Origin: an uncultured Bacteroidales bacterium
Lineage (GTDB): Bacteria; Bacteroidota; Bacteroidia; Bacteroidales; P3
NCBI GenBank assembly: GCA_944321735.1
Contig: CALUMK010000007.1
Span: forward strand, 17,864 to 81,863
Direction of reading: 5' to 3'
Length of the DNA stretch: 64,000 bases
Part shown: positions 1 through 64,000 of the stretch, one piece after another
Numbering within the stretch: the stretch's first letter is position 1
Layout: each line of letters opens with the position of its first letter
The notes under the pieces: generated by a model
The model's input: only the letters and a program-made list of their open reading frames with translations
Databases searched by the model: none
What the model was told of the DNA's origin: nothing
Translations under genes and position numbers: made by a program

Positions 1-1743
1 GTATTCGTGGATAGCATTTATCAGGATTTTAGCCGGTATCCGGTAGAAGATACGGTCGGATGGTATTTTTATTCCTTTGATGTGGATACCCGGGATGTGT
101 CGCAAGGATTCTTTTTCTTGGAAGGAATAGGCGGCGCGGATTGGAGTTATACCCGGACTTACATCGACAACCTTTCCATTACCGGTATTTCCGCTCATGA
201 TTTGGCTTTGATCGACATCCTGCCCACTGACAGCGCGCGGATTTGGGGGCATCAGCAGGCACCTCAGGACGTAGTGGCGGTGATTTGCAATGTGGGTGAA
301 GATACAATGACTTCAGCCACATTAAAATGGAGCGTGGATGGCCAAGCTCAGGCTGATGTGGCCTGGACAGGGAAGCTTCCGGCTGGAGACACCACCCAAG
401 TGCTGCTAGCCGAGGACTTCTTGTTTGGAACCGGCTTGTACCATACGGTTCATGCCGAAATTGTCGCCCCGTATGATACGGCTAATACGGCCAATAATGC
501 TTTTGAAGTGAGCATAGATGTGCCTCAAGCGCTTCTGGTCCCTTATACGAATGGATTTGAAGCCGATACTTCTTTGGATTACTGGCTGGCATTGGATAAG
601 GACGGGGATGGCTTCAACTGGGAAAGGGAAACTTCGCTAAGGCATGGAGGGACGTATAGCATGGCCTCGTATTCCTTTGATTTCTTGGAGGAAGGCGGTG
701 ATACCATTTTGATGCCCGATAACTGGTTGGTCAGCCCGGCTATTTATGTATCGGAAGATACGTTGTTGGTATCGTTCTTTGTAGGAGCCGGCGCGCCGGA
801 TACCTATGAAGAAACTTACGAAGTCCTGCTTTCGGCTAAGGGAACTGATACTTCCGATTTTGTGCCCCTGCACAAAGAGACCTTGACGAGCGATGATTAC
901 AAAGAGGTGAATTTGAAGATAGCCGGTTACAAGGATTCATTGGTTTTCCTGGCTTTCCGGCATTATGAAAGCACCAATAATTATTTCCTGACTATCGACG
1001 ACCTCAGCTTGTCTTATCCGGAAAAGCCGGAACCGCTCAGGTATACCGTTTCGGTGAGTGCCGATCCTGTCGATGGCGGGACGGTTGCCGGTGGAGGCGA
1101 GTTTGAAGCTGGAACGCAAGTAACCGTTGAAGCTACGGCTAACGAAGGCTATTCTTTTACAAATTGGACAAAAGATGGCGAGATTGTGGATGGTGCGGAA
1201 TCTTCCTATACTTTCCAATTGGATGAAGATATGGCTTTGGTGGCTCATTTTGAACTTGTTCCGCCGATAGATGATACAACTTGGTATATCATTGAGGTGT
1301 CTGTAGAGGGGCAAGGTTCGATAACACCGGATGGCACAATCCGGGTCATGGAAGGAGCGGACCAGACATTTTCAATCTCGGCTGCGGATGGCTGGCTCAT
1401 CAGTGATGTCTTGGTAGATGATGCCAGTGCGGGTGTGGTGGAAACTTATACTTTTGAAAATGTGTCGGAAAACCATACGATTCATGCCATTTTTGTACCG
1501 GAAACAGCCAATGAAACAGGCATGGGCATCGAAGTGGAAGTTTATCCGAATCCTACCACGGGCAAGGTATTTGTCCTCACGGGCAAGAAGTCAGCCATGC
1601 TTCGCTTGTTCAATCATAGCGGAACGCTGTTATGGTCCGGCGAAGTGGTTGCCTCACCTACGGTATTGAATTTGGAATCTTATCCGGCGGGTTTGTATAT
1701 CCTGGATATAGATGGATATAAGGCAAAGATTTTAAAGAAGTAA
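1..1743 (+). CDS. Secreted cell-surface protein with a choice-of-anchor-J/MAM-like region, Ig-like repeats and a T9SS C-terminal sorting domain; 5' end cut by the window edge
   Basis: The frame is open from base 1; track ORF 7..1743 starts at an internal GTG. The motif WLALDKDGDGFNWERE resembles the D.DGDG..W signature of choice-of-anchor J surface domains. The last ~75 aa (VEVYPNPTTGKVFV...GLYILDIDGYKAKILKK) fit the Por/T9SS C-terminal domain pattern. Confidence 0.7.
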   Translation, partial: VFVDSIYQDFSRYPVEDTVGWYFYSFDVDTRDVSQGFFFLEGIGGADWSYTRTYIDNLSITGISAHDLALIDILPTDSARIWGHQQAPQDVVAVICNVGEDTMTSATLKWSVDGQAQADVAWTGKLPAGDTTQVLLAEDFLFGTGLYHTVHAEIVAPYDTANTANNAFEVSIDVPQALLVPYTNGFEADTSLDYWLALDKDGDGFNWERETSLRHGGTYSMASYSFDFLEEGGDTILMPDNWLVSPAIYVSEDTLLVSFFVGAGAPDTYEETYEVLLSAKGTDTSDFVPLHKETLTSDDYKEVNLKIAGYKDSLVFLAFRHYESTNNYFLTIDDLSLSYPEKPEPLRYTVSVSADPVDGGTVAGGGEFEAGTQVTVEATANEGYSFTNWTKDGEIVDGAESSYTFQLDEDMALVAHFELVPPIDDTTWYIIEVSVEGQGSITPDGTIRVMEGADQTFSISAADGWLISDVLVDDASAGVVETYTFENVSENHTIHAIFVPETANETGMGIEVEVYPNPTTGKVFVLTGKKSAMLRLFNHSGTLLWSGEVVASPTVLNLESYPAGLYILDIDGYKAKILKK

Positions 1744-1883
1744 TACAGGAGGTTCCTGGTTGCTTCCGAAAAAGAAAGGTCCGGTTTGGGTTGACACGAG
1801 AGGGTGCGCCTGCCGGACCTTTTTCGATGGGCATGATTCCATCAGCTAGTGGAAAATTCGGGTTTGGTTTGCGGAAACCTTTT

Positions 1884-3656
1884 TCAGGAAACTTGCCTGT
1901 CTTTTTGTTTGGAAAGTTTCTGGTACATGGAGGGTTTGATGCCGGTGTGCTTGGTAAAGACGGCAATAAAATTGGCTTGGGATTTGTATCCTACGCTTTC
2001 AGCGATGGCTTGTATCGTGAAATGCCCGTAGCTGTCCATGTCGCTCAGGCGGCGCATGGCTTCCTTGATTCTGTACTCGTTCAGGAAACTCCGGAAGTTC
2101 TTGTTGTATTCTTCATTGATAGTCTGGGATACGTAACGGCTGTTGGAATTGACTAAGGTGGCTAATTTTTCCACGCTGAAATCGCTGTTGCAGAATTCCA
2201 AAGTATCGTCCATGATATGCTGGATATCCGACAGTAATTTCTCCCTTTGTACCGGATAGGGATAGCTGTAGGGTATCGGAGGTGCCATGTCGGCATTTTT
2301 TTTCTTGCTGGATGAGATGCGGCTGGCAAAATCCCATTCTTTCTTCAACTCAGACTCCAAGGCGGCGATGCGTTTCTTGTAGAATCCTTCGCTTTGCAGT
2401 TGCTCCTGGCTTCGGTTAAAGAGATTCCGGTAAGCTACGGCCAAAGTCTGTTTCTGCCGGTAAATTACGATAAGCAAGACAATGAATATGATTGCTATTA
2501 TTGTGATAGTCAATAGCCAACGCTGTTGGATTTCTATTTGGGCCGCTTTCTGCCGGGTTTCTTCGTTCAATTGCTGGATGGTGGCTTTGGTTCGGTTCAT
2601 TTCCGACAAGAACTGGGCATTTTTTAGGTTATTGAAATTCCGTTGGTTGAAAACAGAGTCTGACAAGTCGATGAAACGCAGTTTGTAATCCATAGCTTTT
2701 TGGATGTCGTTTTTCTGCTTGTAGATTCGGCTCAGGTCCTTGTATGTGCTGACCAGCATGTCGAATTGCTGCGCTTTGGAAGCGATTTTCTCATTTTCTT
2801 TAGAGTAATGGAGGGCTGCATCTAAATTGCCTTGGATTTCATTCAAGCGAGATAGGCCGGATAAGACGGAGCCTTTATGTCGTGCTTCAAGTTGGCAGGT
2901 ATCCATGTAGGCAACCAAATCTTTATATGTTTTGATGGCGGCATCTATGTCGCCTTCGCATTCTTGAATCAAACCGAGATTCATCAATACACTGTAGTGG
3001 TATAGGGAAGTCTCTTCCCTCTCTTGAATAGATTGTTCGTAATAGCGTTTTGCACTGTCAATTTCGTTTAGAAAACAGAATGCTCCAGCCAGATTATACC
3101 GGATTTTGTTTCGTAGGGCGATATTATCGGTCTTTTCTGCTAATGCAAGAGCCTGCTTATAATAGTTTGATCCAAGTGTGAAATCGCCAAAAGAACAGTA
3201 GATATTCCCGATGTTCTTATACAATTCGGCTTGCAAATCCTGTATCAAGCTGTCATTCTCTTTCAACTGCTTGTTGTGTTTCTCGGAGATTGATATGCTT
3301 TCCATACGGTCAATAATGCGCAAGCCTTTCAAATAGGATTCCATGGCTTGGGAATAGAGTCCTTTTTGATAATAAATGTTGCCGGAATTCCCAAAACCGG
3401 AAGCGTACACGTATTCGTAAGAGGGATTTGGGCTGGTTTCACACCGGTTCGCTAATACCTCGTAGTAGAACAAGGCGTTTTCCCATTGATTGGTGTGATA
3501 CAGGCTGTCTGCAATCTGGGATAATATCGGTTCCGGCAGAGTAAGAGCGGCTTTATAGGATTCCAGACTATCGGGTTTCGGATATAGGTTTTGTCCTTTT
3601 ACGCTTATTGTGCAGAAGAGGATAAGCCACAGAGAGATTAACCAGTTTCTTTTCAT
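1884..3656 (-). CDS. Membrane-anchored TPR-repeat sensor fused to an AraC-family HTH domain (one-component transmembrane regulator)
   Basis: N-terminal signal/anchor MKRNWLISLWLILFCTISVKG is followed by ~370 aa of TPR-like helical repeats. An internal TM helix (WLLTITIIAIIFIVLLIVIY) precedes a C-terminal AraC-type HTH (SRYVSQTINEEYNKNFRSFLNEYRIKEAMRRL...GYKSQANFIAVFTKHTGIKPSMY). It has the same architecture as 37223..39007. Confidence 0.75.
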   Translation of the reverse strand: MKRNWLISLWLILFCTISVKGQNLYPKPDSLESYKAALTLPEPILSQIADSLYHTNQWENALFYYEVLANRCETSPNPSYEYVYASGFGNSGNIYYQKGLYSQAMESYLKGLRIIDRMESISISEKHNKQLKENDSLIQDLQAELYKNIGNIYCSFGDFTLGSNYYKQALALAEKTDNIALRNKIRYNLAGAFCFLNEIDSAKRYYEQSIQEREETSLYHYSVLMNLGLIQECEGDIDAAIKTYKDLVAYMDTCQLEARHKGSVLSGLSRLNEIQGNLDAALHYSKENEKIASKAQQFDMLVSTYKDLSRIYKQKNDIQKAMDYKLRFIDLSDSVFNQRNFNNLKNAQFLSEMNRTKATIQQLNEETRQKAAQIEIQQRWLLTITIIAIIFIVLLIVIYRQKQTLAVAYRNLFNRSQEQLQSEGFYKKRIAALESELKKEWDFASRISSSKKKNADMAPPIPYSYPYPVQREKLLSDIQHIMDDTLEFCNSDFSVEKLATLVNSNSRYVSQTINEEYNKNFRSFLNEYRIKEAMRRLSDMDSYGHFTIQAIAESVGYKSQANFIAVFTKHTGIKPSMYQKLSKQKDRQVS

Positions 3657-3982
3657 TGCTCCATGTATTGGCAGACAGCGAATGTACGCATTTTTTTAGT
3701 AGGTTGTTATTTGGTTTTTGGCGGGTAATCCCGTCGGAAATGCAGACCAATTGCATGGGGATAGGGTAGCCCTAGTGGCGTGAAACCCGAGAGCTTTTTG
3801 TCTAACCCCCATGGCACCCAAATGAAGGATGAAAATCTTTGCGCTCGGCTTTCGCTATATTTTTTTCGTATCTTCGCTTATTAATGGGTTGCTGCGAGTT
3901 GCGCGGGGGAGTATCCTCGTTGTGAAAAATCGCCTCGCTTGCATCTTCAGGATTCGCTTTTATGCAAATTTGCAAGGCTATG

Positions 3983-5569
3983 ATGAAGTTTCCGGTAGGA
4001 ATGCAGACCTTTCAGCAGATCAGAGATGAAGGTTGTGTTTACATTGACAAGACAGCGATGATTTACCGTTTGGTCAAGACAGGAAAGGTCTATTTCCTGA
4101 GCCGGCCGAGACGTTTTGGGAAAAGTTTGTTGGTAAGCACGCTGAAGAGCTATTTCGAGGGACGGAAGGATCTTTTCGAAGGCTTGGCCATCGAGCAATT
4201 GGAGAAAGACTGGTTCGCGTATCCGGTATTCCATCTGGATTTCAATGCCGAGGATTTCAAGGTGGCCGGGGTATTGGAGCAGAGGCTGGAAGCCAACGTG
4301 TCAGAATGGGAGATGCTTTATGGGAAGAGCAGCATCTCCGAGACAATAGGGGGACGTTTTGCCCATGTTCTGCGTCAGGCGCACCAGAAGTGTGGCAGGC
4401 GTTGCGTGGTCTTGGTGGATGAGTACGACAAGCCTTTATTGGATGTGATGGATACGGATTTGAAGACAAGGCTGAATGGAGAAGAATGCCTGTTGGAAGA
4501 TCGTAACCGGGATATATTGAAAGCTTTCTATTCGGTATTCAAACTGGCGGATGCCGACTTGCAGTTCGTGTTGCTGACGGGAGTGACGAAGTTTTCGCAA
4601 ATCAGCGTGTTCAGCGGATTTAACCAGCCGGACGATATTAGCATGATAGCCGAATACGACAGCTTGTGCGGAATCACGCAAGAAGAAATGGAGGCTTATT
4701 TTGCCGAGCCGATAGCGGAGATGGCCGCCAAGTACGAGGTGGGTACGGAAGAAATGCTACAGCGGCTGAAAGATATGTATGATGGATACCATTTCAGCGA
4801 GGGCATGACTGATATTTACAACCCTTATAGCCTGTTGAGCGCGTTCAAACACAAAGTGTTGAAGGATTTTTGGTTCAGGACAGGGAATCCGTCATATTTG
4901 GTACGTTTGCTGGCCCATAGTCGGGAGAATCTGAATGAATTGACAGGGAAATATTATTTTCCTGATGAATTTGTTGATTACAAGGCAAATGTGGAGAGGC
5001 CACTTCCGATGATTTACCAAAGCGGTTATCTGACAATCAAGGGTTATGATGATGAGTTTCAGCAGTTTCTTTTGGATTTTCCTAATAAGGAGGTCATGAG
5101 AGGCTTTGTGTCTTTGGTAGCTACTGATTATTTCAAGGCTACGGAAAGCGTAGAGAGTTGGATTGTAAACATCGTTAGATCCATGCGCCAAGGGGAGCCT
5201 GATGTTGTGCGGAATCTTTTTACATCGTTCTTTGCCAGTATTCCCTACACGGCGCATCGCAAGAAAAGCGACCCAGAACGGGAAAATTATTTCACCTATA
5301 CCTTCTATCTGATATTCAAAATGGTGAGTGCCTATGCGGTGTATATCGAGAAAGAGCAAAGCCAAGGTCGTTCGGATTGTATCGTGGAAACCCCGCAGTA
5401 CGTCTATATTTTCGAGTTCAAATTGGATGGCAGTGCAGATGCTGCCTTGCAGCAGATAGAGGATAAAGGCTATGCTCGGCCTTATCTGTCAGATTCCCGG
5501 AAATTGTTCAAAATCGGGGCCTCGTTTTCGTCCAAGACAGGCACGATAGAAGAGTGGAAAGTCGGTTAG
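3983..5569 (+). CDS. AAA-ATPase-like + PD-(D/E)XK nuclease family protein (PF09820/PF08011-type architecture); divergent fifth paralog of the 14.5-22.2 kb array
   Basis: Track ORF 3962..5569. Array copies begin MLYPIGIQ, so the start is probably ATG 3980 or 3983 (MKFPVGMQTF). It shares FLSRPRRFGKSLLVSTL (Walker A-like), VVLVDEYDKPLLD (Walker B-like), YDGYHF, YNPYSLL, FWF.TGNPSYLV, YQSGYLTIK and a C-terminal D...E.K nuclease-like core (GRSDCIVETPQYVYIFEFKLD) with the array genes. Confidence 0.75.
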   Translation: MKFPVGMQTFQQIRDEGCVYIDKTAMIYRLVKTGKVYFLSRPRRFGKSLLVSTLKSYFEGRKDLFEGLAIEQLEKDWFAYPVFHLDFNAEDFKVAGVLEQRLEANVSEWEMLYGKSSISETIGGRFAHVLRQAHQKCGRRCVVLVDEYDKPLLDVMDTDLKTRLNGEECLLEDRNRDILKAFYSVFKLADADLQFVLLTGVTKFSQISVFSGFNQPDDISMIAEYDSLCGITQEEMEAYFAEPIAEMAAKYEVGTEEMLQRLKDMYDGYHFSEGMTDIYNPYSLLSAFKHKVLKDFWFRTGNPSYLVRLLAHSRENLNELTGKYYFPDEFVDYKANVERPLPMIYQSGYLTIKGYDDEFQQFLLDFPNKEVMRGFVSLVATDYFKATESVESWIVNIVRSMRQGEPDVVRNLFTSFFASIPYTAHRKKSDPERENYFTYTFYLIFKMVSAYAVYIEKEQSQGRSDCIVETPQYVYIFEFKLDGSADAALQQIEDKGYARPYLSDSRKLFKIGASFSSKTGTIEEWKVG

Positions 5570-5758
5570 TTCAGGCTTGATAGATATTCCATGGAAGGAT
5601 GTCGTCTTCTTCCATGTCTTCATATGGATGATCGGTTATCAATAACAGGTTCTGGCAATTCGTTTTACGACCTGCCAGAATCAATCTTGCTATTTCGTCT
5701 GCAAAGGCACTTCAAAACGCGATATTTTACCATTTTCACTTTTCCTGTAACTTTTCGA

Positions 5759-5766
5759 TACCTTTG
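5759..5766 (+). promoter_or_regulatory. Candidate Bacteroidota -7 promoter box TACCTTTG, ~215 nt upstream of the ECF sigma gene
   Basis: Exact match to TAnnTTTG. It is the only such box in the 5570-5980 intergenic region. The implied leader is long and hairpin-rich (GGGATT..AATCCC, CCCAAA..TTTGGG). Confidence 0.3.
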
Positions 5767-5980
5767 GTCGTCATTAAAACAGAGGCGTGGCAGGGACTGG
5801 ACGAACGGCCAAGAGCAAGGCAGGCGGCTACGATGGCAAGATTTCGGTCCTTTGCTCAGGAAGGCCGGGATTCCGCCGGGCAAACAAAAGCTGGGTCCGG
5901 GCCAACAGAATCCGGATTAATCCCAAAGCCTAATAACCGATTTGGGTTAAAGACAGGAAGCTGCGAGAAACCAAAAGCGT

Positions 5981-6484
5981 ATGGACAAGGAAGAGTACGA
6001 GGAAACCGTCAGGAACGTGGCCGATGCGCTTTACCGTTTCGCGTACCGGCTCTGCAAGGATCAGGATGAAGCCAAGGACTTTGTTCAGGAGAGTTTCATG
6101 CGCCTTTGGGCTCATCGGAGCGAAGTCGGCATTCCCAAGGCCTTCCTGTTCCAGACCGCCTACCGCCAGTTCCTGGACTCCCGCAAGCACGAGAAAGTGC
6201 GTCAGGACTATGCCGGTTTCGCCCTCTACAAGACCAAGGAAAGGGAGAGGACGCAGCCGCTTTTTCCGGAGAGGGGAGAACTCAAGGAGATGCTGGATCG
6301 AGCCTTGGACACCTTGCCACCCGTGCAGAAGGCCGTAGTCCTGCTGCGCGATTACGAAGGCTACAGCTACGAGGAGATAGGAGAGATAAGCGGTTTGAGC
6401 GAAGCCCAGGTCAAGACCTATATTTTCCGCGCTCGTGTGGCTTTGCGCAAGTACATAGGTGAATTTGGTAAAGCTTTGGGATGA
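5981..6484 (+). CDS. ECF-type RNA polymerase sigma-70 family factor
   Basis: 167 aa. Region-2-like DEAKDFVQESFMRLW and region-4 HTH YEGYSYEEIGEISGLSEAQVKTYIFRARVALRK. Confidence 0.85.
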   Translation: MDKEEYEETVRNVADALYRFAYRLCKDQDEAKDFVQESFMRLWAHRSEVGIPKAFLFQTAYRQFLDSRKHEKVRQDYAGFALYKTKERERTQPLFPERGELKEMLDRALDTLPPVQKAVVLLRDYEGYSYEEIGEISGLSEAQVKTYIFRARVALRKYIGEFGKALG

Positions 6485-6561
6485 AAGACTGACGGAAGAC
6501 AGTCTTAATCTTAAAGTAGAATTATAGATTACGCTTGCAAGAACAAAGGAAAAGCAAAACC

Positions 6562-7884
6562 ATGAAGATAAGCAAAGACAATTACGAACCCATTCTGCTG
6601 GACTACCTGGAAGGTCGTCTTTCCGACAAGGAACGGAAAGAAGTGGAGGCATTCTTGGCAGGCGAACCGGCTTTACGCCAAGAGTTCATGGCTTTGCAGC
6701 AAGCTTGGGGCGAGCAGGGTGAAGGCCTGCAGTTGGAGCCTTTGCCCGATGCCGGTTTCCCCGATAAGGAGGGTTTGCTGGCGATACCCGACAAGATGAA
6801 ATCCGCGTATTCTGCTCGAAACCAATCGGAAACGCGGGCAGGGGTAGCTGAATCGCGGAACTTGCAAGGGCAGCGGGAAACGGATGAACTCAATTCCGCT
6901 GACCGGCGAGTTTCCATGGCTGAACTTTATGAACGGCAAGACCGGAAACACGCTGTTTGGCAACGGAAAAACCGGGCGAATATCTGGAAAGTGGCTGTTT
7001 CGATGGCTGCCTGCCTGCTGCTTTTCTGGCTTTGCCTGCCCTTGCTGCAACGGGACGATATCCGGGATGCCCGATTGGCAGAACGCAATTCTGTTCTCGA
7101 TACATTGTCGGATATTGAACAAGAGGGTTTCAATCAGGCTGCAGATTCTTCCCCTTCCAATCCTGTTTCCTCTTTGTTGTTGGGTGAAAACTTGCCCGAA
7201 CCGCAGACCTCGGCATCGGCTTCGCAATCCACCCCGTCCAGACAAGAGGCTTCTGAAGATTCTGTTAAAACGCAGGCTATTCCGGCGCAGCCCCGGCCAA
7301 GACGGGTCGATACCTTGCCGGAAATCAAGCTTACACCGGCCGAATACCGCCGTCTTGTCACCCCGATGGCGCCACCCAAAGCGTATTATGCCGCCAATTT
7401 GATGGAAAGAGAGGCGCAAGAAGGCCAAAAAGACATTTCTCGGGAAGAAACAATGAATTCCAAGAATGAGGCTAAAGGAGGAAACGGGGTTTATTCATCG
7501 GAAACTAAACAAGACGATAGGATTGCATTGAACGAGGAGGATGTTTTCGGCGCAGATAATTCTTTGGCAGTGGAACTTGAACAAGAAGATTTGATAGCTT
7601 CAAACCAAGCCGAGTGGGTCGATGCGATGCTGTCGGCGGAACAGGCCGAACGCTTGGATAAAAAACAACGATTGAAGCGGTTCAAACAGATAGAACGCCA
7701 GCAACGCAAAACGAAAACCAAATTATTCTTTGCCAGCCTTTGGCATTCCGTTACCGGGCCGGTAACGGAAAACTGGGAGGAAACCAAGGCGTTTTACAAA
7801 GAGTTTACCGAATGGAAAAAGGCGAACGAGGAGGACTCGGTGGGGGTGTATCAGGCTTTTTGGGAGGAGGAAAGCCGTTTCTAA
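6562..7884 (+). CDS. Putative anti-sigma factor with an N-terminal anti-sigma-like helix bundle, one TM helix and a long low-complexity extracytoplasmic tail
   Basis: It lies directly downstream of the ECF sigma gene. The ATG at 6562 (MKISKDNYEPILLDYLEGRLSDKERKEVEAFLAGEPALRQEF) is typical of an anti-sigma N-terminus, whereas the track start 6535 is a TTG. The TM segment is IWKVAVSMAACLLLFWLCLPLL. The remaining ~270 aa are S/P/E/Q/K-rich. Confidence 0.6.
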   Translation: MKISKDNYEPILLDYLEGRLSDKERKEVEAFLAGEPALRQEFMALQQAWGEQGEGLQLEPLPDAGFPDKEGLLAIPDKMKSAYSARNQSETRAGVAESRNLQGQRETDELNSADRRVSMAELYERQDRKHAVWQRKNRANIWKVAVSMAACLLLFWLCLPLLQRDDIRDARLAERNSVLDTLSDIEQEGFNQAADSSPSNPVSSLLLGENLPEPQTSASASQSTPSRQEASEDSVKTQAIPAQPRPRRVDTLPEIKLTPAEYRRLVTPMAPPKAYYAANLMEREAQEGQKDISREETMNSKNEAKGGNGVYSSETKQDDRIALNEEDVFGADNSLAVELEQEDLIASNQAEWVDAMLSAEQAERLDKKQRLKRFKQIERQQRKTKTKLFFASLWHSVTGPVTENWEETKAFYKEFTEWKKANEEDSVGVYQAFWEEESRF

Positions 7885-7964
7885 CACACCGTCGGGGGAT
7901 GATTTCTCAAACTCCTATTTGGGGACACCCTCGTAATTTATAGGAATTTTAAAACAGGAAAGGT

Positions 7965-9533
7965 ATGAAGACGAAGCGTTTGATTCTTTTTCTCCTGATA
8001 GTAGGAGGATGCAGCGGGGCGAAAGCCCAGTACGAAGAGAACTTACCGGAATTCCGCAATCTGGAAATCACAGACAGGGCTGTTGTTAAGATAGAGTATT
8101 TGCGCGAAGACTCGGTACCAGGCAGGATTCGGATAGAAAACCGCCGGGGGATGCTTTCAAGCCCTTATACGTATTATGACGACAAGACAGCTACATTGGG
8201 TTTATGCGGCATGGAAGCGACATTGCTGTTGAATCCGGATTACAAGGGCTTGCAGAAAATCACGGTCGATAATTCATCCCGTTTGGAAACCAATGTAGCC
8301 GAGCCGCTTTCGGTTCCGAATCTGAATATTCGGCTATCGAACAATGCCATCGCCAAGCTGTATTATCGGGCGGAACATTTGACGGTGACAGCCGTCCAAT
8401 CGGCTTCTTTCCAAGCTTACGGCAGCGGGCAAATCCTATCCCAGACACTGCGCTGCGATGGCGGGGCTTATGTCGCCAGCACCCATACGGACACGACCGA
8501 GACAATGACCTGCGTGGCGGCCGGGATGGGGATTATCGATGCCCGGGAAAGCCCGGCGAAGATTTCCTACGACACTTTGTATGGCAATGCTTCGGTTACG
8601 GTTAATGCGCTGGAAACCAAGGATGTGATTAAAGGGAATGCCTTGCTTTTCAATGCTCGGGACGAGAATGGTCCCACGCAGGACTCCTTGCTTATGGCGA
8701 GCCGGTCTTATAACAGGGAAATCGATGAAAACCGTGGCGAACCTGTGCCTATCTCGGCTTTGGTGAAAGGCGATGCCGACGAGGACGATGTGCTGGACTA
8801 TTACGATGTGTTAATGGATGATTGGGATCAAGGGAAGGCGGTTTATTTTGAGGATGTTTTCTTTTGGGGAAAACGGCAAAAAGAAAGGCCCCGTTTCAGA
8901 GGGCAATGGATGGGGCTGGAATTCGGTTTCGCCTGCTGGGGCAGCAATTATGCCATGAGCATGCAGATGCCAACCGATTATCAGAATCTGGATTTGGATT
9001 TCCAGAAATCAGGATCCATCGGCTGGAATGTGTTCCAGGTGAGCGTCGGTTTCAACTCGCCGCATTGGGGCTTTCTGACCGGAGCCGGTTTCTTATGGGA
9101 AAACTATTTTTTCAGCTACCCGAACACGATTTTGTCCAAGAAGGACCATAGGCTTGCCGCAGAACTGGACTTGGATCCGAACCGGCGTTACAGCAAGAGC
9201 AAACTGGGTGTTTCCTATTTTCGGATTCCATTGCTGTTTGAATATACCAATGCCAAGGGGATGTTTCGTAGCGTGCATGTCTCGGCCGGTGTGATTCCTT
9301 CGGTATTGATGTGTTCTTGGACCAAAGCGGTTTATAAGGAGGATGGCGAACGGATGCACGACAAGCACAAAGGGGATTTCTATGTCAATCCTTTTCGTCT
9401 GGATGCCGTGGTTTACGCTGGATGGGGGCCGTTAAGTCTTTATTTCCGCTATACGCCTACGCATTTCTTCCGGGCGGGGAAGGCCACGGATATCACACCT
9501 TTCGGTTTTGGCTTCCTGCTCGGTTTCCATTGA
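7965..9533 (+). CDS. Secreted protein with an N-terminal GIN/DUF2807-like beta-solenoid region fused to a C-terminal outer-membrane beta-barrel-like domain
   Basis: Signal peptide MKTKRLILFLLIVGGCSGAKAQ. The N-terminal half has repeats of the type found in the neighbouring DUF2807 gene. The C-terminal ~200 aa show an alternating aromatic/hydrophobic beta-strand pattern ending in ...ITPFGFGFLLGFH, typical of OM beta-barrels. The domain assignment is by eye only. Confidence 0.5.
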   Translation: MKTKRLILFLLIVGGCSGAKAQYEENLPEFRNLEITDRAVVKIEYLREDSVPGRIRIENRRGMLSSPYTYYDDKTATLGLCGMEATLLLNPDYKGLQKITVDNSSRLETNVAEPLSVPNLNIRLSNNAIAKLYYRAEHLTVTAVQSASFQAYGSGQILSQTLRCDGGAYVASTHTDTTETMTCVAAGMGIIDARESPAKISYDTLYGNASVTVNALETKDVIKGNALLFNARDENGPTQDSLLMASRSYNREIDENRGEPVPISALVKGDADEDDVLDYYDVLMDDWDQGKAVYFEDVFFWGKRQKERPRFRGQWMGLEFGFACWGSNYAMSMQMPTDYQNLDLDFQKSGSIGWNVFQVSVGFNSPHWGFLTGAGFLWENYFFSYPNTILSKKDHRLAAELDLDPNRRYSKSKLGVSYFRIPLLFEYTNAKGMFRSVHVSAGVIPSVLMCSWTKAVYKEDGERMHDKHKGDFYVNPFRLDAVVYAGWGPLSLYFRYTPTHFFRAGKATDITPFGFGFLLGFH

Positions 9534-9662
9534 TTGGATACTTGCCTTGCGATGATCGGCTTGCCTCGTGCAAGGCGCAACGCGGGTTGCGAGCTTAAGC
9601 GGACATGAATGGCAATAATTTATAGTAAAGGGATTGAAAAGATATTATAAATACAGGACAAA

Positions 9663-10547
9663 ATGAAAAAGAATTTTAATGGCAAGTTTTTGTTGTCCAG
9701 CTTGTTGCTGATGATTGGATTGCTGATTCAGAATCCATCCCAAGCCCAGCGGAAACGGGTTACGAGGATTGATTGCGACGGGGTTCCGGTTCGGGTCGGC
9801 TTTGATATTTCTGGATTCCATGGCGTTGAAACCAAGAAGATTATCGATGTGGTACTGATACCTTCCGATGAAGAAAAAGTGGAAGTGGAAATGTGGCCCG
9901 CTTTCCAGGAGTTCCTGAAAGTGGAAAAGAAAAACGGCGTGCTTTGTTTCGATTTGCGTTCGATGGAACGTCTGGAAACCACCGGTACTTGCCACTTGAC
10001 CGCCTACGTCCATTTTACGGACTTGCGCAGCATTGCCGCTTCGGAAGCGGCCGATGTGTCCATGAAAGGTGCGTATGATGCGGGCGGCAATCCTTTCACG
10101 ATTCAGTTGAGCGGGTCGAGCGATATGCAAGGAAGCCTATGCGGCATCAGCAACTTGAACATACAGACATCCGGGGCGAGCGACTTGGATTTGGATTTGG
10201 ACAGGGTTACCGCCCTGAAATACCTCGCTTCAGGTGCCTGTGATGTGAAAGGTTCTTGGTGTAATATCGGGCAGATAATCATGGATTGTTCCGGGTCTTG
10301 CGATTGCAGTCTCAGCGGCAATGCCGAAATGCTGAACATGCAGACTACCGGCAGCGCGGAAGTGCGCATGGGGGATTTCTCGGTGCTCCGTTTCGTGGGG
10401 TCTTCCTCCGGGGCTTCTTTCTTGAAGATTCGGGTAACGGACTCTTTCCGGGCGGAAGCGTCCGGCTCTGCCGAGGTTTACGTTACCGGCTCGCCCAAGA
10501 CTACCGATTTCTCCACTTCCGGGGCTTCGGCAATCAAGATTCGTTAG
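9663..10547 (+). CDS. DUF2807 (putative adhesin head GIN domain) secreted protein
   Basis: Signal peptide MKKNFNGKFLLSSLLLMIGLLIQNPSQAQ. It contains repeated SG(S/A)(S/A/C)D... units (SGSSDMQG, SGASDLDL, SGACDVKG, SGSCDCSL, TGSAEVRM, SSGASFLK, SGSAEVYV, SGASAIKI) characteristic of GIN-domain beta-helices. Confidence 0.65.
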   Translation: MKKNFNGKFLLSSLLLMIGLLIQNPSQAQRKRVTRIDCDGVPVRVGFDISGFHGVETKKIIDVVLIPSDEEKVEVEMWPAFQEFLKVEKKNGVLCFDLRSMERLETTGTCHLTAYVHFTDLRSIAASEAADVSMKGAYDAGGNPFTIQLSGSSDMQGSLCGISNLNIQTSGASDLDLDLDRVTALKYLASGACDVKGSWCNIGQIIMDCSGSCDCSLSGNAEMLNMQTTGSAEVRMGDFSVLRFVGSSSGASFLKIRVTDSFRAEASGSAEVYVTGSPKTTDFSTSGASAIKIR

Positions 10548-13311
10548 GGTGCGGCAGCGGCAGGCCGTTTTCCCGGCAGATTTTCTCCAATTGCTGCAAA
10601 CGCCAGGCTTGGTCGTAATTGAAGAGCGAGCCGTAAGGTTCGGCTAACTTTTTCACCAGGCCCGGTGTTTCCTTTTGCAAGTTGAAAAGCCCTTGGCAGG
10701 CCGATTCCAATTCCTTCCAGTCCCGGCCGCCCAATTTGAGCGGGATGAAACCGTCCACGTTATAGATGTGCGTCTCGATATTGTGAATCTCGTCGGCTAG
10801 GATTTTGGCCTTGGCCTTGGTGATTTGCTGTTCGCCCACTTCGCAGAGCACGTTCAGGTATTTCTCGTACAAGACGTACTCGTTCAGCATGAAAGCCACC
10901 TCTTCGGCATCGAATCCCTTCCAGAAATCTGCCGGCAGCGGCATTGCGAGGAAACGCCCCAACATGAACGAACCCGCGTTCAGCCCCGAACGCTGGTTTT
11001 TCCGGCAATAGGCATCGGCCATCTTGAAGAAAGAAACCTTGTGTTCCAAAGACAGAAGTTCATAGACCCGGTACTGGTCCTGGTGCGACCCCATATTGCT
11101 TTCCATCAGCTGGTTCACATAATCTTCGGCATGGCTTTCGAACCAATGGTTCACCAAGTCCCGGGCCGCTTCCGGATGCTCGTTGAGGTCGTTGCGGATG
11201 AGCCGCGTGAGGGTGTTGAGGTCCACGATATCCGGCACCTTGATGGAATTGATGATGTCCATGTACTTCTGGTAGGCGGTCTTGAGGTTGATGAAGACCC
11301 GCTCCTCCTTAGGGTTCATCTCTAACTGCACCCCGTGCAGGTAATCCCAGAATCGGGAAGGACGGAACTTGGCTTTGCCTTTGAAGATGGTGGCGTTCTT
11401 GCTGGAGAGCGTGACCCAGTCGTATTCCTCGATGCGCAGCCCGTCCCGGTTCACCAATGAGTTCCCCTCCATCCGGATTCCGTTTTCTTCCAGGCTCAGG
11501 AAGGCCGGAATCCCGTAACCACGGCAAGCCGTCACCACATGGATGGCCGCCGGGGTCATGCTCAGGATGGCATCCATCTCGCTGAGCACGATGGTGTCTT
11601 CCGGAATGAACTTTTCCTTGCAAAGGCAGATTTTTTCTTCGTTCTTCCGTTTGAGTTCGAGTGCTTTGGCGGTACTGAAACAAATCTTGGCCGAAACCGC
11701 CGAGCGGGGCAGCACGTTGACCCCTTTCCCGAAGAATTGCAGTTCCTCAAAGGACGATTGGTCAATGCTTTCCGAGAAAATCTGCCGACGGTGGTAGGGT
11801 CGTACCAATTCGCTGACCCTTTCTTTGGAAATCAGCCCTTGCTCGTACAAGGCAATCGAAGACAGCAGGGCGGCCCGGCCGGTCAGTTCCGATTCGTTGA
11901 TTTGCAAGACGGCAAAAAGGTCGGCTTTCCCGGGAATGCTTTCCGCCCCGAACTCCACGGTGACCGGCGAAGCCAGGCGCTTTTCTAATTTGGGCAGCAG
12001 GGGGTCGAAATGGTAGATGGCCGGAAAAGCCTCCTTGATTTGCGCCCGGTCGAAGTATTCGTAATCTTTCGAGGACAGGTTGCCCGTCATGATTTCTTCG
12101 CCGAAGATGTCCGGGTAGCTTTCTATCTGCACGCCCAAGCCGGTTCTGGAATGCCGGCTGTAGAGTACGCCCGGATACGCGAAGTCGCTCCCGATGGTCC
12201 ATACCATCTTCTGCAACAGCAGCGAAGGGTAGGCGATGCGGCCTTGCATGAAGGTGGCCAGTAGCGATTGGTTGTTGCTGTAGAAACGGGCGATATGCAG
12301 CAGGTATTGGTAAATCTGCTCGAAGGCGTCGTCCAAGACGGCTTTCCCGTTGGGATAGGACTCGATGTCCGCCTCCACTTGCCGCAGCAGGTCTTTGTGC
12401 TGGGCGATTTGCCTTTCCTCGATACCGCTTTCGTAAGGGTGCGCCTTTCCGGAAAGCATCTTGTAGAGGTTCATCAGGTTGTTCCAGTAGATTCGGGTGG
12501 CCATCTTTTCCGGGAACTGACGGAGCAGGCTTTGATAGACCTGTCGGGTGGTGCCGGCGTTCAGTATCGTAGGCATCAGGCCGGGGATGTACTGGGGCAT
12601 CGTGCTGCGTAAGGCAAGAATCAGCGGGAAGCGGCCGCCCCCGAGGCTGCATCCGGTCATGATTTCCAGATTGTGCAAGGCCTCCCGCAGGTAATGCCGC
12701 TGGAAACTCGTCTTGGCGGCATTTTCCTCGTCGGCCTGCAAGGAGCGTTTGAAGAAAGCTGAACTGAGGATGCTGAAATCCGGGACCGCGTATCCGGCTC
12801 GCATCAGGTCGGTCAGCATCACGCCCTTGTGGCTTATCTGGTCCACGGTATACGAATGGGGCGAGAGGGCCGAGGTCACATAGGGGTTGTCTTCCAAAGG
12901 ATGGCTGTCCACGTAGCGTTTGCAGGCATCGTAAAAGTCTTTGCGGATCCGGCCGAGTTCTTCCTTGGCATGGGAATCGCCTGTCTGCTCGGCTATCAAT
13001 AGCCGCAGAAAGGATTGCAAATGTTCCCGTTTGGTACGCAGCATCAGGAAGATGTCGTACCAGCGAGGAGCGATTTCCCGTTTCTGGCTTTCGCCCGGAA
13101 GGATATAAACCACCGTGCCGGGCTTGTTGCCTTCCGGCTCCCGGTCTTTCTCGAACTCCCGCCAGCCTTTTTCAACAAAGAGTTTGAGCATGAAATAGTT
13201 GGGGTAGCTTCCCCGGATGCGGAAGTCGATGGGGGCTTGGCTCGGGTCTTGCGGCAGGCAAGGTTCTTCTATGAAGTCGGGTCGGTTCATCGCGATGGAG
13301 TTTGGGTTCAA
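10534..13311 (-). CDS. Atypical PEP-utilizing (dikinase-like) protein with a PPDK_N-type ATP-grasp and a phosphohistidine swivel domain, but a non-canonical helical C-terminal domain
   Basis: KGVMLTDLMRAGYAVPDFSIL, LALRSTMPQYIPGLMPTILNAGTT and YPGVLYSRHSRTGLGVQIESYPDIFGEEIMTG resemble the PPDK/PpsA nucleotide-binding domain. SMTPAAIHVVTACRGYGIPAF aligns with the swivel motif GGMTSHAAVVARGMGKP, and the His is conserved. The last ~275 aa lack the GTNDL / CGE motifs of the PEP/pyruvate TIM barrel. The 3' end overlaps the convergent gene 9663..10547 by 14 nt. Confidence 0.6.
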   Translation of the reverse strand: MNPNSIAMNRPDFIEEPCLPQDPSQAPIDFRIRGSYPNYFMLKLFVEKGWREFEKDREPEGNKPGTVVYILPGESQKREIAPRWYDIFLMLRTKREHLQSFLRLLIAEQTGDSHAKEELGRIRKDFYDACKRYVDSHPLEDNPYVTSALSPHSYTVDQISHKGVMLTDLMRAGYAVPDFSILSSAFFKRSLQADEENAAKTSFQRHYLREALHNLEIMTGCSLGGGRFPLILALRSTMPQYIPGLMPTILNAGTTRQVYQSLLRQFPEKMATRIYWNNLMNLYKMLSGKAHPYESGIEERQIAQHKDLLRQVEADIESYPNGKAVLDDAFEQIYQYLLHIARFYSNNQSLLATFMQGRIAYPSLLLQKMVWTIGSDFAYPGVLYSRHSRTGLGVQIESYPDIFGEEIMTGNLSSKDYEYFDRAQIKEAFPAIYHFDPLLPKLEKRLASPVTVEFGAESIPGKADLFAVLQINESELTGRAALLSSIALYEQGLISKERVSELVRPYHRRQIFSESIDQSSFEELQFFGKGVNVLPRSAVSAKICFSTAKALELKRKNEEKICLCKEKFIPEDTIVLSEMDAILSMTPAAIHVVTACRGYGIPAFLSLEENGIRMEGNSLVNRDGLRIEEYDWVTLSSKNATIFKGKAKFRPSRFWDYLHGVQLEMNPKEERVFINLKTAYQKYMDIINSIKVPDIVDLNTLTRLIRNDLNEHPEAARDLVNHWFESHAEDYVNQLMESNMGSHQDQYRVYELLSLEHKVSFFKMADAYCRKNQRSGLNAGSFMLGRFLAMPLPADFWKGFDAEEVAFMLNEYVLYEKYLNVLCEVGEQQITKAKAKILADEIHNIETHIYNVDGFIPLKLGGRDWKELESACQGLFNLQKETPGLVKKLAEPYGSLFNYDQAWRLQQLEKICRENGLPLPHPNES

Positions 13312-13353
13312 TTTATCATGTTGTTTTTCTATTGGGCATTTTGCAAGCCGAAT

Positions 13354-13893
13354 TCATTTCAGATAGGCTTGGAATGCTTGCCAGAGCACGATGCCGGCCG
13401 TGACGGAAATGTTGAACGAATGCTTGGTGCCGAACTGCGGGATTTCCAAAGCCCCGTCGCAGGCATCCACCACTTCCTGCCGGATTCCTTCCACTTCGTT
13501 GCCGAACACGAAAGCGGTCTTTTCCCCGGCCTGGATGGCGAAATCCTGCAAGGGCGTGCTGTTTTCCACCTGTTCCACGGCATAGACCTTGTAGCCCTTG
13601 GCTTTGAGTTCGGCCACGGCCTGCAACGTATCCTCGTAGTGTTGCCAATCCACGCTCAAGGTCGCGCCCAAGGCGGCTTTTTCGATTTCCCGGTGCGGAG
13701 GCACGGCGGTGATGCCGCAAAGGCAGAGTTTTTCCACGCGGAAGGCATCGCAGGTCCGGAAGCAGGAACCTATGTTATGCATGCTCCGCACATTGTCCAG
13801 GATTACGCAGAGCGGGTATTTGTCGGCTTCCTTGAACTGGGCTGTGCTCATCCGTCCCAGTTCCTGCATGGTTTTGAGTCTATGTTGAGTCAT
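13354..13893 (-). CDS. SpoU/TrmH-family RNA 2'-O-methyltransferase
   Basis: Track ORF 13354..14037 runs into an intergenic repeat. The ATG at 13893 gives a 179-aa protein MTQHRLKTMQELG...PLCVILDNVRSMHNIGSCFRTCDAF...FVFGNEVEGI...EIPQFGTKHSFNISVTAGIVLW, which carries the SPOUT motifs. It lies 42 nt upstream of the dikinase-like gene on the same strand. Confidence 0.8.
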   Translation of the reverse strand: MTQHRLKTMQELGRMSTAQFKEADKYPLCVILDNVRSMHNIGSCFRTCDAFRVEKLCLCGITAVPPHREIEKAALGATLSVDWQHYEDTLQAVAELKAKGYKVYAVEQVENSTPLQDFAIQAGEKTAFVFGNEVEGIRQEVVDACDGALEIPQFGTKHSFNISVTAGIVLWQAFQAYLK

Positions 13894-14007
13894 CGTTGTT
13901 GTTTTTTTTTGTGGATTACAGGGGAATCGCCTCGAAAGTGGCAAGTTTTTTTGATGGGTTCGGAGTGTACGCCGCATTGTGGCGGCCTGTAAGGGATTCC
14001 CTCCCGG

Positions 14008-14140
14008 CAAAAATAGTGAAAGTCGAGCGCAGAGCAAACGAGCTTGCTCGAGTTGCTCTGCCGAGACGCATCCTGTTTTCGACGACAGTCAAAAATAGTG
14101 AAAGTCGAGCGCAGAGCAAACGAGCTTGCTCGAGTTTGCT
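14008..14140. repeat. Two tandem copies (period 82 bp) of an intergenic repeat unit carrying a hairpin and a CAAAAATA box; same family as 56891..57065
   Basis: CAAAAATAGTGAAAGTCGAGCGCAGAGCAAACGAGCTTGCTCGAGTT(T)GCT occurs at 14008-14057 and 14090-14140. The stem is CAGAGCAA/TTGCTCTG. CAAAAATA is the reverse complement of TATTTTTG, a TAnnTTTG box. Confidence 0.8.
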
Positions 14141-14394
14141 GAGGCGTAGGGGCTTCGATGAAATCAATCTTCGGTGCGAAGCACTCAAAAGTACGGAATT
14201 TATAGAACCCGTTTTGTGGCGAACCTGCCAAGCCTGACGACCGATTAAGGTTTACGGCGGGTTCTATGTACTAGGCCGAGGGGGTCCGTCGGGCGAGCGA
14301 AGTTTTGTCCCACGAAAAGGACGCATAGAGGACCATAAGACCGATTTTGCAGGGCTGGAGTGAAAAAACAAGGATAGTAGTTTGGAAAAAATAC

Positions 14395-14402
14395 TAACTT
14401 TG
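14395..14402 (+). promoter_or_regulatory. -7 promoter box TAACTTTG for array copy A
   Basis: Exact TAnnTTTG match, 98 nt upstream of ATG 14500. The same octamer sits at the equivalent position before copies B, C and D. Confidence 0.5.
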
Positions 14403-14499
14403 TCTGTTAGTGGGGAGTCCGCATCCGACAGATTCCGACAGAGGATGCGATTGCTCTCTGCAAGCTTAGCAAACCGCTGTTGCGTAAAAACATTACACT

Positions 14500-16041
14500 A
14501 TGCTGTACCCGATTGGAATCCAGAGCTTTGAAAGCATCCGCGAAGGCGGCTATGTCTATGTGGACAAAACCCATTTGATTCATCAGCTTGCCACTACCGG
14601 CAAATATTATTTCCTGAGCCGCCCACGCCGCTTCGGGAAGAGCCTCTTGGTTTCCACGATGGAGGCCTATTTCCAAGGGAAAAAGGATTTATTCAAAGGA
14701 TTGGCTATCGAGAAATTGGAAAAGGTCTGGGCAGAATACCCGGTGCTGCATTTGGATTTGAGCGGAAAAACCTACAACAAAGCCGAGGACTTGGAAATGC
14801 TTTTGGATATGCATCTATGCCGATGGGAAAAAGCTTTCGATATGCAAACTCGGTATTCTGAACCAGACATCCGTTTCCAAACCCTCATCGATACCGCCTA
14901 TGAAAAGACCGGAAAGCCTGTTGTCATCCTGATTGACGAGTACGACAAGCCGTTATTGGATTCGGCTGGCAACGAAGAACTTCGGGAAGCCTACCGCAGC
15001 CGCCTGCAAGGATTTTACAGCGTCATGAAGACCCGCGACGGCAAAATCCGCTTCGGATTTCTCACCGGCATCACCAAGCTTGGTAAGCTCAGCGTCTTCA
15101 GCGGCCTTAACAATCTCAACGACATCTCGATGGATTGGGAATTTTCCGGCATCTGCGGCATCTCGGAAAAGGAACTCCATACTTGCTTTGACCAGGAAGT
15201 GTCCGCAATGGCGCAGGCCAACCGATTGACGAAAGAGGAATGCTATGCCAAGCTGAAAGACTACTACGACGGTTACCATTTCTGCGATGGTGCCGAAGAC
15301 ATCTACAATCCGTTCAGTCTGCTCAGTGCCTTGCGAAAGAAGCGGTTCAGCGATTATTGGTACGAGACCGGTACGCCTACTTTCGTGGTCAAAGCCTTGC
15401 GGAGCGGCAAGTTCAATCTGGAAGACCTTACATTGGAAGGTGTCCCGGCTTCCGCCTTGGGCGGGGTCAACGCCGATGATTCCGACCCGATACCCATCCT
15501 TTACCAGAGCGGCTACCTGACTATCAGGAGCTACGATGAGAGGTGGGAGCGGTATGCGTTGAAATACCCCAACAAAGAAGTGGAAAGGGGGTTTGTGCAA
15601 GGCCTAGCCAACATTTACGTTCCTTCAGTGCGGTACAATAGCCCTTTCGACGTGCAGAAATTCGTGGAGGATTTCGAGAAGGGCGATACCGAAAGCCTGA
15701 TGAAACGTTTCGAGGCCTTCTTTGCCGATGCCGACTACGAAATCGTGGGCGATGCCGAACTCTATTTCCAGAATACCATGTACGTGATGTGTAAACTCAT
15801 GGGGCAATACACCCAAGTGGAACGCCACACCAGCAACGGCCGGATGGACATTCTGGTGCAGACCGACAAGTACATCTATATCATGGAACTGAAGATGGAT
15901 GCCAGCGCGGACGAGGCCTTGAAACAAATCGAGGACAAAGGCTATGCGAAGCCTTTCGCCGCCGATGCTCGCCGGATTTTCAAAATCGGGGTCGGCTTCT
16001 CCAGCGAGACGAGACGGATTAAGGAATGGAAAATGGCTTGA
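14500..16041 (+). CDS. AAA-ATPase-like + PD-(D/E)XK nuclease family protein, array copy A (513 aa)
   Basis: MLYPIGIQSFESIREGGYVYVDKT..., Walker A-like FLSRPRRFGKSLLVST, Walker B-like VVILIDEYDKPLLD, and C-terminal nuclease-like core ERHTSNGRMDILVQTDKYIYIMELKMD. Confidence 0.8.
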   Translation: MLYPIGIQSFESIREGGYVYVDKTHLIHQLATTGKYYFLSRPRRFGKSLLVSTMEAYFQGKKDLFKGLAIEKLEKVWAEYPVLHLDLSGKTYNKAEDLEMLLDMHLCRWEKAFDMQTRYSEPDIRFQTLIDTAYEKTGKPVVILIDEYDKPLLDSAGNEELREAYRSRLQGFYSVMKTRDGKIRFGFLTGITKLGKLSVFSGLNNLNDISMDWEFSGICGISEKELHTCFDQEVSAMAQANRLTKEECYAKLKDYYDGYHFCDGAEDIYNPFSLLSALRKKRFSDYWYETGTPTFVVKALRSGKFNLEDLTLEGVPASALGGVNADDSDPIPILYQSGYLTIRSYDERWERYALKYPNKEVERGFVQGLANIYVPSVRYNSPFDVQKFVEDFEKGDTESLMKRFEAFFADADYEIVGDAELYFQNTMYVMCKLMGQYTQVERHTSNGRMDILVQTDKYIYIMELKMDASADEALKQIEDKGYAKPFAADARRIFKIGVGFSSETRRIKEWKMA

Positions 16042-16142
16042 TGCAAGTTCCGCCGAGCTAGTGACCGGATCGACTTTTCCTTCCAGCAAACAGAATCTCA
16101 CAAGGAATCGGAACGAATCCGAAAGAGAAAACAAAAAGACAA

Positions 16143-16191
16143 AATGCCGCGCAGGACGAGGACAAAACCCCTCTTGCACGGCATTCTTTTT
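16143..16191 (+). terminator. Hairpin plus T-run between convergent genes (copy A and the LRR remnant)
   Basis: AATGCCG (16143-16149) pairs with CGGCATT (16179-16185) and is followed by CTTTTT. The loop is long (29 nt), so this is a weak call. Confidence 0.35.
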
Positions 16192-16220
16192 AGATGACTC
16201 TTACTCTCCCCTGCTCTCGG

Positions 16221-17036
16221 CTACATCACTAAGATTTTCCAGACCTGTTCGCCATGGCGGACAATGTATGTTCCGGCTTGGTGGACCGGAATCCTTGTGT
16301 CCTTTCCTTGGTAAACCAACGTGCCCACGGCGGTGAAGACGGATACTTCCCCGCTGATGCCTTCCGTGTAGAGGGTTCTGTCCTTGGCATAAACCCGGCC
16401 TTGGGGCTGCAAGTCCGATGTCTCGTTGCCCATCGAGGGATCGCGGTCGGCAAACAGGCTGAAAGTAACCGATTTCAGGCTTGCGTCCTCGGCGCTTCCG
16501 CTGTAGCCGGTGGCATACGCATAGGTGACTTCCTGCTGCGTGAAGGTCAGCTTGTTGCCCATCCTCGTGCAGCCCGTCCAATCCGATGCCTTGGCCATGT
16601 TAAAGCCCGGCAAAGAGGACACGTCGAAGGCGTTGCTTTCATCAAGTTCGATGTCCAGCCGGTTGCCGCTTGCATTCAGCGTTTGCAAAGCGGTGTTGGC
16701 GGAAAGGTCGAGGCTCGTCAGCGCGTTGTCGGAGCAGTCGAGGCTTTGCAAAGCGGTGAAGTATCCGATGCCCCGCAAGTCTTGGATGTCCTTGCCGCCG
16801 AGGAAGCGGGAGAAGCTGTTGGAGGTGGTGCGCCATATCTCCGCGCGGCGTTGCCTGCCTTCCAAGCGGGCTTCCTCCGCCAGGATTCCAAGCCAGCACA
16901 GCATCGTCTTGGGTTTCTCCCGGCTGTTCGTCGGCATCTTGCTTTGATTTCGCCCGCAGGCGGCGGTTCTTCCCTTGCCGGGGCTTGCAACCCTTGAAGC
17001 GGGAGCTTGCATTGCTTGTCCGTTTTGCATATTCAT
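16221..17036 (-). pseudogene. Probable 5'-truncated remnant of a BspA-like leucine-rich-repeat surface protein with a T9SS-type C-terminal domain
   Basis: LRR units (FTALQSLDCSDNALTSLDLSANTALQTLNASGNRL) and a C-terminal beta-sandwich-like tail (VSVFTAVGTLVYQGKDTRIPVHQAGTYIVRHGEQVWKILVM) are present. There is no signal peptide, and the N-terminal ~90 aa are arginine-rich and unlike a real protein. The ORF start abuts the point where homology to the array spacer resumes (17037 onward). Confidence 0.5.
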
Positions 17037-17126
17037 GATGCTGCGTTGTTGTTTTGGTATTGGTTGAAAAGAGAAATCGCCATGTCCGAGTCCTGCAAAG
17101 ATGAAGGCGGCATTCCGGAAAAATAC

Positions 17127-17134
17127 TAACTTTG
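17127..17134 (+). promoter_or_regulatory. -7 promoter box TAACTTTG for array copy B
   Basis: Exact TAnnTTTG match, 102 nt upstream of ATG 17236, within the conserved context CATTCCGGAAAAATACTAACTTTGTCTGTTAGCGGGAGG. Confidence 0.5.
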
Positions 17135-17235
17135 TCTGTTAGCGGGAGGCCTGCGTCCGGCAATCTCCCAACGGACGATGCGGTTGCCCTCAACAAGTTT
17201 TAGCAGACTGCTGTTTGACAAAAAAACATCACGCT

Positions 17236-18777
17236 ATGCTCTACCCGATTGGAATCCAGAATTTTGAAAGTATCCGTCAAGGCGGTTACGTTTATGTGGA
17301 CAAGACCCATTTGATTCATCAGCTTGCCACTACCGGCAAATATTATTTCCTGAGCCGCCCACGCCGCTTCGGGAAGAGCCTCTTGGTTTCCACGATGGAG
17401 GACTATTTCCAAGGGAAAAAGGAACTGTTCAAAGGCTTGGCCATCGAGAAATTGGAAAAGGACTGGACAGAATACCCGGTGCTGCATCTGGATTTGAGCG
17501 GCGTGACCTATACCGATGAAAACGTCTTGAACGAGAAGATGGAAAACACCTTGAGCCAATGGGAGCAGACATACGGGATAGCCAATACTTTCACGGTGGA
17601 TGGGATTCGTTTTGAAAACATTATCAAGACCGCTTATTCTCAAACCGGTAAACCCGTTGTAATCCTAATCGACGAGTACGACAAGCCTTTATTGGACACG
17701 GCTGGCAACGAGCCTCTGCGGGAAGCCATCCGCAGCCGCCTGCAAGGCTTCTACAGCGTTATGAAATCGCAGGACGGCAAAATCCGCTTCGGCTTCCTGA
17801 CCGGCATAACCAAGCTTGGAAAGCTCAGCATCTTCAGCGGACTCAACAATCTTAACGACATCTCGATGGATTACCGTTACGCGGACATCTGCGGAATCTC
17901 GGAGAAAGACCTGCATGCTTATTTCGATGAAAGCGTACAGGAAATGGCTGAGGCAAACAAGATGTCAAAAGAAGAATGTTACGCTCGATTGAAAGAGTAT
18001 TACGACGGATACCATTTCTGCGAGGACTCCGAAGACATTTACAACCCGTTCAGCCTGCTCAGCGCCCTCAATGGCAAGAGATTTCGTGACTATTGGTACG
18101 AAACCGGCACCCCCACCTTCGTGGTCAAAGCTTTACAAAGAGGACAATTCAACTTGGAGGGCCTGACCTTGGAAGGCGTTCCGGCATTCGTCTTAGGCGG
18201 CGTAAACGCCGATGATTCCGACCCGGTGCCTGTCCTCTACCAGAGCGGCTACCTGACCATCCAAAGCTATGATAATCAAACCCAGGAATACACCTTGAAG
18301 TATCCCAACCAGGAGGTGGAACGCGGCTTCATGCAAGGCTTGGCCAATATTTTCGTGCCTTCCGCGCGGTACAACAGCCCGTTCGCGGTCAGGAAATTCG
18401 CGGAGGACTTCAAAAAAGGCGATACCGAAAGCCTGATGAAACGCTTCGAGGCCTTCTTTGCCGATGCCGACTATGAAATTGTAGGTGACGCTGAACTGTA
18501 TTTCCAAAACACGATGTACGTGATGTGCAAGCTGATGGGACAGTACGTGCAGGTGGAACGCCATACAAGTGATGGCCGCATGGACATCGTGGTGCAGACC
18601 GACAAGTACGTCTATATCATGGAACTGAAAATGGATGCCAGCGCGGACGAGGCCTTGCAGCAAATCGAGGACAAGGGCTATGCCAAGCCCTTCGCCGCCG
18701 ACCCGCGAAAGCTATTCAGGATTGGCGTTGGCTTCTCCAGCGAGACGAGACGGATCAAGGAATGGAAAATGGCATAG
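17236..18777 (+). CDS. AAA-ATPase-like + PD-(D/E)XK nuclease family protein, array copy B (513 aa)
   Basis: Track ORF 17215..18777. By homology with copy A the start is ATG 17236 (MLYPIGIQNF). Motifs are the same as in copy A. Confidence 0.8.
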   Translation: MLYPIGIQNFESIRQGGYVYVDKTHLIHQLATTGKYYFLSRPRRFGKSLLVSTMEDYFQGKKELFKGLAIEKLEKDWTEYPVLHLDLSGVTYTDENVLNEKMENTLSQWEQTYGIANTFTVDGIRFENIIKTAYSQTGKPVVILIDEYDKPLLDTAGNEPLREAIRSRLQGFYSVMKSQDGKIRFGFLTGITKLGKLSIFSGLNNLNDISMDYRYADICGISEKDLHAYFDESVQEMAEANKMSKEECYARLKEYYDGYHFCEDSEDIYNPFSLLSALNGKRFRDYWYETGTPTFVVKALQRGQFNLEGLTLEGVPAFVLGGVNADDSDPVPVLYQSGYLTIQSYDNQTQEYTLKYPNQEVERGFMQGLANIFVPSARYNSPFAVRKFAEDFKKGDTESLMKRFEAFFADADYEIVGDAELYFQNTMYVMCKLMGQYVQVERHTSDGRMDIVVQTDKYVYIMELKMDASADEALQQIEDKGYAKPFAADPRKLFRIGVGFSSETRRIKEWKMA

Positions 18778-18859
18778 TCATTATTGTTTCTGTATCGGTA
18801 GAAAAGAGTTCGGCATGTCCGGGTCCATTCAAAATCAAGTCGGCATTCCGGAAAAATGC

Positions 18860-18867
18860 TAACTTTG
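18860..18867 (+). promoter_or_regulatory. -7 promoter box TAACTTTG for array copy C
   Basis: Exact TAnnTTTG match, 101 nt upstream of ATG 18968. Confidence 0.5.
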
Positions 18868-18967
18868 TCTGTTAGCGGGAGGCCTGCGTCCGGCAATCTC
18901 CCAACGGACGATGCGGTTGCCCTCAGCAAGCTCTAGCAGACCGCTGTTTGACAAAAAACATCATGCC

Positions 18968-20509
18968 ATGCTGTACCCGATTGGAATCCAGAACTTTGAA
19001 AGCATCCGCCAAGGCGGTTACGTTTATGTGGACAAGACCAATTTGATTCATCAGCTTGCCACTACCGGCAAATATTATTTCCTGAGCCGCCCTCGCCGTT
19101 TCGGGAAGAGCCTCTTGGTTTCCACGATGGAGGCCTACTTCCAAGGGAAAAAGGCACTGTTCAAAGGCTTGGCCATCGAGAAATTGGAAAAGGACTGGAC
19201 GGCTTACCCGGTCTTGCATCTGGATTTAGGGGGCAAAACCTACCGGAATGAAGAGGATCTGGAAATCACACTGAACCAGCATTTGCTCCAATGGGAACAA
19301 GACTTCGATATCAAAGCCCTATATACGGAACCCGATGCCCGCTTCAAAGACATCATCGACACCGTTTGCAAAAAGATCGGCCAGCAGGTAGTCATCCTGA
19401 TTGACGAATACGACAAGCCTATTATGGATGCCTTGGAGAACCGAAGCCTCCGCGATGCCTTCCGCAGCCGCTTGTCCGGTTTCTACAGCGTGATGAAATC
19501 CAAGGACGGGAACATCAAGTTCGGCTTCCTGACCGGCGTGACCAAGCTCGGCAAACTCAGCATTTTCAGTGGCCTCAACAACCTCAAGGACATCTCGATG
19601 GATTACCGCTACGCAGATATCTGCGGCATCTCGGAAACCGACCTTCATGCCTATTTCACAGAAAGCGTGCGCGAATTGGCAGAAGCCAGCCGCCTTAGCG
19701 AAGAAGCCTGCTATGCCAAGCTGAAAGATTATTACGACGGATACCATTTCTGCGAGGGATCTGCCGATATCTACAATCCTTTCAGCCTGCTCAGCACACT
19801 CGACAGCCACCGCTTCAACGATTACTGGTATGAGACCGGCACGCCCACCTTCGTGGCAAAGGCTTTGGCCAAAGGGAAGTACAACTTGGAAAACCTGACC
19901 CTCGACAAAGTGCCGTCCACGGTCTTGAGCGGCATCAACATTGAGGACATCGACCCTGTCACGCTGCTTTACCAAAGCGGCTATCTGACCATCCAGTCTT
20001 ACGAGGATCGTATCCGGATGTACGTCCTCAAATACCCCAACCAGGAGGTGGAGCGTGGCTTCATGGACTGCCTGTCGAAGGTCTATATGCCTACGCTCAA
20101 CTACACCAGCCCGTTTGCTGTTTACAAATTCGTGGAGGATTTCGAGAAAGGCGATGCCGAAAGCCTGATGAAACGTTTCGAGGCCTTCTTTGCCGATGCC
20201 GACTATGAAATTGTAGGTAATGCCGAACTCTACTTCCAAAACACGATGTACGTGATGTGCAAGCTGATGGGGCAATATACCCAAGTGGAACGCCACACCA
20301 GCAACGGCCGGATGGACATTCTGGTGCAGACCGACAAGTACATCTATATCATGGAACTGAAGATGGATGCCAGCGCGGACGAGGCCTTGAAACAAATCGA
20401 GGACAAAGGCTATGCGAAGCCTTTCGCCGCCGACCCGCGTAAACTCTTCAAGATAGGTGTCGGCTTCTCCAGCGAGACGAGACGGATCAAGGAATGGAAG
20501 ATGGCATAG
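18968..20509 (+). CDS. AAA-ATPase-like + PD-(D/E)XK nuclease family protein, array copy C (513 aa)
   Basis: Track ORF 18911..20509; the homologous start is ATG 18968. The 3' tract 20279-20433 is identical to copy A 15811-15965. Confidence 0.8.
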   Translation: MLYPIGIQNFESIRQGGYVYVDKTNLIHQLATTGKYYFLSRPRRFGKSLLVSTMEAYFQGKKALFKGLAIEKLEKDWTAYPVLHLDLGGKTYRNEEDLEITLNQHLLQWEQDFDIKALYTEPDARFKDIIDTVCKKIGQQVVILIDEYDKPIMDALENRSLRDAFRSRLSGFYSVMKSKDGNIKFGFLTGVTKLGKLSIFSGLNNLKDISMDYRYADICGISETDLHAYFTESVRELAEASRLSEEACYAKLKDYYDGYHFCEGSADIYNPFSLLSTLDSHRFNDYWYETGTPTFVAKALAKGKYNLENLTLDKVPSTVLSGINIEDIDPVTLLYQSGYLTIQSYEDRIRMYVLKYPNQEVERGFMDCLSKVYMPTLNYTSPFAVYKFVEDFEKGDAESLMKRFEAFFADADYEIVGNAELYFQNTMYVMCKLMGQYTQVERHTSNGRMDILVQTDKYIYIMELKMDASADEALKQIEDKGYAKPFAADPRKLFKIGVGFSSETRRIKEWKMA

Positions 20510-20591
20510 TCATTATTGTTTCTGTATCGGTAGAAAAGAGTTCGGCATGTCCGGATCCATTCAAAATCAAGTCGGCATTCCGGGAAAATGC

Positions 20592-20599
20592 TAACTTTG
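20592..20599 (+). promoter_or_regulatory. -7 promoter box TAACTTTG for array copy D
   Basis: Exact TAnnTTTG match, 101 nt upstream of ATG 20700. Confidence 0.5.
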
Positions 20600-20699
20600 C
20601 CTGTTAGCGGGAGGCCTGCGTCCGGCAATCTCCCAACGGACGATGCGGTTGCCCTCAGCAAGCTCTAGCAGACCGCTGTTTGACAAAAAACATCATGCC

Positions 20700-22241
20700 A
20701 TGCTGTACCCGATTGGAATCCAGAACTTTGAAAGCATCCGCCAAGGCGGTTACGTTTATGTGGACAAGACCCATTTGATTCATCAGCTTGCCACTACCGG
20801 CAAATATTATTTCCTGAGCCGCCCACGCCGCTTCGGGAAGAGCCTCTTGGTTTCCACGATGGAGGACTATTTCCAAGGGAAAAAGGAACTGTTCAAAGGC
20901 TTGGCCATCGAGAAATTGGAAAAAGACTGGACAGAATACCCGGTGCTGCATCTGGATCTGAGCGGAAAAACCTACAATAAGGCCGAAGATTTGGACATGA
21001 TTTTGGATATGCACTTATGCCAATGGGAAAAAACTATCGGTATGCAAGCCCGATATTCCGAACCTGATCTCCGTTTTCAGTCCATCATCGACACCGCCTA
21101 CGAATTGACAGGAAAATGGGTGGTAATTTTGATTGACGAATACGACAAGCCGCTTCTGGACTCGGCGGGCAACGAATCGCTCCGGGAGGCGTTCCGCAGC
21201 CGCCTGCAAGGCTTCTACAGCGTGATGAAGAGCCAGGACGGCAAACTCCGCTTCGGCTTCCTCACCGGGGTCACCAAACTTGGAAAACTCAGCATCTTCA
21301 GCGGCCTCAACAACGTGGAAGACATTTCACTGAGCCGCACCTACGCCGACCTCTGCGGCATCTCGGAAGCCGACCTCCACCATTATTTCACCCAAAGCGT
21401 GCAGGAACTGGCTCAAGCCAACGAATTGACCCAAGAGGAATGCTTCGCCCAGCTCAAGGATTACTACGACGGTTACCATTTCGCCCCGGACACGCCGGAC
21501 ATCTACAACCCTTTCAGCCTGTTCCGCTGCCTCAAGAGCCGGGAATTCGGCGATTACTGGTACGAGACCGGTACGCCCACCTTCGTTATCAAGGCCCTGC
21601 AACGCGGCCAGTACGACTTGGCAGATTTGAGTCTGACCCCGGTTCCCGCCTCTTGCTTAAATGGGGTCAACGCCGATGATTCCGACCCGGTCCCCGTCCT
21701 CTACCAGAGCGGCTACCTGACCATCAAAGCCTATGACAAGCAGACGAAGGAATACACCTTGGGCTATCCTAACCAGGAGGTGGAACGCGGCTTCATGCAA
21801 GGCTTGGCCAATATTTTCGTGCCTTCCGCGCGGTACAACAGCCCGTTCGCGGTCAGGAAATTCGCGGAGGACTTCAAAAAAGGCGATACCGAAAGCCTGA
21901 TGAAACGCTTCGAGGCCTTCTTTGCCGATGCCGACTATGAAATTGTAGGTGACGCTGAACTGTATTTCCAAAACACGATGTACGTGATGTGCAAATTGAT
22001 GGGGCAATACACGCAGGTGGAACGCCATACCAGCAACGGCCGGATGGACATTGTAGTCCAGACTGACAAATACATCTATATCCTGGAACTGAAGATGGAT
22101 GCCAGCGCGGACGAAGCCTTGCAGCAAATCGAGGACAAGGGCTATGCCAAGCCCTTTGCCGCCGATCCTCGCAAGCTCTTCAAAATCGGCATCGGCTTCG
22201 CCAGCCAGACGCGGCGAATCGAGGAGTGGAAAATGGCTTGA
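20700..22241 (+). CDS. AAA-ATPase-like + PD-(D/E)XK nuclease family protein, array copy D (513 aa)
   Basis: Track ORF 20643..22241; the homologous start is ATG 20700. Tracts 20742-20923 and 21773-21994 are identical to copy B 17278-17459 and 18309-18530. Residues ~89-140 resemble copy A instead. Confidence 0.8.
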   Translation: MLYPIGIQNFESIRQGGYVYVDKTHLIHQLATTGKYYFLSRPRRFGKSLLVSTMEDYFQGKKELFKGLAIEKLEKDWTEYPVLHLDLSGKTYNKAEDLDMILDMHLCQWEKTIGMQARYSEPDLRFQSIIDTAYELTGKWVVILIDEYDKPLLDSAGNESLREAFRSRLQGFYSVMKSQDGKLRFGFLTGVTKLGKLSIFSGLNNVEDISLSRTYADLCGISEADLHHYFTQSVQELAQANELTQEECFAQLKDYYDGYHFAPDTPDIYNPFSLFRCLKSREFGDYWYETGTPTFVIKALQRGQYDLADLSLTPVPASCLNGVNADDSDPVPVLYQSGYLTIKAYDKQTKEYTLGYPNQEVERGFMQGLANIFVPSARYNSPFAVRKFAEDFKKGDTESLMKRFEAFFADADYEIVGDAELYFQNTMYVMCKLMGQYTQVERHTSNGRMDIVVQTDKYIYILELKMDASADEALQQIEDKGYAKPFAADPRKLFKIGIGFASQTRRIEEWKMA

Positions 22242-22247
22242 TACCTA

Positions 22248-22280
22248 TTCGTTACGAAATAAAATCGTAACAAAGTTTTG
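22248..22280 (+). terminator. Candidate intrinsic terminator closing the array
   Basis: TTCGTTACGA (22248-22257) pairs with TCGTAACAAA (22265-22274) at 9 of 10 positions around a 7-nt loop, followed by GTTTTG. Confidence 0.45.
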
Positions 22281-22427
22281 CTTACTTTGCAAAATTGGCC
22301 GTGTATGCAGGTCTTATTGGCGAAAATCGGCGGAAAGGCCTGTCCTCACGGTGAATCTTGCCGATGTCAAGAGGCCGGATTTTGTATAGGTATCGCCCTA
22401 TAAAGCCCTATAAACAAGTATAGTATC

Positions 22428-24782
22428 ATGGCAAAAAAGAAGGATTTCCCTGTTCTGGAACGGGACTTGAGCTGGATGTATTTCAATCGGCGTATCTTGC
22501 AGGAAGCTTGCAAGGACAATGTGCCCTTGCTGGAACGGCTTTCGTTCCTCGGCATCTATTCCAATAACTTGGACGAGTTCTTCCGGGTCCGGGTCGCTAC
22601 CCAGAGCCGGATTGCCGAATACCAGGATCGTTTCGACAACAAGGAAAGCCAGGCCGCGCTGAAGCTGATCAAGAAGATAAACAAGCTCAACAGCCTTTAT
22701 TCCGAAGACTATTCCGCTGCGGTGGAGCATGTTACCGAGCTGTTGCGCAACGAGAATATCTATCTGATTTCTGAAAAGGAGGTCAGCGCGGATCAGATGG
22801 CCTTTGTCCAGGACTTCTATCGTCAAAAGCTTAACGGCTTCGTGGTCCCGGTCTGGTTCAGCGCCACCAAGGAATTAGGCAACGAGACCGATGAAAGCAT
22901 CTACTTGGCCGTCAAGATGTGGGGCGGGAATCAGAAACCCCAGGAGGACTATGCGTTTCTCGAAGTGCCGGTTAAGATTTGCGGCCGTTTCGTGCGCCTG
23001 CCCGACAAGGAAGGCAAGAGCTATTTGATGTATGTGGACGATGTGCTGCGTTGCTGCCTGCCTTTGGTTTTTGCCGGTTTGGGTTACGAGGAGTTCGAAG
23101 CCTATGCCTTCAAGTTTACCCGCGATGCCGAGATGGAGATAGACAACGACCCTCGAAACGGGGTATTGCAGAAGATTTCCAAGGGCTTGAAGAGCCGGAA
23201 GCGAGGGGAGCCTTTGCGGGTGGTCTATGATGCCACGATGCCCAAGGATCTCCAGAAGCGGGTGTTCCGTCTGATGGACTTGGACAAGCTGGATACCGTT
23301 CTGGGCAGCGGCCGGTACCAGAACCATAAGGACTTGATGTCTTTTCCCGATTGCGGTCGGAAAAACCTCAAGTATCCGGCCTGGCCGTCCTTGCTCAAGC
23401 CTGAATTGGACGGTTCGGACTGTATTTTGGACAAGATTCTGGAGAAAGACCGGTTCCTGCATGTGCCTTACCATAGTTTCGATTCCTTTATCCGTGTCTT
23501 GCAGGAAGCCGCTATCAGCCGCCGGGTCAAGAGCATCAAGATTTCCCTGTACCGTTTGGCGCGGGAGTCGAAAGTGGTGAAAGCCTTGATTGGCGCGGCC
23601 CGTAACGGTAAGAAAGTGACGGTGGTCATTGAATTGCTGGCACGTTTCGACGAGGTTTCCAACATCGAGTGGTCCAAGAAGATGCAGGAAGCCGGTATCA
23701 AGGTGGTGTTCGGGGTCGAGGGCTTGAAAGTCCATTCCAAGATTCTGCATATCGGCATGAAGACCGGACCCGACATTGCTTGCATCAGTACCGGGAACTT
23801 CCACGAGGGCAATGCCCGTACCTATACCGATTGCATTTTGATGACGGCAGCCGAGCGCATTACCAAGGACGTGTCCGCGGTTTTCGATTTCATCGAGCGG
23901 CCTTACCGGCAGGCGCGTTTCCGGGAGCTTCTGGTGTCGCCCAACCGTATGCGCAACAAATTCGAGCAGCTGATTCAGAACGAGATTCTGAACAAAAAAG
24001 CGGGGAAGCCGGCGTATATCAAGGTGAAAGTGAACCATATCACCGACTTGAAGATGGTGTCGAAGCTTTACGAGGCGGCTCAATGCGGGGTCGAGGTGGA
24101 TTTGCTGGTCCGGGGAAATTGTTCCTTGATGCCGGAGAAGGCTGGTTTGTCCGACCACATGAAGGTTTGCGGTATCATCGACCGCTATTTGGAACACGCG
24201 CGCATCTTCATCTTTGCCAATGGAGGGAACGAGTTGGTTTACATGGGTTCTGCGGACTGGATGACCCGGAACCTCGACAATCGGATTGAAGTCGTCACCC
24301 CGGTTTACGATGCCCGGATTAAGGAAGAATTGAGGCTGATTGTGGATTACGGCTTGGCGGATACCTCCCAGGGCCGTTTGGTGGATGGCAGTGGGGAGAA
24401 CCTGTCGTGGAAAGGTTTGGTTGAAACCGACTTGGAACCCAGGCTTTTCCGCTCCCAGGAGGCTTTGTATGCGCATTACGCGGCGGAAATGGAAGGCAGT
24501 GAAGCTCCTGGAGCTTTATCCGAGGATGCCGGAACCGGCACGGCTTCCGAGCTACCGGTCTCCGGAACACGAGGACGCAAGGCAACGGCTTCCAAGTCCC
24601 GGCAGTCCGGAAGTTCGGCCTTGGTTTCCACGGAAAAGGCTCCCAAGCAGGGAACCCGGACGCGGACGGGAAAGAGTACAGACAAGGCCGTTCAGGCGCA
24701 GCCGGAACAAGAGGCAAAACCGGATAAAGGGCTGGTATCGGGAAAGGTGGCGCGTTCCCGGCCCCGGAACACAAAGTCCTGA
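22428..24782 (+). CDS. ppk1: Polyphosphate kinase 1 with a ~100-aa basic low-complexity C-terminal extension
   Basis: The N-terminus ERDLSWMYFNRRILQEACKDNVPLLERLSFLGIYSNNLDEFFRVRVA is the conserved PPK1 start, and the two PLD-like C-terminal domains are present. The tail from ~aa 680 is rich in S/T/G/K/R/A (GTRGRKATASKSRQSGSS...KVARSRPRNTKS). Confidence 0.9.
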   Translation: MAKKKDFPVLERDLSWMYFNRRILQEACKDNVPLLERLSFLGIYSNNLDEFFRVRVATQSRIAEYQDRFDNKESQAALKLIKKINKLNSLYSEDYSAAVEHVTELLRNENIYLISEKEVSADQMAFVQDFYRQKLNGFVVPVWFSATKELGNETDESIYLAVKMWGGNQKPQEDYAFLEVPVKICGRFVRLPDKEGKSYLMYVDDVLRCCLPLVFAGLGYEEFEAYAFKFTRDAEMEIDNDPRNGVLQKISKGLKSRKRGEPLRVVYDATMPKDLQKRVFRLMDLDKLDTVLGSGRYQNHKDLMSFPDCGRKNLKYPAWPSLLKPELDGSDCILDKILEKDRFLHVPYHSFDSFIRVLQEAAISRRVKSIKISLYRLARESKVVKALIGAARNGKKVTVVIELLARFDEVSNIEWSKKMQEAGIKVVFGVEGLKVHSKILHIGMKTGPDIACISTGNFHEGNARTYTDCILMTAAERITKDVSAVFDFIERPYRQARFRELLVSPNRMRNKFEQLIQNEILNKKAGKPAYIKVKVNHITDLKMVSKLYEAAQCGVEVDLLVRGNCSLMPEKAGLSDHMKVCGIIDRYLEHARIFIFANGGNELVYMGSADWMTRNLDNRIEVVTPVYDARIKEELRLIVDYGLADTSQGRLVDGSGENLSWKGLVETDLEPRLFRSQEALYAHYAAEMEGSEAPGALSEDAGTGTASELPVSGTRGRKATASKSRQSGSSALVSTEKAPKQGTRTRTGKSTDKAVQAQPEQEAKPDKGLVSGKVARSRPRNTKS

Positions 24783-24997
24783 GGGCTGTTTGAAAGCTCT
24801 TGCTGTTTATTCGTTGTTTGTCATCCACTTGCATGGATGATAAACGAGTTCGGAAAACTGGTTTCGTTACTGGCAAGCTGTCGGTTCAACTTTTGGTTGG
24901 GCAACCCGGTTTTCCGGGCATCATGAAGAAGCTCCTATCCAGATATGTACCGACAAAGGTCTTTATTCGGATTGAACCTGTCATTAATTGATTGGAA

Positions 24998-25933
24998 ATG
25001 AAAAAGACAAAGAAGAAAATCCTGACTTACGCGGCCATCGACATCGGGTCGAACGCCGTCCGGCTCCTGATAAAGCAGATTGACGAAAAGTCGGCAAACA
25101 AGTTTTCCAAGCTTTGCATGTTGCGCGTGCCTCTGCGCTTGGGTTTCGATGTGTTCGCCACCAGCAAGATCAGTCCGGAGAAAGAACGCAAGATGCTCCG
25201 CCTGATGAAGGCTTACCGCCTTCTGATGAAAGTCTATGAAGTGGACGATTACCGCGCTTGCGCCACTTCGGCCATGCGCGATGCTTCCAACGGCAAGGAA
25301 ATCATTGCCAAGATAGAGAAGAGCACCGGCATCCGGATCGAGATCATCGACGGGCAGGAGGAAGCCCGGATTATCTACAATAACCATATCGAATACATGG
25401 GCGACCGCCACGGCAACTACATGTATGTGGACGTGGGCGGCGGCAGCACCGAGGTCAACTTCCTTTCCGGCGGCAAGCTTTTGTTTTCCCATTCTTACAA
25501 TATCGGTACCGTGCGTATGCTGAACCATGCTGTACGGGAGATACAATGGGAAGACCTTCAGCGCGATATGGAGAAACTGTCCAAGAAGTATCCCGATATT
25601 TCCATCATCGGTTCGGGCGGCAATATCAACAAGCTCTACCGCTTGGCGAGGGTCAAGGACCGGGAGGCTTTGGCGATGCCGGTTTCGGAGCTGAAACGTC
25701 TGTATAACGAGCTTAAGGATATGTCTTTGCAGGAACGTATGGATGCTTTCGAACTCAAGGCCGACCGGGCGGACGTTATCGTGCCGGCTTCCGAGATATT
25801 CCTGGCCATATCCTCTTTTGTGAAAGCCGATACCATTTATGTGCCGGTCATCGGCTTGGCCGACGGCATCATCGACGGCCTCTATGCCAAGAACCGTCTT
25901 GTCCGGCCGAAGAACCAAGCCGAGAAGAATTAA
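24998..25933 (+). CDS. ppx: Exopolyphosphatase (Ppx/GppA family)
   Basis: AAIDIGSNAVRLLI..., ACATSAMRDASNG and VDVGGGSTEV are ASKHA-fold Ppx/GppA motifs. Track start 24992 is TTG; the ATG at 24998 gives MKKTKKKIL. It lies next to ppk1. Confidence 0.85.
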   Translation: MKKTKKKILTYAAIDIGSNAVRLLIKQIDEKSANKFSKLCMLRVPLRLGFDVFATSKISPEKERKMLRLMKAYRLLMKVYEVDDYRACATSAMRDASNGKEIIAKIEKSTGIRIEIIDGQEEARIIYNNHIEYMGDRHGNYMYVDVGGGSTEVNFLSGGKLLFSHSYNIGTVRMLNHAVREIQWEDLQRDMEKLSKKYPDISIIGSGGNINKLYRLARVKDREALAMPVSELKRLYNELKDMSLQERMDAFELKADRADVIVPASEIFLAISSFVKADTIYVPVIGLADGIIDGLYAKNRLVRPKNQAEKN

Positions 25934-26013
25934 ACCGATTCTTTTCCGGGATTCTCCAACACTTCCCCAGGACTCGGATCAATGTCTTGGCTTATCCGTT
26001 TCCCTTGTGCCAA

Positions 26014-26109
26014 ATCGCAATTTTCGGTAAAATTTTGTGGTTGTAATCGCAATTTTCGGTAAAATTTCGTGGTTGTAATCGCAATTTTCGGTAAAATTTC
26101 GTGGTTGAA
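26014..26109. repeat. Three contiguous 32-bp direct repeats (iteron-like) immediately upstream of the promoter of the DUF4143 ATPase gene
   Basis: ATCGCAATTTTCGGTAAAATTT(T/C)GTGGTTG(T/A)A starts at 26014, 26046 and 26078. TTTCG half-sites are spaced 11 and 21 bp alternately. Confidence 0.85.
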
Positions 26110-26122
26110 CCTATTCTTTTCT

Positions 26123-26130
26123 TATCTTTG
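26123..26130 (+). promoter_or_regulatory. -7 promoter box TATCTTTG for the DUF4143 ATPase gene
   Basis: Exact TAnnTTTG match, 37 nt upstream of ATG 26167 and 14 nt downstream of the 32-bp repeats. Confidence 0.5.
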
Positions 26131-26166
26131 CAAGCCAATAGGAGCCGCTTTATAAAATTCTGTGTC

Positions 26167-27294
26167 ATGATAAAGAGAACGGTAGCCAAGGTCATCAGGA
26201 ATGATTACAAACGGAAGAAAGTCATTGTTTTGTTAGGTGCGCGGCAGGTGGGGAAGAGCACCTTGCTTTCCGAGCTTTCGTCCAAGAACGACAAGATTCT
26301 TTTCTTGAACTGCGATGATATGGACGATGTGTTGGCCTTGGAAGGCAAGACGTCTACCGAGTTGAAAAACCTGCTGTCTCCTTATACCTTGGTCTTTATC
26401 GATGAAGCGCAGCGGATTAAGAATATAGGCTTGGTCTTGAAAATGATAGGGGATTTGAAATTGTCCACGAAGATTGTGGTGACGGGATCCTCTTCGCTCG
26501 AACTGGCCAATGAAATCAATGAACCGGCCACAGGCAGGCTGATAGAGCATCATTTATATCCGTTATCCTTGTCGGAATTGGCCAATCATACATCGGAGCG
26601 CGAAGAAAACCGTTTGTTGCCCGTCCGCATGATTTATGGTTTCTATCCGGAAGTCGTTACAGAGCCGGACGATGCCAAGCGGATATTGATGAATTTGACA
26701 AACAGTTATTTGTATAAGGATTTATTTGCCTACAAAGGAATCAAGAAGCCCGATTTGCTCCAGAAACTGGTCAGAGCCTTGGCTTTGCAATTGGGTAGCG
26801 AAGTGTCTTATAACGAGTTGAGTAATCTTCTTGGCGTGGATAGGGGCACGGTGGAATCTTATATCGGCTTGCTGGAGAAATGTTTTGTCGTTTTCCGTTT
26901 GGATTCATTCAGCCGTAATCTCCGCAACGAGATGAAGAAAGGCAAAAAGATTTATTTCTACGATAACGGGATCAGGAATGCAGTCTTGTCGAATTTCGCT
27001 CCTTTGGAATTACGGAACGATGTCGGGGCTTTATGGGAAAACCTGATGGTCAGCGAAAGAGTCAAGAGGAATGCCTATTCCGGGAATTTTGCCAATCTGT
27101 TTTTCTGGCGGACGCATGAGCAGCAGGAGCTCGACTTGATAGAAGAGCAGGACGGGAATCTGCGGGCGTTCGAGTTCAAATGGAATCCCCAAGCGAAGGC
27201 CAAATTGCCCAAGGCTTTTTCTTCTGCCTACCCGGAGGCAAGTTATCAAGTGATTACGCCTCAATCGTATTGGGATTTCGTTCGGATTGATTGA
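26167..27294 (+). CDS. AAA+ ATPase with a DUF4143 C-terminal domain (COG1373-type)
   Basis: Track ORF 26101..27294; ATG 26167 gives MIKRTVAKVIRNDYKRKKVIVLLGARQVGKSTLL (Walker A). LVFIDEAQRI is the Walker B motif. The C-terminal half has the typical DUF4143 pattern (KIYFYDNGIRN...FFWRTHEQQELDLIEE). Confidence 0.8.
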   Translation: MIKRTVAKVIRNDYKRKKVIVLLGARQVGKSTLLSELSSKNDKILFLNCDDMDDVLALEGKTSTELKNLLSPYTLVFIDEAQRIKNIGLVLKMIGDLKLSTKIVVTGSSSLELANEINEPATGRLIEHHLYPLSLSELANHTSEREENRLLPVRMIYGFYPEVVTEPDDAKRILMNLTNSYLYKDLFAYKGIKKPDLLQKLVRALALQLGSEVSYNELSNLLGVDRGTVESYIGLLEKCFVVFRLDSFSRNLRNEMKKGKKIYFYDNGIRNAVLSNFAPLELRNDVGALWENLMVSERVKRNAYSGNFANLFFWRTHEQQELDLIEEQDGNLRAFEFKWNPQAKAKLPKAFSSAYPEASYQVITPQSYWDFVRID

Positions 27295-27365
27295 ATCCGA
27301 GACCTTGTTTTTCAACGGCTGTAAATTTTACCGGCCTAAAAATTACGAGGGTTGAATCCCTGAGG

Positions 27366-27373
27366 TAACTTTG
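27366..27373 (+). promoter_or_regulatory. Orphan -7 promoter box TAACTTTG in a region without a credible ORF
   Basis: The octamer is identical to the array and T9SS-cargo promoters. The nearest plausible start codon downstream is 27740, about 365 nt away. Confidence 0.35.
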
Positions 27374-27601
27374 AGATGCCCAAAGAAGCGTATGGAATCG
27401 GATTCCGTTGCGATTTCGTTGTTTTGGCTCAAAGGACATGTGGAATTTTTTTGTAATTTCGCGCTTTATGGGGTGCGGCGAGGTTTGGATTGTTTCTTTT
27501 TGTGAAACAAGGGCGAACCCAAGGAAGGTAGCGCACCGCAAGACCAATAGAATCAACAGGCCATGGCCACTAAAGAAAGCAAGCAGATGGAGACAAGGGA
27601 A

Positions 27602-27634
27602 GACGCCCGGAGCGGGCGTCCGGGTGCTTGTTTT
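27602..27634 (+). terminator. GC-rich hairpin with a distal T-run (possible terminator or attenuator)
   Basis: GACGCCCG (27602-27609) pairs perfectly with CGGGCGTC (27613-27620) around a 3-nt loop. The T-run (CTTGTTTT, 27627-27634) begins 7 nt after the stem, so it is not a canonical intrinsic terminator. Confidence 0.3.
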
Positions 27635-27739
27635 CAGGGACCGGCGTCTCGGCGGGTGGATGGCCTGCGGGCTTGTGGCGGAAATGTTTCCGGTCCTTGC
27701 CGGGAAGCGGCTGGCCGCCGCAAGGAGAGTCCGGTGCTG

Positions 27740-28285
27740 ATGCCGGTTCTTTTCTTGCCCTTGTTCTTTCTGGGTTCGCTGTTGCAAGCGGCCGATGCCA
27801 AGACCCTTGTCCAGGAATGGAAGACCGTTAGCCAGCAGATAGATAACCATAAGCAGTGGCATTGCCAGGATCGGCCTTCGGAATCCGTCCTGCTTTCGTT
27901 CCAGGCTTTTTTCCAGGAGCAGCTCGGCTTTTCGTGGAATCCGGACTTCAAGGCCGTTTTGCCGTTGGGTACCGATTGGGACGGTCTGCAGCAAGCCTGG
28001 TTCGTGCTTCAACGCCGGTATTCGTCGCTCAGACCGCATTCTTATGGTGTCCGTAATGATATTTCCTCGCTTTTCCATAGCGCATTTTCCTGTTTTTCGG
28101 ATTCTTTCCAGGAAGAAAACGGGGAAAACGCCAGCGATGCCCTCTTGGCGGCCGTAGCCTCGTCGCGTGCTTTTGTCAGCCTTGTTCCTGAGATTCTTTA
28201 CTGCCGTACTTCGGGCAGCTACAATATCGTTTACCGTCTTCAGAACGGGGTGCGGGAGTGCACCCTGCCCGGCTACCCCTTCTAA
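27740..28285 (+). CDS. Hypothetical secreted protein (181 aa)
   Basis: This is the inner part of track ORF 27563..28285. From ATG 27740 the product starts MPVLFLPLFFLGSLLQAADAKTLVQEW, which looks like a signal peptide, and has ordinary globular composition. The upstream 59 codons are R/G-rich and look non-coding. I recognise no family. Confidence 0.4.
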   Translation: MPVLFLPLFFLGSLLQAADAKTLVQEWKTVSQQIDNHKQWHCQDRPSESVLLSFQAFFQEQLGFSWNPDFKAVLPLGTDWDGLQQAWFVLQRRYSSLRPHSYGVRNDISSLFHSAFSCFSDSFQEENGENASDALLAAVASSRAFVSLVPEILYCRTSGSYNIVYRLQNGVRECTLPGYPF

Positions 28286-28574
28286 ATTCAGGGGTTTCCG
28301 GCACGAATCGGGGGCATCCGTCCGCTTGATGCTCGGCAAAGAGACGGAAAATCAGGATGTTCTGCACCGGAAAATCCTTGCAGGGGACAATCAGCCCCGT
28401 TGGTTCATCAAAAAATAAAAAATTCCCCCTCGAATCGGGAAAATCGCTTTTGTGAGAAAAGATTTCGTCCCGGAAACGCGGTTGAACCGGCAAAAATGAC
28501 GAAGCCTGGCTGCCGGGAAAAGTCGGGAAACCGGGCGAGGGGACACGCAAAAATTACTGCTAATAATTACATCA

Positions 28575-31500
28575 ATGATAGGTTTATTCAAGAAACTGCT
28601 CGGCAGCAAGTCCGAGCGCGACCTCAAGGAAATCCGGCCCATTCTGGATCAATGCCTGGCCGCCTACGAGAAGATTTCCCAATTGAGCAACGACGAGCTC
28701 CGTGCCAAGACGCAGGAGTTCAAACAGAAGATTCAGGATCGGATCAAGGAACAGAAAGACGAAGTGGATGCGCTCAAGGCCAAGATTGCCGCCAATATCG
28801 ACGACAGCTTGACCGTGGAAGAGAAGGAACACATCTACAGCTCGATAGACAAGCTAGAGAAAGAAATTTACAACAAGACCCAGGATGTCCTGAACGAGAT
28901 TCTTCCCGAAGCGTTCGCGGTGGTGAAGTCCACGGCCCAGCGTTTCAAGGACAATGCCGAAGTGGAAGTGACGGCGATGCCTTGGGATGGCGACTTGGCC
29001 GCAACCCGCGACAATGTGACGATTCGCGGCGACAAGGCCTATTACAAGAACCAGTGGATAGCCGGGGGCAACCTGATTACCTGGGACATGGTGCATTACG
29101 ATGTGCAGCTTATCGGCGGTATCGTGCTGCATCAAGGCAAGATTGCCGAAATGAGCACCGGGGAAGGTAAGACCTTGGTCGAGACTTTGCCGGTTTACCT
29201 CAACGCGCTGCCCGGGCAAGGCGTCCATGTGGTGACGGTCAACGACTATTTGGCCAAGCGTGACTCGGAATGGATGGGGATGCTCTTCGAGTTCCACGGG
29301 CTTAAAGTGGATTGCATCGACAAGCACCAGCCCAGCAGCGAGGCGCGACGCAAGGCTTACTTGGCCGATATCACTTACGGGACCAACAACGAGTTCGGCT
29401 TCGACTACTTGCGCGACAATATGTGCCGCACGCCTCAGGAATTGGTGCAGCGCGGGCATAACTACGCCATTGTCGATGAGGTCGATTCGGTCTTGATCGA
29501 CGATGCCCGTACTCCTTTGATCATTTCCGGGCCCACTTTCAAGGACGAAGACCAGGAATTCGATGCGCTCAGGCCGCAGATCGAGAAGCTGTATAACCAG
29601 CAGCGGGCTTTGGTGACCAAGATTCTGGCCGAAGCCAAGACCTTGCTGAGCGGCACGCCTACGCCCGAACAGGAAAAGAAAGGCGGCGAGCTGTTGTTCC
29701 GCGCCCATCGCGGGCTTCCCAAGAACAACGCCTTGATCAAGTTCTTGAGCGAACCGGGCATGAAGGCCTTGATGCAGAAGACCGAGAACTACTATTTGCA
29801 GGAACAGGGCAAGAACATGCCCTTGATCGACGGCGAGCTGTATTTCGTGATTGACGAGAAGCTCAACAGCATCGACCTTACCGATAAAGGGGTGGATTAT
29901 TTGTCGGCCGATGCCCACAACCCCGAATACTACGTGCTGCCCGATGTGGGTTCGCAGATTGCCGAAGTGGAGAAGTCTTCGATGACGCCGGAGGAAAAGA
30001 CGGCCAAGAAGACCGAAATCATGCGCGATTACGCGATTCAGTCCGACCGTGTCCATACGATTAACCAGCTGCTGAAGGCTTACGCCTTGTTCGAGCGCGA
30101 TGTGGAATACGTGGTGATGGACAACGAGGTGAAGATTGTGGACGAGCAGACGGGCCGTATCATGGAAGGCCGCCGTTATTCGGACGGTCTGCACCAGGCT
30201 ATCGAAGCCAAGGAAAGGGTCAAGGTGGAAGCCGCCACGCAGACCTACGCCACGATTACCTTGCAGAACTATTTCCGCATGTACTCCAAGCTGGCCGGTA
30301 TGACCGGTACGGCCGAGACCGAAGCGGGCGAGTTCTGGAACATCTACAAATTGGAAGTGGTCTGCATCCCTACCAACCGTCCGGTAATCCGCAAGGACAT
30401 GGACGATTTGGTATATAAGACCAAGCGCGAGAAGTACAACGCGATTATCAACGAGATAGAACGCCTCATCCAGGAGGGCCGTCCTGTCCTGGTGGGTACC
30501 ACTTCGGTGGAAGTCTCCGAGCTTCTGAGCCGTATGCTCACCGGGCGCAAGATCAAGCACAATGTGTTGAACGCCAAGTTGCATAAGAAGGAAGCCGATA
30601 TCGTGGCCGAAGCCGGTCAGGCGGGAACGGTCACGATTGCCACCAACATGGCCGGTCGTGGTACGGATATCAAGCTCGGCCCGGGCGTGAAGGAGGCCGG
30701 CGGTCTGGCCATCATCGGTACCGAACGCCACGAAAGCCGCCGTGTGGACCGTCAGTTGCGAGGCCGTGCCGGCCGTCAGGGCGACCCGGGAAGCTCCCAG
30801 TTCTATGTGTCCTTGGAAGACAACCTGATGCGTCTGTTCGCTTCCCAGCGTATTGCTGCGATGATGGACCGCATGGGGTACAAGGAAGGCGAGAACATCC
30901 AGGCGAGGATGATTACCAAGTCCATCGAAAGAGCGCAGAAGAAGGTGGAAGAGAACCACTTCGGTGTCCGCAAGCGTCTGTTGGAATACGATGACGTGAT
31001 GAACGCCCAGCGCGAGGTGATTTATACCAAGCGCCGTCACGCCTTGTTCGGGGAACGTCTCGGGGTGGATATCGCCAACATGATGTACGATACCATCGAG
31101 AACGATTTTTCGGAGCTGCGCGAGGACAAGGATTTTGCCCGTTTCCAAGGCAAGATTCTGCGTACTTTCGGGATGGAATGCCCCATTTCCGAATCCGAGG
31201 CTTTGAGCGGCAAGGACGATGCGGTGCAGAAGGTGTTCGATGCTGTTTATGCTTCCTATCGGCAGAAGGCCGAGGCGATAGCCCAGCAGGCTTTGCCGGT
31301 GATCCGCCATGTCCACGATACCCAGGGTTCCCGCTTCGAGAACATCGCCATACCTATCACCGACGGGCGCAAGACCTTGCAGGTGGTGGCCAATATCCAG
31401 AAGTGTTTGGATTCCAACGGACGTGAAATCACGGTAGCGGTGCAGAAGGGCCTTTGCTTGGCCATTATCGACAATGCTTGGAAGGAACACTTGCGCGAGA

Positions 31501-31931
31501 TGGACGAATTGAAGCAGTCCGTCCAGAACGCTTCCTACGAGCAGAAGGACCCGCTTTTGATTTACAAGTTCGAGGCTTTCAACCTGTTCAAGCGCATGTT
31601 GGTGGATATGAACCAGGAGGTGAGCGAATTCCTTTCGTTGGGCCATCTGCCTACGCCCGACCCGGCTCAGATGCAGCAGATGCAGGAAGCCCGCCAGCAG
31701 CGTACCGACATGAGCCGGATGCAGATGTCCCGTCCCGGCCCGATGGGCGGCGGTGCGGTGAGCACGACCCTGCCTCCGCAACGGCCCCGCGTCCCGATGC
31801 AGACCAATTCTTCGGAAGCCCCGCAGAAGCCCCAGCCGGTTCATGTGGAGAAGAAAATAGGCCGGAATGATCCTTGTCCTTGCGGCAGCGGCAAGAAGTA
31901 CAAGAACTGCCACGGCCGGGATGTGGCCTAA
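28575..31931 (+). CDS. secA: Preprotein translocase ATPase SecA
   Basis: 1118 aa. It has DEAD-motor motifs ([59 protein letters not shown]) and the C-terminal zinc motif [14 protein letters not shown]. Confidence 0.97.
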
Positions 31932-31960
31932 GGATTGTTTAATTATTAATTATTGTTTGA

Positions 31961-33044
31961 ATGTACGACAAGAACAAGCTTGAAGCGTTGTCTGCGAGGG
32001 TGGAGACGCTGAGGAGGTGTCTTTGACATCGCCGGGAAAGAGAAATTCATAAACGAGGAGGAAGCCAAGACCCAGGCTCCCGGTTTTTGGGACGACCCCA
32101 AGGCCGCCGAAAAGGTCATGAAAGGCATCCAGCAGCAGAAAGTCTGGACCGATGCCTTCAAGAAAGTGTATTCCGAGATGGAGGATGCCCAAGTGATGGC
32201 CGAGATGTTCGAAGCCGGGGAGGTGCCCGAGGAGGAGATGGACAGCACGATGGAATCCTTGGAAAAATCCATCGAGGAATTGGAGTTCAAGAACATGCTT
32301 TCGGGCGAGGAAGACCGCTTGGGCGCGATGGTCACGATTAATTCCGGGGCCGGGGGAACCGAAAGCCAGGACTGGGCCGAGATGCTCTACCGCATGTATC
32401 TGCGCTGGGCCGAACGCAAAGGTTACAAAGTGACCGTGGTCGATTACCAGGAGGGCGAACAGGCCGGTATCAAGTCGGCCACCTTCGAAGTGGAAGGCGA
32501 TTTCGCTTTCGGCTACCTGAAGAGCGAGAGCGGGGTGCACCGTTTGGTCCGTATTTCGCCTTTCGATGCCGGTGCCCGCCGCCATACCTCCTTTGCTTCG
32601 GTCTATGCCTACCCGATGATCGACGACAATATCGAAATTGAAATCAACCCGGCCGATTTGTCTTGGGATACCTATCGGAGCAGCGGCCCGGGCGGGCAGA
32701 ACGTCAACAAGGTGGAAACCGCCGTCCGTCTGCGCCATGCCCCATCGGGCATCATTATCGAATGCCAGGTGACCCGTTCCCAGCTGCAGAACCGCGAGAA
32801 AGCCTTGCAAATGTTGAAGTCCCAGTTGTATGAAATAGAGCTGCGAAAGAAACGGGAGAAAATCAACGAAATCGAGGGCAGCAAGAAGAAGATAGAGTGG
32901 GGAAGCCAGATTCGTTCCTATGTCATGCAGCCTTACAAAATGGTCAAGGACTTGCGTACCGGCTACGAGACTTCCAACGTGCAGGCCGTCCTCGATGGCG
33001 ATATCGACGGCTTCATCAAGGCTTACCTGATGGAGTATAAATAA
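31961..33044 (+). CDS. prfB: Peptide chain release factor 2, expressed through a +1 programmed ribosomal frameshift (31961..32023 joined to 32025..33044)
   Basis: ATG 31961 opens [21 protein letters not shown] and ends at in-frame TGA 32024-32026 within CTT TGA C. Shifting +1 continues as [38 protein letters not shown]..., in frame with track ORF 32118..33044. SPF (RISPFD) and GGQ ([11 protein letters not shown]) motifs are present. Confidence 0.93.
32012..32027 (+). promoter_or_regulatory. prfB +1 frameshift site: internal SD-like AGGAGG, 3-nt spacer, slippery CTT TGA C
   Basis: AGGAGG lies at 32012-32017, followed by TGT, CTT (32021-32023), TGA (32024-32026) and C (32027). Confidence 0.9.
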
Positions 33045-33142
33045 GTTCGCTTACACGCAGCGTTATTCATAGCATAACGGATTTTAAGGTGTTCATGAGT
33101 TCGTTCAGTTCGGTTTGCTGCTGAGATTTAACCGGAAAGGTC

Positions 33143-33223
33143 TTGTCATGTATACAAAACGGGCAAAAATGATATATGAGAGTTTTGTCATGTATACAAA
33201 ACGGGCAACAATGATACATGAGA
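33143..33223. repeat. Two 39-nt direct repeats (period 42 bp), each with the palindrome TGTATACA, abutting the fic promoter
   Basis: TTGTCATGTATACAAAACGGGCAA(A/C)AATGATA(T/C)ATGAGA occurs at 33143-33181 and 33185-33223, with 37 of 39 positions identical. Confidence 0.85.
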
Positions 33224-33224
33224 A

Positions 33225-33232
33225 TAGATTTG
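33225..33232 (+). promoter_or_regulatory. Candidate -7 promoter box TAGATTTG for fic
   Basis: Exact TAnnTTTG match, but only 17 nt upstream of ATG 33249, which implies a very short leader. Confidence 0.3.
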
Positions 33233-33248
33233 AAAAGATGTTTTGAAG

Positions 33249-34352
33249 ATGAAAACGCAATATGTAATACCTCAATTGCCATTGTCTTATGATTTGGAGA
33301 CAAAGGATGTGTTGCGGCAAGTGAACAGTGCAAACAAAAAGTTAGCGGAACTGAAAGGCTTGGCAAGGACTATTCCGAATGAGAATATTCTTGTCAACAC
33401 ATTGATTTTGCAAGAAGCGAAAGATAGTTCCGCCGTAGAGAATATTGTCACGACACAAGATGATTTGTATAAAAGTGATTTAGATATAAGACAGGGTGTC
33501 ATGTCTGCTTCTGCTAAAGAAGTGCTGAATTACAGGGCGGCGATACAGACAGGATTCGCTTTGGTTCGTGAAAAAAAAATATTGACAGTAAATATAATAA
33601 AGGAGATACAGAAAGTACTTGAACATAATACTGCGGGTTTTAGGAGTGTGCCTGGAACTACGTTGAAACGTTCAGATGGAGAGATAGTCTATGTGCCGCC
33701 GCAAGATGCAGATTCAATAAACCGGTATATGGTGAATTTGGAGCAGTTTATTAATGATGAATCGGTTTGCAATTACGATCCATTGGTTAAGATGGCCGTT
33801 ATTCATCATCAGTTTGAGAGCATTCATCCTTTTTATGACGGAAACGGTAGAACAGGACGGATTATCAATGTTTTGTATTTGGTTTTGTGCGATTTGCTCG
33901 ATTTGCCTATCTTGTATCTGAGCCGGTATATAACACATAATAAATCGGAATATTACCGTCTTATTCAGGAGATTAGGGAAAAGGAGGGCGATAACTCAAA
34001 GGAATGGGAATCGTGGATTCTTTTTATGTTGAAAGCGGTTGAATCCACGGCGGAAGATACAATGAGATTGGTTAAAGCCATATCAGATATGATGGTTCGA
34101 TACAAAAGGATTCTTCGGCCTTTGTTTGGAAAGCAATACAGGCATGAGTTGTTGAATAGTTTGTTTTACCATCCTTATACTAAGGTTGAATTCTTGGAAA
34201 AGGAAATGCAGGTCCAACGCTTGACGGCGACCCGGTATTTGAACAAGATGGAAGCAGTCGGTATCCTTGAAAAGGTGAAAGTGTGGAGAACGAATTATTA
34301 CATCAATAAAGAACTGATGGGTTTGTTTATGGAAGGTACTTCTCAAGAATAA
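33249..34352 (+). CDS. Fic-family protein (AMPylase-type) with an N-terminal auto-inhibitory helix
   Basis: The Fic motif HPFYDGNGRTGR matches HPFx(D/E)GNGRxxR. The N-terminal SSAVEN fits the (S/T)xxxE(G/N) inhibitory motif. Track start 33243 is TTG, and the first ATG is 33249 (MKTQYVIPQLP). Confidence 0.9.
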   Translation: MKTQYVIPQLPLSYDLETKDVLRQVNSANKKLAELKGLARTIPNENILVNTLILQEAKDSSAVENIVTTQDDLYKSDLDIRQGVMSASAKEVLNYRAAIQTGFALVREKKILTVNIIKEIQKVLEHNTAGFRSVPGTTLKRSDGEIVYVPPQDADSINRYMVNLEQFINDESVCNYDPLVKMAVIHHQFESIHPFYDGNGRTGRIINVLYLVLCDLLDLPILYLSRYITHNKSEYYRLIQEIREKEGDNSKEWESWILFMLKAVESTAEDTMRLVKAISDMMVRYKRILRPLFGKQYRHELLNSLFYHPYTKVEFLEKEMQVQRLTATRYLNKMEAVGILEKVKVWRTNYYINKELMGLFMEGTSQE

Positions 34353-34393
34353 TTTGGCTGGATTTGGGAAGTCGAAATGGCATGACAGGGGCT

Positions 34394-35281
34394 TTATTCC
34401 ATCGGCTTCACGGCACTGGCCCCGGAAACGGATGCCTTCACTTCGGGCGTGCCTTTGTAGCGGATATGGGATGCGCCCGAAGCCGTGCCGTTCAGATGCT
34501 TGTTGACGGTGGCATCGATTCCGGAGGCTCCGGAGGCTTCAGCGTCTAAATTGTCGATAACCATTTCAAATCCTCGGATATGGGACGCTCCGGAGGCTTC
34601 TAAATAGGCTTTCCCGATAAATCCCGACCAATCCATCTGCGAGGCTCCGGTTACTTCTACCGACGCTTTGCCGGGTGCCATGCAGCTTCCTTCAAATTTG
34701 GAAGCTCCTACGGCTTGTATTTCTAATGAGTGATTGATAATCAAATTTCCTGTGAACTTGGATGCCCCGGCCAGTTCCATTTTGAAGATATCGGTTTTCA
34801 GCGGCTTTTCCGCCTTGAGGAGAGCAGCCCCTCTGGCATCGATATGTTCTATCTTCAGATAATAGATGTCCACAACAGGCTTCATCTCGTCCAAATCGAG
34901 GTTTCGGAGCGAAGCCACAGTTTGGATTGCCCGGTTTGGCGTGCTTGCGCTGTCGTTCTGCGCTTTGTCTGCCGCCATGATATGGGCATCGCCCAAGTCG
35001 AAGGAAATGGAGACTTTGTTGCCGCGTTGTTCCAAAAAGAGGTACTGGAACAAGGTGCTGTCCGTTGTGACAACCAAGGAATCTTTGTGGTATGGAATAA
35101 GGTTTATTTCAAACAGCCCGCTTATCTTCAATTGCTGGAAATCCCGGAACGGGTAAGTCTTCGCAACCGTCAATCCCGATAATCGGATGGCGGGTTCTTT
35201 ATGGCGGCAAGAGGAAAATACGAAAATCGATGCCAGCAGGAGGCCGAGCACGGTGGTAGCAGAAAGGAAAATTCTTTTCAT
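34394..35281 (-). CDS. DUF2807 (GIN domain) lipoprotein
   Basis: The lipoprotein signal is MKRIFLSATTVLGLLLASIFVFSSC. Repeated GAS units (GASKFTG, GASKFEG, GASQMDW, GASHIRG, GASGIDA, GASHIRY, GASAVKP) resemble those in 9663..10547. Confidence 0.7.
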   Translation of the reverse strand: MKRIFLSATTVLGLLLASIFVFSSCRHKEPAIRLSGLTVAKTYPFRDFQQLKISGLFEINLIPYHKDSLVVTTDSTLFQYLFLEQRGNKVSISFDLGDAHIMAADKAQNDSASTPNRAIQTVASLRNLDLDEMKPVVDIYYLKIEHIDARGAALLKAEKPLKTDIFKMELAGASKFTGNLIINHSLEIQAVGASKFEGSCMAPGKASVEVTGASQMDWSGFIGKAYLEASGASHIRGFEMVIDNLDAEASGASGIDATVNKHLNGTASGASHIRYKGTPEVKASVSGASAVKPME

Positions 35282-35519
35282 GGTTTTGTTTTAGTTTGGA
35301 TACCGATTCGGATTCCGATACCTATTTCTCGGAAATGGAAACAATCCTTATACAAAGGTAAGGTAAAATTCGATTCATCTCTCATCTTACGCTGACCAGT
35401 AGCCCGATTATGTCCTGCGGGTTCCGGTAAAATAGGATATATCTCTTATCTTGACCCTTGATCGGTTCAGGGTGGACCGGGCAAGGCTGTTTGTACAAAA
35501 GATTTTATTGCATTCCAGA

Positions 35520-36230
35520 TTACTGCATGAAGACGAACTGCAGGATGTTGACCCCCATTTCCAAGGCCTTGCGATGCGTTTCCTCCTTGTCTCCGTGTAC
35601 TTCGGGCGATTCCCAGCCGTCACCCAAGTCGCATTCGTAGGTGTAAAGGCAGACCATTCTCCCCGCATGGAATAGCGCGAAGGCTTGAGGCCGTTTATTG
35701 TCGTGTTCGTGGATTTTGGGCAGGCCGGTGGATGAAAAGTCGAAAGCCTGCTTGAAGAGGGGGTGCGATGCCGGAAGCTCCACGAACTCCGTTTCCGGGA
35801 AGACTTTTTTCATTTCCCGGCGGATGAACTGGTCCAAGCCGTAATTGTCATCGATATGCAGGAAACCGCCTCCGCACAGATAGGTTCGCAAGTTTTGGAC
35901 TTCGGCCGGGCTGAACACCACATTCCCATGCCCCGTAAGATGCACGAAAGGATAGTTGAACAGATCCGCGCTGCCCACTTCCACGGTGGATGGCAGCGGA
36001 TCCAATCCCATTCCGGCCTGTTCGTTGGCAAAGGCGATGAGGTTGGGCAGCGAAGTCGGGTTGGCGTACCAGTCCCCGCCGCCGTTGTATTTGAGCAAGC
36101 CGATTCGCGTCTGCTGGGCGAAAGCATTTCCGTTTGTACCTAAGCCGTACGAAAACAGGATGGCGATGGCAAGGGAAAAAAATCGGTGACTTTGGCGCGA
36201 GGTTGTTCTCTTTTCGAATGACGTTTTCAT
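35520..36230 (-). CDS. DUF4159-like secreted protein
   Basis: It has a signal peptide, then IGLLKYNGGGDWYANPTSLPNLIAF, YPFVHLTGHGNVVFS, LRTYLCGGGFLHIDDNYG, LPKIHEHD and CDLGDGWESPEVH. These match my recollection of the DUF4159 family consensus. Confidence 0.6.
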   Translation of the reverse strand: MKTSFEKRTTSRQSHRFFSLAIAILFSYGLGTNGNAFAQQTRIGLLKYNGGGDWYANPTSLPNLIAFANEQAGMGLDPLPSTVEVGSADLFNYPFVHLTGHGNVVFSPAEVQNLRTYLCGGGFLHIDDNYGLDQFIRREMKKVFPETEFVELPASHPLFKQAFDFSSTGLPKIHEHDNKRPQAFALFHAGRMVCLYTYECDLGDGWESPEVHGDKEETHRKALEMGVNILQFVFMQ

Positions 36231-36267
36231 GGTTTTGGGCTTTTGCGTTGCGTTCGACCGATAGGAT

Positions 36268-37095
36268 TCATGGAATTTGCCTTATGAATGCCGCGCCCCA
36301 GGCAGCGTACAGGGCGGCTGTCTCGGTTCGCAACCGGCTTTCTCCCAAGCTGACCGGGATATAGCCGTGTTCTACGCATAGAGCCACTTCTTCCGGGCTG
36401 AAATCCCCTTCCGGGCCGATTAGGACCTGCACCTCCGCATCTGCTTTCAAAAGCTTCAGGTAGTCTTTCTTTTCGTATTCCGGGCCGCAATAGGCGATGA
36501 ATTTTTGGAGAGGCCTGTTTTTCTTTTCCTCTGAAAGTAAGGTGGTTGGGAGAGTGTCCGATGTTGCCTGTACGGGGTGGGAGGCTTCGCTCTTTTCCGA
36601 GCGGCTGGCGGAATCCCTGGCTTCCTTGTCCAAGAACGTTTCCAGGCTGCAAAGCCCGTCTATGCGGGGCAGGTACGTATGCAACGACTGTTTCATGGCC
36701 GAGACCGCGATGGCTTCCAGCCGTTCCATTTTCAAGCTTTTCCGTTCCGAACGGGCGCATTGCACGAATGAGGCCCGGCCAAGTCCTACTTCGATGGCTT
36801 TTTCCAGGAACCACTCAGTCCGGTCCATGTTCTTGGTGGGGGCCATGACAATATGGACAGGCGGCCGAGTGTTGCCCTCTTCGTCAGGTCGTTTCAGTAC
36901 CCTGATCACCTGCGCCGCGCAGCAACGGGCGTCCACCACGGCCAACTCGGCATCGCACAGCAGCCCGTTCCCGTCCGTCAGCCGGAGGGCTTGGCCGGGC
37001 CTCATCCGCAGGACCTTGGCACAGTGAAAACTTTCATTTTCGGGAAGCTGGCAAATGCCGCTTTCACTTATTTGAGGCGCATAGAACAAAAACAT
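36268..37095 (-). CDS. rsmE: 16S rRNA (uracil1498-N3)-methyltransferase RsmE, with a ~35-aa low-complexity insertion
   Basis: MFLFYAPQI...HCAKVLRMRPGQALRLTDGNG (PUA-like N-terminus) and LIGPEGDFSPEEV...VSLGESRLRTETAALYA (SPOUT C-terminus). The insert is EARDSASRSEKSEASHPVQATSDTLPTTLLSEEKKNRP. Confidence 0.8.
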   Translation of the reverse strand: MFLFYAPQISESGICQLPENESFHCAKVLRMRPGQALRLTDGNGLLCDAELAVVDARCCAAQVIRVLKRPDEEGNTRPPVHIVMAPTKNMDRTEWFLEKAIEVGLGRASFVQCARSERKSLKMERLEAIAVSAMKQSLHTYLPRIDGLCSLETFLDKEARDSASRSEKSEASHPVQATSDTLPTTLLSEEKKNRPLQKFIAYCGPEYEKKDYLKLLKADAEVQVLIGPEGDFSPEEVALCVEHGYIPVSLGESRLRTETAALYAAWGAAFIRQIP

Positions 37096-37222
37096 AGTGC
37101 GAAATTACGTGTTTTGGGAAAATTGCAAGCCGATGTTGCCCTTCCATGTTGCGGCTTTGTTTGGCAACTTTCATTTTGCGAGGGCAGTCAACAGTTATGG
37201 TTCTTTTCCCGGATTCATTATG

Positions 37223-39007
37223 TTATCCTTGGTATTTGGATGGATGCTCGTCGGATTTCTTCCTGTTTTCTTCTTTTGAGATTTTCAAGTATTGGGCAGG
37301 AGTAAGGCCAATGTATTTCTTGAAGCTGACATAGAATGTATTCCGGCTTTTGAATCCGACTTTTGAAGAAATGTATTCCAGTGTGTAGTTTCTGTTTTCC
37401 GGTTCGGACATGTATTGGCAGGCCCGTTTTATCCTGTATTCATTAACCAAGCTCGCAAAGTTTTTCCCTGTGGTTTCATTGATGGCATGGGAAACGTACG
37501 AAGTGTTTGATTTCAATTCTTTGGATAGTTTTTCCAAGCTGAATTCCGGATCCAGGAACAAGTCGCTTTCATCCATGAGTTGGTGGATTTTGACTATCAG
37601 CTCTTGTCTTTGACTGTAATCCATATTGGACGAAGTGCTTTTCCCGATAGGGTTTGCTAAAGGGAATGCTGTTTTGTTTTGCTTGTCGATAGCCAGCAGT
37701 TCGGCATTTTTCTCAAACAGCAACCTGTTTTTCTGTTCTTCCTGTTTTTTCTGCCGATAGACGTAGAGCAGGAGCAGAAAGAACACGATGGAGACGGAAA
37801 TGCTGATGCCGATAATCCTGTCTTTCATTTTGATAATACGTCCGTTAAAGAACTGTTCGTCTTCGAGCGCGTTGATTTTCTGCTGGTACCTGTTGTTTAT
37901 AGTGCTAAATTCTAAATCTTTGATATGCAAGTATTGCGTATTGGCAAATGTAGAATCGAGAAGTCGGATATATTGGTCTGCCATCCGTATATATGAAGAT
38001 TTTTTCCCTTCTTTCATGTAAATATCGGCCAAGAGGCGGAAATTGTCGCGGATAAGGTTTTCGTTGCCACGCAGCTGGGCGTATTGCAGGCTTTTCTCGC
38101 TATGATATACGGCACTGTCGTAACGTTGCTGTTCAAAGAATATGCGCCCCAAGTGAAAGTGGGCTGAAGAAAAGCCGTTTATGGAGTCTTCCAGGAGAGG
38201 AATGTCTTTCCATATGGCATGGATTGCGGCTTTGGCTGTATTGTATTGTCCTTCATTTAGTTCAAGAAAGGATTGGCCGATTCCTGAAGCAAAACGGCTT
38301 AATGGAAATTCTTTTAATGTGGAATCTTGGGCTTTTGTTATCCAAGGTTTTATTTTTTCGGGATCATTCATGTCCAAGGCGCAGGAAACGGCATTGTTCA
38401 AGATAAAGGAAGCCCCGTAAAAATCTTTTTCCTGTATGGCATCCTCAAATATCTGGCAAAACACGGAATAGGCTTTTTCTACGTCCATGTATTGGGCGTA
38501 CATGATTGCGATATTATTGAGGATTGTGGTTCTGTAACGCTTGTTCTTTGTCTCGTTGCACAAATCTAGCGCGCTTAGGAAATATTGGAAAGCAAGGATG
38601 TTATTATTGGATTTAAGGTGGATTACGCCTAGACGGTTCTGTACTTCCATGTAGGTTTCCTTCAATGGGAGGTCAACGCTATCCAATCGTTTTTTTTCGT
38701 TGAATCGGCGGCATAGGATGTTGAAATAGAGTATGGCGGAATCTGTTTTCCCTTGACTGTAACAGGAATCTCCTTTTTGCAACAGTATGGAATCCGGGAT
38801 AGATTCCATGTGGATGTTTTCGGAGGCATCCCAGAGCCGGTATTCTGGAGGTGTGTTTCGCAAAAGGGAATCGATGGAGACAGGACTATAGAATCGGAAT
38901 GCGGATTGCGCCCCTGCTGGATTATTCAGGAGCAGCAAAGGCAGAAAGAGAAAGTGCAAGGAGATAAAGATGTCTCTTTGTAGCTTTCTCTTTCTGTGTG
39001 GGTTCAT
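37223..39007 (-). CDS. Membrane-anchored TPR-repeat sensor fused to an AraC-family HTH domain
   Basis: N-terminal hydrophobic segment (FISLHFLFLPLLLL), TPR-like repeats, TM helix IIGISISVSIVFFLLLLYVY, and C-terminal AraC HTH (TSYVSHAINETTGKNFASLVNEYRIKRACQYM...GFKSRNTFYVSFKKYIGLTPAQY). The coding sequence is AT-rich. Confidence 0.75.
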   Translation of the reverse strand: MNPHRKRKLQRDIFISLHFLFLPLLLLNNPAGAQSAFRFYSPVSIDSLLRNTPPEYRLWDASENIHMESIPDSILLQKGDSCYSQGKTDSAILYFNILCRRFNEKKRLDSVDLPLKETYMEVQNRLGVIHLKSNNNILAFQYFLSALDLCNETKNKRYRTTILNNIAIMYAQYMDVEKAYSVFCQIFEDAIQEKDFYGASFILNNAVSCALDMNDPEKIKPWITKAQDSTLKEFPLSRFASGIGQSFLELNEGQYNTAKAAIHAIWKDIPLLEDSINGFSSAHFHLGRIFFEQQRYDSAVYHSEKSLQYAQLRGNENLIRDNFRLLADIYMKEGKKSSYIRMADQYIRLLDSTFANTQYLHIKDLEFSTINNRYQQKINALEDEQFFNGRIIKMKDRIIGISISVSIVFFLLLLYVYRQKKQEEQKNRLLFEKNAELLAIDKQNKTAFPLANPIGKSTSSNMDYSQRQELIVKIHQLMDESDLFLDPEFSLEKLSKELKSNTSYVSHAINETTGKNFASLVNEYRIKRACQYMSEPENRNYTLEYISSKVGFKSRNTFYVSFKKYIGLTPAQYLKISKEENRKKSDEHPSKYQG

Positions 39008-39019
39008 GGCAAATTCCTT

Positions 39020-40321
39020 TTAAGCTTTTACATGAATCAGGAAGTAATTCTTCTTGCCTTTCTGTACCAGCACGTAGGCTCCGTTCAGCAGCATGTCCTT
39101 GCTGACGGGGGTCTGTTCTGTGGCTTTTTCCTTGTTGATGGAAAGGCTGTTTTCCTTCAAGGCCCGGCGAACCTCGCTCTTGGAAGCGAAAATGCCTGTT
39201 TTTTCCGACAGCAAATCAATCAAGGAAGTATTCCCGTCAAAAGTGTCGATGCCCGTTTCACTGCAAGGGACCCCTTCAAACACTGACAAGAAAGTGGCGG
39301 TATCCAGTTTCCGCAAAGACTCTGTAGTGCTTTTCCCGAACAGGATTTCGGAAGCTTCCACAGCCGTTTCGTAATCTTTCTGCGAGTGGACGCGGATGGT
39401 AAGATCTTTGGCTAAAGCTTTTTGCAGAACTCTCAAATGCGGAGCCTGGGCATGTTCTTTTTCGATGGCTTCGATTTCTTCCCGGCTCATCAAAGTAAAG
39501 ATACGGATGTAACGAGCCGAGTCGGCATCGGAGCAGTTGAGCCAGAATTGGTAGAATTTATAAGGCGAAGTCTTTTCCGGGTCGAGCCATACGTTGCCGC
39601 TTTCCGTTTTCCCGAACTTCCCTCCATCGGCTTTGGTAATCAATGGGCAGGTCAAGCCGAAAGCCTCTTTGCCGGTAATGCGGCGGATCAGTTCCGTGCC
39701 TGTCGTGATATTGCCCCATTGATCCGAACCGCCCATCTGGAGCTTGCAATTCTTGGTTTGCAACAAATGCAAGAAGTCATTGCCTTGAACCAGTTGATAG
39801 GTGAATTCGGTGAACGACATCCCGTCTGTCCCGGCTTCGCCCGAGAAGCGTTTCTTGACCGAGTCCTTGGCCATCATGTAGTTGACTGTGATATGCTTGC
39901 CAATATCCCGGATAAAGCTCAGGAAGGTCACGTCCTTCATCCAGTCGTAATTGTTGACCAATTCGGCTGCATTGGGCGCATCGCTGTCAAAATCCAGAAA
40001 CTTGGACAGCTGTTTCTTGATGCAGGCCACATTATGGCGCAGTGTCTCTTCGTTCAGCAATACCCGTTCATTCGATTTGCCTGAAGGGTCTCCAATCATC
40101 CCGGTGGCACCTCCCACTAAGGCCAAAGGCTTGTGTCCGCATTCTTGCAGGTGCTTGAGCATCATGATACTGACCAAGTGACCAATATGGAGAGAATCCG
40201 CCGTCGGGTCAATGCCCACGTAAGCGGTTACTTGTTCCTTTTGTAAAAGTTCTTCGGTGCCTGGCATCAGGTCTTGCAGCATCCCGCGCCAGCGGAGTTC
40301 TTCTATAAAATTCTTGCTCAT
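39020..40321 (-). CDS. tyrS: Tyrosine--tRNA ligase
   Basis: Track ORF extends to 40432. ATG 40321 gives [26 protein letters not shown]..., with the HIGH motif (SLHIGHLV), the KMSKS-type motif (KFGKTESG) and a C-terminal S4-like domain. Confidence 0.95.
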
Positions 40322-40432
40322 CGGTTTATGGTGTTTTGATTTCGATTCATTTGTTGTGTCGGCTTTTTTGCCTCTGGCTTCCCGTTGGGTATCTTGGACA
40401 GGAAATACTATACGAAAGTACGCATATTGCAT

Positions 40433-40464
40433 AAAAGAAAAAAGGCCGCCTTCCAGAGGCGGCC
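40433..40464 (-). terminator. Rho-independent terminator downstream of the DUF1566 lipoprotein gene
   Basis: On the minus strand GGCCGCC-TCTGGAA-GGCGGCC is followed by TTTTTTCTTTT. The stem occupies 40444-40450 / 40458-40464, and the plus-strand A-run is at 40433-40443. Confidence 0.7.
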
Positions 40465-40486
40465 CATTTTCTTTATTGACGGACTC

Positions 40487-41320
40487 CTATTGCAGGGTTA
40501 CTTTCCTGATAGGACGAACGCACATCTTGGATACGAATGTGCCGCCATCTGCAATGGTCTTCAGCAAATAGCTGATAGAGTTGTCGTTGACAATCCGATA
40601 CCAAGCTGTAGAGGCGTTGAATTCGGTAGAACTCCAATAGGCGTATCCCCTGCCGCCACCGATGGCTGTGAAGTGCGTGGTAGGAATGATGCTATCGGAG
40701 AGAACATGTCCGTCCAGATAGATATCGTTGATTTTGTTCTTGGATTTCACCAAGGCTTCCAGTTCCTGAGCTGAAGGCAGGTACCATTCGCCCTGGCTTG
40801 CCTTGAATGCGGTATCGGCTGCATGGGCATTTTTGTCTGTGTAGTAATGTTGACGGAAGTACGCGCGGCAATCTTTTGCTGCGGAAGATTTGAGGGTCGT
40901 ATCCGCCACAATCATATCCGTAAGGATTTCGCCGTCTGTGATTTCTGTCTGTTCATTGCCATTGGCGTCATATTTCCCGGTTCCGATGGGAAGAGTATCG
41001 TAAGTGCTGCTCCATGCGGTAGCCTTCAAGATCCAATAGTACTCCCGTCCGATAGGTTCATCGGCAACCAGCAGATCCGTGAAAGCACACAGGTAAGCTG
41101 TATTACCATCAACAGCAAAGATGATGCCTTCGGCTTCTGCATTGTTGTCAGTAATGACACCATTCGCTGTGCACATACGTCCCACACGGCTGTCACTCGT
41201 ATTCAACTTTGTGGCAGAAGGTTTCCACGGGAATTCATTGTGCTCGTCTTGAAAGTCGTCGCAGGAGGTGAAAGCCAGAGACCCTGCAACCAAAGCTAAG
41301 AGATAAAACAGCTTTTTCAT
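40487..41320 (-). CDS. Lipoprotein with a DUF1566-like (Lcl C-terminal type) domain
   Basis: Lipobox MKKLFYLLALVAGSLAFTSC. GEWYLPSAQELEAL matches the W.LP...EL signature of DUF1566. Confidence 0.5.
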   Translation of the reverse strand: MKKLFYLLALVAGSLAFTSCDDFQDEHNEFPWKPSATKLNTSDSRVGRMCTANGVITDNNAEAEGIIFAVDGNTAYLCAFTDLLVADEPIGREYYWILKATAWSSTYDTLPIGTGKYDANGNEQTEITDGEILTDMIVADTTLKSSAAKDCRAYFRQHYYTDKNAHAADTAFKASQGEWYLPSAQELEALVKSKNKINDIYLDGHVLSDSIIPTTHFTAIGGGRGYAYWSSTEFNASTAWYRIVNDNSISYLLKTIADGGTFVSKMCVRPIRKVTLQ

Positions 41321-41514
41321 ACTTAAATGAGTGATTTTGTTGTGTTTTTTCCTTTTTGTGTTTTACAAGTTCCTACCCGATACCGCGGTATCAGGAGGCC
41401 AAAGGTAGTAAATTTTTTTATTTAGCCAAGTATTATCAACAATTCGATTCGGAAATGTTGATAATTGGTCACTTGCTTCTTGCAGGGATGCTGGCCGCGG
41501 CTGTTGCCATGGGG

Positions 41515-42774
41515 TCACTTGAGCATTCTGGGTTTGGCAGCAAACAATGCATAGCCAAGGATGAACAAGTAGCAGGGAATAACAATCCAATAGGCTTGGT
41601 GGTATCCGACTCCATCCGCCAGTTTCCCGAAAACGAGCGGGATGATTGCTCCTCCCACAATGGCCATGATGAGCAGCGAGGACCCCGTTGAGGTGAATCG
41701 CCCCAGTCCCTGGATGGCTATGCCCCAGATCGCAGGCCAGATCATCGCGTTAGTGAATCCAAGCCAGACCAATATGTACACGGATGCTAACCCGGGGGTG
41801 AAAATAGCCGCCAGGCTTACCGCTATGCTGGCCGAAGCCGAGAATATCAGAGCTGTACGTTGGCTGAACAGTTTCGGTATGCCGATAATGCCGAGCAGGT
41901 AGCCGATGATGAACGCCACCATGGACATGGCCGGGAAAATCTTGGCCGATGAGGGCGAGACACCCAGGCTGATAGCATTGCTGGTTAATGTGTCCACGCT
42001 GATTACTTCCGCTCCCACATAAAAAAAGAGAGCTATGACGCCGCCCCAGAGGGTCGGTTTTGAAAGGGCTTTGAACTTGTTCTCCGTTTGCCCCGGTTCA
42101 TGTTCTTCCGAAGCCATATCCTGATCCTTGCTTATATCGGGCAGGTTGGAATATTTTATAAACAGGGATAGGAGTGTTAAAAATATGACGATCAGGATGT
42201 AAGGAATGAGGCATTTATGGGCTAGTTCGTCCAGCATGCTTTCTTTGATGGCGAATCCTAATGCGGGGTCTTCCAATCGACGCATGATTTCGTCTTCGGC
42301 CTTAAACGCTACAGTTCCAAATACTAACGGGGCAAGTGCTCCGGCAAACTTGTTGCATATCCCCATGATGCTGATTCTTCTGGCGGCTGTTTCCGGTGGC
42401 CCCAGGATTGCCGCGTAAGGATTTGCCGCCGTTTGAAGCAGAGCCAATCCGGCACCCATGAGGAATAGCCCTGATAAGAAAAACAGGTAGCAACGGCTTA
42501 GCGATGCGGGAATGAAAAGAAGCGCTCCCAGCGCCATGACAGCCAGCCCTACTGTGATGGACTTCCTGTATCCTATTTTGTCGATAACCTTGGCCGATGG
42601 CAAGGCAAAGATGAAATAAGCAATATAGAAAACGAACGTGACAAAATACGATTCAAAATGGTTTAACTCACATGAAATTTTCAAAAATGGAACCAAGATC
42701 GAATTGAGCCAGGTGATGAAGCCGAAAATAAAGAAAAGTATGCCGATGATGGCAAGCGGCGTTTTTTTCAACAT
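41515..42774 (-). CDS. Sugar MFS transporter (FucP/GluP glucose-galactose family)
   Basis: 419 aa with ~12 TM segments. The N-terminus LAIIGILFFIFGFITWLNSILVPFLKISCELNHFESYFVTFVFYIAYFIFALPSAKVIDKIGYRK is typical of GluP/FucP-type permeases. Confidence 0.75.
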   Translation of the reverse strand: MLKKTPLAIIGILFFIFGFITWLNSILVPFLKISCELNHFESYFVTFVFYIAYFIFALPSAKVIDKIGYRKSITVGLAVMALGALLFIPASLSRCYLFFLSGLFLMGAGLALLQTAANPYAAILGPPETAARRISIMGICNKFAGALAPLVFGTVAFKAEDEIMRRLEDPALGFAIKESMLDELAHKCLIPYILIVIFLTLLSLFIKYSNLPDISKDQDMASEEHEPGQTENKFKALSKPTLWGGVIALFFYVGAEVISVDTLTSNAISLGVSPSSAKIFPAMSMVAFIIGYLLGIIGIPKLFSQRTALIFSASASIAVSLAAIFTPGLASVYILVWLGFTNAMIWPAIWGIAIQGLGRFTSTGSSLLIMAIVGGAIIPLVFGKLADGVGYHQAYWIVIPCYLFILGYALFAAKPRMLK

Positions 42775-42832
42775 ATTGAAAGAAGGTTAAACAGGGTACT
42801 TTGCAATATTTTTTCTTTTTGGATGTATGGGC

Positions 42833-42859
42833 TAAAAAGAGAGAATCGACTGGATTCTC
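42833..42859 (-). terminator. Rho-independent terminator downstream of rubrerythrin
   Basis: On the minus strand GAGAATC-CAGTC-GATTCTC is followed by TCTTTTT. The stem occupies 42841-42847 / 42853-42859. Confidence 0.6.
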
Positions 42860-42937
42860 TGATATTATCCAGCCGATTCTTTCTATTCGATTTCTGCATA
42901 TCCGTTTTCCGCTTTGAAATCCGGATATGCCAAGGAA

Positions 42938-43510
42938 TTAATATTCCTGTACTTGCAGTTGGAAATAGGCTTGGGGATGCTTGCAGGTGGGGCAGATTTC
43001 CGGAGCCTTTTCCCCGAAATGCACGTGTCCGCAATTGCGGCAGTACCAGAACACTTTTTTGTCTTTTTGGAAAACGGTACCGTTCTTGACGTTTTCCAGC
43101 AACTTCCGGTATCGGATTTCATGTTCCTTTTCAACGCCCGAAACCATTTTGAAAAGGCGGGCGATATCATCGAAGCCTTCTTCTTTGGCCACTTCGGCAA
43201 ATTTAGGATACAGTTCTGTCCACTCTTCGTTTTCTCCGTTGGCAGCAGCTTCCAGGTTCGACTGTGTGTCCAGGATTTGTCCTGCCGGGAATGAAGCCGT
43301 TATTTCCACCATGCCCCCTTCCAGTGCGCGGAAGAACATCTTGGCATGTTCCTCTTCCTGACGGGCGGTTTCTTCAAAAATAGCAGCAATCTGCTCATAA
43401 CCATCCTTTTTTGCTTGTTTTGCAAAGAAAGTGTAGCGGTTTCTCGCCTGGGATTCCCCGGCAAAAGATTGAAGAAGGTTCTTTTCTGTTTGTGTTCCTT
43501 TTACGCTCAT
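42938..43510 (-). CDS. rbr: Rubrerythrin
   Basis: ATG 43510 gives MSVKGTQTEKNLLQSFAGESQARNRYTFFA... (ferritin-like di-iron domain; EEHAKMF, EKEHE). The C-terminal rubredoxin motif is WYCRNCGH...CPTCKHP. Confidence 0.92.
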   Translation of the reverse strand: MSVKGTQTEKNLLQSFAGESQARNRYTFFAKQAKKDGYEQIAAIFEETARQEEEHAKMFFRALEGGMVEITASFPAGQILDTQSNLEAAANGENEEWTELYPKFAEVAKEEGFDDIARLFKMVSGVEKEHEIRYRKLLENVKNGTVFQKDKKVFWYCRNCGHVHFGEKAPEICPTCKHPQAYFQLQVQEY

Positions 43511-43731
43511 AGCATTATGGTTTTTGAGGGTTATGTCATTATGGATAAGGGAGCGAACCAATCGGATTCAGCGCGCTCCAGTCTTCGATGGCTACGGCAA
43601 AGCCTGAACTTGGCCTTTGCAGGAAAACCATTGCAAGGATAAGGAATTTTTGCGAGATGGTCAAATCATGCTTTGTTTGCAGCAGTTCCTGATTGAATCC
43701 GACTGTCTTTTTTTCGTGCGGCTTTTGCCTG

Positions 43732-44415
43732 TTATTCTATGCGCCCTACGGTGATTTCCCTTTTCCCGGCCGGACCGGGCAGGTTGCTCACCTCGAATCC
43801 GGCTTCGCGCAGATTCCGTTTGAATTGGCCTTGGGCGCAATAGGTCGATAGGAAGCAAGGCGAAGCAGCCGCATTGTGTAATTGTTGGAAAATGGAAGTT
43901 TGCCAGAGTTCGGGTTGGACCGAAGGAGCGAAAGCATCGTAATAGATAACGTGGAAGTGGTTTTCCGGCAAGGAAGTCTCTTGCAACAGACCCTGTATCT
44001 TGGTGAGTTTGAAGTATGGGCTGATGATTCGTGATTTGCCATCGAAGGCTTGTTGGTGCAACTGAAGGAATGTCTCAGCGGGCTGTTTCAAGCAGTCGGC
44101 ATAGTTGAGCTTTTCCCAGATTCCTTTTTCTAAGGGAAAGGCCTCAATGCTGGTGTATTCCACTGGGATTCGGGCCTTTTTGGATTCTATGGCGGTCAGG
44201 AATGTGTTCAATCCGGTACCGAATCCCATTTCGAAGACCTTTACCGATGAAATCCGGCCATCGAGATAAGCTTGGAATGCTGGAGATAAGGCTGCCTGTA
44301 TATAAACCACTTGCGATTCTTGGATTGCGCCGTGTGTGGAGTGGTAGTGTTCGTTTTTGTCGGGCAGGAACAAGGTAAGGCTGCCGTCTTCGGTCTGTTG
44401 GAATTGCAAGTTCAT
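43732..44415 (-). CDS. MnmD-like SAM-dependent tRNA (mnm5s2U34) methyltransferase (DUF752-type)
   Basis: MNLQFQQTEDGSLTLFLPDKNEHYHSTHGAIQESQVVYI, VFEMGFGTGLN and VIYYDAFAPSVQPELW are signatures of the MnmC C-terminal/MnmD family. Confidence 0.7.
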   Translation of the reverse strand: MNLQFQQTEDGSLTLFLPDKNEHYHSTHGAIQESQVVYIQAALSPAFQAYLDGRISSVKVFEMGFGTGLNTFLTAIESKKARIPVEYTSIEAFPLEKGIWEKLNYADCLKQPAETFLQLHQQAFDGKSRIISPYFKLTKIQGLLQETSLPENHFHVIYYDAFAPSVQPELWQTSIFQQLHNAAASPCFLSTYCAQGQFKRNLREAGFEVSNLPGPAGKREITVGRIE

Positions 44416-44516
44416 TTTTTTTTCTATATTTGCCGATTGCGTCGCCGATGCATGATATGCCTTGGCGCTGTATTTGCCGATTTGTTTCGAAAGCCGCTGC
44501 GAAGATACTTTAAAAC

Positions 44517-44598
44517 GCGGATGTGGCGTAATTGGTAGCCGTGCCAGACTTAGGATCTGGTGCCGAAAGGCGTAAGGGTTCGAGTCCCTTCATCCGCA
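44517..44598 (+). tRNA. tRNA-Leu, anticodon UAG
   Basis: The cloverleaf can be drawn by hand. The acceptor stem is GCGGATG/CATCCGC, the D-arm GCG-TAATTGGTAGC-CGT, and the anticodon stem CCAGA/TCTGG with loop CTTAGGA. The long variable arm is TGCCGAAAGGCGT, the T-arm AAGGG-TTCGAGT-CCCTT, and the discriminator A. No CCA is encoded. Confidence 0.9.
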
Positions 44599-44638
44599 CT
44601 TCTCTTTTTTTATTGTTTAACTAAAAAATACAACCACC

Positions 44639-45667
44639 ATGAGAATGTTTGAGAAAATGAAGGGATGGGCAATCGTACTGATGGCTGCATTTCCTTTAGT
44701 GTTCATGTCATGCGACAATGGCAACGGAAACGGAGGCGACGATACCGATTTCACGCCGAGTGCAGCCTTGTTGCAAGCCTTTCAAGAAGATTTCCCGCAA
44801 GCTGTCGATGTGCGCTGGGAAAAGTATGAAATTTACGCAGTGGCCTCTTTTTCTGTTCCGACAAAAGCGGCTTCATCGGACATGACAGCTTGGTACACGA
44901 ATACTGCAACACCGGAACTTGTTCAGGAACAGCAAAATATGTCTGGATTGGAGTCTCTCCCCGAAGCCGTGCGCAACGCCTTTTACACGAGTCTTTATAA
45001 TGACCCTCAAGTGTGGCGGGTGGACGAAGTGGAAATACATTTCCGTCATTATGATTATTCGGGCATCCAGGACGAAGTTCGTCGTGTGTATAAGATAGAG
45101 TTGGATGCGATTGTGTCTGGTCGTCCCGATGTGGATTTGTTTTACGATGAACAAGGGGTCTTGTTGAATGAAAAATTGGATTACGACGATGATGACCGTC
45201 TGGGTCATTGGGACGATGACGATATGCCGCTGACCGGGAGTATCAGTCAGGCATACGTGGACTTTTTGAATCAGAAATATCCGGATTACCGTATTGAGGA
45301 ATTGGAACGCGAGTATTCCCGTGAATACGGCATGTTGGTGGTCGCCGAACTCGAAAAGTCTTATCGAGCCAAAGATGATGATCGTTACGAGGATGAATTG
45401 GAAGTATATATGAAAGAGGATGCCACTTGGTTGGGCACATCCAGGGAGATTCATTACCGGAGCCTGCCTGTTGTTGTGCAATCGGCCGTGGATCAGAAAT
45501 ATCCTCGGGCTCAATGGGAAAGGGAAGACGATGCAAAGGGATGGGATACACCGGAAAGGCCGCTGTATTCAGTGGAGCTTGAACAGGATGGACGTTACGA
45601 GACCGAAGTGACCGCATTCTTTGACGTAGATGGCACCTTGGTCAAGGAGGTTAAGAAATTTGATTGA
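44639..45667 (+). CDS. Lipoprotein with repeated PepSY-like (beta-lactamase-inhibitor-like) modules
   Basis: Lipobox LVFMSC. A repeated pattern (FQEDFPQAVDVRWEK, VRNAFYTSLYNDPQVWRVDEVE, YVDFLNQKYPDYRIEELERE, VQSAVDQKYPRAQWERED) resembles PepSY-like domains of Bacteroidota. The start could be 44639, 44645 or 44657. Confidence 0.45.
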   Translation: MRMFEKMKGWAIVLMAAFPLVFMSCDNGNGNGGDDTDFTPSAALLQAFQEDFPQAVDVRWEKYEIYAVASFSVPTKAASSDMTAWYTNTATPELVQEQQNMSGLESLPEAVRNAFYTSLYNDPQVWRVDEVEIHFRHYDYSGIQDEVRRVYKIELDAIVSGRPDVDLFYDEQGVLLNEKLDYDDDDRLGHWDDDDMPLTGSISQAYVDFLNQKYPDYRIEELEREYSREYGMLVVAELEKSYRAKDDDRYEDELEVYMKEDATWLGTSREIHYRSLPVVVQSAVDQKYPRAQWEREDDAKGWDTPERPLYSVELEQDGRYETEVTAFFDVDGTLVKEVKKFD

Positions 45668-45727
45668 AGCTTGAATCTGCCGAGGCACAGTAGAAAATGA
45701 ACTGAAGATTCCCTTTACTTACGAAGC

Positions 45728-45767
45728 GACCCTGTTAGAATGTGTTCTAGCAGGGTCGTTTCTGTTA
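45728..45767 (+). terminator. Long hairpin between convergent genes
   Basis: GACCCTGTTAGAA (45728-45740) pairs with TTCTAGCAGGGTC (45745-45757), giving 13 bp with one G-T pair and a loop TGTG. It is followed by GTTTCTGTT. Confidence 0.55.
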
Positions 45768-45934
45768 TGCAAGGGCCTCATGTTTCAGATGATTCTCTTC
45801 GGCTCTATCCGGCTCTTTTCGGGAATCCGTCTTGAATGAGAAAGGGGCTTGGGATTGTTCTCTTTTCTATAGAAGCGGGATCAGGGGTTATCCATTCCAT
45901 GAAAAGATTCTCGCAATCTTTCGCCCCTTTTGCT

Positions 45935-48900
45935 TTATTGGAGGATGCATTTGAGGGTGCGGCTTATCTTTCCGGCTTGGACTTGGATAAAGTAGGCTCC
46001 TCGTGGCCATGAACTGGTATTGATATCCATGTCGGATGAATCCATGTCCTGCAACCTGTACACGACTTGTCCAAGGGTGTTGAAGACTTCTATTCTCGAT
46101 ATGGGCTCGGCTGCCGAATGAATATTGATGGCATCGGTTGCCGGGTTGGGGAACAGAAATACCTCGGCTTGGCCGGATATGGCAGCTTGATTGCTTGCAG
46201 GGGCGGAGACCCGGATATCATCAATGAAGAAAGCATAACCTTGAGGTGTGACGCATTGGATTGCGATATGGATTTCCTGACCATCGTATTGGCTTAAATC
46301 CACTTCAACCTGTTGCCATTCTCCCGCAGGGGCAGTGCGTGGTTCTCCAACGGGCAGGAAGTTTTCCAATTGGTCGGTAGTCGTGGAGACAAGCACATTG
46401 TATTGTTCCAGGCCGTAGTCGGCCGAAGCGCTCATCACCTGCATCTCCAGCTTGGAACCTTGGGCCGGCATGGCCAATTTGGGAGAAATGAGCCAATCGT
46501 TGTTGGTATCTTCTATGGCTGCAAAGCAAACGCCGAACCGTTCTCCTGTGTATCCACTAATGTAGTTTTCCATGCTTGGATAACAGGTGCCGGCGTTGAA
46601 AGCCATAAACGCTTGCGGCATTCCTTTGTTCGGCCAACCTGACATACTGTAGAACTGTGTCAACGCAGAATCCAAGTCCACGGTTTTCCAGGCAGGATTG
46701 AACCCGGTAATGCTGAAATCGTTGCAGTCTTCAAAATCCAGGACATACGGGTCGGCTTCTTCCAGACAATAGACCACTTTTGAAAGCGTATCGTTACCGG
46801 GATTGGCATCGCCATCCAATCGGCTGATTGCCGATAGATAGTGGAAACCGGGTTCGGACAGATCGACATTGAAAGAAACCGGACTCAAGAAATGAGGAGG
46901 CACACTGTCGAGTTTTAGATTATAGGTCTGTTTGTCAACAAGGCAGCAAATATCCACATTCTTTTGGCAGGAAGCCCCCCGGTTGCCGATGAGGACCAGT
47001 ACCTGTTGCTCTGTACTGAACAAGGCTGTGTCCTCGATCACAATGGAATGAACGTACAAGTCCGGGTCAGCGAGATGGGCAAAGCCGAAATTGGGACGAA
47101 CCGCCACCGATCCGAATCCGGTTTGACGGAACAAGGAGTCGTTGTCGGATTGAGGAACGATGAGGTATCCGTCGCGGTTGTCATCGCAGGCCAGCTGCAT
47201 GTACTGGTATCCTGTTTGTTGCACTACAATCAGGTACTTTCCAGGAGTCAAAGGCAGAGGGTCTGTGGCAAAAGTCTCTATCTTTCCTCCAATGCCTCTT
47301 TGATAAGATCCTGCGTAGAGTTGCCGGCCTTTGACAGCTCCGTCTGTTTGGTACACGGCGATTCCAAAAGGCATGTCCACGCTTTCGCAGAAGCCTACGG
47401 AAACCGAAGTCAGCGTGTCCGGGATTTGAAGGTCGATGACATAGCCTGCCTCAATCGGGTAGTTTGCGCCCAAGCCTCCGTCAGCGCCCATCTGGCTTTC
47501 TGTCACGGCATCGAATAGGAAAGAGCTGTCGCTGAAAGTCACAAGGAAGGAAAGCGTGTCGTTTTCCGGATAAGAATCCTCGGCCCCGAAAGACACCTCC
47601 GCTTTAAAAGAAACGGATGTAACCCCATAGGAAGGCAGTTGGGCAGGTACGGCTATGTCGATGGTCTGTTCGGCAGGAACCATGACGGGAGACGATTTGC
47701 CGAGAAGCTGCTCGTTTTCGTACAGGGAGACCACGACATCCGTAGCGTCTTGCAGCCCTCGGTTTTGCGTGGGAATCTGGAAAGTGTAAGTGTCGCCGCT
47801 TTGGCTGCAAGGAATTGTCCGGGGCAGTTCCGGTCCGTGCGGGATAGTCATGTCGTTTTCGGCCATTTGGCTCAGTACCACTTCCCTGATAAAGAGAGTG
47901 TCAGTCGTGAGGGGCAGGAACGCCAAAGAATAGTCCGCGCTTTGGTCTATCTCGAAAGTCAGTTCAGCCCATTCGAAATCCTCGCCTGTATTGGCATTGG
48001 AATGGTTCTTCAGGCTTGGCCAAAGCCAAGGATCGGTTTCGGTAGGTCCTATCGCTACATTAAAATAGACGCCCCATGGAAAATAGGATATCATGTGTCC
48101 GGCTTGGTACTCGTACCGGAGGATGTATTTCCCTGGATCCAAGCTGATACAGTGTGAAACCAGGTTTCCCATTTTCCGCAAGGCCATATAGTCGCCCGAT
48201 TCGGCTTCGACATGAACCCAAGCACCCTCGGCATCGGTGCTCCAATCGGAGAACGACATGTCGCTTTCCCAAGGCGTGGCATACGGGACAATGTGTTCGG
48301 TAGTGTCCCTCAGGGTATTGTTGTTGGCGTTCGTGTCACGGGCGCATTCCCCATGGACTTCCACGACATATACGTTCTCTTGCGAAAAGTCCACATATTG
48401 GCTGAACGTCAGCTTCTTTTTGGTCTGCATTTGAATGCGTTCAAAAAAGGTCTCGGAAATCGCTTCATTTTGATTGATCCGGTAGGTCAGCCTGAGGGAA
48501 TCTATATCGCTATCCCCGTTGTTGAATACTTCTACCGACAAGGGATAGGTTGTCAGGCCGCAACTGGGTTTAGGAATATCTATGGCACGAATGGCCAAGT
48601 CCGGAGAACCATGGAACGCCCCGCTGTCTATTTCCACATCGTCCACATGGATTCCCAGCATGTTGGTGGCGCTGTTGGCTCGGATGGCAAAGAAATAATT
48701 GCCGTCTTCAGGTATGTCGGCATTGACCGGGAAGCGAACCCAATTGGGATTGCTGATTTCATCAAATTCGGCCAAGGTTTCCATGCTGTTGACATCCAAG
48801 TTCCGGCCAAGCATCACGGAAAAGCTTTCCACGTAATTGAGTCCGCCTCCGGCAATCCTGGCCCAGAGCGAGATTCTGGCGTTTCCTTTTTTCAAAGGGA

Positions 48901-50029
48901 TAGGGGGCGAAATCAGGTAAGCGTTCGAAGGTCTGTTCCAGACACCGTAGCAAGACATGCAAGTGCCATTGTACTCGTCCACCGGATCGTGTCCGATATT
49001 GGGCATGAATTCCCATTCCGGCACGCCGGCGGCTGGATTCCCGTTCTCGTCGGCATTGATGATGGTCCAGCCGTTCTGCGGAATGTTCTCAGCGGAAGCA
49101 AAATCATCCCTGAATGGAAGAGTTCCGCTCCAGGGCATCATGTTCACAATATCCAATGAAGCCGTATCGTTCTGGTGGATAGTATCCTCATCCCATACTA
49201 TTCCGGCTTCGATACGATGAGCCCCTGCGGCCGACAAGTCGGCTTTTTCCGAGAAGTGGAATACAAGGGTATCCCACCAAGGGATAGCTTGGTCTACGGT
49301 CTCTTCTATGTAATCTTGGCCATCGACCCGGTAGCGGGCCTTGAGAGTGCCGGCAGCGATATCCTTGAACCCGGCGTTGTATATACGGAGTCCTACCTGT
49401 TCGTCTTCCAGCAGGCATCCGGAATAGGGACCGACGAACCCCAGCACGGCTATGTCATGTTCCACAATCTGCCGGGGAATGACCGTGTCGTGGCCTCCGC
49501 TGACGCCGCCTTTGTAAATGTAGAACTCGTAGCATTTTCCAGCTTCAAAGACATAATTGTCAAAGCATCCCCCTCTTGCCACATACAGGATTTCTCCCGG
49601 AGTAGGGTTCAGGCAGGCAATGTCGTATGTTCCTGCCGGGATTTCCAGCATCTCGCTCCGAGCGCAGACTATATTAGAGGTATTGAGGTCAGGGTCGGCA
49701 TTGGCCGGAATCTTGTAATCGACATCGGCATAGACATCTTCTGCGGTTCCTTCCATCGGGAAAGCCGTGCTGTTGTCCCACAGGGTTCCGTAAGCGGTTG
49801 CAGAAGCATCGAGCAACATCTGGTATCCGGTGCCGTCGCCCCACACGTCTTCCGTGGTCAGGATGACCGTGGCGTTTCCTGCTTTAGGGTTTGTTGTTGA
49901 GAGGGCTGGAGGTGTTCGATGGCGGAAAGCGTCCTTTCCGGGTTCGAAACGGTAGATGGTAGGATTTTCCTGTCCGGGTGCAAGATTCATCAAGAACAGG
50001 GCGGATAAAAGAATTCCGAAGTGTTTCAT
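45935..50029 (-). CDS. Very large T9SS cargo surface protein (choice-of-anchor-J-like domains, 1364 aa)
   Basis: Track ORF extends to 50194. ATG 50029 gives the signal peptide MKHFGILLSALFLMNLAPGQ. The sequence includes NGWTIINADENGN..., and the C-terminal tail FLFPNPATDAINIHS...GAYFIQVQAGKISRTLKCILQ fits the T9SS CTD. Confidence 0.75.
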   Translation of the reverse strand: MKHFGILLSALFLMNLAPGQENPTIYRFEPGKDAFRHRTPPALSTTNPKAGNATVILTTEDVWGDGTGYQMLLDASATAYGTLWDNSTAFPMEGTAEDVYADVDYKIPANADPDLNTSNIVCARSEMLEIPAGTYDIACLNPTPGEILYVARGGCFDNYVFEAGKCYEFYIYKGGVSGGHDTVIPRQIVEHDIAVLGFVGPYSGCLLEDEQVGLRIYNAGFKDIAAGTLKARYRVDGQDYIEETVDQAIPWWDTLVFHFSEKADLSAAGAHRIEAGIVWDEDTIHQNDTASLDIVNMMPWSGTLPFRDDFASAENIPQNGWTIINADENGNPAAGVPEWEFMPNIGHDPVDEYNGTCMSCYGVWNRPSNAYLISPPIPLKKGNARISLWARIAGGGLNYVESFSVMLGRNLDVNSMETLAEFDEISNPNWVRFPVNADIPEDGNYFFAIRANSATNMLGIHVDDVEIDSGAFHGSPDLAIRAIDIPKPSCGLTTYPLSVEVFNNGDSDIDSLRLTYRINQNEAISETFFERIQMQTKKKLTFSQYVDFSQENVYVVEVHGECARDTNANNNTLRDTTEHIVPYATPWESDMSFSDWSTDAEGAWVHVEAESGDYMALRKMGNLVSHCISLDPGKYILRYEYQAGHMISYFPWGVYFNVAIGPTETDPWLWPSLKNHSNANTGEDFEWAELTFEIDQSADYSLAFLPLTTDTLFIREVVLSQMAENDMTIPHGPELPRTIPCSQSGDTYTFQIPTQNRGLQDATDVVVSLYENEQLLGKSSPVMVPAEQTIDIAVPAQLPSYGVTSVSFKAEVSFGAEDSYPENDTLSFLVTFSDSSFLFDAVTESQMGADGGLGANYPIEAGYVIDLQIPDTLTSVSVGFCESVDMPFGIAVYQTDGAVKGRQLYAGSYQRGIGGKIETFATDPLPLTPGKYLIVVQQTGYQYMQLACDDNRDGYLIVPQSDNDSLFRQTGFGSVAVRPNFGFAHLADPDLYVHSIVIEDTALFSTEQQVLVLIGNRGASCQKNVDICCLVDKQTYNLKLDSVPPHFLSPVSFNVDLSEPGFHYLSAISRLDGDANPGNDTLSKVVYCLEEADPYVLDFEDCNDFSITGFNPAWKTVDLDSALTQFYSMSGWPNKGMPQAFMAFNAGTCYPSMENYISGYTGERFGVCFAAIEDTNNDWLISPKLAMPAQGSKLEMQVMSASADYGLEQYNVLVSTTTDQLENFLPVGEPRTAPAGEWQQVEVDLSQYDGQEIHIAIQCVTPQGYAFFIDDIRVSAPASNQAAISGQAEVFLFPNPATDAINIHSAAEPISRIEVFNTLGQVVYRLQDMDSSDMDINTSSWPRGAYFIQVQAGKISRTLKCILQ

Positions 50030-50046
50030 TTTACTTTGTTTTGTTG

Positions 50047-50054
50047 CAAAGATA
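50047..50054 (-). promoter_or_regulatory. -7 promoter box (TATCTTTG on the minus strand) for the 45935..50029 gene
   Basis: Plus-strand CAAAGATA is the reverse complement of TATCTTTG. It lies 18 nt upstream of ATG 50029. Confidence 0.4.
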
Positions 50055-50233
50055 GTCCCAACGGGCAAAGCGTTTTGCCGGGCTTTGGTCGCCTGCCTTG
50101 CGGGGCAGTCTATCTTCGAGGTTTCATCAACAAAGCTACAAAATTGATATACAGTATTTCTATTTGTTTTGTCTTGATTTATGAATCGGTACAAGATGGG
50201 GTTAGGAACGGCTGTGAATCTCTTTGAATGTGT

Positions 50234-50241
50234 TTAACTTT
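50234..50241 (+). promoter_or_regulatory. -7 promoter box TAACTTTG for the 50300..54187 gene
   Basis: Exact TAnnTTTG match, 59 nt upstream of ATG 50300. Confidence 0.5.
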
Positions 50242-50299
50242 GTACAGTAACACAAAATGTGTCTATGAACTGAAGAAAACAACTTAAAAAACAGAAGAC

Positions 50300-53200
50300 A
50301 TGAAGAAACAGTATTCCATCATGATGCTTGTCTTGCTGACATGCTTTTCGGTAGGCTATGCGCAAGAATCCGCTTGCGGGCCTTTCCCTGTTCCTTATCA
50401 AGAGACCTTCGATGCCTGGGACGATGAGAACCCGCTTGATTGCTGGACCATTGTCGATGCCAACCAGGACGGCCTCACCTGGGTCTCCGAGTATATTCCG
50501 CCTATGGATAATACCACTGCCTATATGGGTGGCGGAAAGGCCGGCGATGATTGGCTGGTTTCCCCTTGTTTGTCCATTCCGGAAAGCGGGGCCGGGCTTT
50601 CCTTGCGTTACATGACCTCCAAGACCAGTTCCGGTGTGTCCTTGAGGATTTGCATTGCGGAAGAAAACGATTTGGCGGCCTTGGAACAGAACATCTTGTA
50701 CGAAGGCCATGGCCTCACCACCGAATGGCTTGTATTTGACGTTCTCAATGCGGATCTTTCGGATTATGCCGGGAAAGAAGTCTATATAGCCATTCAAGCC
50801 TGCTCTGAATCGGCCACGTATAACGATTTGTATGTGGATGATTTCCGTTTAGAGACTTGCGCTGTTCCAACGCAGGTGGAGATATGGGCGGGTACGGATT
50901 CCGCAAAAGTTGCCTTTGTTTCCGCTGCCGACAGGCAGGAAGCCGAATACAAAGAGGCGGCATCTTCTTTCTGGTTGCCGGTGGAAAAGGTGGGCAATCC
51001 CGTGGTGATAGCCGGTTTGTCTCCCGCTACCGATTATGATTTCAGGCTTCGTAACCGTTGCAGCGAAACCGACAGCAGCCAATGGGTGGAATATTCGTTC
51101 CGGACCCAGATGCAGCCGGTTTTGTATCCCTTGGACGAGGATTTCAACGAGGTAGCCCTTGGTTCGCTGCCCGGGGACTGGGCCAGCCGGAATCCGGAGG
51201 CGCCTTGGCAGGTGACCGAGCACTCCTTGGCCCCCGATTTGGCCCATTTTGCCTATTTCAACAGCATATCCTCGCCGGTAGGGACAACCGGCGTGCTGGA
51301 AACGCCTTTGATGGATATCCGTGGCGTTGAACAATTGAGCTTGAGTTTCTTGTATTTGAACTCGGGCTACAGCGCAGACAACCCGAACAATTTCTGTGTC
51401 TATATCTCCACGGATGAAGGCCAGATTTACGATACCCTGTTTGCCAATCTGACAACCACCGCCCTGACGATAGGGAGCGAAACCGTGGATTTGGCTCCTT
51501 ATATCCAAGGTGCGGAAAGCCTTCGTGTCTATTTCTCGGCCACCTCCAACCAGAACGGAAAGTTCGATATCTTCCTTGACGACGTATATATAGGAAGCAA
51601 CTTGGCCTGCGTCCGTCCCGTATCCATGGAATTGGAACAGAAGACGAGCAGCGAAGTGCAAGTGTCCTGGCAGCCGGATCCGGCCAATGCCGATGCGGCT
51701 TGCCAGATAGTCTATTGGACGGAACCGGACGGAGTCAAAGCCTGCACGGGAGAAGTGTCTTCCCCGCATTTGCTGGAAGGCATGGCGGTAGCCCCTTACC
51801 GGATTGGCGTGCGAGCCATCTGCGGGCAAGGGGACACATCCGATTTGCGCCATGAAGTTTACGTGCCAGAACCTTGCTTGCCTGTGCAGGACTTGCAGGT
51901 TTCGGATACCGCTGCCTTTCAAGCCGTGATAGAATGGAAGCATGATGAAGCTTCCCGTTACAATGTGTATTACCAGGCAGAAGGTTCTGAAACAAGGCGC
52001 GAGCAAAGCTTGGAAGAAAGCCGGTGGGAGATAGACGGTTTGGATGCGGGAACCCTGTACACGGCAGGCGTGCAGGCGGTATTGGCTTCGGGCGATACCA
52101 GCCGGTGGGCAACGGTCTCCTTCTTCACGCCCTGTGCGGGCTATATGGTTTTACCCTTGGCGGAAGGGGCGGAAAAAACGGGGCAAAGCCTTTCCGATGT
52201 GGCTTGGCTTCCTTCCTGCTGGGATTACGAGGAAGTGGAAGGCACCTATTCCCAGCAGTTCTGGCAGCGGACATCCAATGCTAATTTTGTGCATGACGGC
52301 AAGTACGCCATCCAGTTCCTTTCCAGCCGTATTTCGTCCAACGGGATAGGGCGTTTGGTTTCCGAACCGTTCCAGACCCCGAATGCCGTCCGTATCACTT
52401 TCTGGTTCTATCATACTATGTACGCCAGCGCAGCCACGCTCCGCATAGGGCTTTTGTCCGATACGGGAACCATGTACATCGACACTCTTGTCCATGCTGC
52501 GGGCGAGAACCGCTGGGCGGAATATTCCTATGAAGTGGAAGACGTGGACGCTTGTCGTCTGGTCTTGGAAGGCTGCGTGGGAAGCCCCAGTTCGGTGCAG
52601 AACATGACCCTTGACAATCTCCGTATCGAAGAAATCTTCAGTCTGAACCTGGCAGCGGAGAGCTTGCGGCCGATTCCGCCTTTGGCCGATATGCCGGCGC
52701 AGGAAGTGTCCTTTTCCGTAAGGAATGCCGGTCGGGAGAACTTCGCGGCCGATGTCGTGTTCTGTTATTCGCTGGATGCCGGGGATACGGTTCGGGAAGA
52801 ATACTCGTTTGAAGGTTCTCCTTTGGAGTCGGATTCGCTTTTTACTTATTCTTTTACGGAAAAGCTCTTAGTGGATACTTACGGGATTCATCAGGTACAG
52901 GCATGGGTGGAATCGGAAGCGGATATGTTGGCAGCGGACAATGCTCTGACGATGGAAATAGAGAATTATGAACCTTTTGTCCTGCCTTATACTTGGATTC
53001 TGAGTGAAGGAATGGAGCATTTGGACTATATGCAGGCGGTGGATGCCGACGGGAACGGGACGACATGGCAAGCCGGAGTAGGCTGGTTCAACTGCGGAGG
53101 TCAGGAAGACGGCGACGATATCCTGTTCTTCCCCGGAATGTCGATGCCCGAAGGCAGATACCGTTTCGGCATCGTCCTCGGGAAAGAACTGGTGGAATCG

Positions 53201-54187
53201 GAAGCGGTCAAAGTGTATCTGTCGGGTTATCCCTCCTTGGAAGCTTTGGATTCTGCTACGGTCTTGACGGAAGCCTATTTGGTGGAGGCCTATATCGATA
53301 CCCTTTGGCTGGAAGCGGATGTGCCGCAGCAAGAGGTTCGGTATATGGGATTCCGTACGTCGAGCCATGCTGGGCTCAATGCTTATGGCGCATTGGTAGA
53401 ACCCTTGTCGGAAGTGTTCCGGATGGAAGCCCAGGCTTGCGCTAACGAGCCTTATCCGTGGGGCGATGAATTTTTGACCGAATCCGGGGTTTATTCGGAC
53501 ACGGCACAGACCCGATCCGGCATGGACAGCATCACGGTTCTGAACCTGACGGTTCATCCTACCTATCTATTCGAGTTAGACACGACCTTGTGCGAGGGGC
53601 TTTCCATTGAATTCGGTGGCGAAACCTATTCGGAAGAGGGCTTGCATGAAAGGCTGTTGCAGACCCGGTACGGCTGCGACAGCATTTATCGCCTCAATCT
53701 CCATTATACGCCTTTGCCGTCGGCACCGGTCATTACCCGTCAGGACGAAGGATCGGAAATCTGGCTGGTTTCGGATCAACCGGCAAACAACCAATGGTAC
53801 AAGGATGAGGAAGCGATAGATGGAGCCACGGAAGAACGCTATGCCGTTGTCGCCAATGGCTCGTATTACGCTACGGTCAGCAATCGTTGCGGAATGTCGG
53901 ATCCGTCCAATGTTATTGAAATAAAGGGTCTTGGCAATGGGCTTTTCGAGGATGGCGCTGTTTCGGTATATCCCAATCCGGCGATAGGCCATGTTTGGAT
54001 TCGTTCAGGAAAGGCTTTGATAGACAAGGTGGTCTTGAAGGATTTGTCAGGGAGAACGCTTTTGGAAAAGAAGGCGTCCGTGAATCCTTTGAACCTTGAT
54101 CTGTCGGGATTTTCGGCCGGAATCTATCTTTTGGAGGTGACCTTGGGAGCGGAGACGGGGATTTTCAAACTTCAGCTTTTGCACTGA
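50300..54187 (+). CDS. Very large T9SS cargo surface protein (choice-of-anchor-J-like and FN3-like domains, 1295 aa)
   Basis: Signal peptide MKKQYSIMMLVLLTCFSVGYAQ. The sequence includes DCWTIVDANQDGLTWVSE and FN3-like segments (CAVPTQVEIWAGTDSAKVAF...; CVRPVSMELEQKTSSEVQVSW...). The C-terminal tail VSVYPNPAIGHVWIRS...GIYLLEVTLGAETGIFKLQLLH fits the T9SS CTD. Confidence 0.75.
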   Translation: MKKQYSIMMLVLLTCFSVGYAQESACGPFPVPYQETFDAWDDENPLDCWTIVDANQDGLTWVSEYIPPMDNTTAYMGGGKAGDDWLVSPCLSIPESGAGLSLRYMTSKTSSGVSLRICIAEENDLAALEQNILYEGHGLTTEWLVFDVLNADLSDYAGKEVYIAIQACSESATYNDLYVDDFRLETCAVPTQVEIWAGTDSAKVAFVSAADRQEAEYKEAASSFWLPVEKVGNPVVIAGLSPATDYDFRLRNRCSETDSSQWVEYSFRTQMQPVLYPLDEDFNEVALGSLPGDWASRNPEAPWQVTEHSLAPDLAHFAYFNSISSPVGTTGVLETPLMDIRGVEQLSLSFLYLNSGYSADNPNNFCVYISTDEGQIYDTLFANLTTTALTIGSETVDLAPYIQGAESLRVYFSATSNQNGKFDIFLDDVYIGSNLACVRPVSMELEQKTSSEVQVSWQPDPANADAACQIVYWTEPDGVKACTGEVSSPHLLEGMAVAPYRIGVRAICGQGDTSDLRHEVYVPEPCLPVQDLQVSDTAAFQAVIEWKHDEASRYNVYYQAEGSETRREQSLEESRWEIDGLDAGTLYTAGVQAVLASGDTSRWATVSFFTPCAGYMVLPLAEGAEKTGQSLSDVAWLPSCWDYEEVEGTYSQQFWQRTSNANFVHDGKYAIQFLSSRISSNGIGRLVSEPFQTPNAVRITFWFYHTMYASAATLRIGLLSDTGTMYIDTLVHAAGENRWAEYSYEVEDVDACRLVLEGCVGSPSSVQNMTLDNLRIEEIFSLNLAAESLRPIPPLADMPAQEVSFSVRNAGRENFAADVVFCYSLDAGDTVREEYSFEGSPLESDSLFTYSFTEKLLVDTYGIHQVQAWVESEADMLAADNALTMEIENYEPFVLPYTWILSEGMEHLDYMQAVDADGNGTTWQAGVGWFNCGGQEDGDDILFFPGMSMPEGRYRFGIVLGKELVESEAVKVYLSGYPSLEALDSATVLTEAYLVEAYIDTLWLEADVPQQEVRYMGFRTSSHAGLNAYGALVEPLSEVFRMEAQACANEPYPWGDEFLTESGVYSDTAQTRSGMDSITVLNLTVHPTYLFELDTTLCEGLSIEFGGETYSEEGLHERLLQTRYGCDSIYRLNLHYTPLPSAPVITRQDEGSEIWLVSDQPANNQWYKDEEAIDGATEERYAVVANGSYYATVSNRCGMSDPSNVIEIKGLGNGLFEDGAVSVYPNPAIGHVWIRSGKALIDKVVLKDLSGRTLLEKKASVNPLNLDLSGFSAGIYLLEVTLGAETGIFKLQLLH

Positions 54188-54227
54188 TTTTGACTATGAA
54201 CGGGGCTTGGTTGAAAAGCCCCGTTTT

Positions 54228-55865
54228 TTATTTCTCGTTTTTCTTGTAGGCGTCTTCTTCTGTTTTGGTTAGCGTTCGTTTCCCATTATAACGCGCCTCC
54301 TCCTCGTTTTCATCGTAGGTGATGCTGACCTCCAACAGGCCATTGCTGTCGTATTTAAACCAGGTCCCGACGCGTCTGCCCATTCGGTAAGATCCTTCTT
54401 CAATCAATTTCCCTTCTTCGTTGAAACGCTGGTGCAAGCCGTCTTCGAGGCCTCCTGCATAGGAACCCTTGAACGATAACCGCCCCCGTTTTCCTTTGCC
54501 AGGCCAATAGGCTTTCCATACACCATCCCTTTCGCCTCCGCTATAGCTTCCTTCTACTCTTTCCCCTTCCAGGAAATATTCCCAATGTCCTTCTTCCAAT
54601 CCGTCAAGGTAAGAGCCCTTTGCTACGACTCTGCCTTCATCATCGTATTCTATGCTTGGTCCGTCCAGTTTTCCTTGGTAATACTCCTGCTCCATGCGGA
54701 TGGTTCCGTTGGGAAAATACCATGTCCAGGCTCCGTCGTATTGTCCGTTTCTGTATGCCCCTTCTTGTTCTATGCTGCCATCAGGATAGAAATATTTCCA
54801 AGTTCCTGTTTTTTCCCCTTTGTAGTACCGGCCGATGCAGCGGATTTTCCCATCAGGATAATATTCGACCCGATTGTCTTTGATGTTCCCCGATTCGTCA
54901 ACTTCGCCTGTGCTTACGATTTCCCCGTTCTTAAAAAAGAGTCCACGGACAATCTTTCCCGTGATACTGTCGTATTGATGACAAAGGCCGTCCGGTTTCC
55001 CGTTCCGGTATCCGACACGGAATTTCGGCATCCCGTTAGCGTAATATTCTGTATGGACTGTCAGTTCCGCCAATTCCGGAGCCTCTTCCTGCAATGTCCC
55101 CATTGTGTATTTTTGGATGGAAAGCAGGTTCCCCAGACTGTCGTATAGTTTGTAATACCCGTTTTTCAAATCATCCAGGTAAGTGCATTCCCAATGCGTT
55201 GTTCCGTTGTCGAAGTAGCTTTTCCATAAACCTTGCTTACGGCCTTGCCGGTCTCGTCGGTTGGCCTCTTCCCGGAATACCATCATCCCGTTCCGGAAAA
55301 AGCAGAATGAATAGGCTTCTCCGTATTGATTGTACTTTTTGTCGAAGCCGTTTTCCACGCCATTTTCAAAACATGTGGATCGCAACAGCCGCCCCAGGGT
55401 ATCGGTCTCTGTGCGGATTCCTTGCAAGGTATCGAGCCGGAAGTATTCCGATATTATGCGGTCTGGATAGAAATAACGGCTTAGACCTTCTTTGAGGTTC
55501 TCATGATAAGTGATTTGGGAGGAGATACGTCCGTTCTCGAAGAATGTCCATACGCCTTCTAATAACATGTCTTTCCTGGCGCCTTGCGATACCAATTGCC
55601 CTTGAGTCGTGTAATTTTTCCATACGCCTTCGGGTTGGCCGTTTTTCCAGTATCCTTCTGCGGAGACCTGCCCATTATCGTACCGGAATTGCTTGAATTC
55701 CGCTCCCGGGATTACCGAGTCTTGAGCTATCGGTAGATGAAATCGACTCATTCCATGCATGATACAAGGAATGGAATCTGTATCCGGATAGGGGAACGCC
55801 TTTTCCGCGCATAGCATTTCCATACAAGCAAAGAGGAGCGCGAGTAAAGGAAGGGTGTGTTTCAT
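54228..55865 (-). CDS. Secreted MORN-repeat (YwqK-like) protein
   Basis: A signal peptide is followed by ~20 repeats of the G.W..Y..NG......Y..G..(D/E)G type (e.g. GVWKNYTTQGQLVSQG, GTWKYFYPDGSIEQEGAYRNGQYDGAWTWYFPNG). Confidence 0.7.
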   Translation of the reverse strand: MKHTLPLLALLFACMEMLCAEKAFPYPDTDSIPCIMHGMSRFHLPIAQDSVIPGAEFKQFRYDNGQVSAEGYWKNGQPEGVWKNYTTQGQLVSQGARKDMLLEGVWTFFENGRISSQITYHENLKEGLSRYFYPDRIISEYFRLDTLQGIRTETDTLGRLLRSTCFENGVENGFDKKYNQYGEAYSFCFFRNGMMVFREEANRRDRQGRKQGLWKSYFDNGTTHWECTYLDDLKNGYYKLYDSLGNLLSIQKYTMGTLQEEAPELAELTVHTEYYANGMPKFRVGYRNGKPDGLCHQYDSITGKIVRGLFFKNGEIVSTGEVDESGNIKDNRVEYYPDGKIRCIGRYYKGEKTGTWKYFYPDGSIEQEGAYRNGQYDGAWTWYFPNGTIRMEQEYYQGKLDGPSIEYDDEGRVVAKGSYLDGLEEGHWEYFLEGERVEGSYSGGERDGVWKAYWPGKGKRGRLSFKGSYAGGLEDGLHQRFNEEGKLIEEGSYRMGRRVGTWFKYDSNGLLEVSITYDENEEEARYNGKRTLTKTEEDAYKKNEK

Positions 55866-55871
55866 GATTCC

Positions 55872-56789
55872 TTAGCTCAAGCGGAGCATTGCTTCGATAG
55901 GTTTCCGTGCCTGTTCGATGATTTCCGGGGAGAGCACGAGTTCCGGGGATTCGTCCCGCAAGCAGAGATACAGTTTTTCTACTGTATTCAGTTTCATGAA
56001 AGGGCAGTCGTTGCAAGGGCAGGTCTCGTCGTTCGATGCCACGAAGAATTTCTTTTGCGGGCAGAGTTTCTGCATTTGGTGCAGAATGCCTGTTTCGGTG
56101 GCTACGATATATTCCTGGCTTGAGTCTTGCACGATGAAATTAAGCATGGCTGCGGTCGAACCGATGAAATCGGAGATTTCGAGCACGGCGGCATTGCATT
56201 CCGGATGAGCGATGACTTTGGCGTGCGGTTTGGCGATTTTGAGTTTGAGGACTTTTTCTGCGTTCAGGATATCGTGAATCTGGCAGCTGCCGGGCCAAAG
56301 CTTCATGTTCCGGCCAGTCATGCGATTGATATAGCCGCCCAAGTTCTTGTCCGGAACGAATAGGATTTTTTCGTCCTTCGGGAAGCTTTCCACTATTTTC
56401 AAAGCGTTGCCCGAAGTGCAGATGATGTCGGAAATGGCTTTGACTTTGGCCGAGCAATTCACGTACGAAATCACTTTGTGGTCAGGAAACTCCCTTTTCA
56501 TTTCCGCCAGTTCCTCTGCATCGCAGGCATCGGCTAAAGAGCATCCTGCCGATATGTCCGGAAGGAGGACTTTGCGGCTTGAGTTGAGAATCTTGGCTGT
56601 CTCTGCCATGAAATGGACCCCGGCAAAAACTATGATATCCGCATTGGTCTCGACGGCTTTCCGTGCCAATGCCAAGCTGTCCCCGATAAAATCGGCCATG
56701 TCTTGGATTTCGGGTATTTGGTAATAATGGGCCAGAATGACAGCATTCTTTTCTTTTTTCAGTTTTGCGATTTCTACAGCAAAATCCAT
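55872..56789 (-). CDS. nadA: Quinolinate synthase NadA
   Basis: MDFAVEIAKLKKEKNAVILAHYYQIPEIQDMADFIGDSLALARKA..., VHFMAETAKILN, YVNCSAKVKA and HPEC are NadA motifs. Track ORF runs on to 57116 through the intergenic repeats. Alternative starts at 56852 and 56876 cannot be excluded. Confidence 0.88.
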   Translation of the reverse strand: MDFAVEIAKLKKEKNAVILAHYYQIPEIQDMADFIGDSLALARKAVETNADIIVFAGVHFMAETAKILNSSRKVLLPDISAGCSLADACDAEELAEMKREFPDHKVISYVNCSAKVKAISDIICTSGNALKIVESFPKDEKILFVPDKNLGGYINRMTGRNMKLWPGSCQIHDILNAEKVLKLKIAKPHAKVIAHPECNAAVLEISDFIGSTAAMLNFIVQDSSQEYIVATETGILHQMQKLCPQKKFFVASNDETCPCNDCPFMKLNTVEKLYLCLRDESPELVLSPEIIEQARKPIEAMLRLS

Positions 56790-56890
56790 AATTCTTAACG
56801 GTTTAAAAATCCATAGGAGCGGGAAGTCCGGTTCGAAGCCGGCATGAATCATTCTTCTTTCCGAGATATTCGTCATCGCGCATCCTTGCG

Positions 56891-57065
56891 CAAATATACG
56901 CAGAAGCCGAGAGCCATGCAAATGAGCTCGCTCTTTTTGCATGGCCGAGGCGCCACCGGATATGCGGCGAAGCCGAATATAGACAGAAGCCGAGAGCCAT
57001 GCAAATGAGCTCGCTCTTTTTGCATGGCCGAGGGCCACCGGATATGCGGCGAAGCCAAATATACC
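56891..57065. repeat. Two full tandem copies plus the start of a third (period ~83 bp) of the hairpin-plus-promoter-box intergenic repeat; same family as 14008..14140
   Basis: Units lie at 56892-56976 and 56978-57056, with a partial third at 57057-57065. The stem is GCCATGCAA/TTGCATGGC. CAAATATA boxes at 56891-56898 and 57056-57063 are the reverse complement of TATATTTG. Confidence 0.85.
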
Positions 57066-57076
57066 AAAAAAAAGCG

Positions 57077-57084
57077 TAGCTTTG
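57077..57084 (+). promoter_or_regulatory. -7 promoter box TAGCTTTG for the coiled-coil lipoprotein gene
   Basis: Exact TAnnTTTG match, 70 nt upstream of ATG 57154. Confidence 0.45.
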
Positions 57085-57153
57085 CAAAATGAACTGGTGT
57101 GTACGCCCATTTGCACCGGATTCGCGGTATTGAAAATTCAAAACAAACGGATT

Positions 57154-58146
57154 ATGGTAGTCAATCGTAACTCGGTCTTGGCAGTGGTGGCCTTGTGCGG
57201 CATACTTCTGCTGACAGCTTCATGCAAGACACCTCGGGTCAAGAGATTGGAGGCAGAAAACGCCAAGCTGCAAAGTGATATTGTCAAATCGGATTCCGTG
57301 CAGATTCAATTTATGAATGCATACGCGGAAATCGAAGCTAACCTTAACGAAATCAAGTTGAGGGAAAAGATGATTAACGAAAATAGTTTCGATGCCGAGA
57401 CGAATGCTGATATCCAGCAGCGGATTATCAACGATATTATGGAAATTGGCAATCTGATGGAGGCCAACCGCCAGAAATTGCAGGAAATGGAAGGTTTGCG
57501 TCGTCAACTTGTATCGGCTCGTACAGCTAATAGAACATTGAAAAAGGAGAATGAAATTCTCAAACAAGGCGTGGATCCCGAAGCGCAGGTGAGATTGCTG
57601 GAACTGGAAGAGGAAAACTCCCGTTTGGCTGAGTTGAACCAGAGTTTGGAGGAAACCGTTTCCCGGCTCAAGGATCAGTTGGCCGAAAGCGAGGCTCGTA
57701 TTGAAGGCCTGCAAGAAGAGCTGGCCATGTTGAAAGATGCTTACGCCGCATTGCAAGCGGTCAACGACTCCTTGCAAAAGAACGAGCGAGCCTATCTGAC
57801 CCAGATCCAGTCTCGGGACGACCGTATTTCGGAATTGACCAAAAGGTTGAGCGCCAGCCAGTCGGTATATTATGTTATGGGTACGAGCAAAACCCTCAAA
57901 AACAAGGGTATTGTTGTCAAGAATGCGGTTAATCCCAATCTTCGTCTTCAGAATTTGACAGAGATACGCGATTATACGGAATTGAATCTGATAGAGACCA
58001 AATCATCGAAGGTAGAATTAATCAGCAACCACCCGAGCAAGAGTTATAAGATCAATAGCAGGGATAAAAAGAACCTGAAGATTGAAATTGTGGATTCGCA
58101 ATCTTTCTGGAGTACCAGCAGGGTTTGCGTGATTGAAGTCAAATAA
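57154..58146 (+). CDS. Coiled-coil lipoprotein (330 aa)
   Basis: ATG 57154 gives MVVNRNSVLAVVALCGILLLTASC (lipobox). This is followed by ~230 aa of heptad-like E/L/Q/K-rich sequence. Track ORF starts upstream at 57082. Confidence 0.55.
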   Translation: MVVNRNSVLAVVALCGILLLTASCKTPRVKRLEAENAKLQSDIVKSDSVQIQFMNAYAEIEANLNEIKLREKMINENSFDAETNADIQQRIINDIMEIGNLMEANRQKLQEMEGLRRQLVSARTANRTLKKENEILKQGVDPEAQVRLLELEEENSRLAELNQSLEETVSRLKDQLAESEARIEGLQEELAMLKDAYAALQAVNDSLQKNERAYLTQIQSRDDRISELTKRLSASQSVYYVMGTSKTLKNKGIVVKNAVNPNLRLQNLTEIRDYTELNLIETKSSKVELISNHPSKSYKINSRDKKNLKIEIVDSQSFWSTSRVCVIEVK

Positions 58147-58176
58147 TGGAAATATAAACAATATAAAACATAAGAA

Positions 58177-59316
58177 ATGGATTTTAGCCTCACAAAACAA
58201 GAAACACTTTTCTTGCAGATGATCAGAGAGTTTGCGGAAAAGGAAGTGAAGCCGTTGGCAGCCGAAGTAGACGAGCAGGAAAGATTTCCTGAAGAAACGG
58301 TAGCCAAGATGGCCAAGTTGGGAATCATGGGTATCCCCATTCCTGTAGAATATGGCGGAGCCGGTTCCACCAACCAGATGTACACGATGGCCGTGGAAGA
58401 GCTTTCCCGCGTTTGCGCCACTACCGGGGTTATCGTTTCGGCTCATACTTCCTTGTGCTGCGCTCCTATTCTGGAACATGGCACGGAAGAACAGAAGCAG
58501 AAGTATCTTCCCAAGCTGGCTTCGGGCGAATGGATCGGGGCTTTCGGCCTTACCGAACCCAATGCTGGTACCGATGCGGCTTCCCAGCAGACGATGGCTG
58601 AAGAAGACGGCGACAGCTATATCTTGAATGGTACTAAAATCTTTATCACCAACGCGGCTTACGCCGATGTTTTCATCGTGGCCGCGATGACCGATAAGTC
58701 CCAGGGCGTGAAAGGTATTACCACCTTTATCGTGGAAAAGGGCATGCCCGGTTTCAGCATTGGCAAGAAGGAATTGAAGATGGGTATCCGCGGTTCGGCT
58801 ACCAGCGAATTGATTTTTGAAAACGTCCGGGTTCCGAAGGAAAACATCTTGGGCAAGCTGGGCGGCGGTTTCGCCATCGCGATGAAGACGCTCGACGGCG
58901 GTCGTATCGGTATTGCTTCCCAGGCTCTCGGTATCGCCCAAGGAGCTATGGACGAAACGGTTAAATACACCAAGGAACGCAAGCAGTTCGGCAAGCCTAT
59001 CGCCAAGTTCCAGAACACCCAGTTCCAGATGGCCGACTTGGAAACCAAGGTTCAGGCTGCCCGTCTGTTGGTTCGCAGCGCGGCCTACAAGAAGGACATG
59101 AAGCTGCCGTATTCGGCCGATGCCGCTATGGCTAAGCTGTTTGCCGCCGAAACTGCGATGGAAGTGACCACGAAAGCCGTTCAGTTCCACGGTGGTTATG
59201 GTTACACCCGTGAATATCCCGTAGAACGCATGATGCGCGATGCCAAGATTACCGAAATCTACGAAGGTACATCCGAAGTACAGCGCATGGTTATTGCCGG
59301 TAAGTTGTTTAAATAG
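58177..59316 (+). CDS. Acyl-CoA dehydrogenase (short-chain/butyryl-CoA type)
   Basis: 379 aa. Typical motifs include GAFGLTEPNAGTDA, FITNA, and GGYGYTREYPVERMMRDAKITEIYEGTSEVQRMVI, which contains the catalytic Glu region. The gene is followed by etfB-etfA. Confidence 0.92.
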   Translation: MDFSLTKQETLFLQMIREFAEKEVKPLAAEVDEQERFPEETVAKMAKLGIMGIPIPVEYGGAGSTNQMYTMAVEELSRVCATTGVIVSAHTSLCCAPILEHGTEEQKQKYLPKLASGEWIGAFGLTEPNAGTDAASQQTMAEEDGDSYILNGTKIFITNAAYADVFIVAAMTDKSQGVKGITTFIVEKGMPGFSIGKKELKMGIRGSATSELIFENVRVPKENILGKLGGGFAIAMKTLDGGRIGIASQALGIAQGAMDETVKYTKERKQFGKPIAKFQNTQFQMADLETKVQAARLLVRSAAYKKDMKLPYSADAAMAKLFAAETAMEVTTKAVQFHGGYGYTREYPVERMMRDAKITEIYEGTSEVQRMVIAGKLFK

Positions 59317-59422
59317 GAAGCTTGCAGGATTGCCGGTGTTTTCCGCTGGCAAGCTGTTGAGCAGAGGATGCTTGTCCCGGGTTCGCCCGGCAGGATCTCC
59401 AAACCATTAAAAAGAAGTAAAG

Positions 59423-60205
59423 ATGAATATAGTAGTTTGTATTAAACAAGTGCCGGATACAACCGAAATCAAGCTTGATCCGGTAAAGGGAACCCTTATC
59501 AGGGACGGTGTTCCCAGTATCATGAATCCCGATGACAAAGGGGGCTTGGAATTTGCCCTCCAGCTGAAGGATAAATACGGTGCCCATGTGACGGTTATCA
59601 CGATGGGGCCTCCGCAAGCCGACGCCATTCTGCGCGAAGCTTTCGCGATGGGAGCCGATCGTGCCATCCTGTTGACCGACCGCAAGTTTGCCGGGGCTGA
59701 TACTTTGGCTACCAGCCATGCCTTGTCGGCTGCTTTGCGCAAGATTCCGTATGATTTGATTATCACCGGCCGTCAGGCTATCGATGGGGATACCGCCCAG
59801 GTAGGTCCTGAAACCGCTGAACTGCTCGACCTGCCGCAGGTAAGCTATGTGGAAGGCGTTGAATACGATGGCCAGAAGACCTTGGAAGTCCGCAAGCAGA
59901 CCGAAGAAGGCTACCAGATTTGGGAAGTGCAGCTGCCCTGCCTTCTGACGGTTCTGGCATCGGCCAACAAGGCTCGTTACATGTCGGTACGCGGTATTGT
60001 GACCGCTTTCGACCGTGAAGTGGAAATCTGGTCTGCCGATGACGTGCAGGCGGATCCCGCCACGCTGGGTTTGAACGGTTCGCCTACCCGTGTCAAGAAA
60101 TCCTTTACCAAGGGTGCCAAGTCGGCTGGCAAGGTGTTCGAAGTGGATGCCAACGAAGCGGCCGACCTGATTATCTCGAAACTCAAAGAAAAATATATCA
60201 TCTAA
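59423..60205 (+). CDS. etfB: Electron transfer flavoprotein subunit beta
   Basis: MNIVVCIKQVPDTTEIKLDP...MNPDDKGGLEFAL...VITMGPPQA...TGRQAIDGDTAQVGP is a typical EtfB sequence. Confidence 0.92.
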   Translation: MNIVVCIKQVPDTTEIKLDPVKGTLIRDGVPSIMNPDDKGGLEFALQLKDKYGAHVTVITMGPPQADAILREAFAMGADRAILLTDRKFAGADTLATSHALSAALRKIPYDLIITGRQAIDGDTAQVGPETAELLDLPQVSYVEGVEYDGQKTLEVRKQTEEGYQIWEVQLPCLLTVLASANKARYMSVRGIVTAFDREVEIWSADDVQADPATLGLNGSPTRVKKSFTKGAKSAGKVFEVDANEAADLIISKLKEKYII

Positions 60206-60315
60206 TCGCGCCCCCCTGTCTGTCGTCTTGACGGATGGCTGGCAGAAAAGAGTTTCCGAACAGCCATGACGGATGCCGTGAACTCAAGAGGTACAAACAA
60301 TTAAAGAAGTTAAAA

Positions 60316-61329
60316 ATGGATATTTCAGCTTATAAAAATGTATTTGTCTTTGCCGAACAAAGGGAAGGCAAAGTTCAAAGTGTAGCCTTTGAATTGCTGG
60401 GGAAAGCGCGCGATTTGGCCGATGCTTTGGGTCAGGAAGTATGCGCCATCCTGCTGGGTCACAATATTGCCGGCGAAGCCAAGGAATTGATTGCCTACGG
60501 GGCTGACCGGGTTTTGATTGTGGATGACAAGGATTTGGAACTTTACACCACCGAACCTTATGCTCAGGCCATCGTTTCGATTGTGGAACAGAAGAAGCCG
60601 GGTATCATCCTGTTGGGTGCCACTACGATTGGCCGTGACCTCGGTCCTCGTGTATCGGCCCGTCTGAATACCGGTTTGACGGCCGACTGCACCAGCTTGG
60701 ACATCGAACCGGAAAGCCAGCACCTGCTGATGACCCGTCCGGCTTTCGGCGGGAACCTGATGGCCACGATTATGTGTACCGAGCATCGTCCGCAGATGAG
60801 CACCGTGCGTCCGGGCGTGATGATGACCAAGCCCAAGGACGAAAGCCGCAAGGGCGAAGTGGAAAACATCACGGTTAATTTTGACCGCTCCAAGTTCCGC
60901 GTAAAGGTGAAAGAAGTGGTCAAGGAACAGAAGAACCTGGTGGATATCACCAAGGCCCGTGTACTGGTTTCCGGCGGACGTGGCGTTGGATGCAAGGAAG
61001 GCTTTGCCGAATTGCAGAAACTGGCTGAATGCTTGGGCGGGGAAGTTTCTTCTTCCCGTGCCATGGTCGATGCCGGTGTCATGGAACACAGCCGTCAGGT
61101 TGGCCAGACAGGTAAGACCGTGCGTCCGGATATCTACTTTGCATTCGGTATTTCCGGTGCTATCCAGCACTTGGCCGGTATGGAAGGCTCCGATTTCATC
61201 GTGGCTGTCAATAAAGACAAGTATGCCCCGATTTTCGAGGTGGCCGACTTGGGTATCGTTTGCGACTTGAAGAAAGTGGTTCCGGCTTTGGTTGAAAAAC
61301 TGAAGAAGGAAGCTGCTGCAAAGAAATAA
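60316..61329 (+). CDS. etfA: Electron transfer flavoprotein subunit alpha
   Basis: ATG 60316 gives [31 protein letters not shown].... The C-terminal FAD-binding motifs are [35 protein letters not shown] and IVAVNKD. Track ORF starts at 60235. Confidence 0.92.
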
Positions 61330-61343
61330 GTTTCATGAATCGA

Positions 61344-61375
61344 TGCTGCAGTGATGCAGCACCAAGCTTTTTTTA
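61344..61375 (+). terminator. Intrinsic terminator 1 after etfA
   Basis: TGCTGCA (61344-61350), loop GTGA, TGCAGCA (61355-61361), followed by a T-run at 61368-61375. Confidence 0.6.
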
Positions 61376-61391
61376 TTAATAATTGGATTGG

Positions 61392-61419
61392 GCCCCGATG
61401 AGAATCGGGGCTTTTTTTT
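61392..61419 (+). terminator. Intrinsic terminator 2 after etfA
   Basis: GCCCCGAT (61392-61399), loop GAGA, ATCGGGGC (61404-61411), followed directly by TTTTTTTT (61412-61419). Confidence 0.85.
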
Positions 61420-61758
61420 GACACTGGAATTCGGGAAGGGATGTTTCTGAGGGGTGTCTTTTTATGGTCTTGCGGAAAGGAAAGGAGGATTTTGCTTTAT
61501 TCAAGGAGGGGTGAAAGATATTTTGGAACGTAGTTGAAAGGATTTGTAATGTGTTTTGGCAGATGTGTTTACAAATCATTGACGTATTAAAATATCGTGT
61601 CCATTCCTTTCTGCTGTGGTTGTGAAAGCGTGCGGAGGCCTTGCCTTTTTGAAAAACTTTGTAACATTACGATACCGGTTGGGACTGTGGATGTCTTGTG
61701 GGGGCGGAACCATTTCCGGTTCGGGATGTTTCCTTTGTTTGCAGGAAGAAAACCAATT

Positions 61759-63480
61759 ATGATAAGGACTATGGAAAATTGCAAATCTTTTTTGTCGAAG
61801 CTTGCTTTTTGCGTGGCTTTTTCTGCGAGCGTGGTTTCTATGCTCGGTGCGCAATCCGTTTCAACCGAGATACAGAAAAAGGCGGTACTTCTTGAAGAGT
61901 ACACGGGTATCGGCTGCGGCAATTGTCCGGCTGGGGCGACTTTGGCTGCTACAATCAAGCAAGTGGCCGGAGATGCTTTTTATATCATCTCTATCCATGA
62001 AGGTCATTATTCGGAGAATATGACGGTGGACTATCGTACCGAATGGGGAGCGGCTTTATTGGAACAGGCCGGGGATATAGGTTTTCCGCAAGGTTCTCTT
62101 AATAGGATTCCCTATGAAGGCACGACGATGAACGCCAACAGGGAATCTTGGACTAAAAGAACCAAAGCGCTTATGCAGGAAGATGCAGAAGTGAATCTTT
62201 ATATGGAAGCTTCGGTGGATGCCCAAAGCCGCGAGATGAATATAAAAGTGGAGTATTGTTATCCGGGGACGGTGACGGAGGATTTCCATTTATTGAATAT
62301 CGCCTTACTGCAAAATCATATTATCGGCCCGCAGAACGGAGGCGGCAATAATTATTCGCATGAACACATGCTTCGGGATTTGATTACCGGGCAATGGGGT
62401 GATACCTTGTCCGCACCGCAGCCAGGTCAGGTATATACCAGAGAGTTTGTTTACACCGTTCCGGAAAAGGTTGGAGAAGTCGAGGTGGATATCCGCAATA
62501 TCGAATTGGTGGCTTTCGTAACACGAACCACGGCCGATGTGTTGAATGTGACGGGAACCAAACCTCGGATTACTAATTTGGATGAACCCTTGTCTCTTTC
62601 TGTGTCGGCCATCGATTTGGATGTGGCTCGCTATGCCGGCAAGGTTTTTCCTGCCCGTGTGAGGAACTTATGCAATAATACATTGGAAGACTTGGAATAT
62701 GTGGTAGAGATTAACGGGCAGGCGCAAAACGGTCGGCTGGACGTTGTGATACCTCCTTATCAGGATGCGGTGGTTGAGTTCATGGTGGAGGATTATGAAC
62801 CCTTGACTTCGAACGGGGTCTCCATTACAGTGGTTTCTGCCAATGGGGAAAGTCTTTCATTGCCGATGCTTCAATATAAGTTTGCTGGGCCTATGCCGGT
62901 GTCTTCCAATGTTCTCTATGTTGAGTGGGAAACGGACGATTGTCCGGATGAAACCGCATTCATTGTAAAGGATTGGAATGGCAATATCGTGTATGCGCAA
63001 GGGCCTTTCGATGCCGGTTCGGGCAAGCAGGTATTGAAGGACACGGTAGTTTTGGAAAGCGATGGGATTTATTCATTGGAATTTAGCGATGCATGGTTGG
63101 ATGGCTGGCTGGAAGGCGATAAGGGTTCGTTCAAAATCAAGGCAGCGGATGGCAAGCTTTTGGGGCAGAACTATTCTGTGCAAGGTGCAGGGGCGACTGT
63201 CTTTATTGATTTGACCAAAGGGGCTGGAAATGAAAGTCGTTTGATTGGCTCGTCTTTGCGGATCCTGTCCGTTTCGGATGGAGTGCGTATCTTGAATCCG
63301 GGTATGGAGACGATAGAGCGCGTGCAGATTTTCAATATGAGCGGCATATGCTTGTATGATAAGGCCATGAATCAGCAAGGTGATGTATTTGTGCCTTTTG
63401 CGGTTCACTCAACACAGGTTGTCATTGTCAAAGTGACGGCCGATAGGAGGGTTTCTGTGGAAAAACTATTAATGAGGTAA
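61759..63480 (+). CDS. Omp28-related outer-membrane/surface protein with a T9SS-type C-terminal domain
   Basis: ATG 61759 or 61771 gives M(IRTM)ENCKSFLSKLAFCVAFSASVVSMLGAQ (signal peptide). KAVLLEEYTGIGCGNCPAG matches the Omp28-family N-terminal motif. The C-terminal tail IERVQIFNMSGICLYDKAMNQQGDVFVPFAVHSTQVVIVKVTADRRVSVEKLLMR is CTD-like. Confidence 0.6.
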   Translation: MIRTMENCKSFLSKLAFCVAFSASVVSMLGAQSVSTEIQKKAVLLEEYTGIGCGNCPAGATLAATIKQVAGDAFYIISIHEGHYSENMTVDYRTEWGAALLEQAGDIGFPQGSLNRIPYEGTTMNANRESWTKRTKALMQEDAEVNLYMEASVDAQSREMNIKVEYCYPGTVTEDFHLLNIALLQNHIIGPQNGGGNNYSHEHMLRDLITGQWGDTLSAPQPGQVYTREFVYTVPEKVGEVEVDIRNIELVAFVTRTTADVLNVTGTKPRITNLDEPLSLSVSAIDLDVARYAGKVFPARVRNLCNNTLEDLEYVVEINGQAQNGRLDVVIPPYQDAVVEFMVEDYEPLTSNGVSITVVSANGESLSLPMLQYKFAGPMPVSSNVLYVEWETDDCPDETAFIVKDWNGNIVYAQGPFDAGSGKQVLKDTVVLESDGIYSLEFSDAWLDGWLEGDKGSFKIKAADGKLLGQNYSVQGAGATVFIDLTKGAGNESRLIGSSLRILSVSDGVRILNPGMETIERVQIFNMSGICLYDKAMNQQGDVFVPFAVHSTQVVIVKVTADRRVSVEKLLMR

Positions 63481-63516
63481 GTTTTCAGATTTTTGATAGG
63501 CATCATCCAAGGATGC

Positions 63517-63572
63517 GGCGTATCGGAGCCATGAGTCTGCGAGGCTAATGCTTGCGATACGCCGTTTTTTTT
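63517..63572 (+). terminator. Intrinsic terminator after the Omp28-related gene
   Basis: GGCGTATCG (63517-63525) pairs with CGATACGCC (63555-63563) and is followed by GTTTTTTTT. The loop is long (29 nt). Confidence 0.55.
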
Positions 63573-63637
63573 ATTAGGAAGGGTTCATTATCTTTGCCTG
63601 CTTTTGACAGAGAGGATGATTTGAAAGGCGAACCCCA

Positions 63638-64000
63638 ATGGCACAACGTTATATATTCCGTCTTCTATCAGTAATATTACTGCTTTTTGCAGGAGAAGTC
63701 TCTTTTGCGCAAGAGAAAGGGAGAAGCAGGGAAGATTTTATGGCGTCTCTTGTTGGTCAGGTGGATAGACTGATGCATGTGGACTCTGTGTTTAATCCTG
63801 GCAATTACAAGGAGAGGGATTCCATGTGGCAGGAGACCAAAAGGTTGGGCTATCCCGATTCTTTATTTGTCGAGGTAATTCATAATACAGGTTATGAAGC
63901 GGTGATGAGAGGCTTGCACGTGGAAGTGGCCAAATTGTTTACGGATGCTGTCAATTACGTTCAAGGGAGTTCGGATCCACAGAAAACCAAATACCTTATC
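63638..64000 (+). CDS. N-terminal part of a secreted or membrane-anchored protein (3' end beyond the window); possibly a third TPR-AraC-type regulator
   Basis: It is absent from the ORF track because there is no stop codon. ATG 63638 opens 121 stop-free codons: MAQRYIFRLLSVILLLFAGEVSFAQEKGRSREDFMASLVGQVDRLMHV.... The signal-like N-terminus and AT-rich composition resemble the starts of 1884..3656 and 37223..39007. The family assignment is speculative. Confidence 0.4.
   Translation, partial: MAQRYIFRLLSVILLLFAGEVSFAQEKGRSREDFMASLVGQVDRLMHVDSVFNPGNYKERDSMWQETKRLGYPDSLFVEVIHNTGYEAVMRGLHVEVAKLFTDAVNYVQGSSDPQKTKYLI

Follow-up and report, generated by a model that had tools for sequence, protein, structure and literature searches.

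A recombining tandem array of DUF1703-family ATPase-nuclease genes with a swapped hypervariable cassette in a gut Bacteroidales bacterium

In the chromosome of a gut Bacteroidales bacterium near Candidatus Pullibacteroides excrementavium, four related ATPase-nuclease genes lie one behind the other, nearly identical in some segments and strongly diverged in others. This raises the question of how such a patchwork arose, and what a set of enzymes of this kind could be for. The best explanation, to which we give a probability of about one half, is a recombining DUF1703 array with a swapped cassette, whose members would be stand-alone ATP-dependent nucleases of differing specificity. The array and a distant relative were located in the window (the whole 64,000-nucleotide stretch analyzed here) as follows.

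3983..5569, + strand: fifth DUF1703 copy, distant, 43% identical to A, with the same two Pfam domains
14387..14499, + strand: promoter and leader of A, with TAACTTTG, a Bacteroidota -7 type box, at 14395-14402
14500..16041, + strand: copy A, DUF1703-family AAA+ ATPase and PD-(D/E)XK nuclease, 513 codons (PF09820, E 1.5e-70; PF08011, E 4.1e-22)
17046..17235, + strand: spacer, promoter and leader of B, TAACTTTG at 17127-17134
17236..18777, + strand: copy B, 513 codons; no separate unit in strain L006
18778..18967, + strand: spacer, promoter and leader of C, TAACTTTG at 18860-18867
18968..20509, + strand: copy C, 513 codons, the most divergent of the four; nt 1312-1466 equal A
20510..20699, + strand: spacer, promoter and leader of D, TAACTTTG at 20592-20599
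20700..22241, + strand: copy D, 513 codons; 5' end and nt 1074-1295 B-type, variable cassette A-like

In the ORF list of the window, A to D are intact same-strand frames of 513 codons plus stop. Start-to-start distances are 2736 (A to B), 1732 (B to C) and 1732 (C to D), giving B, C and D an exact 1732-bp period. The box TAACTTTG starts at 14395, 17127, 18860 and 20592, 98-102 nt 5' of each ATG, and a motif scan found six matches in the whole window versus 1.8 expected. Gene lengths, period and boxes had all been read correctly in an earlier note made from the DNA letters. Homology to the leaders of B, C and D begins at the promoter and leader of A, and the spacer before C is nearly identical to that before D. 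GC content is unremarkable (0.51-0.52).

[quoted passage not shown] The much more divergent fifth copy had likewise been recognized as such. The motifs RPRRFGKS, ILIDEYDKP, RMDI and MELK, named in the same prediction, occur in four of four array copies, and K47/S48, D146/E147, E420, D450, E463, K465 and Q476 are invariant or nearly so among 82 relatives. The family was defined computationally (Knizewski et al., 2007; PMC1913061). The window genes share with it both domains, the deviant Walker A RPRRFGKS, the Walker B DEYD, PD-(D/E)XK motifs I-IV, a four-part architecture of ~510-540 residues and abundance in Bacteroidota; with no structural difference between them, they are plain members. PDB sequence searches gave no significant match to the array proteins, and no solved structure or experimentally characterized member of the family was found in the literature or the PDB. 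Because the family has no known function, solved structure or tested member, membership tells little of mechanism.

An AlphaFold2 model (pLDDT 74.9, pTM 0.71) predicts that each protein is built of four parts. An AAA+ ATPase resembling Orc1/Cdc6 or STAND proteins carries the family's unusual versions of Walker A (RPRRFGKS) and Walker B (DEYD); it is followed by a lid, by a middle of helices and a beta-hairpin, and by a C-terminal PD-(D/E)XK nuclease in which all catalytic residues are present. The best fold matches, to the ATPase and lid part, were archaeal Orc1/Cdc6 (2qby_A, E 1.4e-5) and the STAND ATPase Apaf-1 (E 1.5e-4), although TM-scores are low (0.2-0.27) and there is no detectable sequence similarity. 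The C-terminal domain matched the PD-(D/E)XK nuclease of CinB (7esz_C) with a probability of 1.0. The predicted topology shares with Orc1/Cdc6 two helices in the beta2-beta3 connector. Unlike Orc1/Cdc6, the window proteins end in a nuclease instead of a simple winged helix, and their genes, which occur in several copies and vary among strains, are not replication initiators.

Nucleotide identity among the four copies is 77-81% overall and strongly uneven along the gene. Every pair is 86-100% identical over the first ~200 nt. At nt 271-360, A and D share 80-82% identity and the remaining pairs 47-70%; B and D agree at 84-100% over nt 990-1250, and A and C at 91-100% over nt 1260-1400. This is the shuffling of modules that the earlier note had described, and the three exact tracts that it listed were recovered base for base: B 18309-18530 and D 21773-21994, B 17278-17459 and D 20742-20923, and A 15811-15965 and C 20279-20433. 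The tracts are 155-222 nt long and identical at synonymous sites too. That the patchwork reflects recombination is backed by permutation tests of the kind proposed in that note. A PHI-type test on 103 informative sites gave z = -7.5, a result matched by none of 5000 permutations, and a GENECONV-type test on runs of concordant polymorphic sites gave 61 for B/D and 26 for A/C (0 of 5000 permutations each).

The two ends of the genes differ in how they came to be conserved. For the 5' end, comprising promoter, leader and first ~75 codons, all six pairs give dS values of 0.09-0.31, versus >1 in the centre. Dispersed family members have a pS of 0.45-0.5 there, so this homogenization is local to the array. 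The C-terminal nuclease domain shows dS of 0.5-1.2 with omega of 0.03-0.06, and is thus conserved by purifying selection with a few recent conversion patches on top. Of the homogenization proposed earlier for both termini, the part concerning the 5' end with its promoter and leader stands; the C-terminus is mainly a matter of purifying selection. Synonymous sites in the central region are saturated (omega 0.1-0.3), and the paralogs are therefore old. No sign of positive selection was seen, omega being 0.1-0.3 even in the cassette in a test limited by saturation and recombination. The notion of a diversifying centre thus gives way to old divergence under constraint.

Could the genes simply be ordinary old tandem paralogs, their ends conserved only because the ATPase N-terminus and the nuclease domain are under purifying selection, with no gene conversion? 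The C-terminal values fit, and the amino-acid variability profile is the same family-wide. However, 5' synonymous divergence is 3-10 times below that of the centre and also below that of dispersed members, the non-coding spacers are almost identical between units, the exact tracts cover all synonymous sites, and a single history is rejected by the permutation tests. Conversion-free paralogy is largely refuted, and we leave it only a few chances in a hundred. At the level of sequence, these comparisons demonstrate that the mosaic originated by segment exchange among array copies and with other DUF1703 loci. In the recombining array, old paralogs in exact register swap segments by homologous recombination, mutually and with DUF1703 copies elsewhere. 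Promoter, leader and first ~75 codons stay nearly identical within the array, and this shared 5' block is also the site where unequal crossing-over gains or loses whole 1732-bp units.

Copy number and module content vary among strains, as had been anticipated; the differences comprise one 1732-bp unit, an 85-nt micro-conversion and a neighbouring 5.3-kb deletion. The exact protein of copy A is present on 23 public contigs inspected, and the four-copy arrangement recurs in two public metagenome assemblies, L001, which differs at 14 bases over 17 kb, and L002, with a single difference over 11.7 kb. Eleven of the 14 differences from L001 fall within 17193-17277, an 85-nt tract held mostly by the spacer and leader of B, a concentration that again speaks against paralogs without conversion. 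Here L001 carries C/D-type sequence, a micro-conversion: at the four differences inside the B coding sequence its base is the one common to A, C and D, and the leader alignment gives it the A/C/D base at most other differing positions too. In strain L006, the sequence before B and the 5' end of B run straight into the body of C, which leaves one 1732-bp unit fewer and indicates unequal crossover. D has a 632-nt exact tract in common with the third copy of another array, one of three genes (L086). The flanks of L086 look like those of another species bin (97% to L010), so this tract may be a between-species exchange and not one within a single genome. Other strains have a transposase, or a recombinase with an LRR gene, inserted beside A. 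At the position that the fifth copy occupies in the window, directly 5' of a sigma-factor gene, four other strains carry a 1646-residue double helicase with DpdF/GajB-like matches. Between A and B the window retains one further feature.

16221..17036, - strand: deletion remnant marking a 5.3-kb deletion relative to L006; in-frame fusion of tyrosine recombinase residues 1-84 with the C-terminal 193 residues of an LRR protein of 1293 residues

At 155-222 nt, the exact tracts exceed usual k-mers, and many related proteins come from metagenome contigs, so a short-read assembler could have misjoined paralogous reads across shared tracts and produced the mosaic. Chimeric proteins from metagenome assemblies could indeed in part be artefacts of this sort. 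However, the same four-copy arrangement and tracts recur at 99.9-99.99% identity in L001 and L002, which stem from different samples and apparently from different assemblers; this argues against a chimera provided that the window is neither of those assemblies. Every copy is moreover intact and in exact register, and pairs in species-level genome bins of other studies show the same identity profile. Misassembly is hardly credible as the source of the mosaic.

A variable recognition module had been proposed for the ~300-residue centre of the protein. Variability proved instead to be concentrated in a cassette of ~40 residues (88-126) with two predicted helices, which forms part of the ATPase domain and separates Walker A from Walker B. 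Entropy in the cassette is 1.29 bits versus 0.26-0.64 elsewhere, with a peak at residues 93-125. L98, L102, L106 and W109 are conserved within it, 3-4 residues apart as on one helix face. The cassettes of the array, assigned from entropy and typing together with predicted secondary structure (A) or nucleotide identity (B and C), are these.

14761..14877, + strand: cassette of A, codons 88-126, class SGKTYN...; predicted amphipathic helix, loop and beginning of another helix, located after strand beta2 and before the Walker B strand
17497..17613, + strand: cassette of B, class SGVTYT...; 47-52% nucleotide identity to A, C and D (90-nt windows over gene nt 271-405)
19229..19345, + strand: cassette of C
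20961..21077, + strand: cassette of D, A-like type

There are 15 cassette types, which fall on inspection into two deep classes, and 59 protein pairs combine a cassette identity of <=50% with a backbone identity of >=95%. One protein (P0105), otherwise near-identical to D, carries the other cassette class. Neighbouring pairs in several other Bacteroidales genomes are 94-100% identical at the 5' end, drop to 44-58% around nt 250-350 and reach 88-99% at the 3' end. The cassette stays very different between neighbours and moves as a block between backbones. Initiator-type AAA+ proteins have a DNA-contacting insert, the initiator-specific motif, in the beta2-beta3 connector. By analogy with that motif, the predicted topology suggests that the cassette may contact DNA and that its exposed face, in the same connector, may set what the protein recognizes. 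Its divergence might also persist without any selection, if conversion tracts are blocked by strong mismatch.

In type I restriction systems the target-recognition domains of HsdS are swapped, and plant NLR clusters are shaped by gene conversion. The array resembles both in that conserved flanks promote recombination, a short and deeply divergent specificity module is exchanged or kept distinct, and copy number shifts by unequal crossover. It differs in having no homology to either and no methyltransferase partner, invertase or inverted repeats, and in that a specificity role for its cassette is one that we infer.

Each copy would probably be a stand-alone ATP-dependent nuclease, and the array could then provide a set of enzymes with different specificities, most plausibly against foreign nucleic acid. 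The defence role put forward in the earlier note is without direct support: no PADLOC model matches the five copies at E <= 0.01, PHROGs gave no match for the array proteins, and housekeeping genes make up most of the nearest neighbours at 75 related loci (128 neighbours with 153 Pfam families, among them only 2 integrases and 2 PDC-S01). The double helicase, the transposase or recombinase insertions beside A and a nearby PDC-S01 gene provide a context hinting at conflict. The last of these is the unrelated ATPase with a DUF4143 tail that had been noticed at 26167.

26101/26167-27294: AAA_14 + DUF4143 gene (Pfam), PADLOC candidate PDC-S01

Like the array genes, the PDC-S01 type codes for a stand-alone ATPase whose C-terminal domain is listed among PD-(D/E)XK families (Steczkiewicz et al., 2012; PMC3424549). 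The two types belong to different Pfam families without cross-matches, however, and PDC-S01 is itself only a candidate defence gene. A defence ATPase of similar fold class does exist in RADAR RdrA, since a review lists PF09820 among its domains (PMC10952713) and its ATPase domain has been compared with Cdc6 (PMC9994260). Membership of the window genes in RdrA was rejected, as PADLOC RdrA models did not match them even at an E-value limit of 10 and no RdrB deaminase adjoins them; RdrA, in turn, has no fused nuclease.

The housekeeping neighbours, ordinary GC, lack of a PADLOC match, purifying selection throughout and resemblance to Orc1/Cdc6 would also suit a cellular role outside conflict, such as DNA repair, replication-associated processing or regulation, with sub-functionalized paralogs and the array as a duplication hotspot. 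We consider this possible but unlikely. Close strains differ in copy number and content, and a swapped hypervariable surface cassette is unusual in a housekeeping enzyme. In the Pfam survey of Siozios et al. (2019; PMC6387759), most species have <4 copies per genome and 9.8% of them have >=10, a patchiness unlike what a core function would show.

Many dispersed copies would be explained if the genes were a selfish nuclease-ATPase, self-spreading or self-maintaining in a homing-like or addiction-like way. The family is found on at least 9 contigs of the JADIMZ01 bin and at no fewer than 4-7 loci in each of three related bins, and its genomic context is not conserved (our neighbour survey; PMC3424549). 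Fragments in Cardinium were proposed to be MITE-like (PMC12039267), and CifB toxins, which like CinB are cytoplasmic-incompatibility nucleases, are reported with an AAA-ATPase-like motif and PD-(D/E)XK nucleases (PMC12445526). CifB nevertheless differs in its two nuclease domains, CifA partner, much greater length and location on mobile elements. Homology among 28 dispersed copies ends at the start and stop codons, without shared ends or inverted repeats; recurring neighbours (Peptidase_M3, shikimate kinase) hint that some of the copies may occupy one shared locus across several species; and orthologues are under strong purifying selection (pN/pS 0.06). As bona fide phages essentially lack the family, plasmids rarely carry it and no partner antitoxin-like gene is present, we regard selfish maintenance as improbable.

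The nearest precedent for the recombining array is the DUF1703 expansion of Cardinium hertigii cCpun, in which RDP4 and PHI revealed recombination among paralogs and a reticulate history (Siozios et al., 2019; PMC6387759). With the family (PMC1913061) and its tendency to recombine already described, the array adds a clear new example to a known kind of system. The earlier note, which knew of no prior description, was right only as to experimental characterization, of which none was found. From predicted signal peptides, the Cardinium paralogs were proposed to be secreted nuclease effectors against host or competitor cells (PMC6387759), and the organism studied here has a type IX secretion system, with a nearby cargo gene at 7-1743 that carries a Por_Secre_tail domain. 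Export of the array proteins is nonetheless most improbable. Their N-terminus (MLYPIGIQSFESIREGGYVYVDKT...) has no hydrophobic signal segment by eye and belongs to the conserved ATPase domain, as the PF09820 match begins at residue 4, and their C-terminus is taken up by the nuclease core, so that no T9SS C-terminal sorting domain is present (Pfam, model). Both genomes hold many recombining paralogs, but those of Cardinium average 39% amino-acid identity, were reported without homogenization or a short swapped cassette, and are predicted to be secreted. The window copies, in contrast, are 75-82% identical, apparently cytoplasmic, and arranged in an exact-register tandem array with a homogenized promoter and 5' block.

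On sequence grounds, the array genes are plain members of DUF1703 (PF09820, AAA-ATPase_like, followed by PF08011, PDDEXK_9). The family is not new, having been defined computationally by its RPRRFGKS and DEYD motifs and its C-terminal PD-(D/E)XK core (Knizewski et al., 2007; PMC1913061). The earlier note, made from the sequence alone, had predicted both domains, and both were recovered over their full profiles in all five copies (A to D and the fifth copy at 3983-5569), at E~1e-70 for PF09820 (218-239 bits, cut-off 26.1) and E~1e-22 for the C-terminal PF08011 (77-81 bits, cut-off 25.5). The Walker A RPRRFGKS and Walker B DEYD that it had pointed out are present in A-D, in the same deviant forms as in PMC1913061. 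In an alignment of 82 relatives, R41, P42, R43, R44, F45, G46, K47 and S48 are invariant, as are D146, E147 and Y148. The same is true of E420, D450, K465 and Q476, while E463 is at least 90% conserved, and the PD-(D/E)XK motif set is complete (first-helix acidic residue, D, ExK, second-helix Q). Since the catalytic residues of both the ATPase and the nuclease are kept, all copies look functional.

In the AlphaFold2 model (pLDDT 74.9, pTM 0.71), the N-terminal part had its best fold matches to archaeal Orc1/Cdc6 (2qby_A, E 1.4e-5) and Apaf-1, and the C-terminal domain matched the CinB PD-(D/E)XK nuclease. Searching PDB sequences with a single protein and with an 82-sequence profile returned nothing significant, and neither NCBIfam nor PHROGs assigned a family to the array proteins. 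DUF1703 is a very large orphan family that is abundant in gut Bacteroidales: 19,450 clusters (50% identity) match it at E <= 1e-3 among 1.84 billion representatives. A literature search for a characterized member or a link to defence returned computational descriptions only. We found no known function, solved structure or tested member, in line with the earlier reader, who was aware of no experimental characterization. The closest genome is a chicken-gut bin, Candidatus Pullibacteroides excrementavium, in which copy A has 98% protein identity and the same flanks. Several dispersed DUF1703 copies are found in that bin and likewise in each of three related bins. Copies 41-53% identical to A also occur on contigs binned as a Methanomethylophilaceae archaeon, Treponema, Gracilibacteraceae, Faecalibacillus, Flexilinea and Coriobacteriales (L047, L059, L064, L068, L075 and L077, all related loci in public contigs), which is due either to broad horizontal spread within the gut community or to contaminated bins.

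Features of the array (window positions):
14500-16041, forward strand, copy A, open reading frame of 513 codons plus stop
17236-18777, forward strand, copy B, open reading frame of 513 codons plus stop
18968-20509, forward strand, copy C, open reading frame of 513 codons plus stop
20700-22241, forward strand, copy D, open reading frame of 513 codons plus stop
14403-14499, 17135-17235, 18868-18967 and 20600-20699, leaders of about 100 nt from promoter box to start codon, conserved among A-D
16221-17036, reverse strand, recombinase/LRR fusion between A and B, 271-residue open reading frame, deletion remnant

The equal lengths and the 1732-bp period reported for these genes hold, with start-to-start spacings of 2736, 1732 and 1732 bp, and the exact tracts of 222, 182 and 155 nt are identical base for base. 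The same four-copy arrangement is found in two other public assemblies, L001 and L002, at 99.9-99.99% identity, which makes an assembly chimera unlikely, provided that the window does not itself come from one of the two. B, C and D are called as 493-residue products with an internal start in some public assemblies (L001/L085 calls). Conservation from residue 1 and a Pfam match from residue 4 indicate that the 513-codon start is correct, and exact look-ups of B-D will fail unless the shorter form is used. The exact 513-residue D protein was not on record, and look-up of its 493-residue form gave the same locus only.

The promoter box noted upstream of each gene, TAACTTTG, lies 98-102 nt 5' of the start codon in A-D. 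The Bacteroidota -7 promoter consensus is TAnnTTTG, and the box fits it. This relevant promoter type was searched for apart from a simple scan for sigma-70 promoters and terminators, in which the number of sites was no higher than in shuffled sequence. The leader of about 100 nt between box and start codon is absent from dispersed members of the family. Hairpins can be folded in it, but with one compensatory pair only, among four sequences of which three are near-identical, they receive no real support. An Rfam scan of 13000-23000 at E <= 1 gave chance-level matches only. An 82-bp tandem duplication lies 5' of A (14008-14171), with perfect 47-nt repeats at 14008-14054 and 14090-14136 that hold an internal palindrome, GAGCAAACGAGCTTGCTC; related loci L004 and L005 align as if they had a single copy of this repeat.

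Pairwise identity among A-D is 77-81% for nucleotides and 75-82% for protein, and it is strongly uneven along the gene. From nt 1 to about nt 200 of the gene all pairs are 86-100% identical. At nt 271-360, A and D keep 80-82% identity, compared with only 47-70% in the remaining pairs. B/D identity rises to 100% around nt 1080-1250, and A/C identity reaches 98-100% around nt 1300-1440. The recombination proposed earlier is statistically supported by a PHI-type test (z = -7.5), with 0/5000 permutations reaching the observed value. The 103 informative sites are spatially clustered and divided among the three possible groupings (24 for AB|CD, 46 for AC|BD, 33 for AD|BC). GENECONV-type runs of concordant polymorphic sites reached 61 in B/D and 26 in A/C (0/5000 permutations each).

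Synonymous divergence and selection along the array genes (A-D pairs):
Codons 1-75: dS 0.09-0.31 in six of six pairs, omega 0.00-0.19; homogenized
Codons 76-400: dS saturated (about 1-2 or not computable), omega 0.07-0.32; old divergence, constrained
Exceptions within codons 76-400: B/D dS 0.16 at codons 331-400; several pairs near 1, and one at 0.64, at codons 141-200
Codons 401-513: dS 0.5-1.2, omega 0.03-0.06; purifying selection

It had been suggested that recombination homogenizes both ends of the genes while the centre diversifies. This holds for the promoter, leader and 5' block, which are homogenized by conversion, as indicated by dS of 0.09-0.31 and by nearly identical non-coding spacers. 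It holds only in part for the nuclease domain, which is kept mainly by purifying selection with the addition of a few recent conversion patches. The centre, finally, represents old and constrained divergence in which positive selection is not evident. Across 28 ungapped copies from six genomes, pS at the 5' end is 0.45-0.5 both within and between genomes, slightly below the 0.6-0.7 of the centre. The very low 5' divergence of the array is therefore the result of local and recent homogenization and not of a family-wide nucleotide constraint. Significant mosaic tracts are thus found together with locally low synonymous divergence, as in concerted evolution by gene conversion. Expansion of DUF1703 with recombination among paralogs has already been published for Cardinium (PMC6387759). 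Separating conversion from purifying selection along the gene is one of the things that the present analysis adds to the earlier observation.

Related strains indicate that exchange is recent and ongoing. Over 17 kb there are 14 differences between the window and L001, and 11 of these fall within 17193-17277, a stretch made up of B leader and the first 42 nt of the B coding sequence. At four of these clustered differences, those in the B coding sequence, the L001 base is the one common to A, C and D, and the segment looks like an 85-nt micro-conversion in L001. Copy number varies between strains, as had been anticipated. The L006 sequence passes from the region upstream of B and the B 5' end (97.3% identity to 16785-17300) directly into the body of C (97.9% to 18781-22233), which leaves one 1732-bp unit fewer; this junction is the expected product of unequal crossover within the homogenized block. 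Similarity between L006 and the window (at L006 11954-12102) ends 8 nt short of the D stop codon, which means that the junction on the downstream side, too, varies or has received an insertion. The gene that follows D in L006 encodes a 1172-residue SNF2-family helicase (DUF8276, DUF3670, SNF2) instead of polyphosphate kinase. In L003 (11796-13793), a DDE transposase-domain gene, interrupted by the contig end after 666 residues, directly follows A and replaces the LRR remnant.

The A alleles of the window and of L008 are separated by 65 differences, of which 64 lie past nt 900; their pN/pS is 0.06. We considered the other three array members as donors of such clustered allele differences (A versus L008, C versus L006) and rejected them because the alleles are closer to each other than to any of these members; donors must be sought elsewhere, for example in other arrays. 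In this respect, a 632-nt stretch of D (nt 481-1112) recurs without a mismatch in the third gene of a separate three-copy array, L086 (6553-11542), which has a MatE gene on one side and a nucleotidyl-transferase gene on the other. The L086 flanks resemble another species bin (97% to L010), and the exchange took place either within one genome or between co-resident species. This second array locus is itself variable, with three adjacent copies in L086, a single metagenome scaffold, and two copies about 6.5 kb apart in L010. Micro-conversion and gain or loss of a unit, both at the strain level, and segment exchange with another array extend what had been seen in the window.

Variability in the subfamily is centred on residues 93-125, with a mean entropy of 1.29 bits compared to 0.26-0.64 elsewhere. 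In the model, these residues form one helix and a loop and then begin a second helix, all between beta2 (82-86) and the Walker B strand (141-146). The conserved hydrophobics L98, L102, L106 and W109 are spaced by 3-4 residues, as on the buried face of an amphipathic helix. The surrounding stretch, residues 88-126 (hereafter the cassette), occurs in 15 types among 101 distinct 513-residue relatives, and by inspection the types fall into two deep classes, SGKxYN... and SGVTYT.... Cassette identity is below 40% in nearly half of all pairs, whereas residues 201-400 never fall below 60%, and in 59 pairs cassette identity of 50% or less coexists with backbone identity of at least 95%. The clearest case is D and P0105, a public protein near-identical to D save for its cassette class, in which residues 176-375 are 100% identical and the cassette 33%. 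Neighbouring copies in other Bacteroidales genomes are 94-100% identical at the 5' end, dip to 44-58% near nt 250-350 and recover to 88-99% at the 3' end; the L086 array has a like profile. Together, these profiles and the D/P0105 pair indicate that the cassette is swapped as a block and still remains unlike between neighbours despite the homogenizing flanks. Possible causes of its divergence are selection for diversity and failure of conversion tracts across such divergent sequence. A short, block-swapped hypervariable cassette within the ATPase domain, recurrent across Bacteroidales, had not been part of the earlier description.

The most economical model would be an ATP-dependent nuclease that acts alone, with a recognition surface that varies from paralog to paralog. 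In initiator-clade AAA+ proteins (Orc1/Cdc6, DnaA), the beta2-beta3 connector carries a helical insert that contacts DNA. In the model, the topology places the cassette in the same connector, and this placement could be the basis of a recognition role. Involvement in conflicts with foreign nucleic acid is plausible given the architecture, the variability of the locus between strains, and the presence nearby of a PDC-S01 gene and, in four other strains, of a DpdF/GajB-like double helicase. The window locus itself is strain-variable and has defence-like genes nearby. Direct tests with PADLOC, phages and plasmids gave no support to the defence idea of the earlier note. None of the PADLOC-DB v2 models matched any of the five copies at E <= 0.01, and raising the limit to 10 yielded borderline nuclease-core matches only (PDC-S26, LmuA and Cas4, E 0.011-0.027). 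Around 75 related loci, most of the 128 nearest neighbours are housekeeping genes; a few match defence models (PDC-M42C 3, PDC-S01 2, Hhe 1) and 2 are integrases, all as raw counts. DUF1703 is essentially absent from bona fide phages, the only matches being 35 unannotated virome contigs, and rare on plasmids (72/72,556 records).

We give a probability of about 15% to the broader reading, in which Bacteroidales DUF1703 arrays would be a recombination-driven innate-immune repertoire of single-protein ATP-dependent sensor-nucleases. Specificity would be set by a swappable two-helix cassette of about 40 residues, placed where replication initiators touch DNA, and the homogenized promoter and 5' block would be the handle by which cassettes are shuffled and copy number is changed. 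Such a repertoire might be a functional analogue of plant NLR clusters or of HsdS recognition-domain swapping. If these are defence nucleases, the arrays would form a layer of immunity that is common in a dominant gut phylum but has gone unrecognized. Otherwise, the locus still illustrates segmental concerted evolution cleanly in a bacterium. The array and its strain variants offer a compact natural experiment on where homogenization acts, where it stops and which surface element stays different, and residues 88-126 provide a specific, testable determinant for characterizing DUF1703.

Other explanations were weighed. A selfish element, transposable or homing, would be expected to carry conserved ends beyond the ORF; conservation of the flanks is lost about 20-30 nt from the start and stop codons in 28 copies and no such ends were found, which weakens this reading. 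Phase or antigenic variation by silent cassettes or a shufflon was rejected, as A-D are all full length and each has its own promoter box. RADAR was also discarded: the RdrA model is unmatched, and the neighbours are the LRR remnant, polyphosphate kinase and SpoU methylase instead of an RdrB adenosine deaminase. The secreted-effector role put forward for Cardinium is a poor fit, as the N-terminus belongs to the conserved ATPase domain and a secretion tail is absent.

The array lies among ordinary chromosomal genes, with SpoU methylase and a sigma/anti-sigma pair upstream and polyphosphate kinase, Ppx and SecA downstream. Its GC content equals that of the flanks, ruling out a compositional island. 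The reverse-strand remnant between A and B joins, in a single reading frame, residues 1-84 of a tyrosine recombinase (98.8% to L006) to the C-terminal 193 residues of an LRR protein (91%) that is 1293 residues long when complete. Both genes are intact in L006, and the fusion was made by a 5.3-kb deletion with an overlap of about 13 nt at the junction (16785-16797). In L006 (7090-7277), perfect 22-nt inverted repeats 144 nt apart enclose a promoter-type box, TACCTTTG (7236-7243), between the tyrosine recombinase gene and a 226-residue gene that is followed by the LRR gene. This segment resembles the invertible promoters typical of Bacteroidales and is oriented away from the LRR operon in this case. 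That the neighbouring recombinase shuffles the array, as in a shufflon, was rejected because its repeats bracket this separate 144-bp promoter-like segment by the LRR operon and the recombinase is an 84-residue remnant in the window.

In L004, L005, L007 and L008, the place that the fifth DUF1703 copy takes in the window, immediately upstream of the sigma-factor gene, is occupied by a gene for a 1646-residue double helicase matching the DpdF, PsyrT and GajB models, and this slot may be strain-variable. The AAA_14 plus DUF4143 ATPase at 26101-27294, which gene callers start at 26167, matches the PADLOC candidate defence family PDC-S01 (E 4.9e-162); its GC content of 0.48 is slightly below that of its surroundings.
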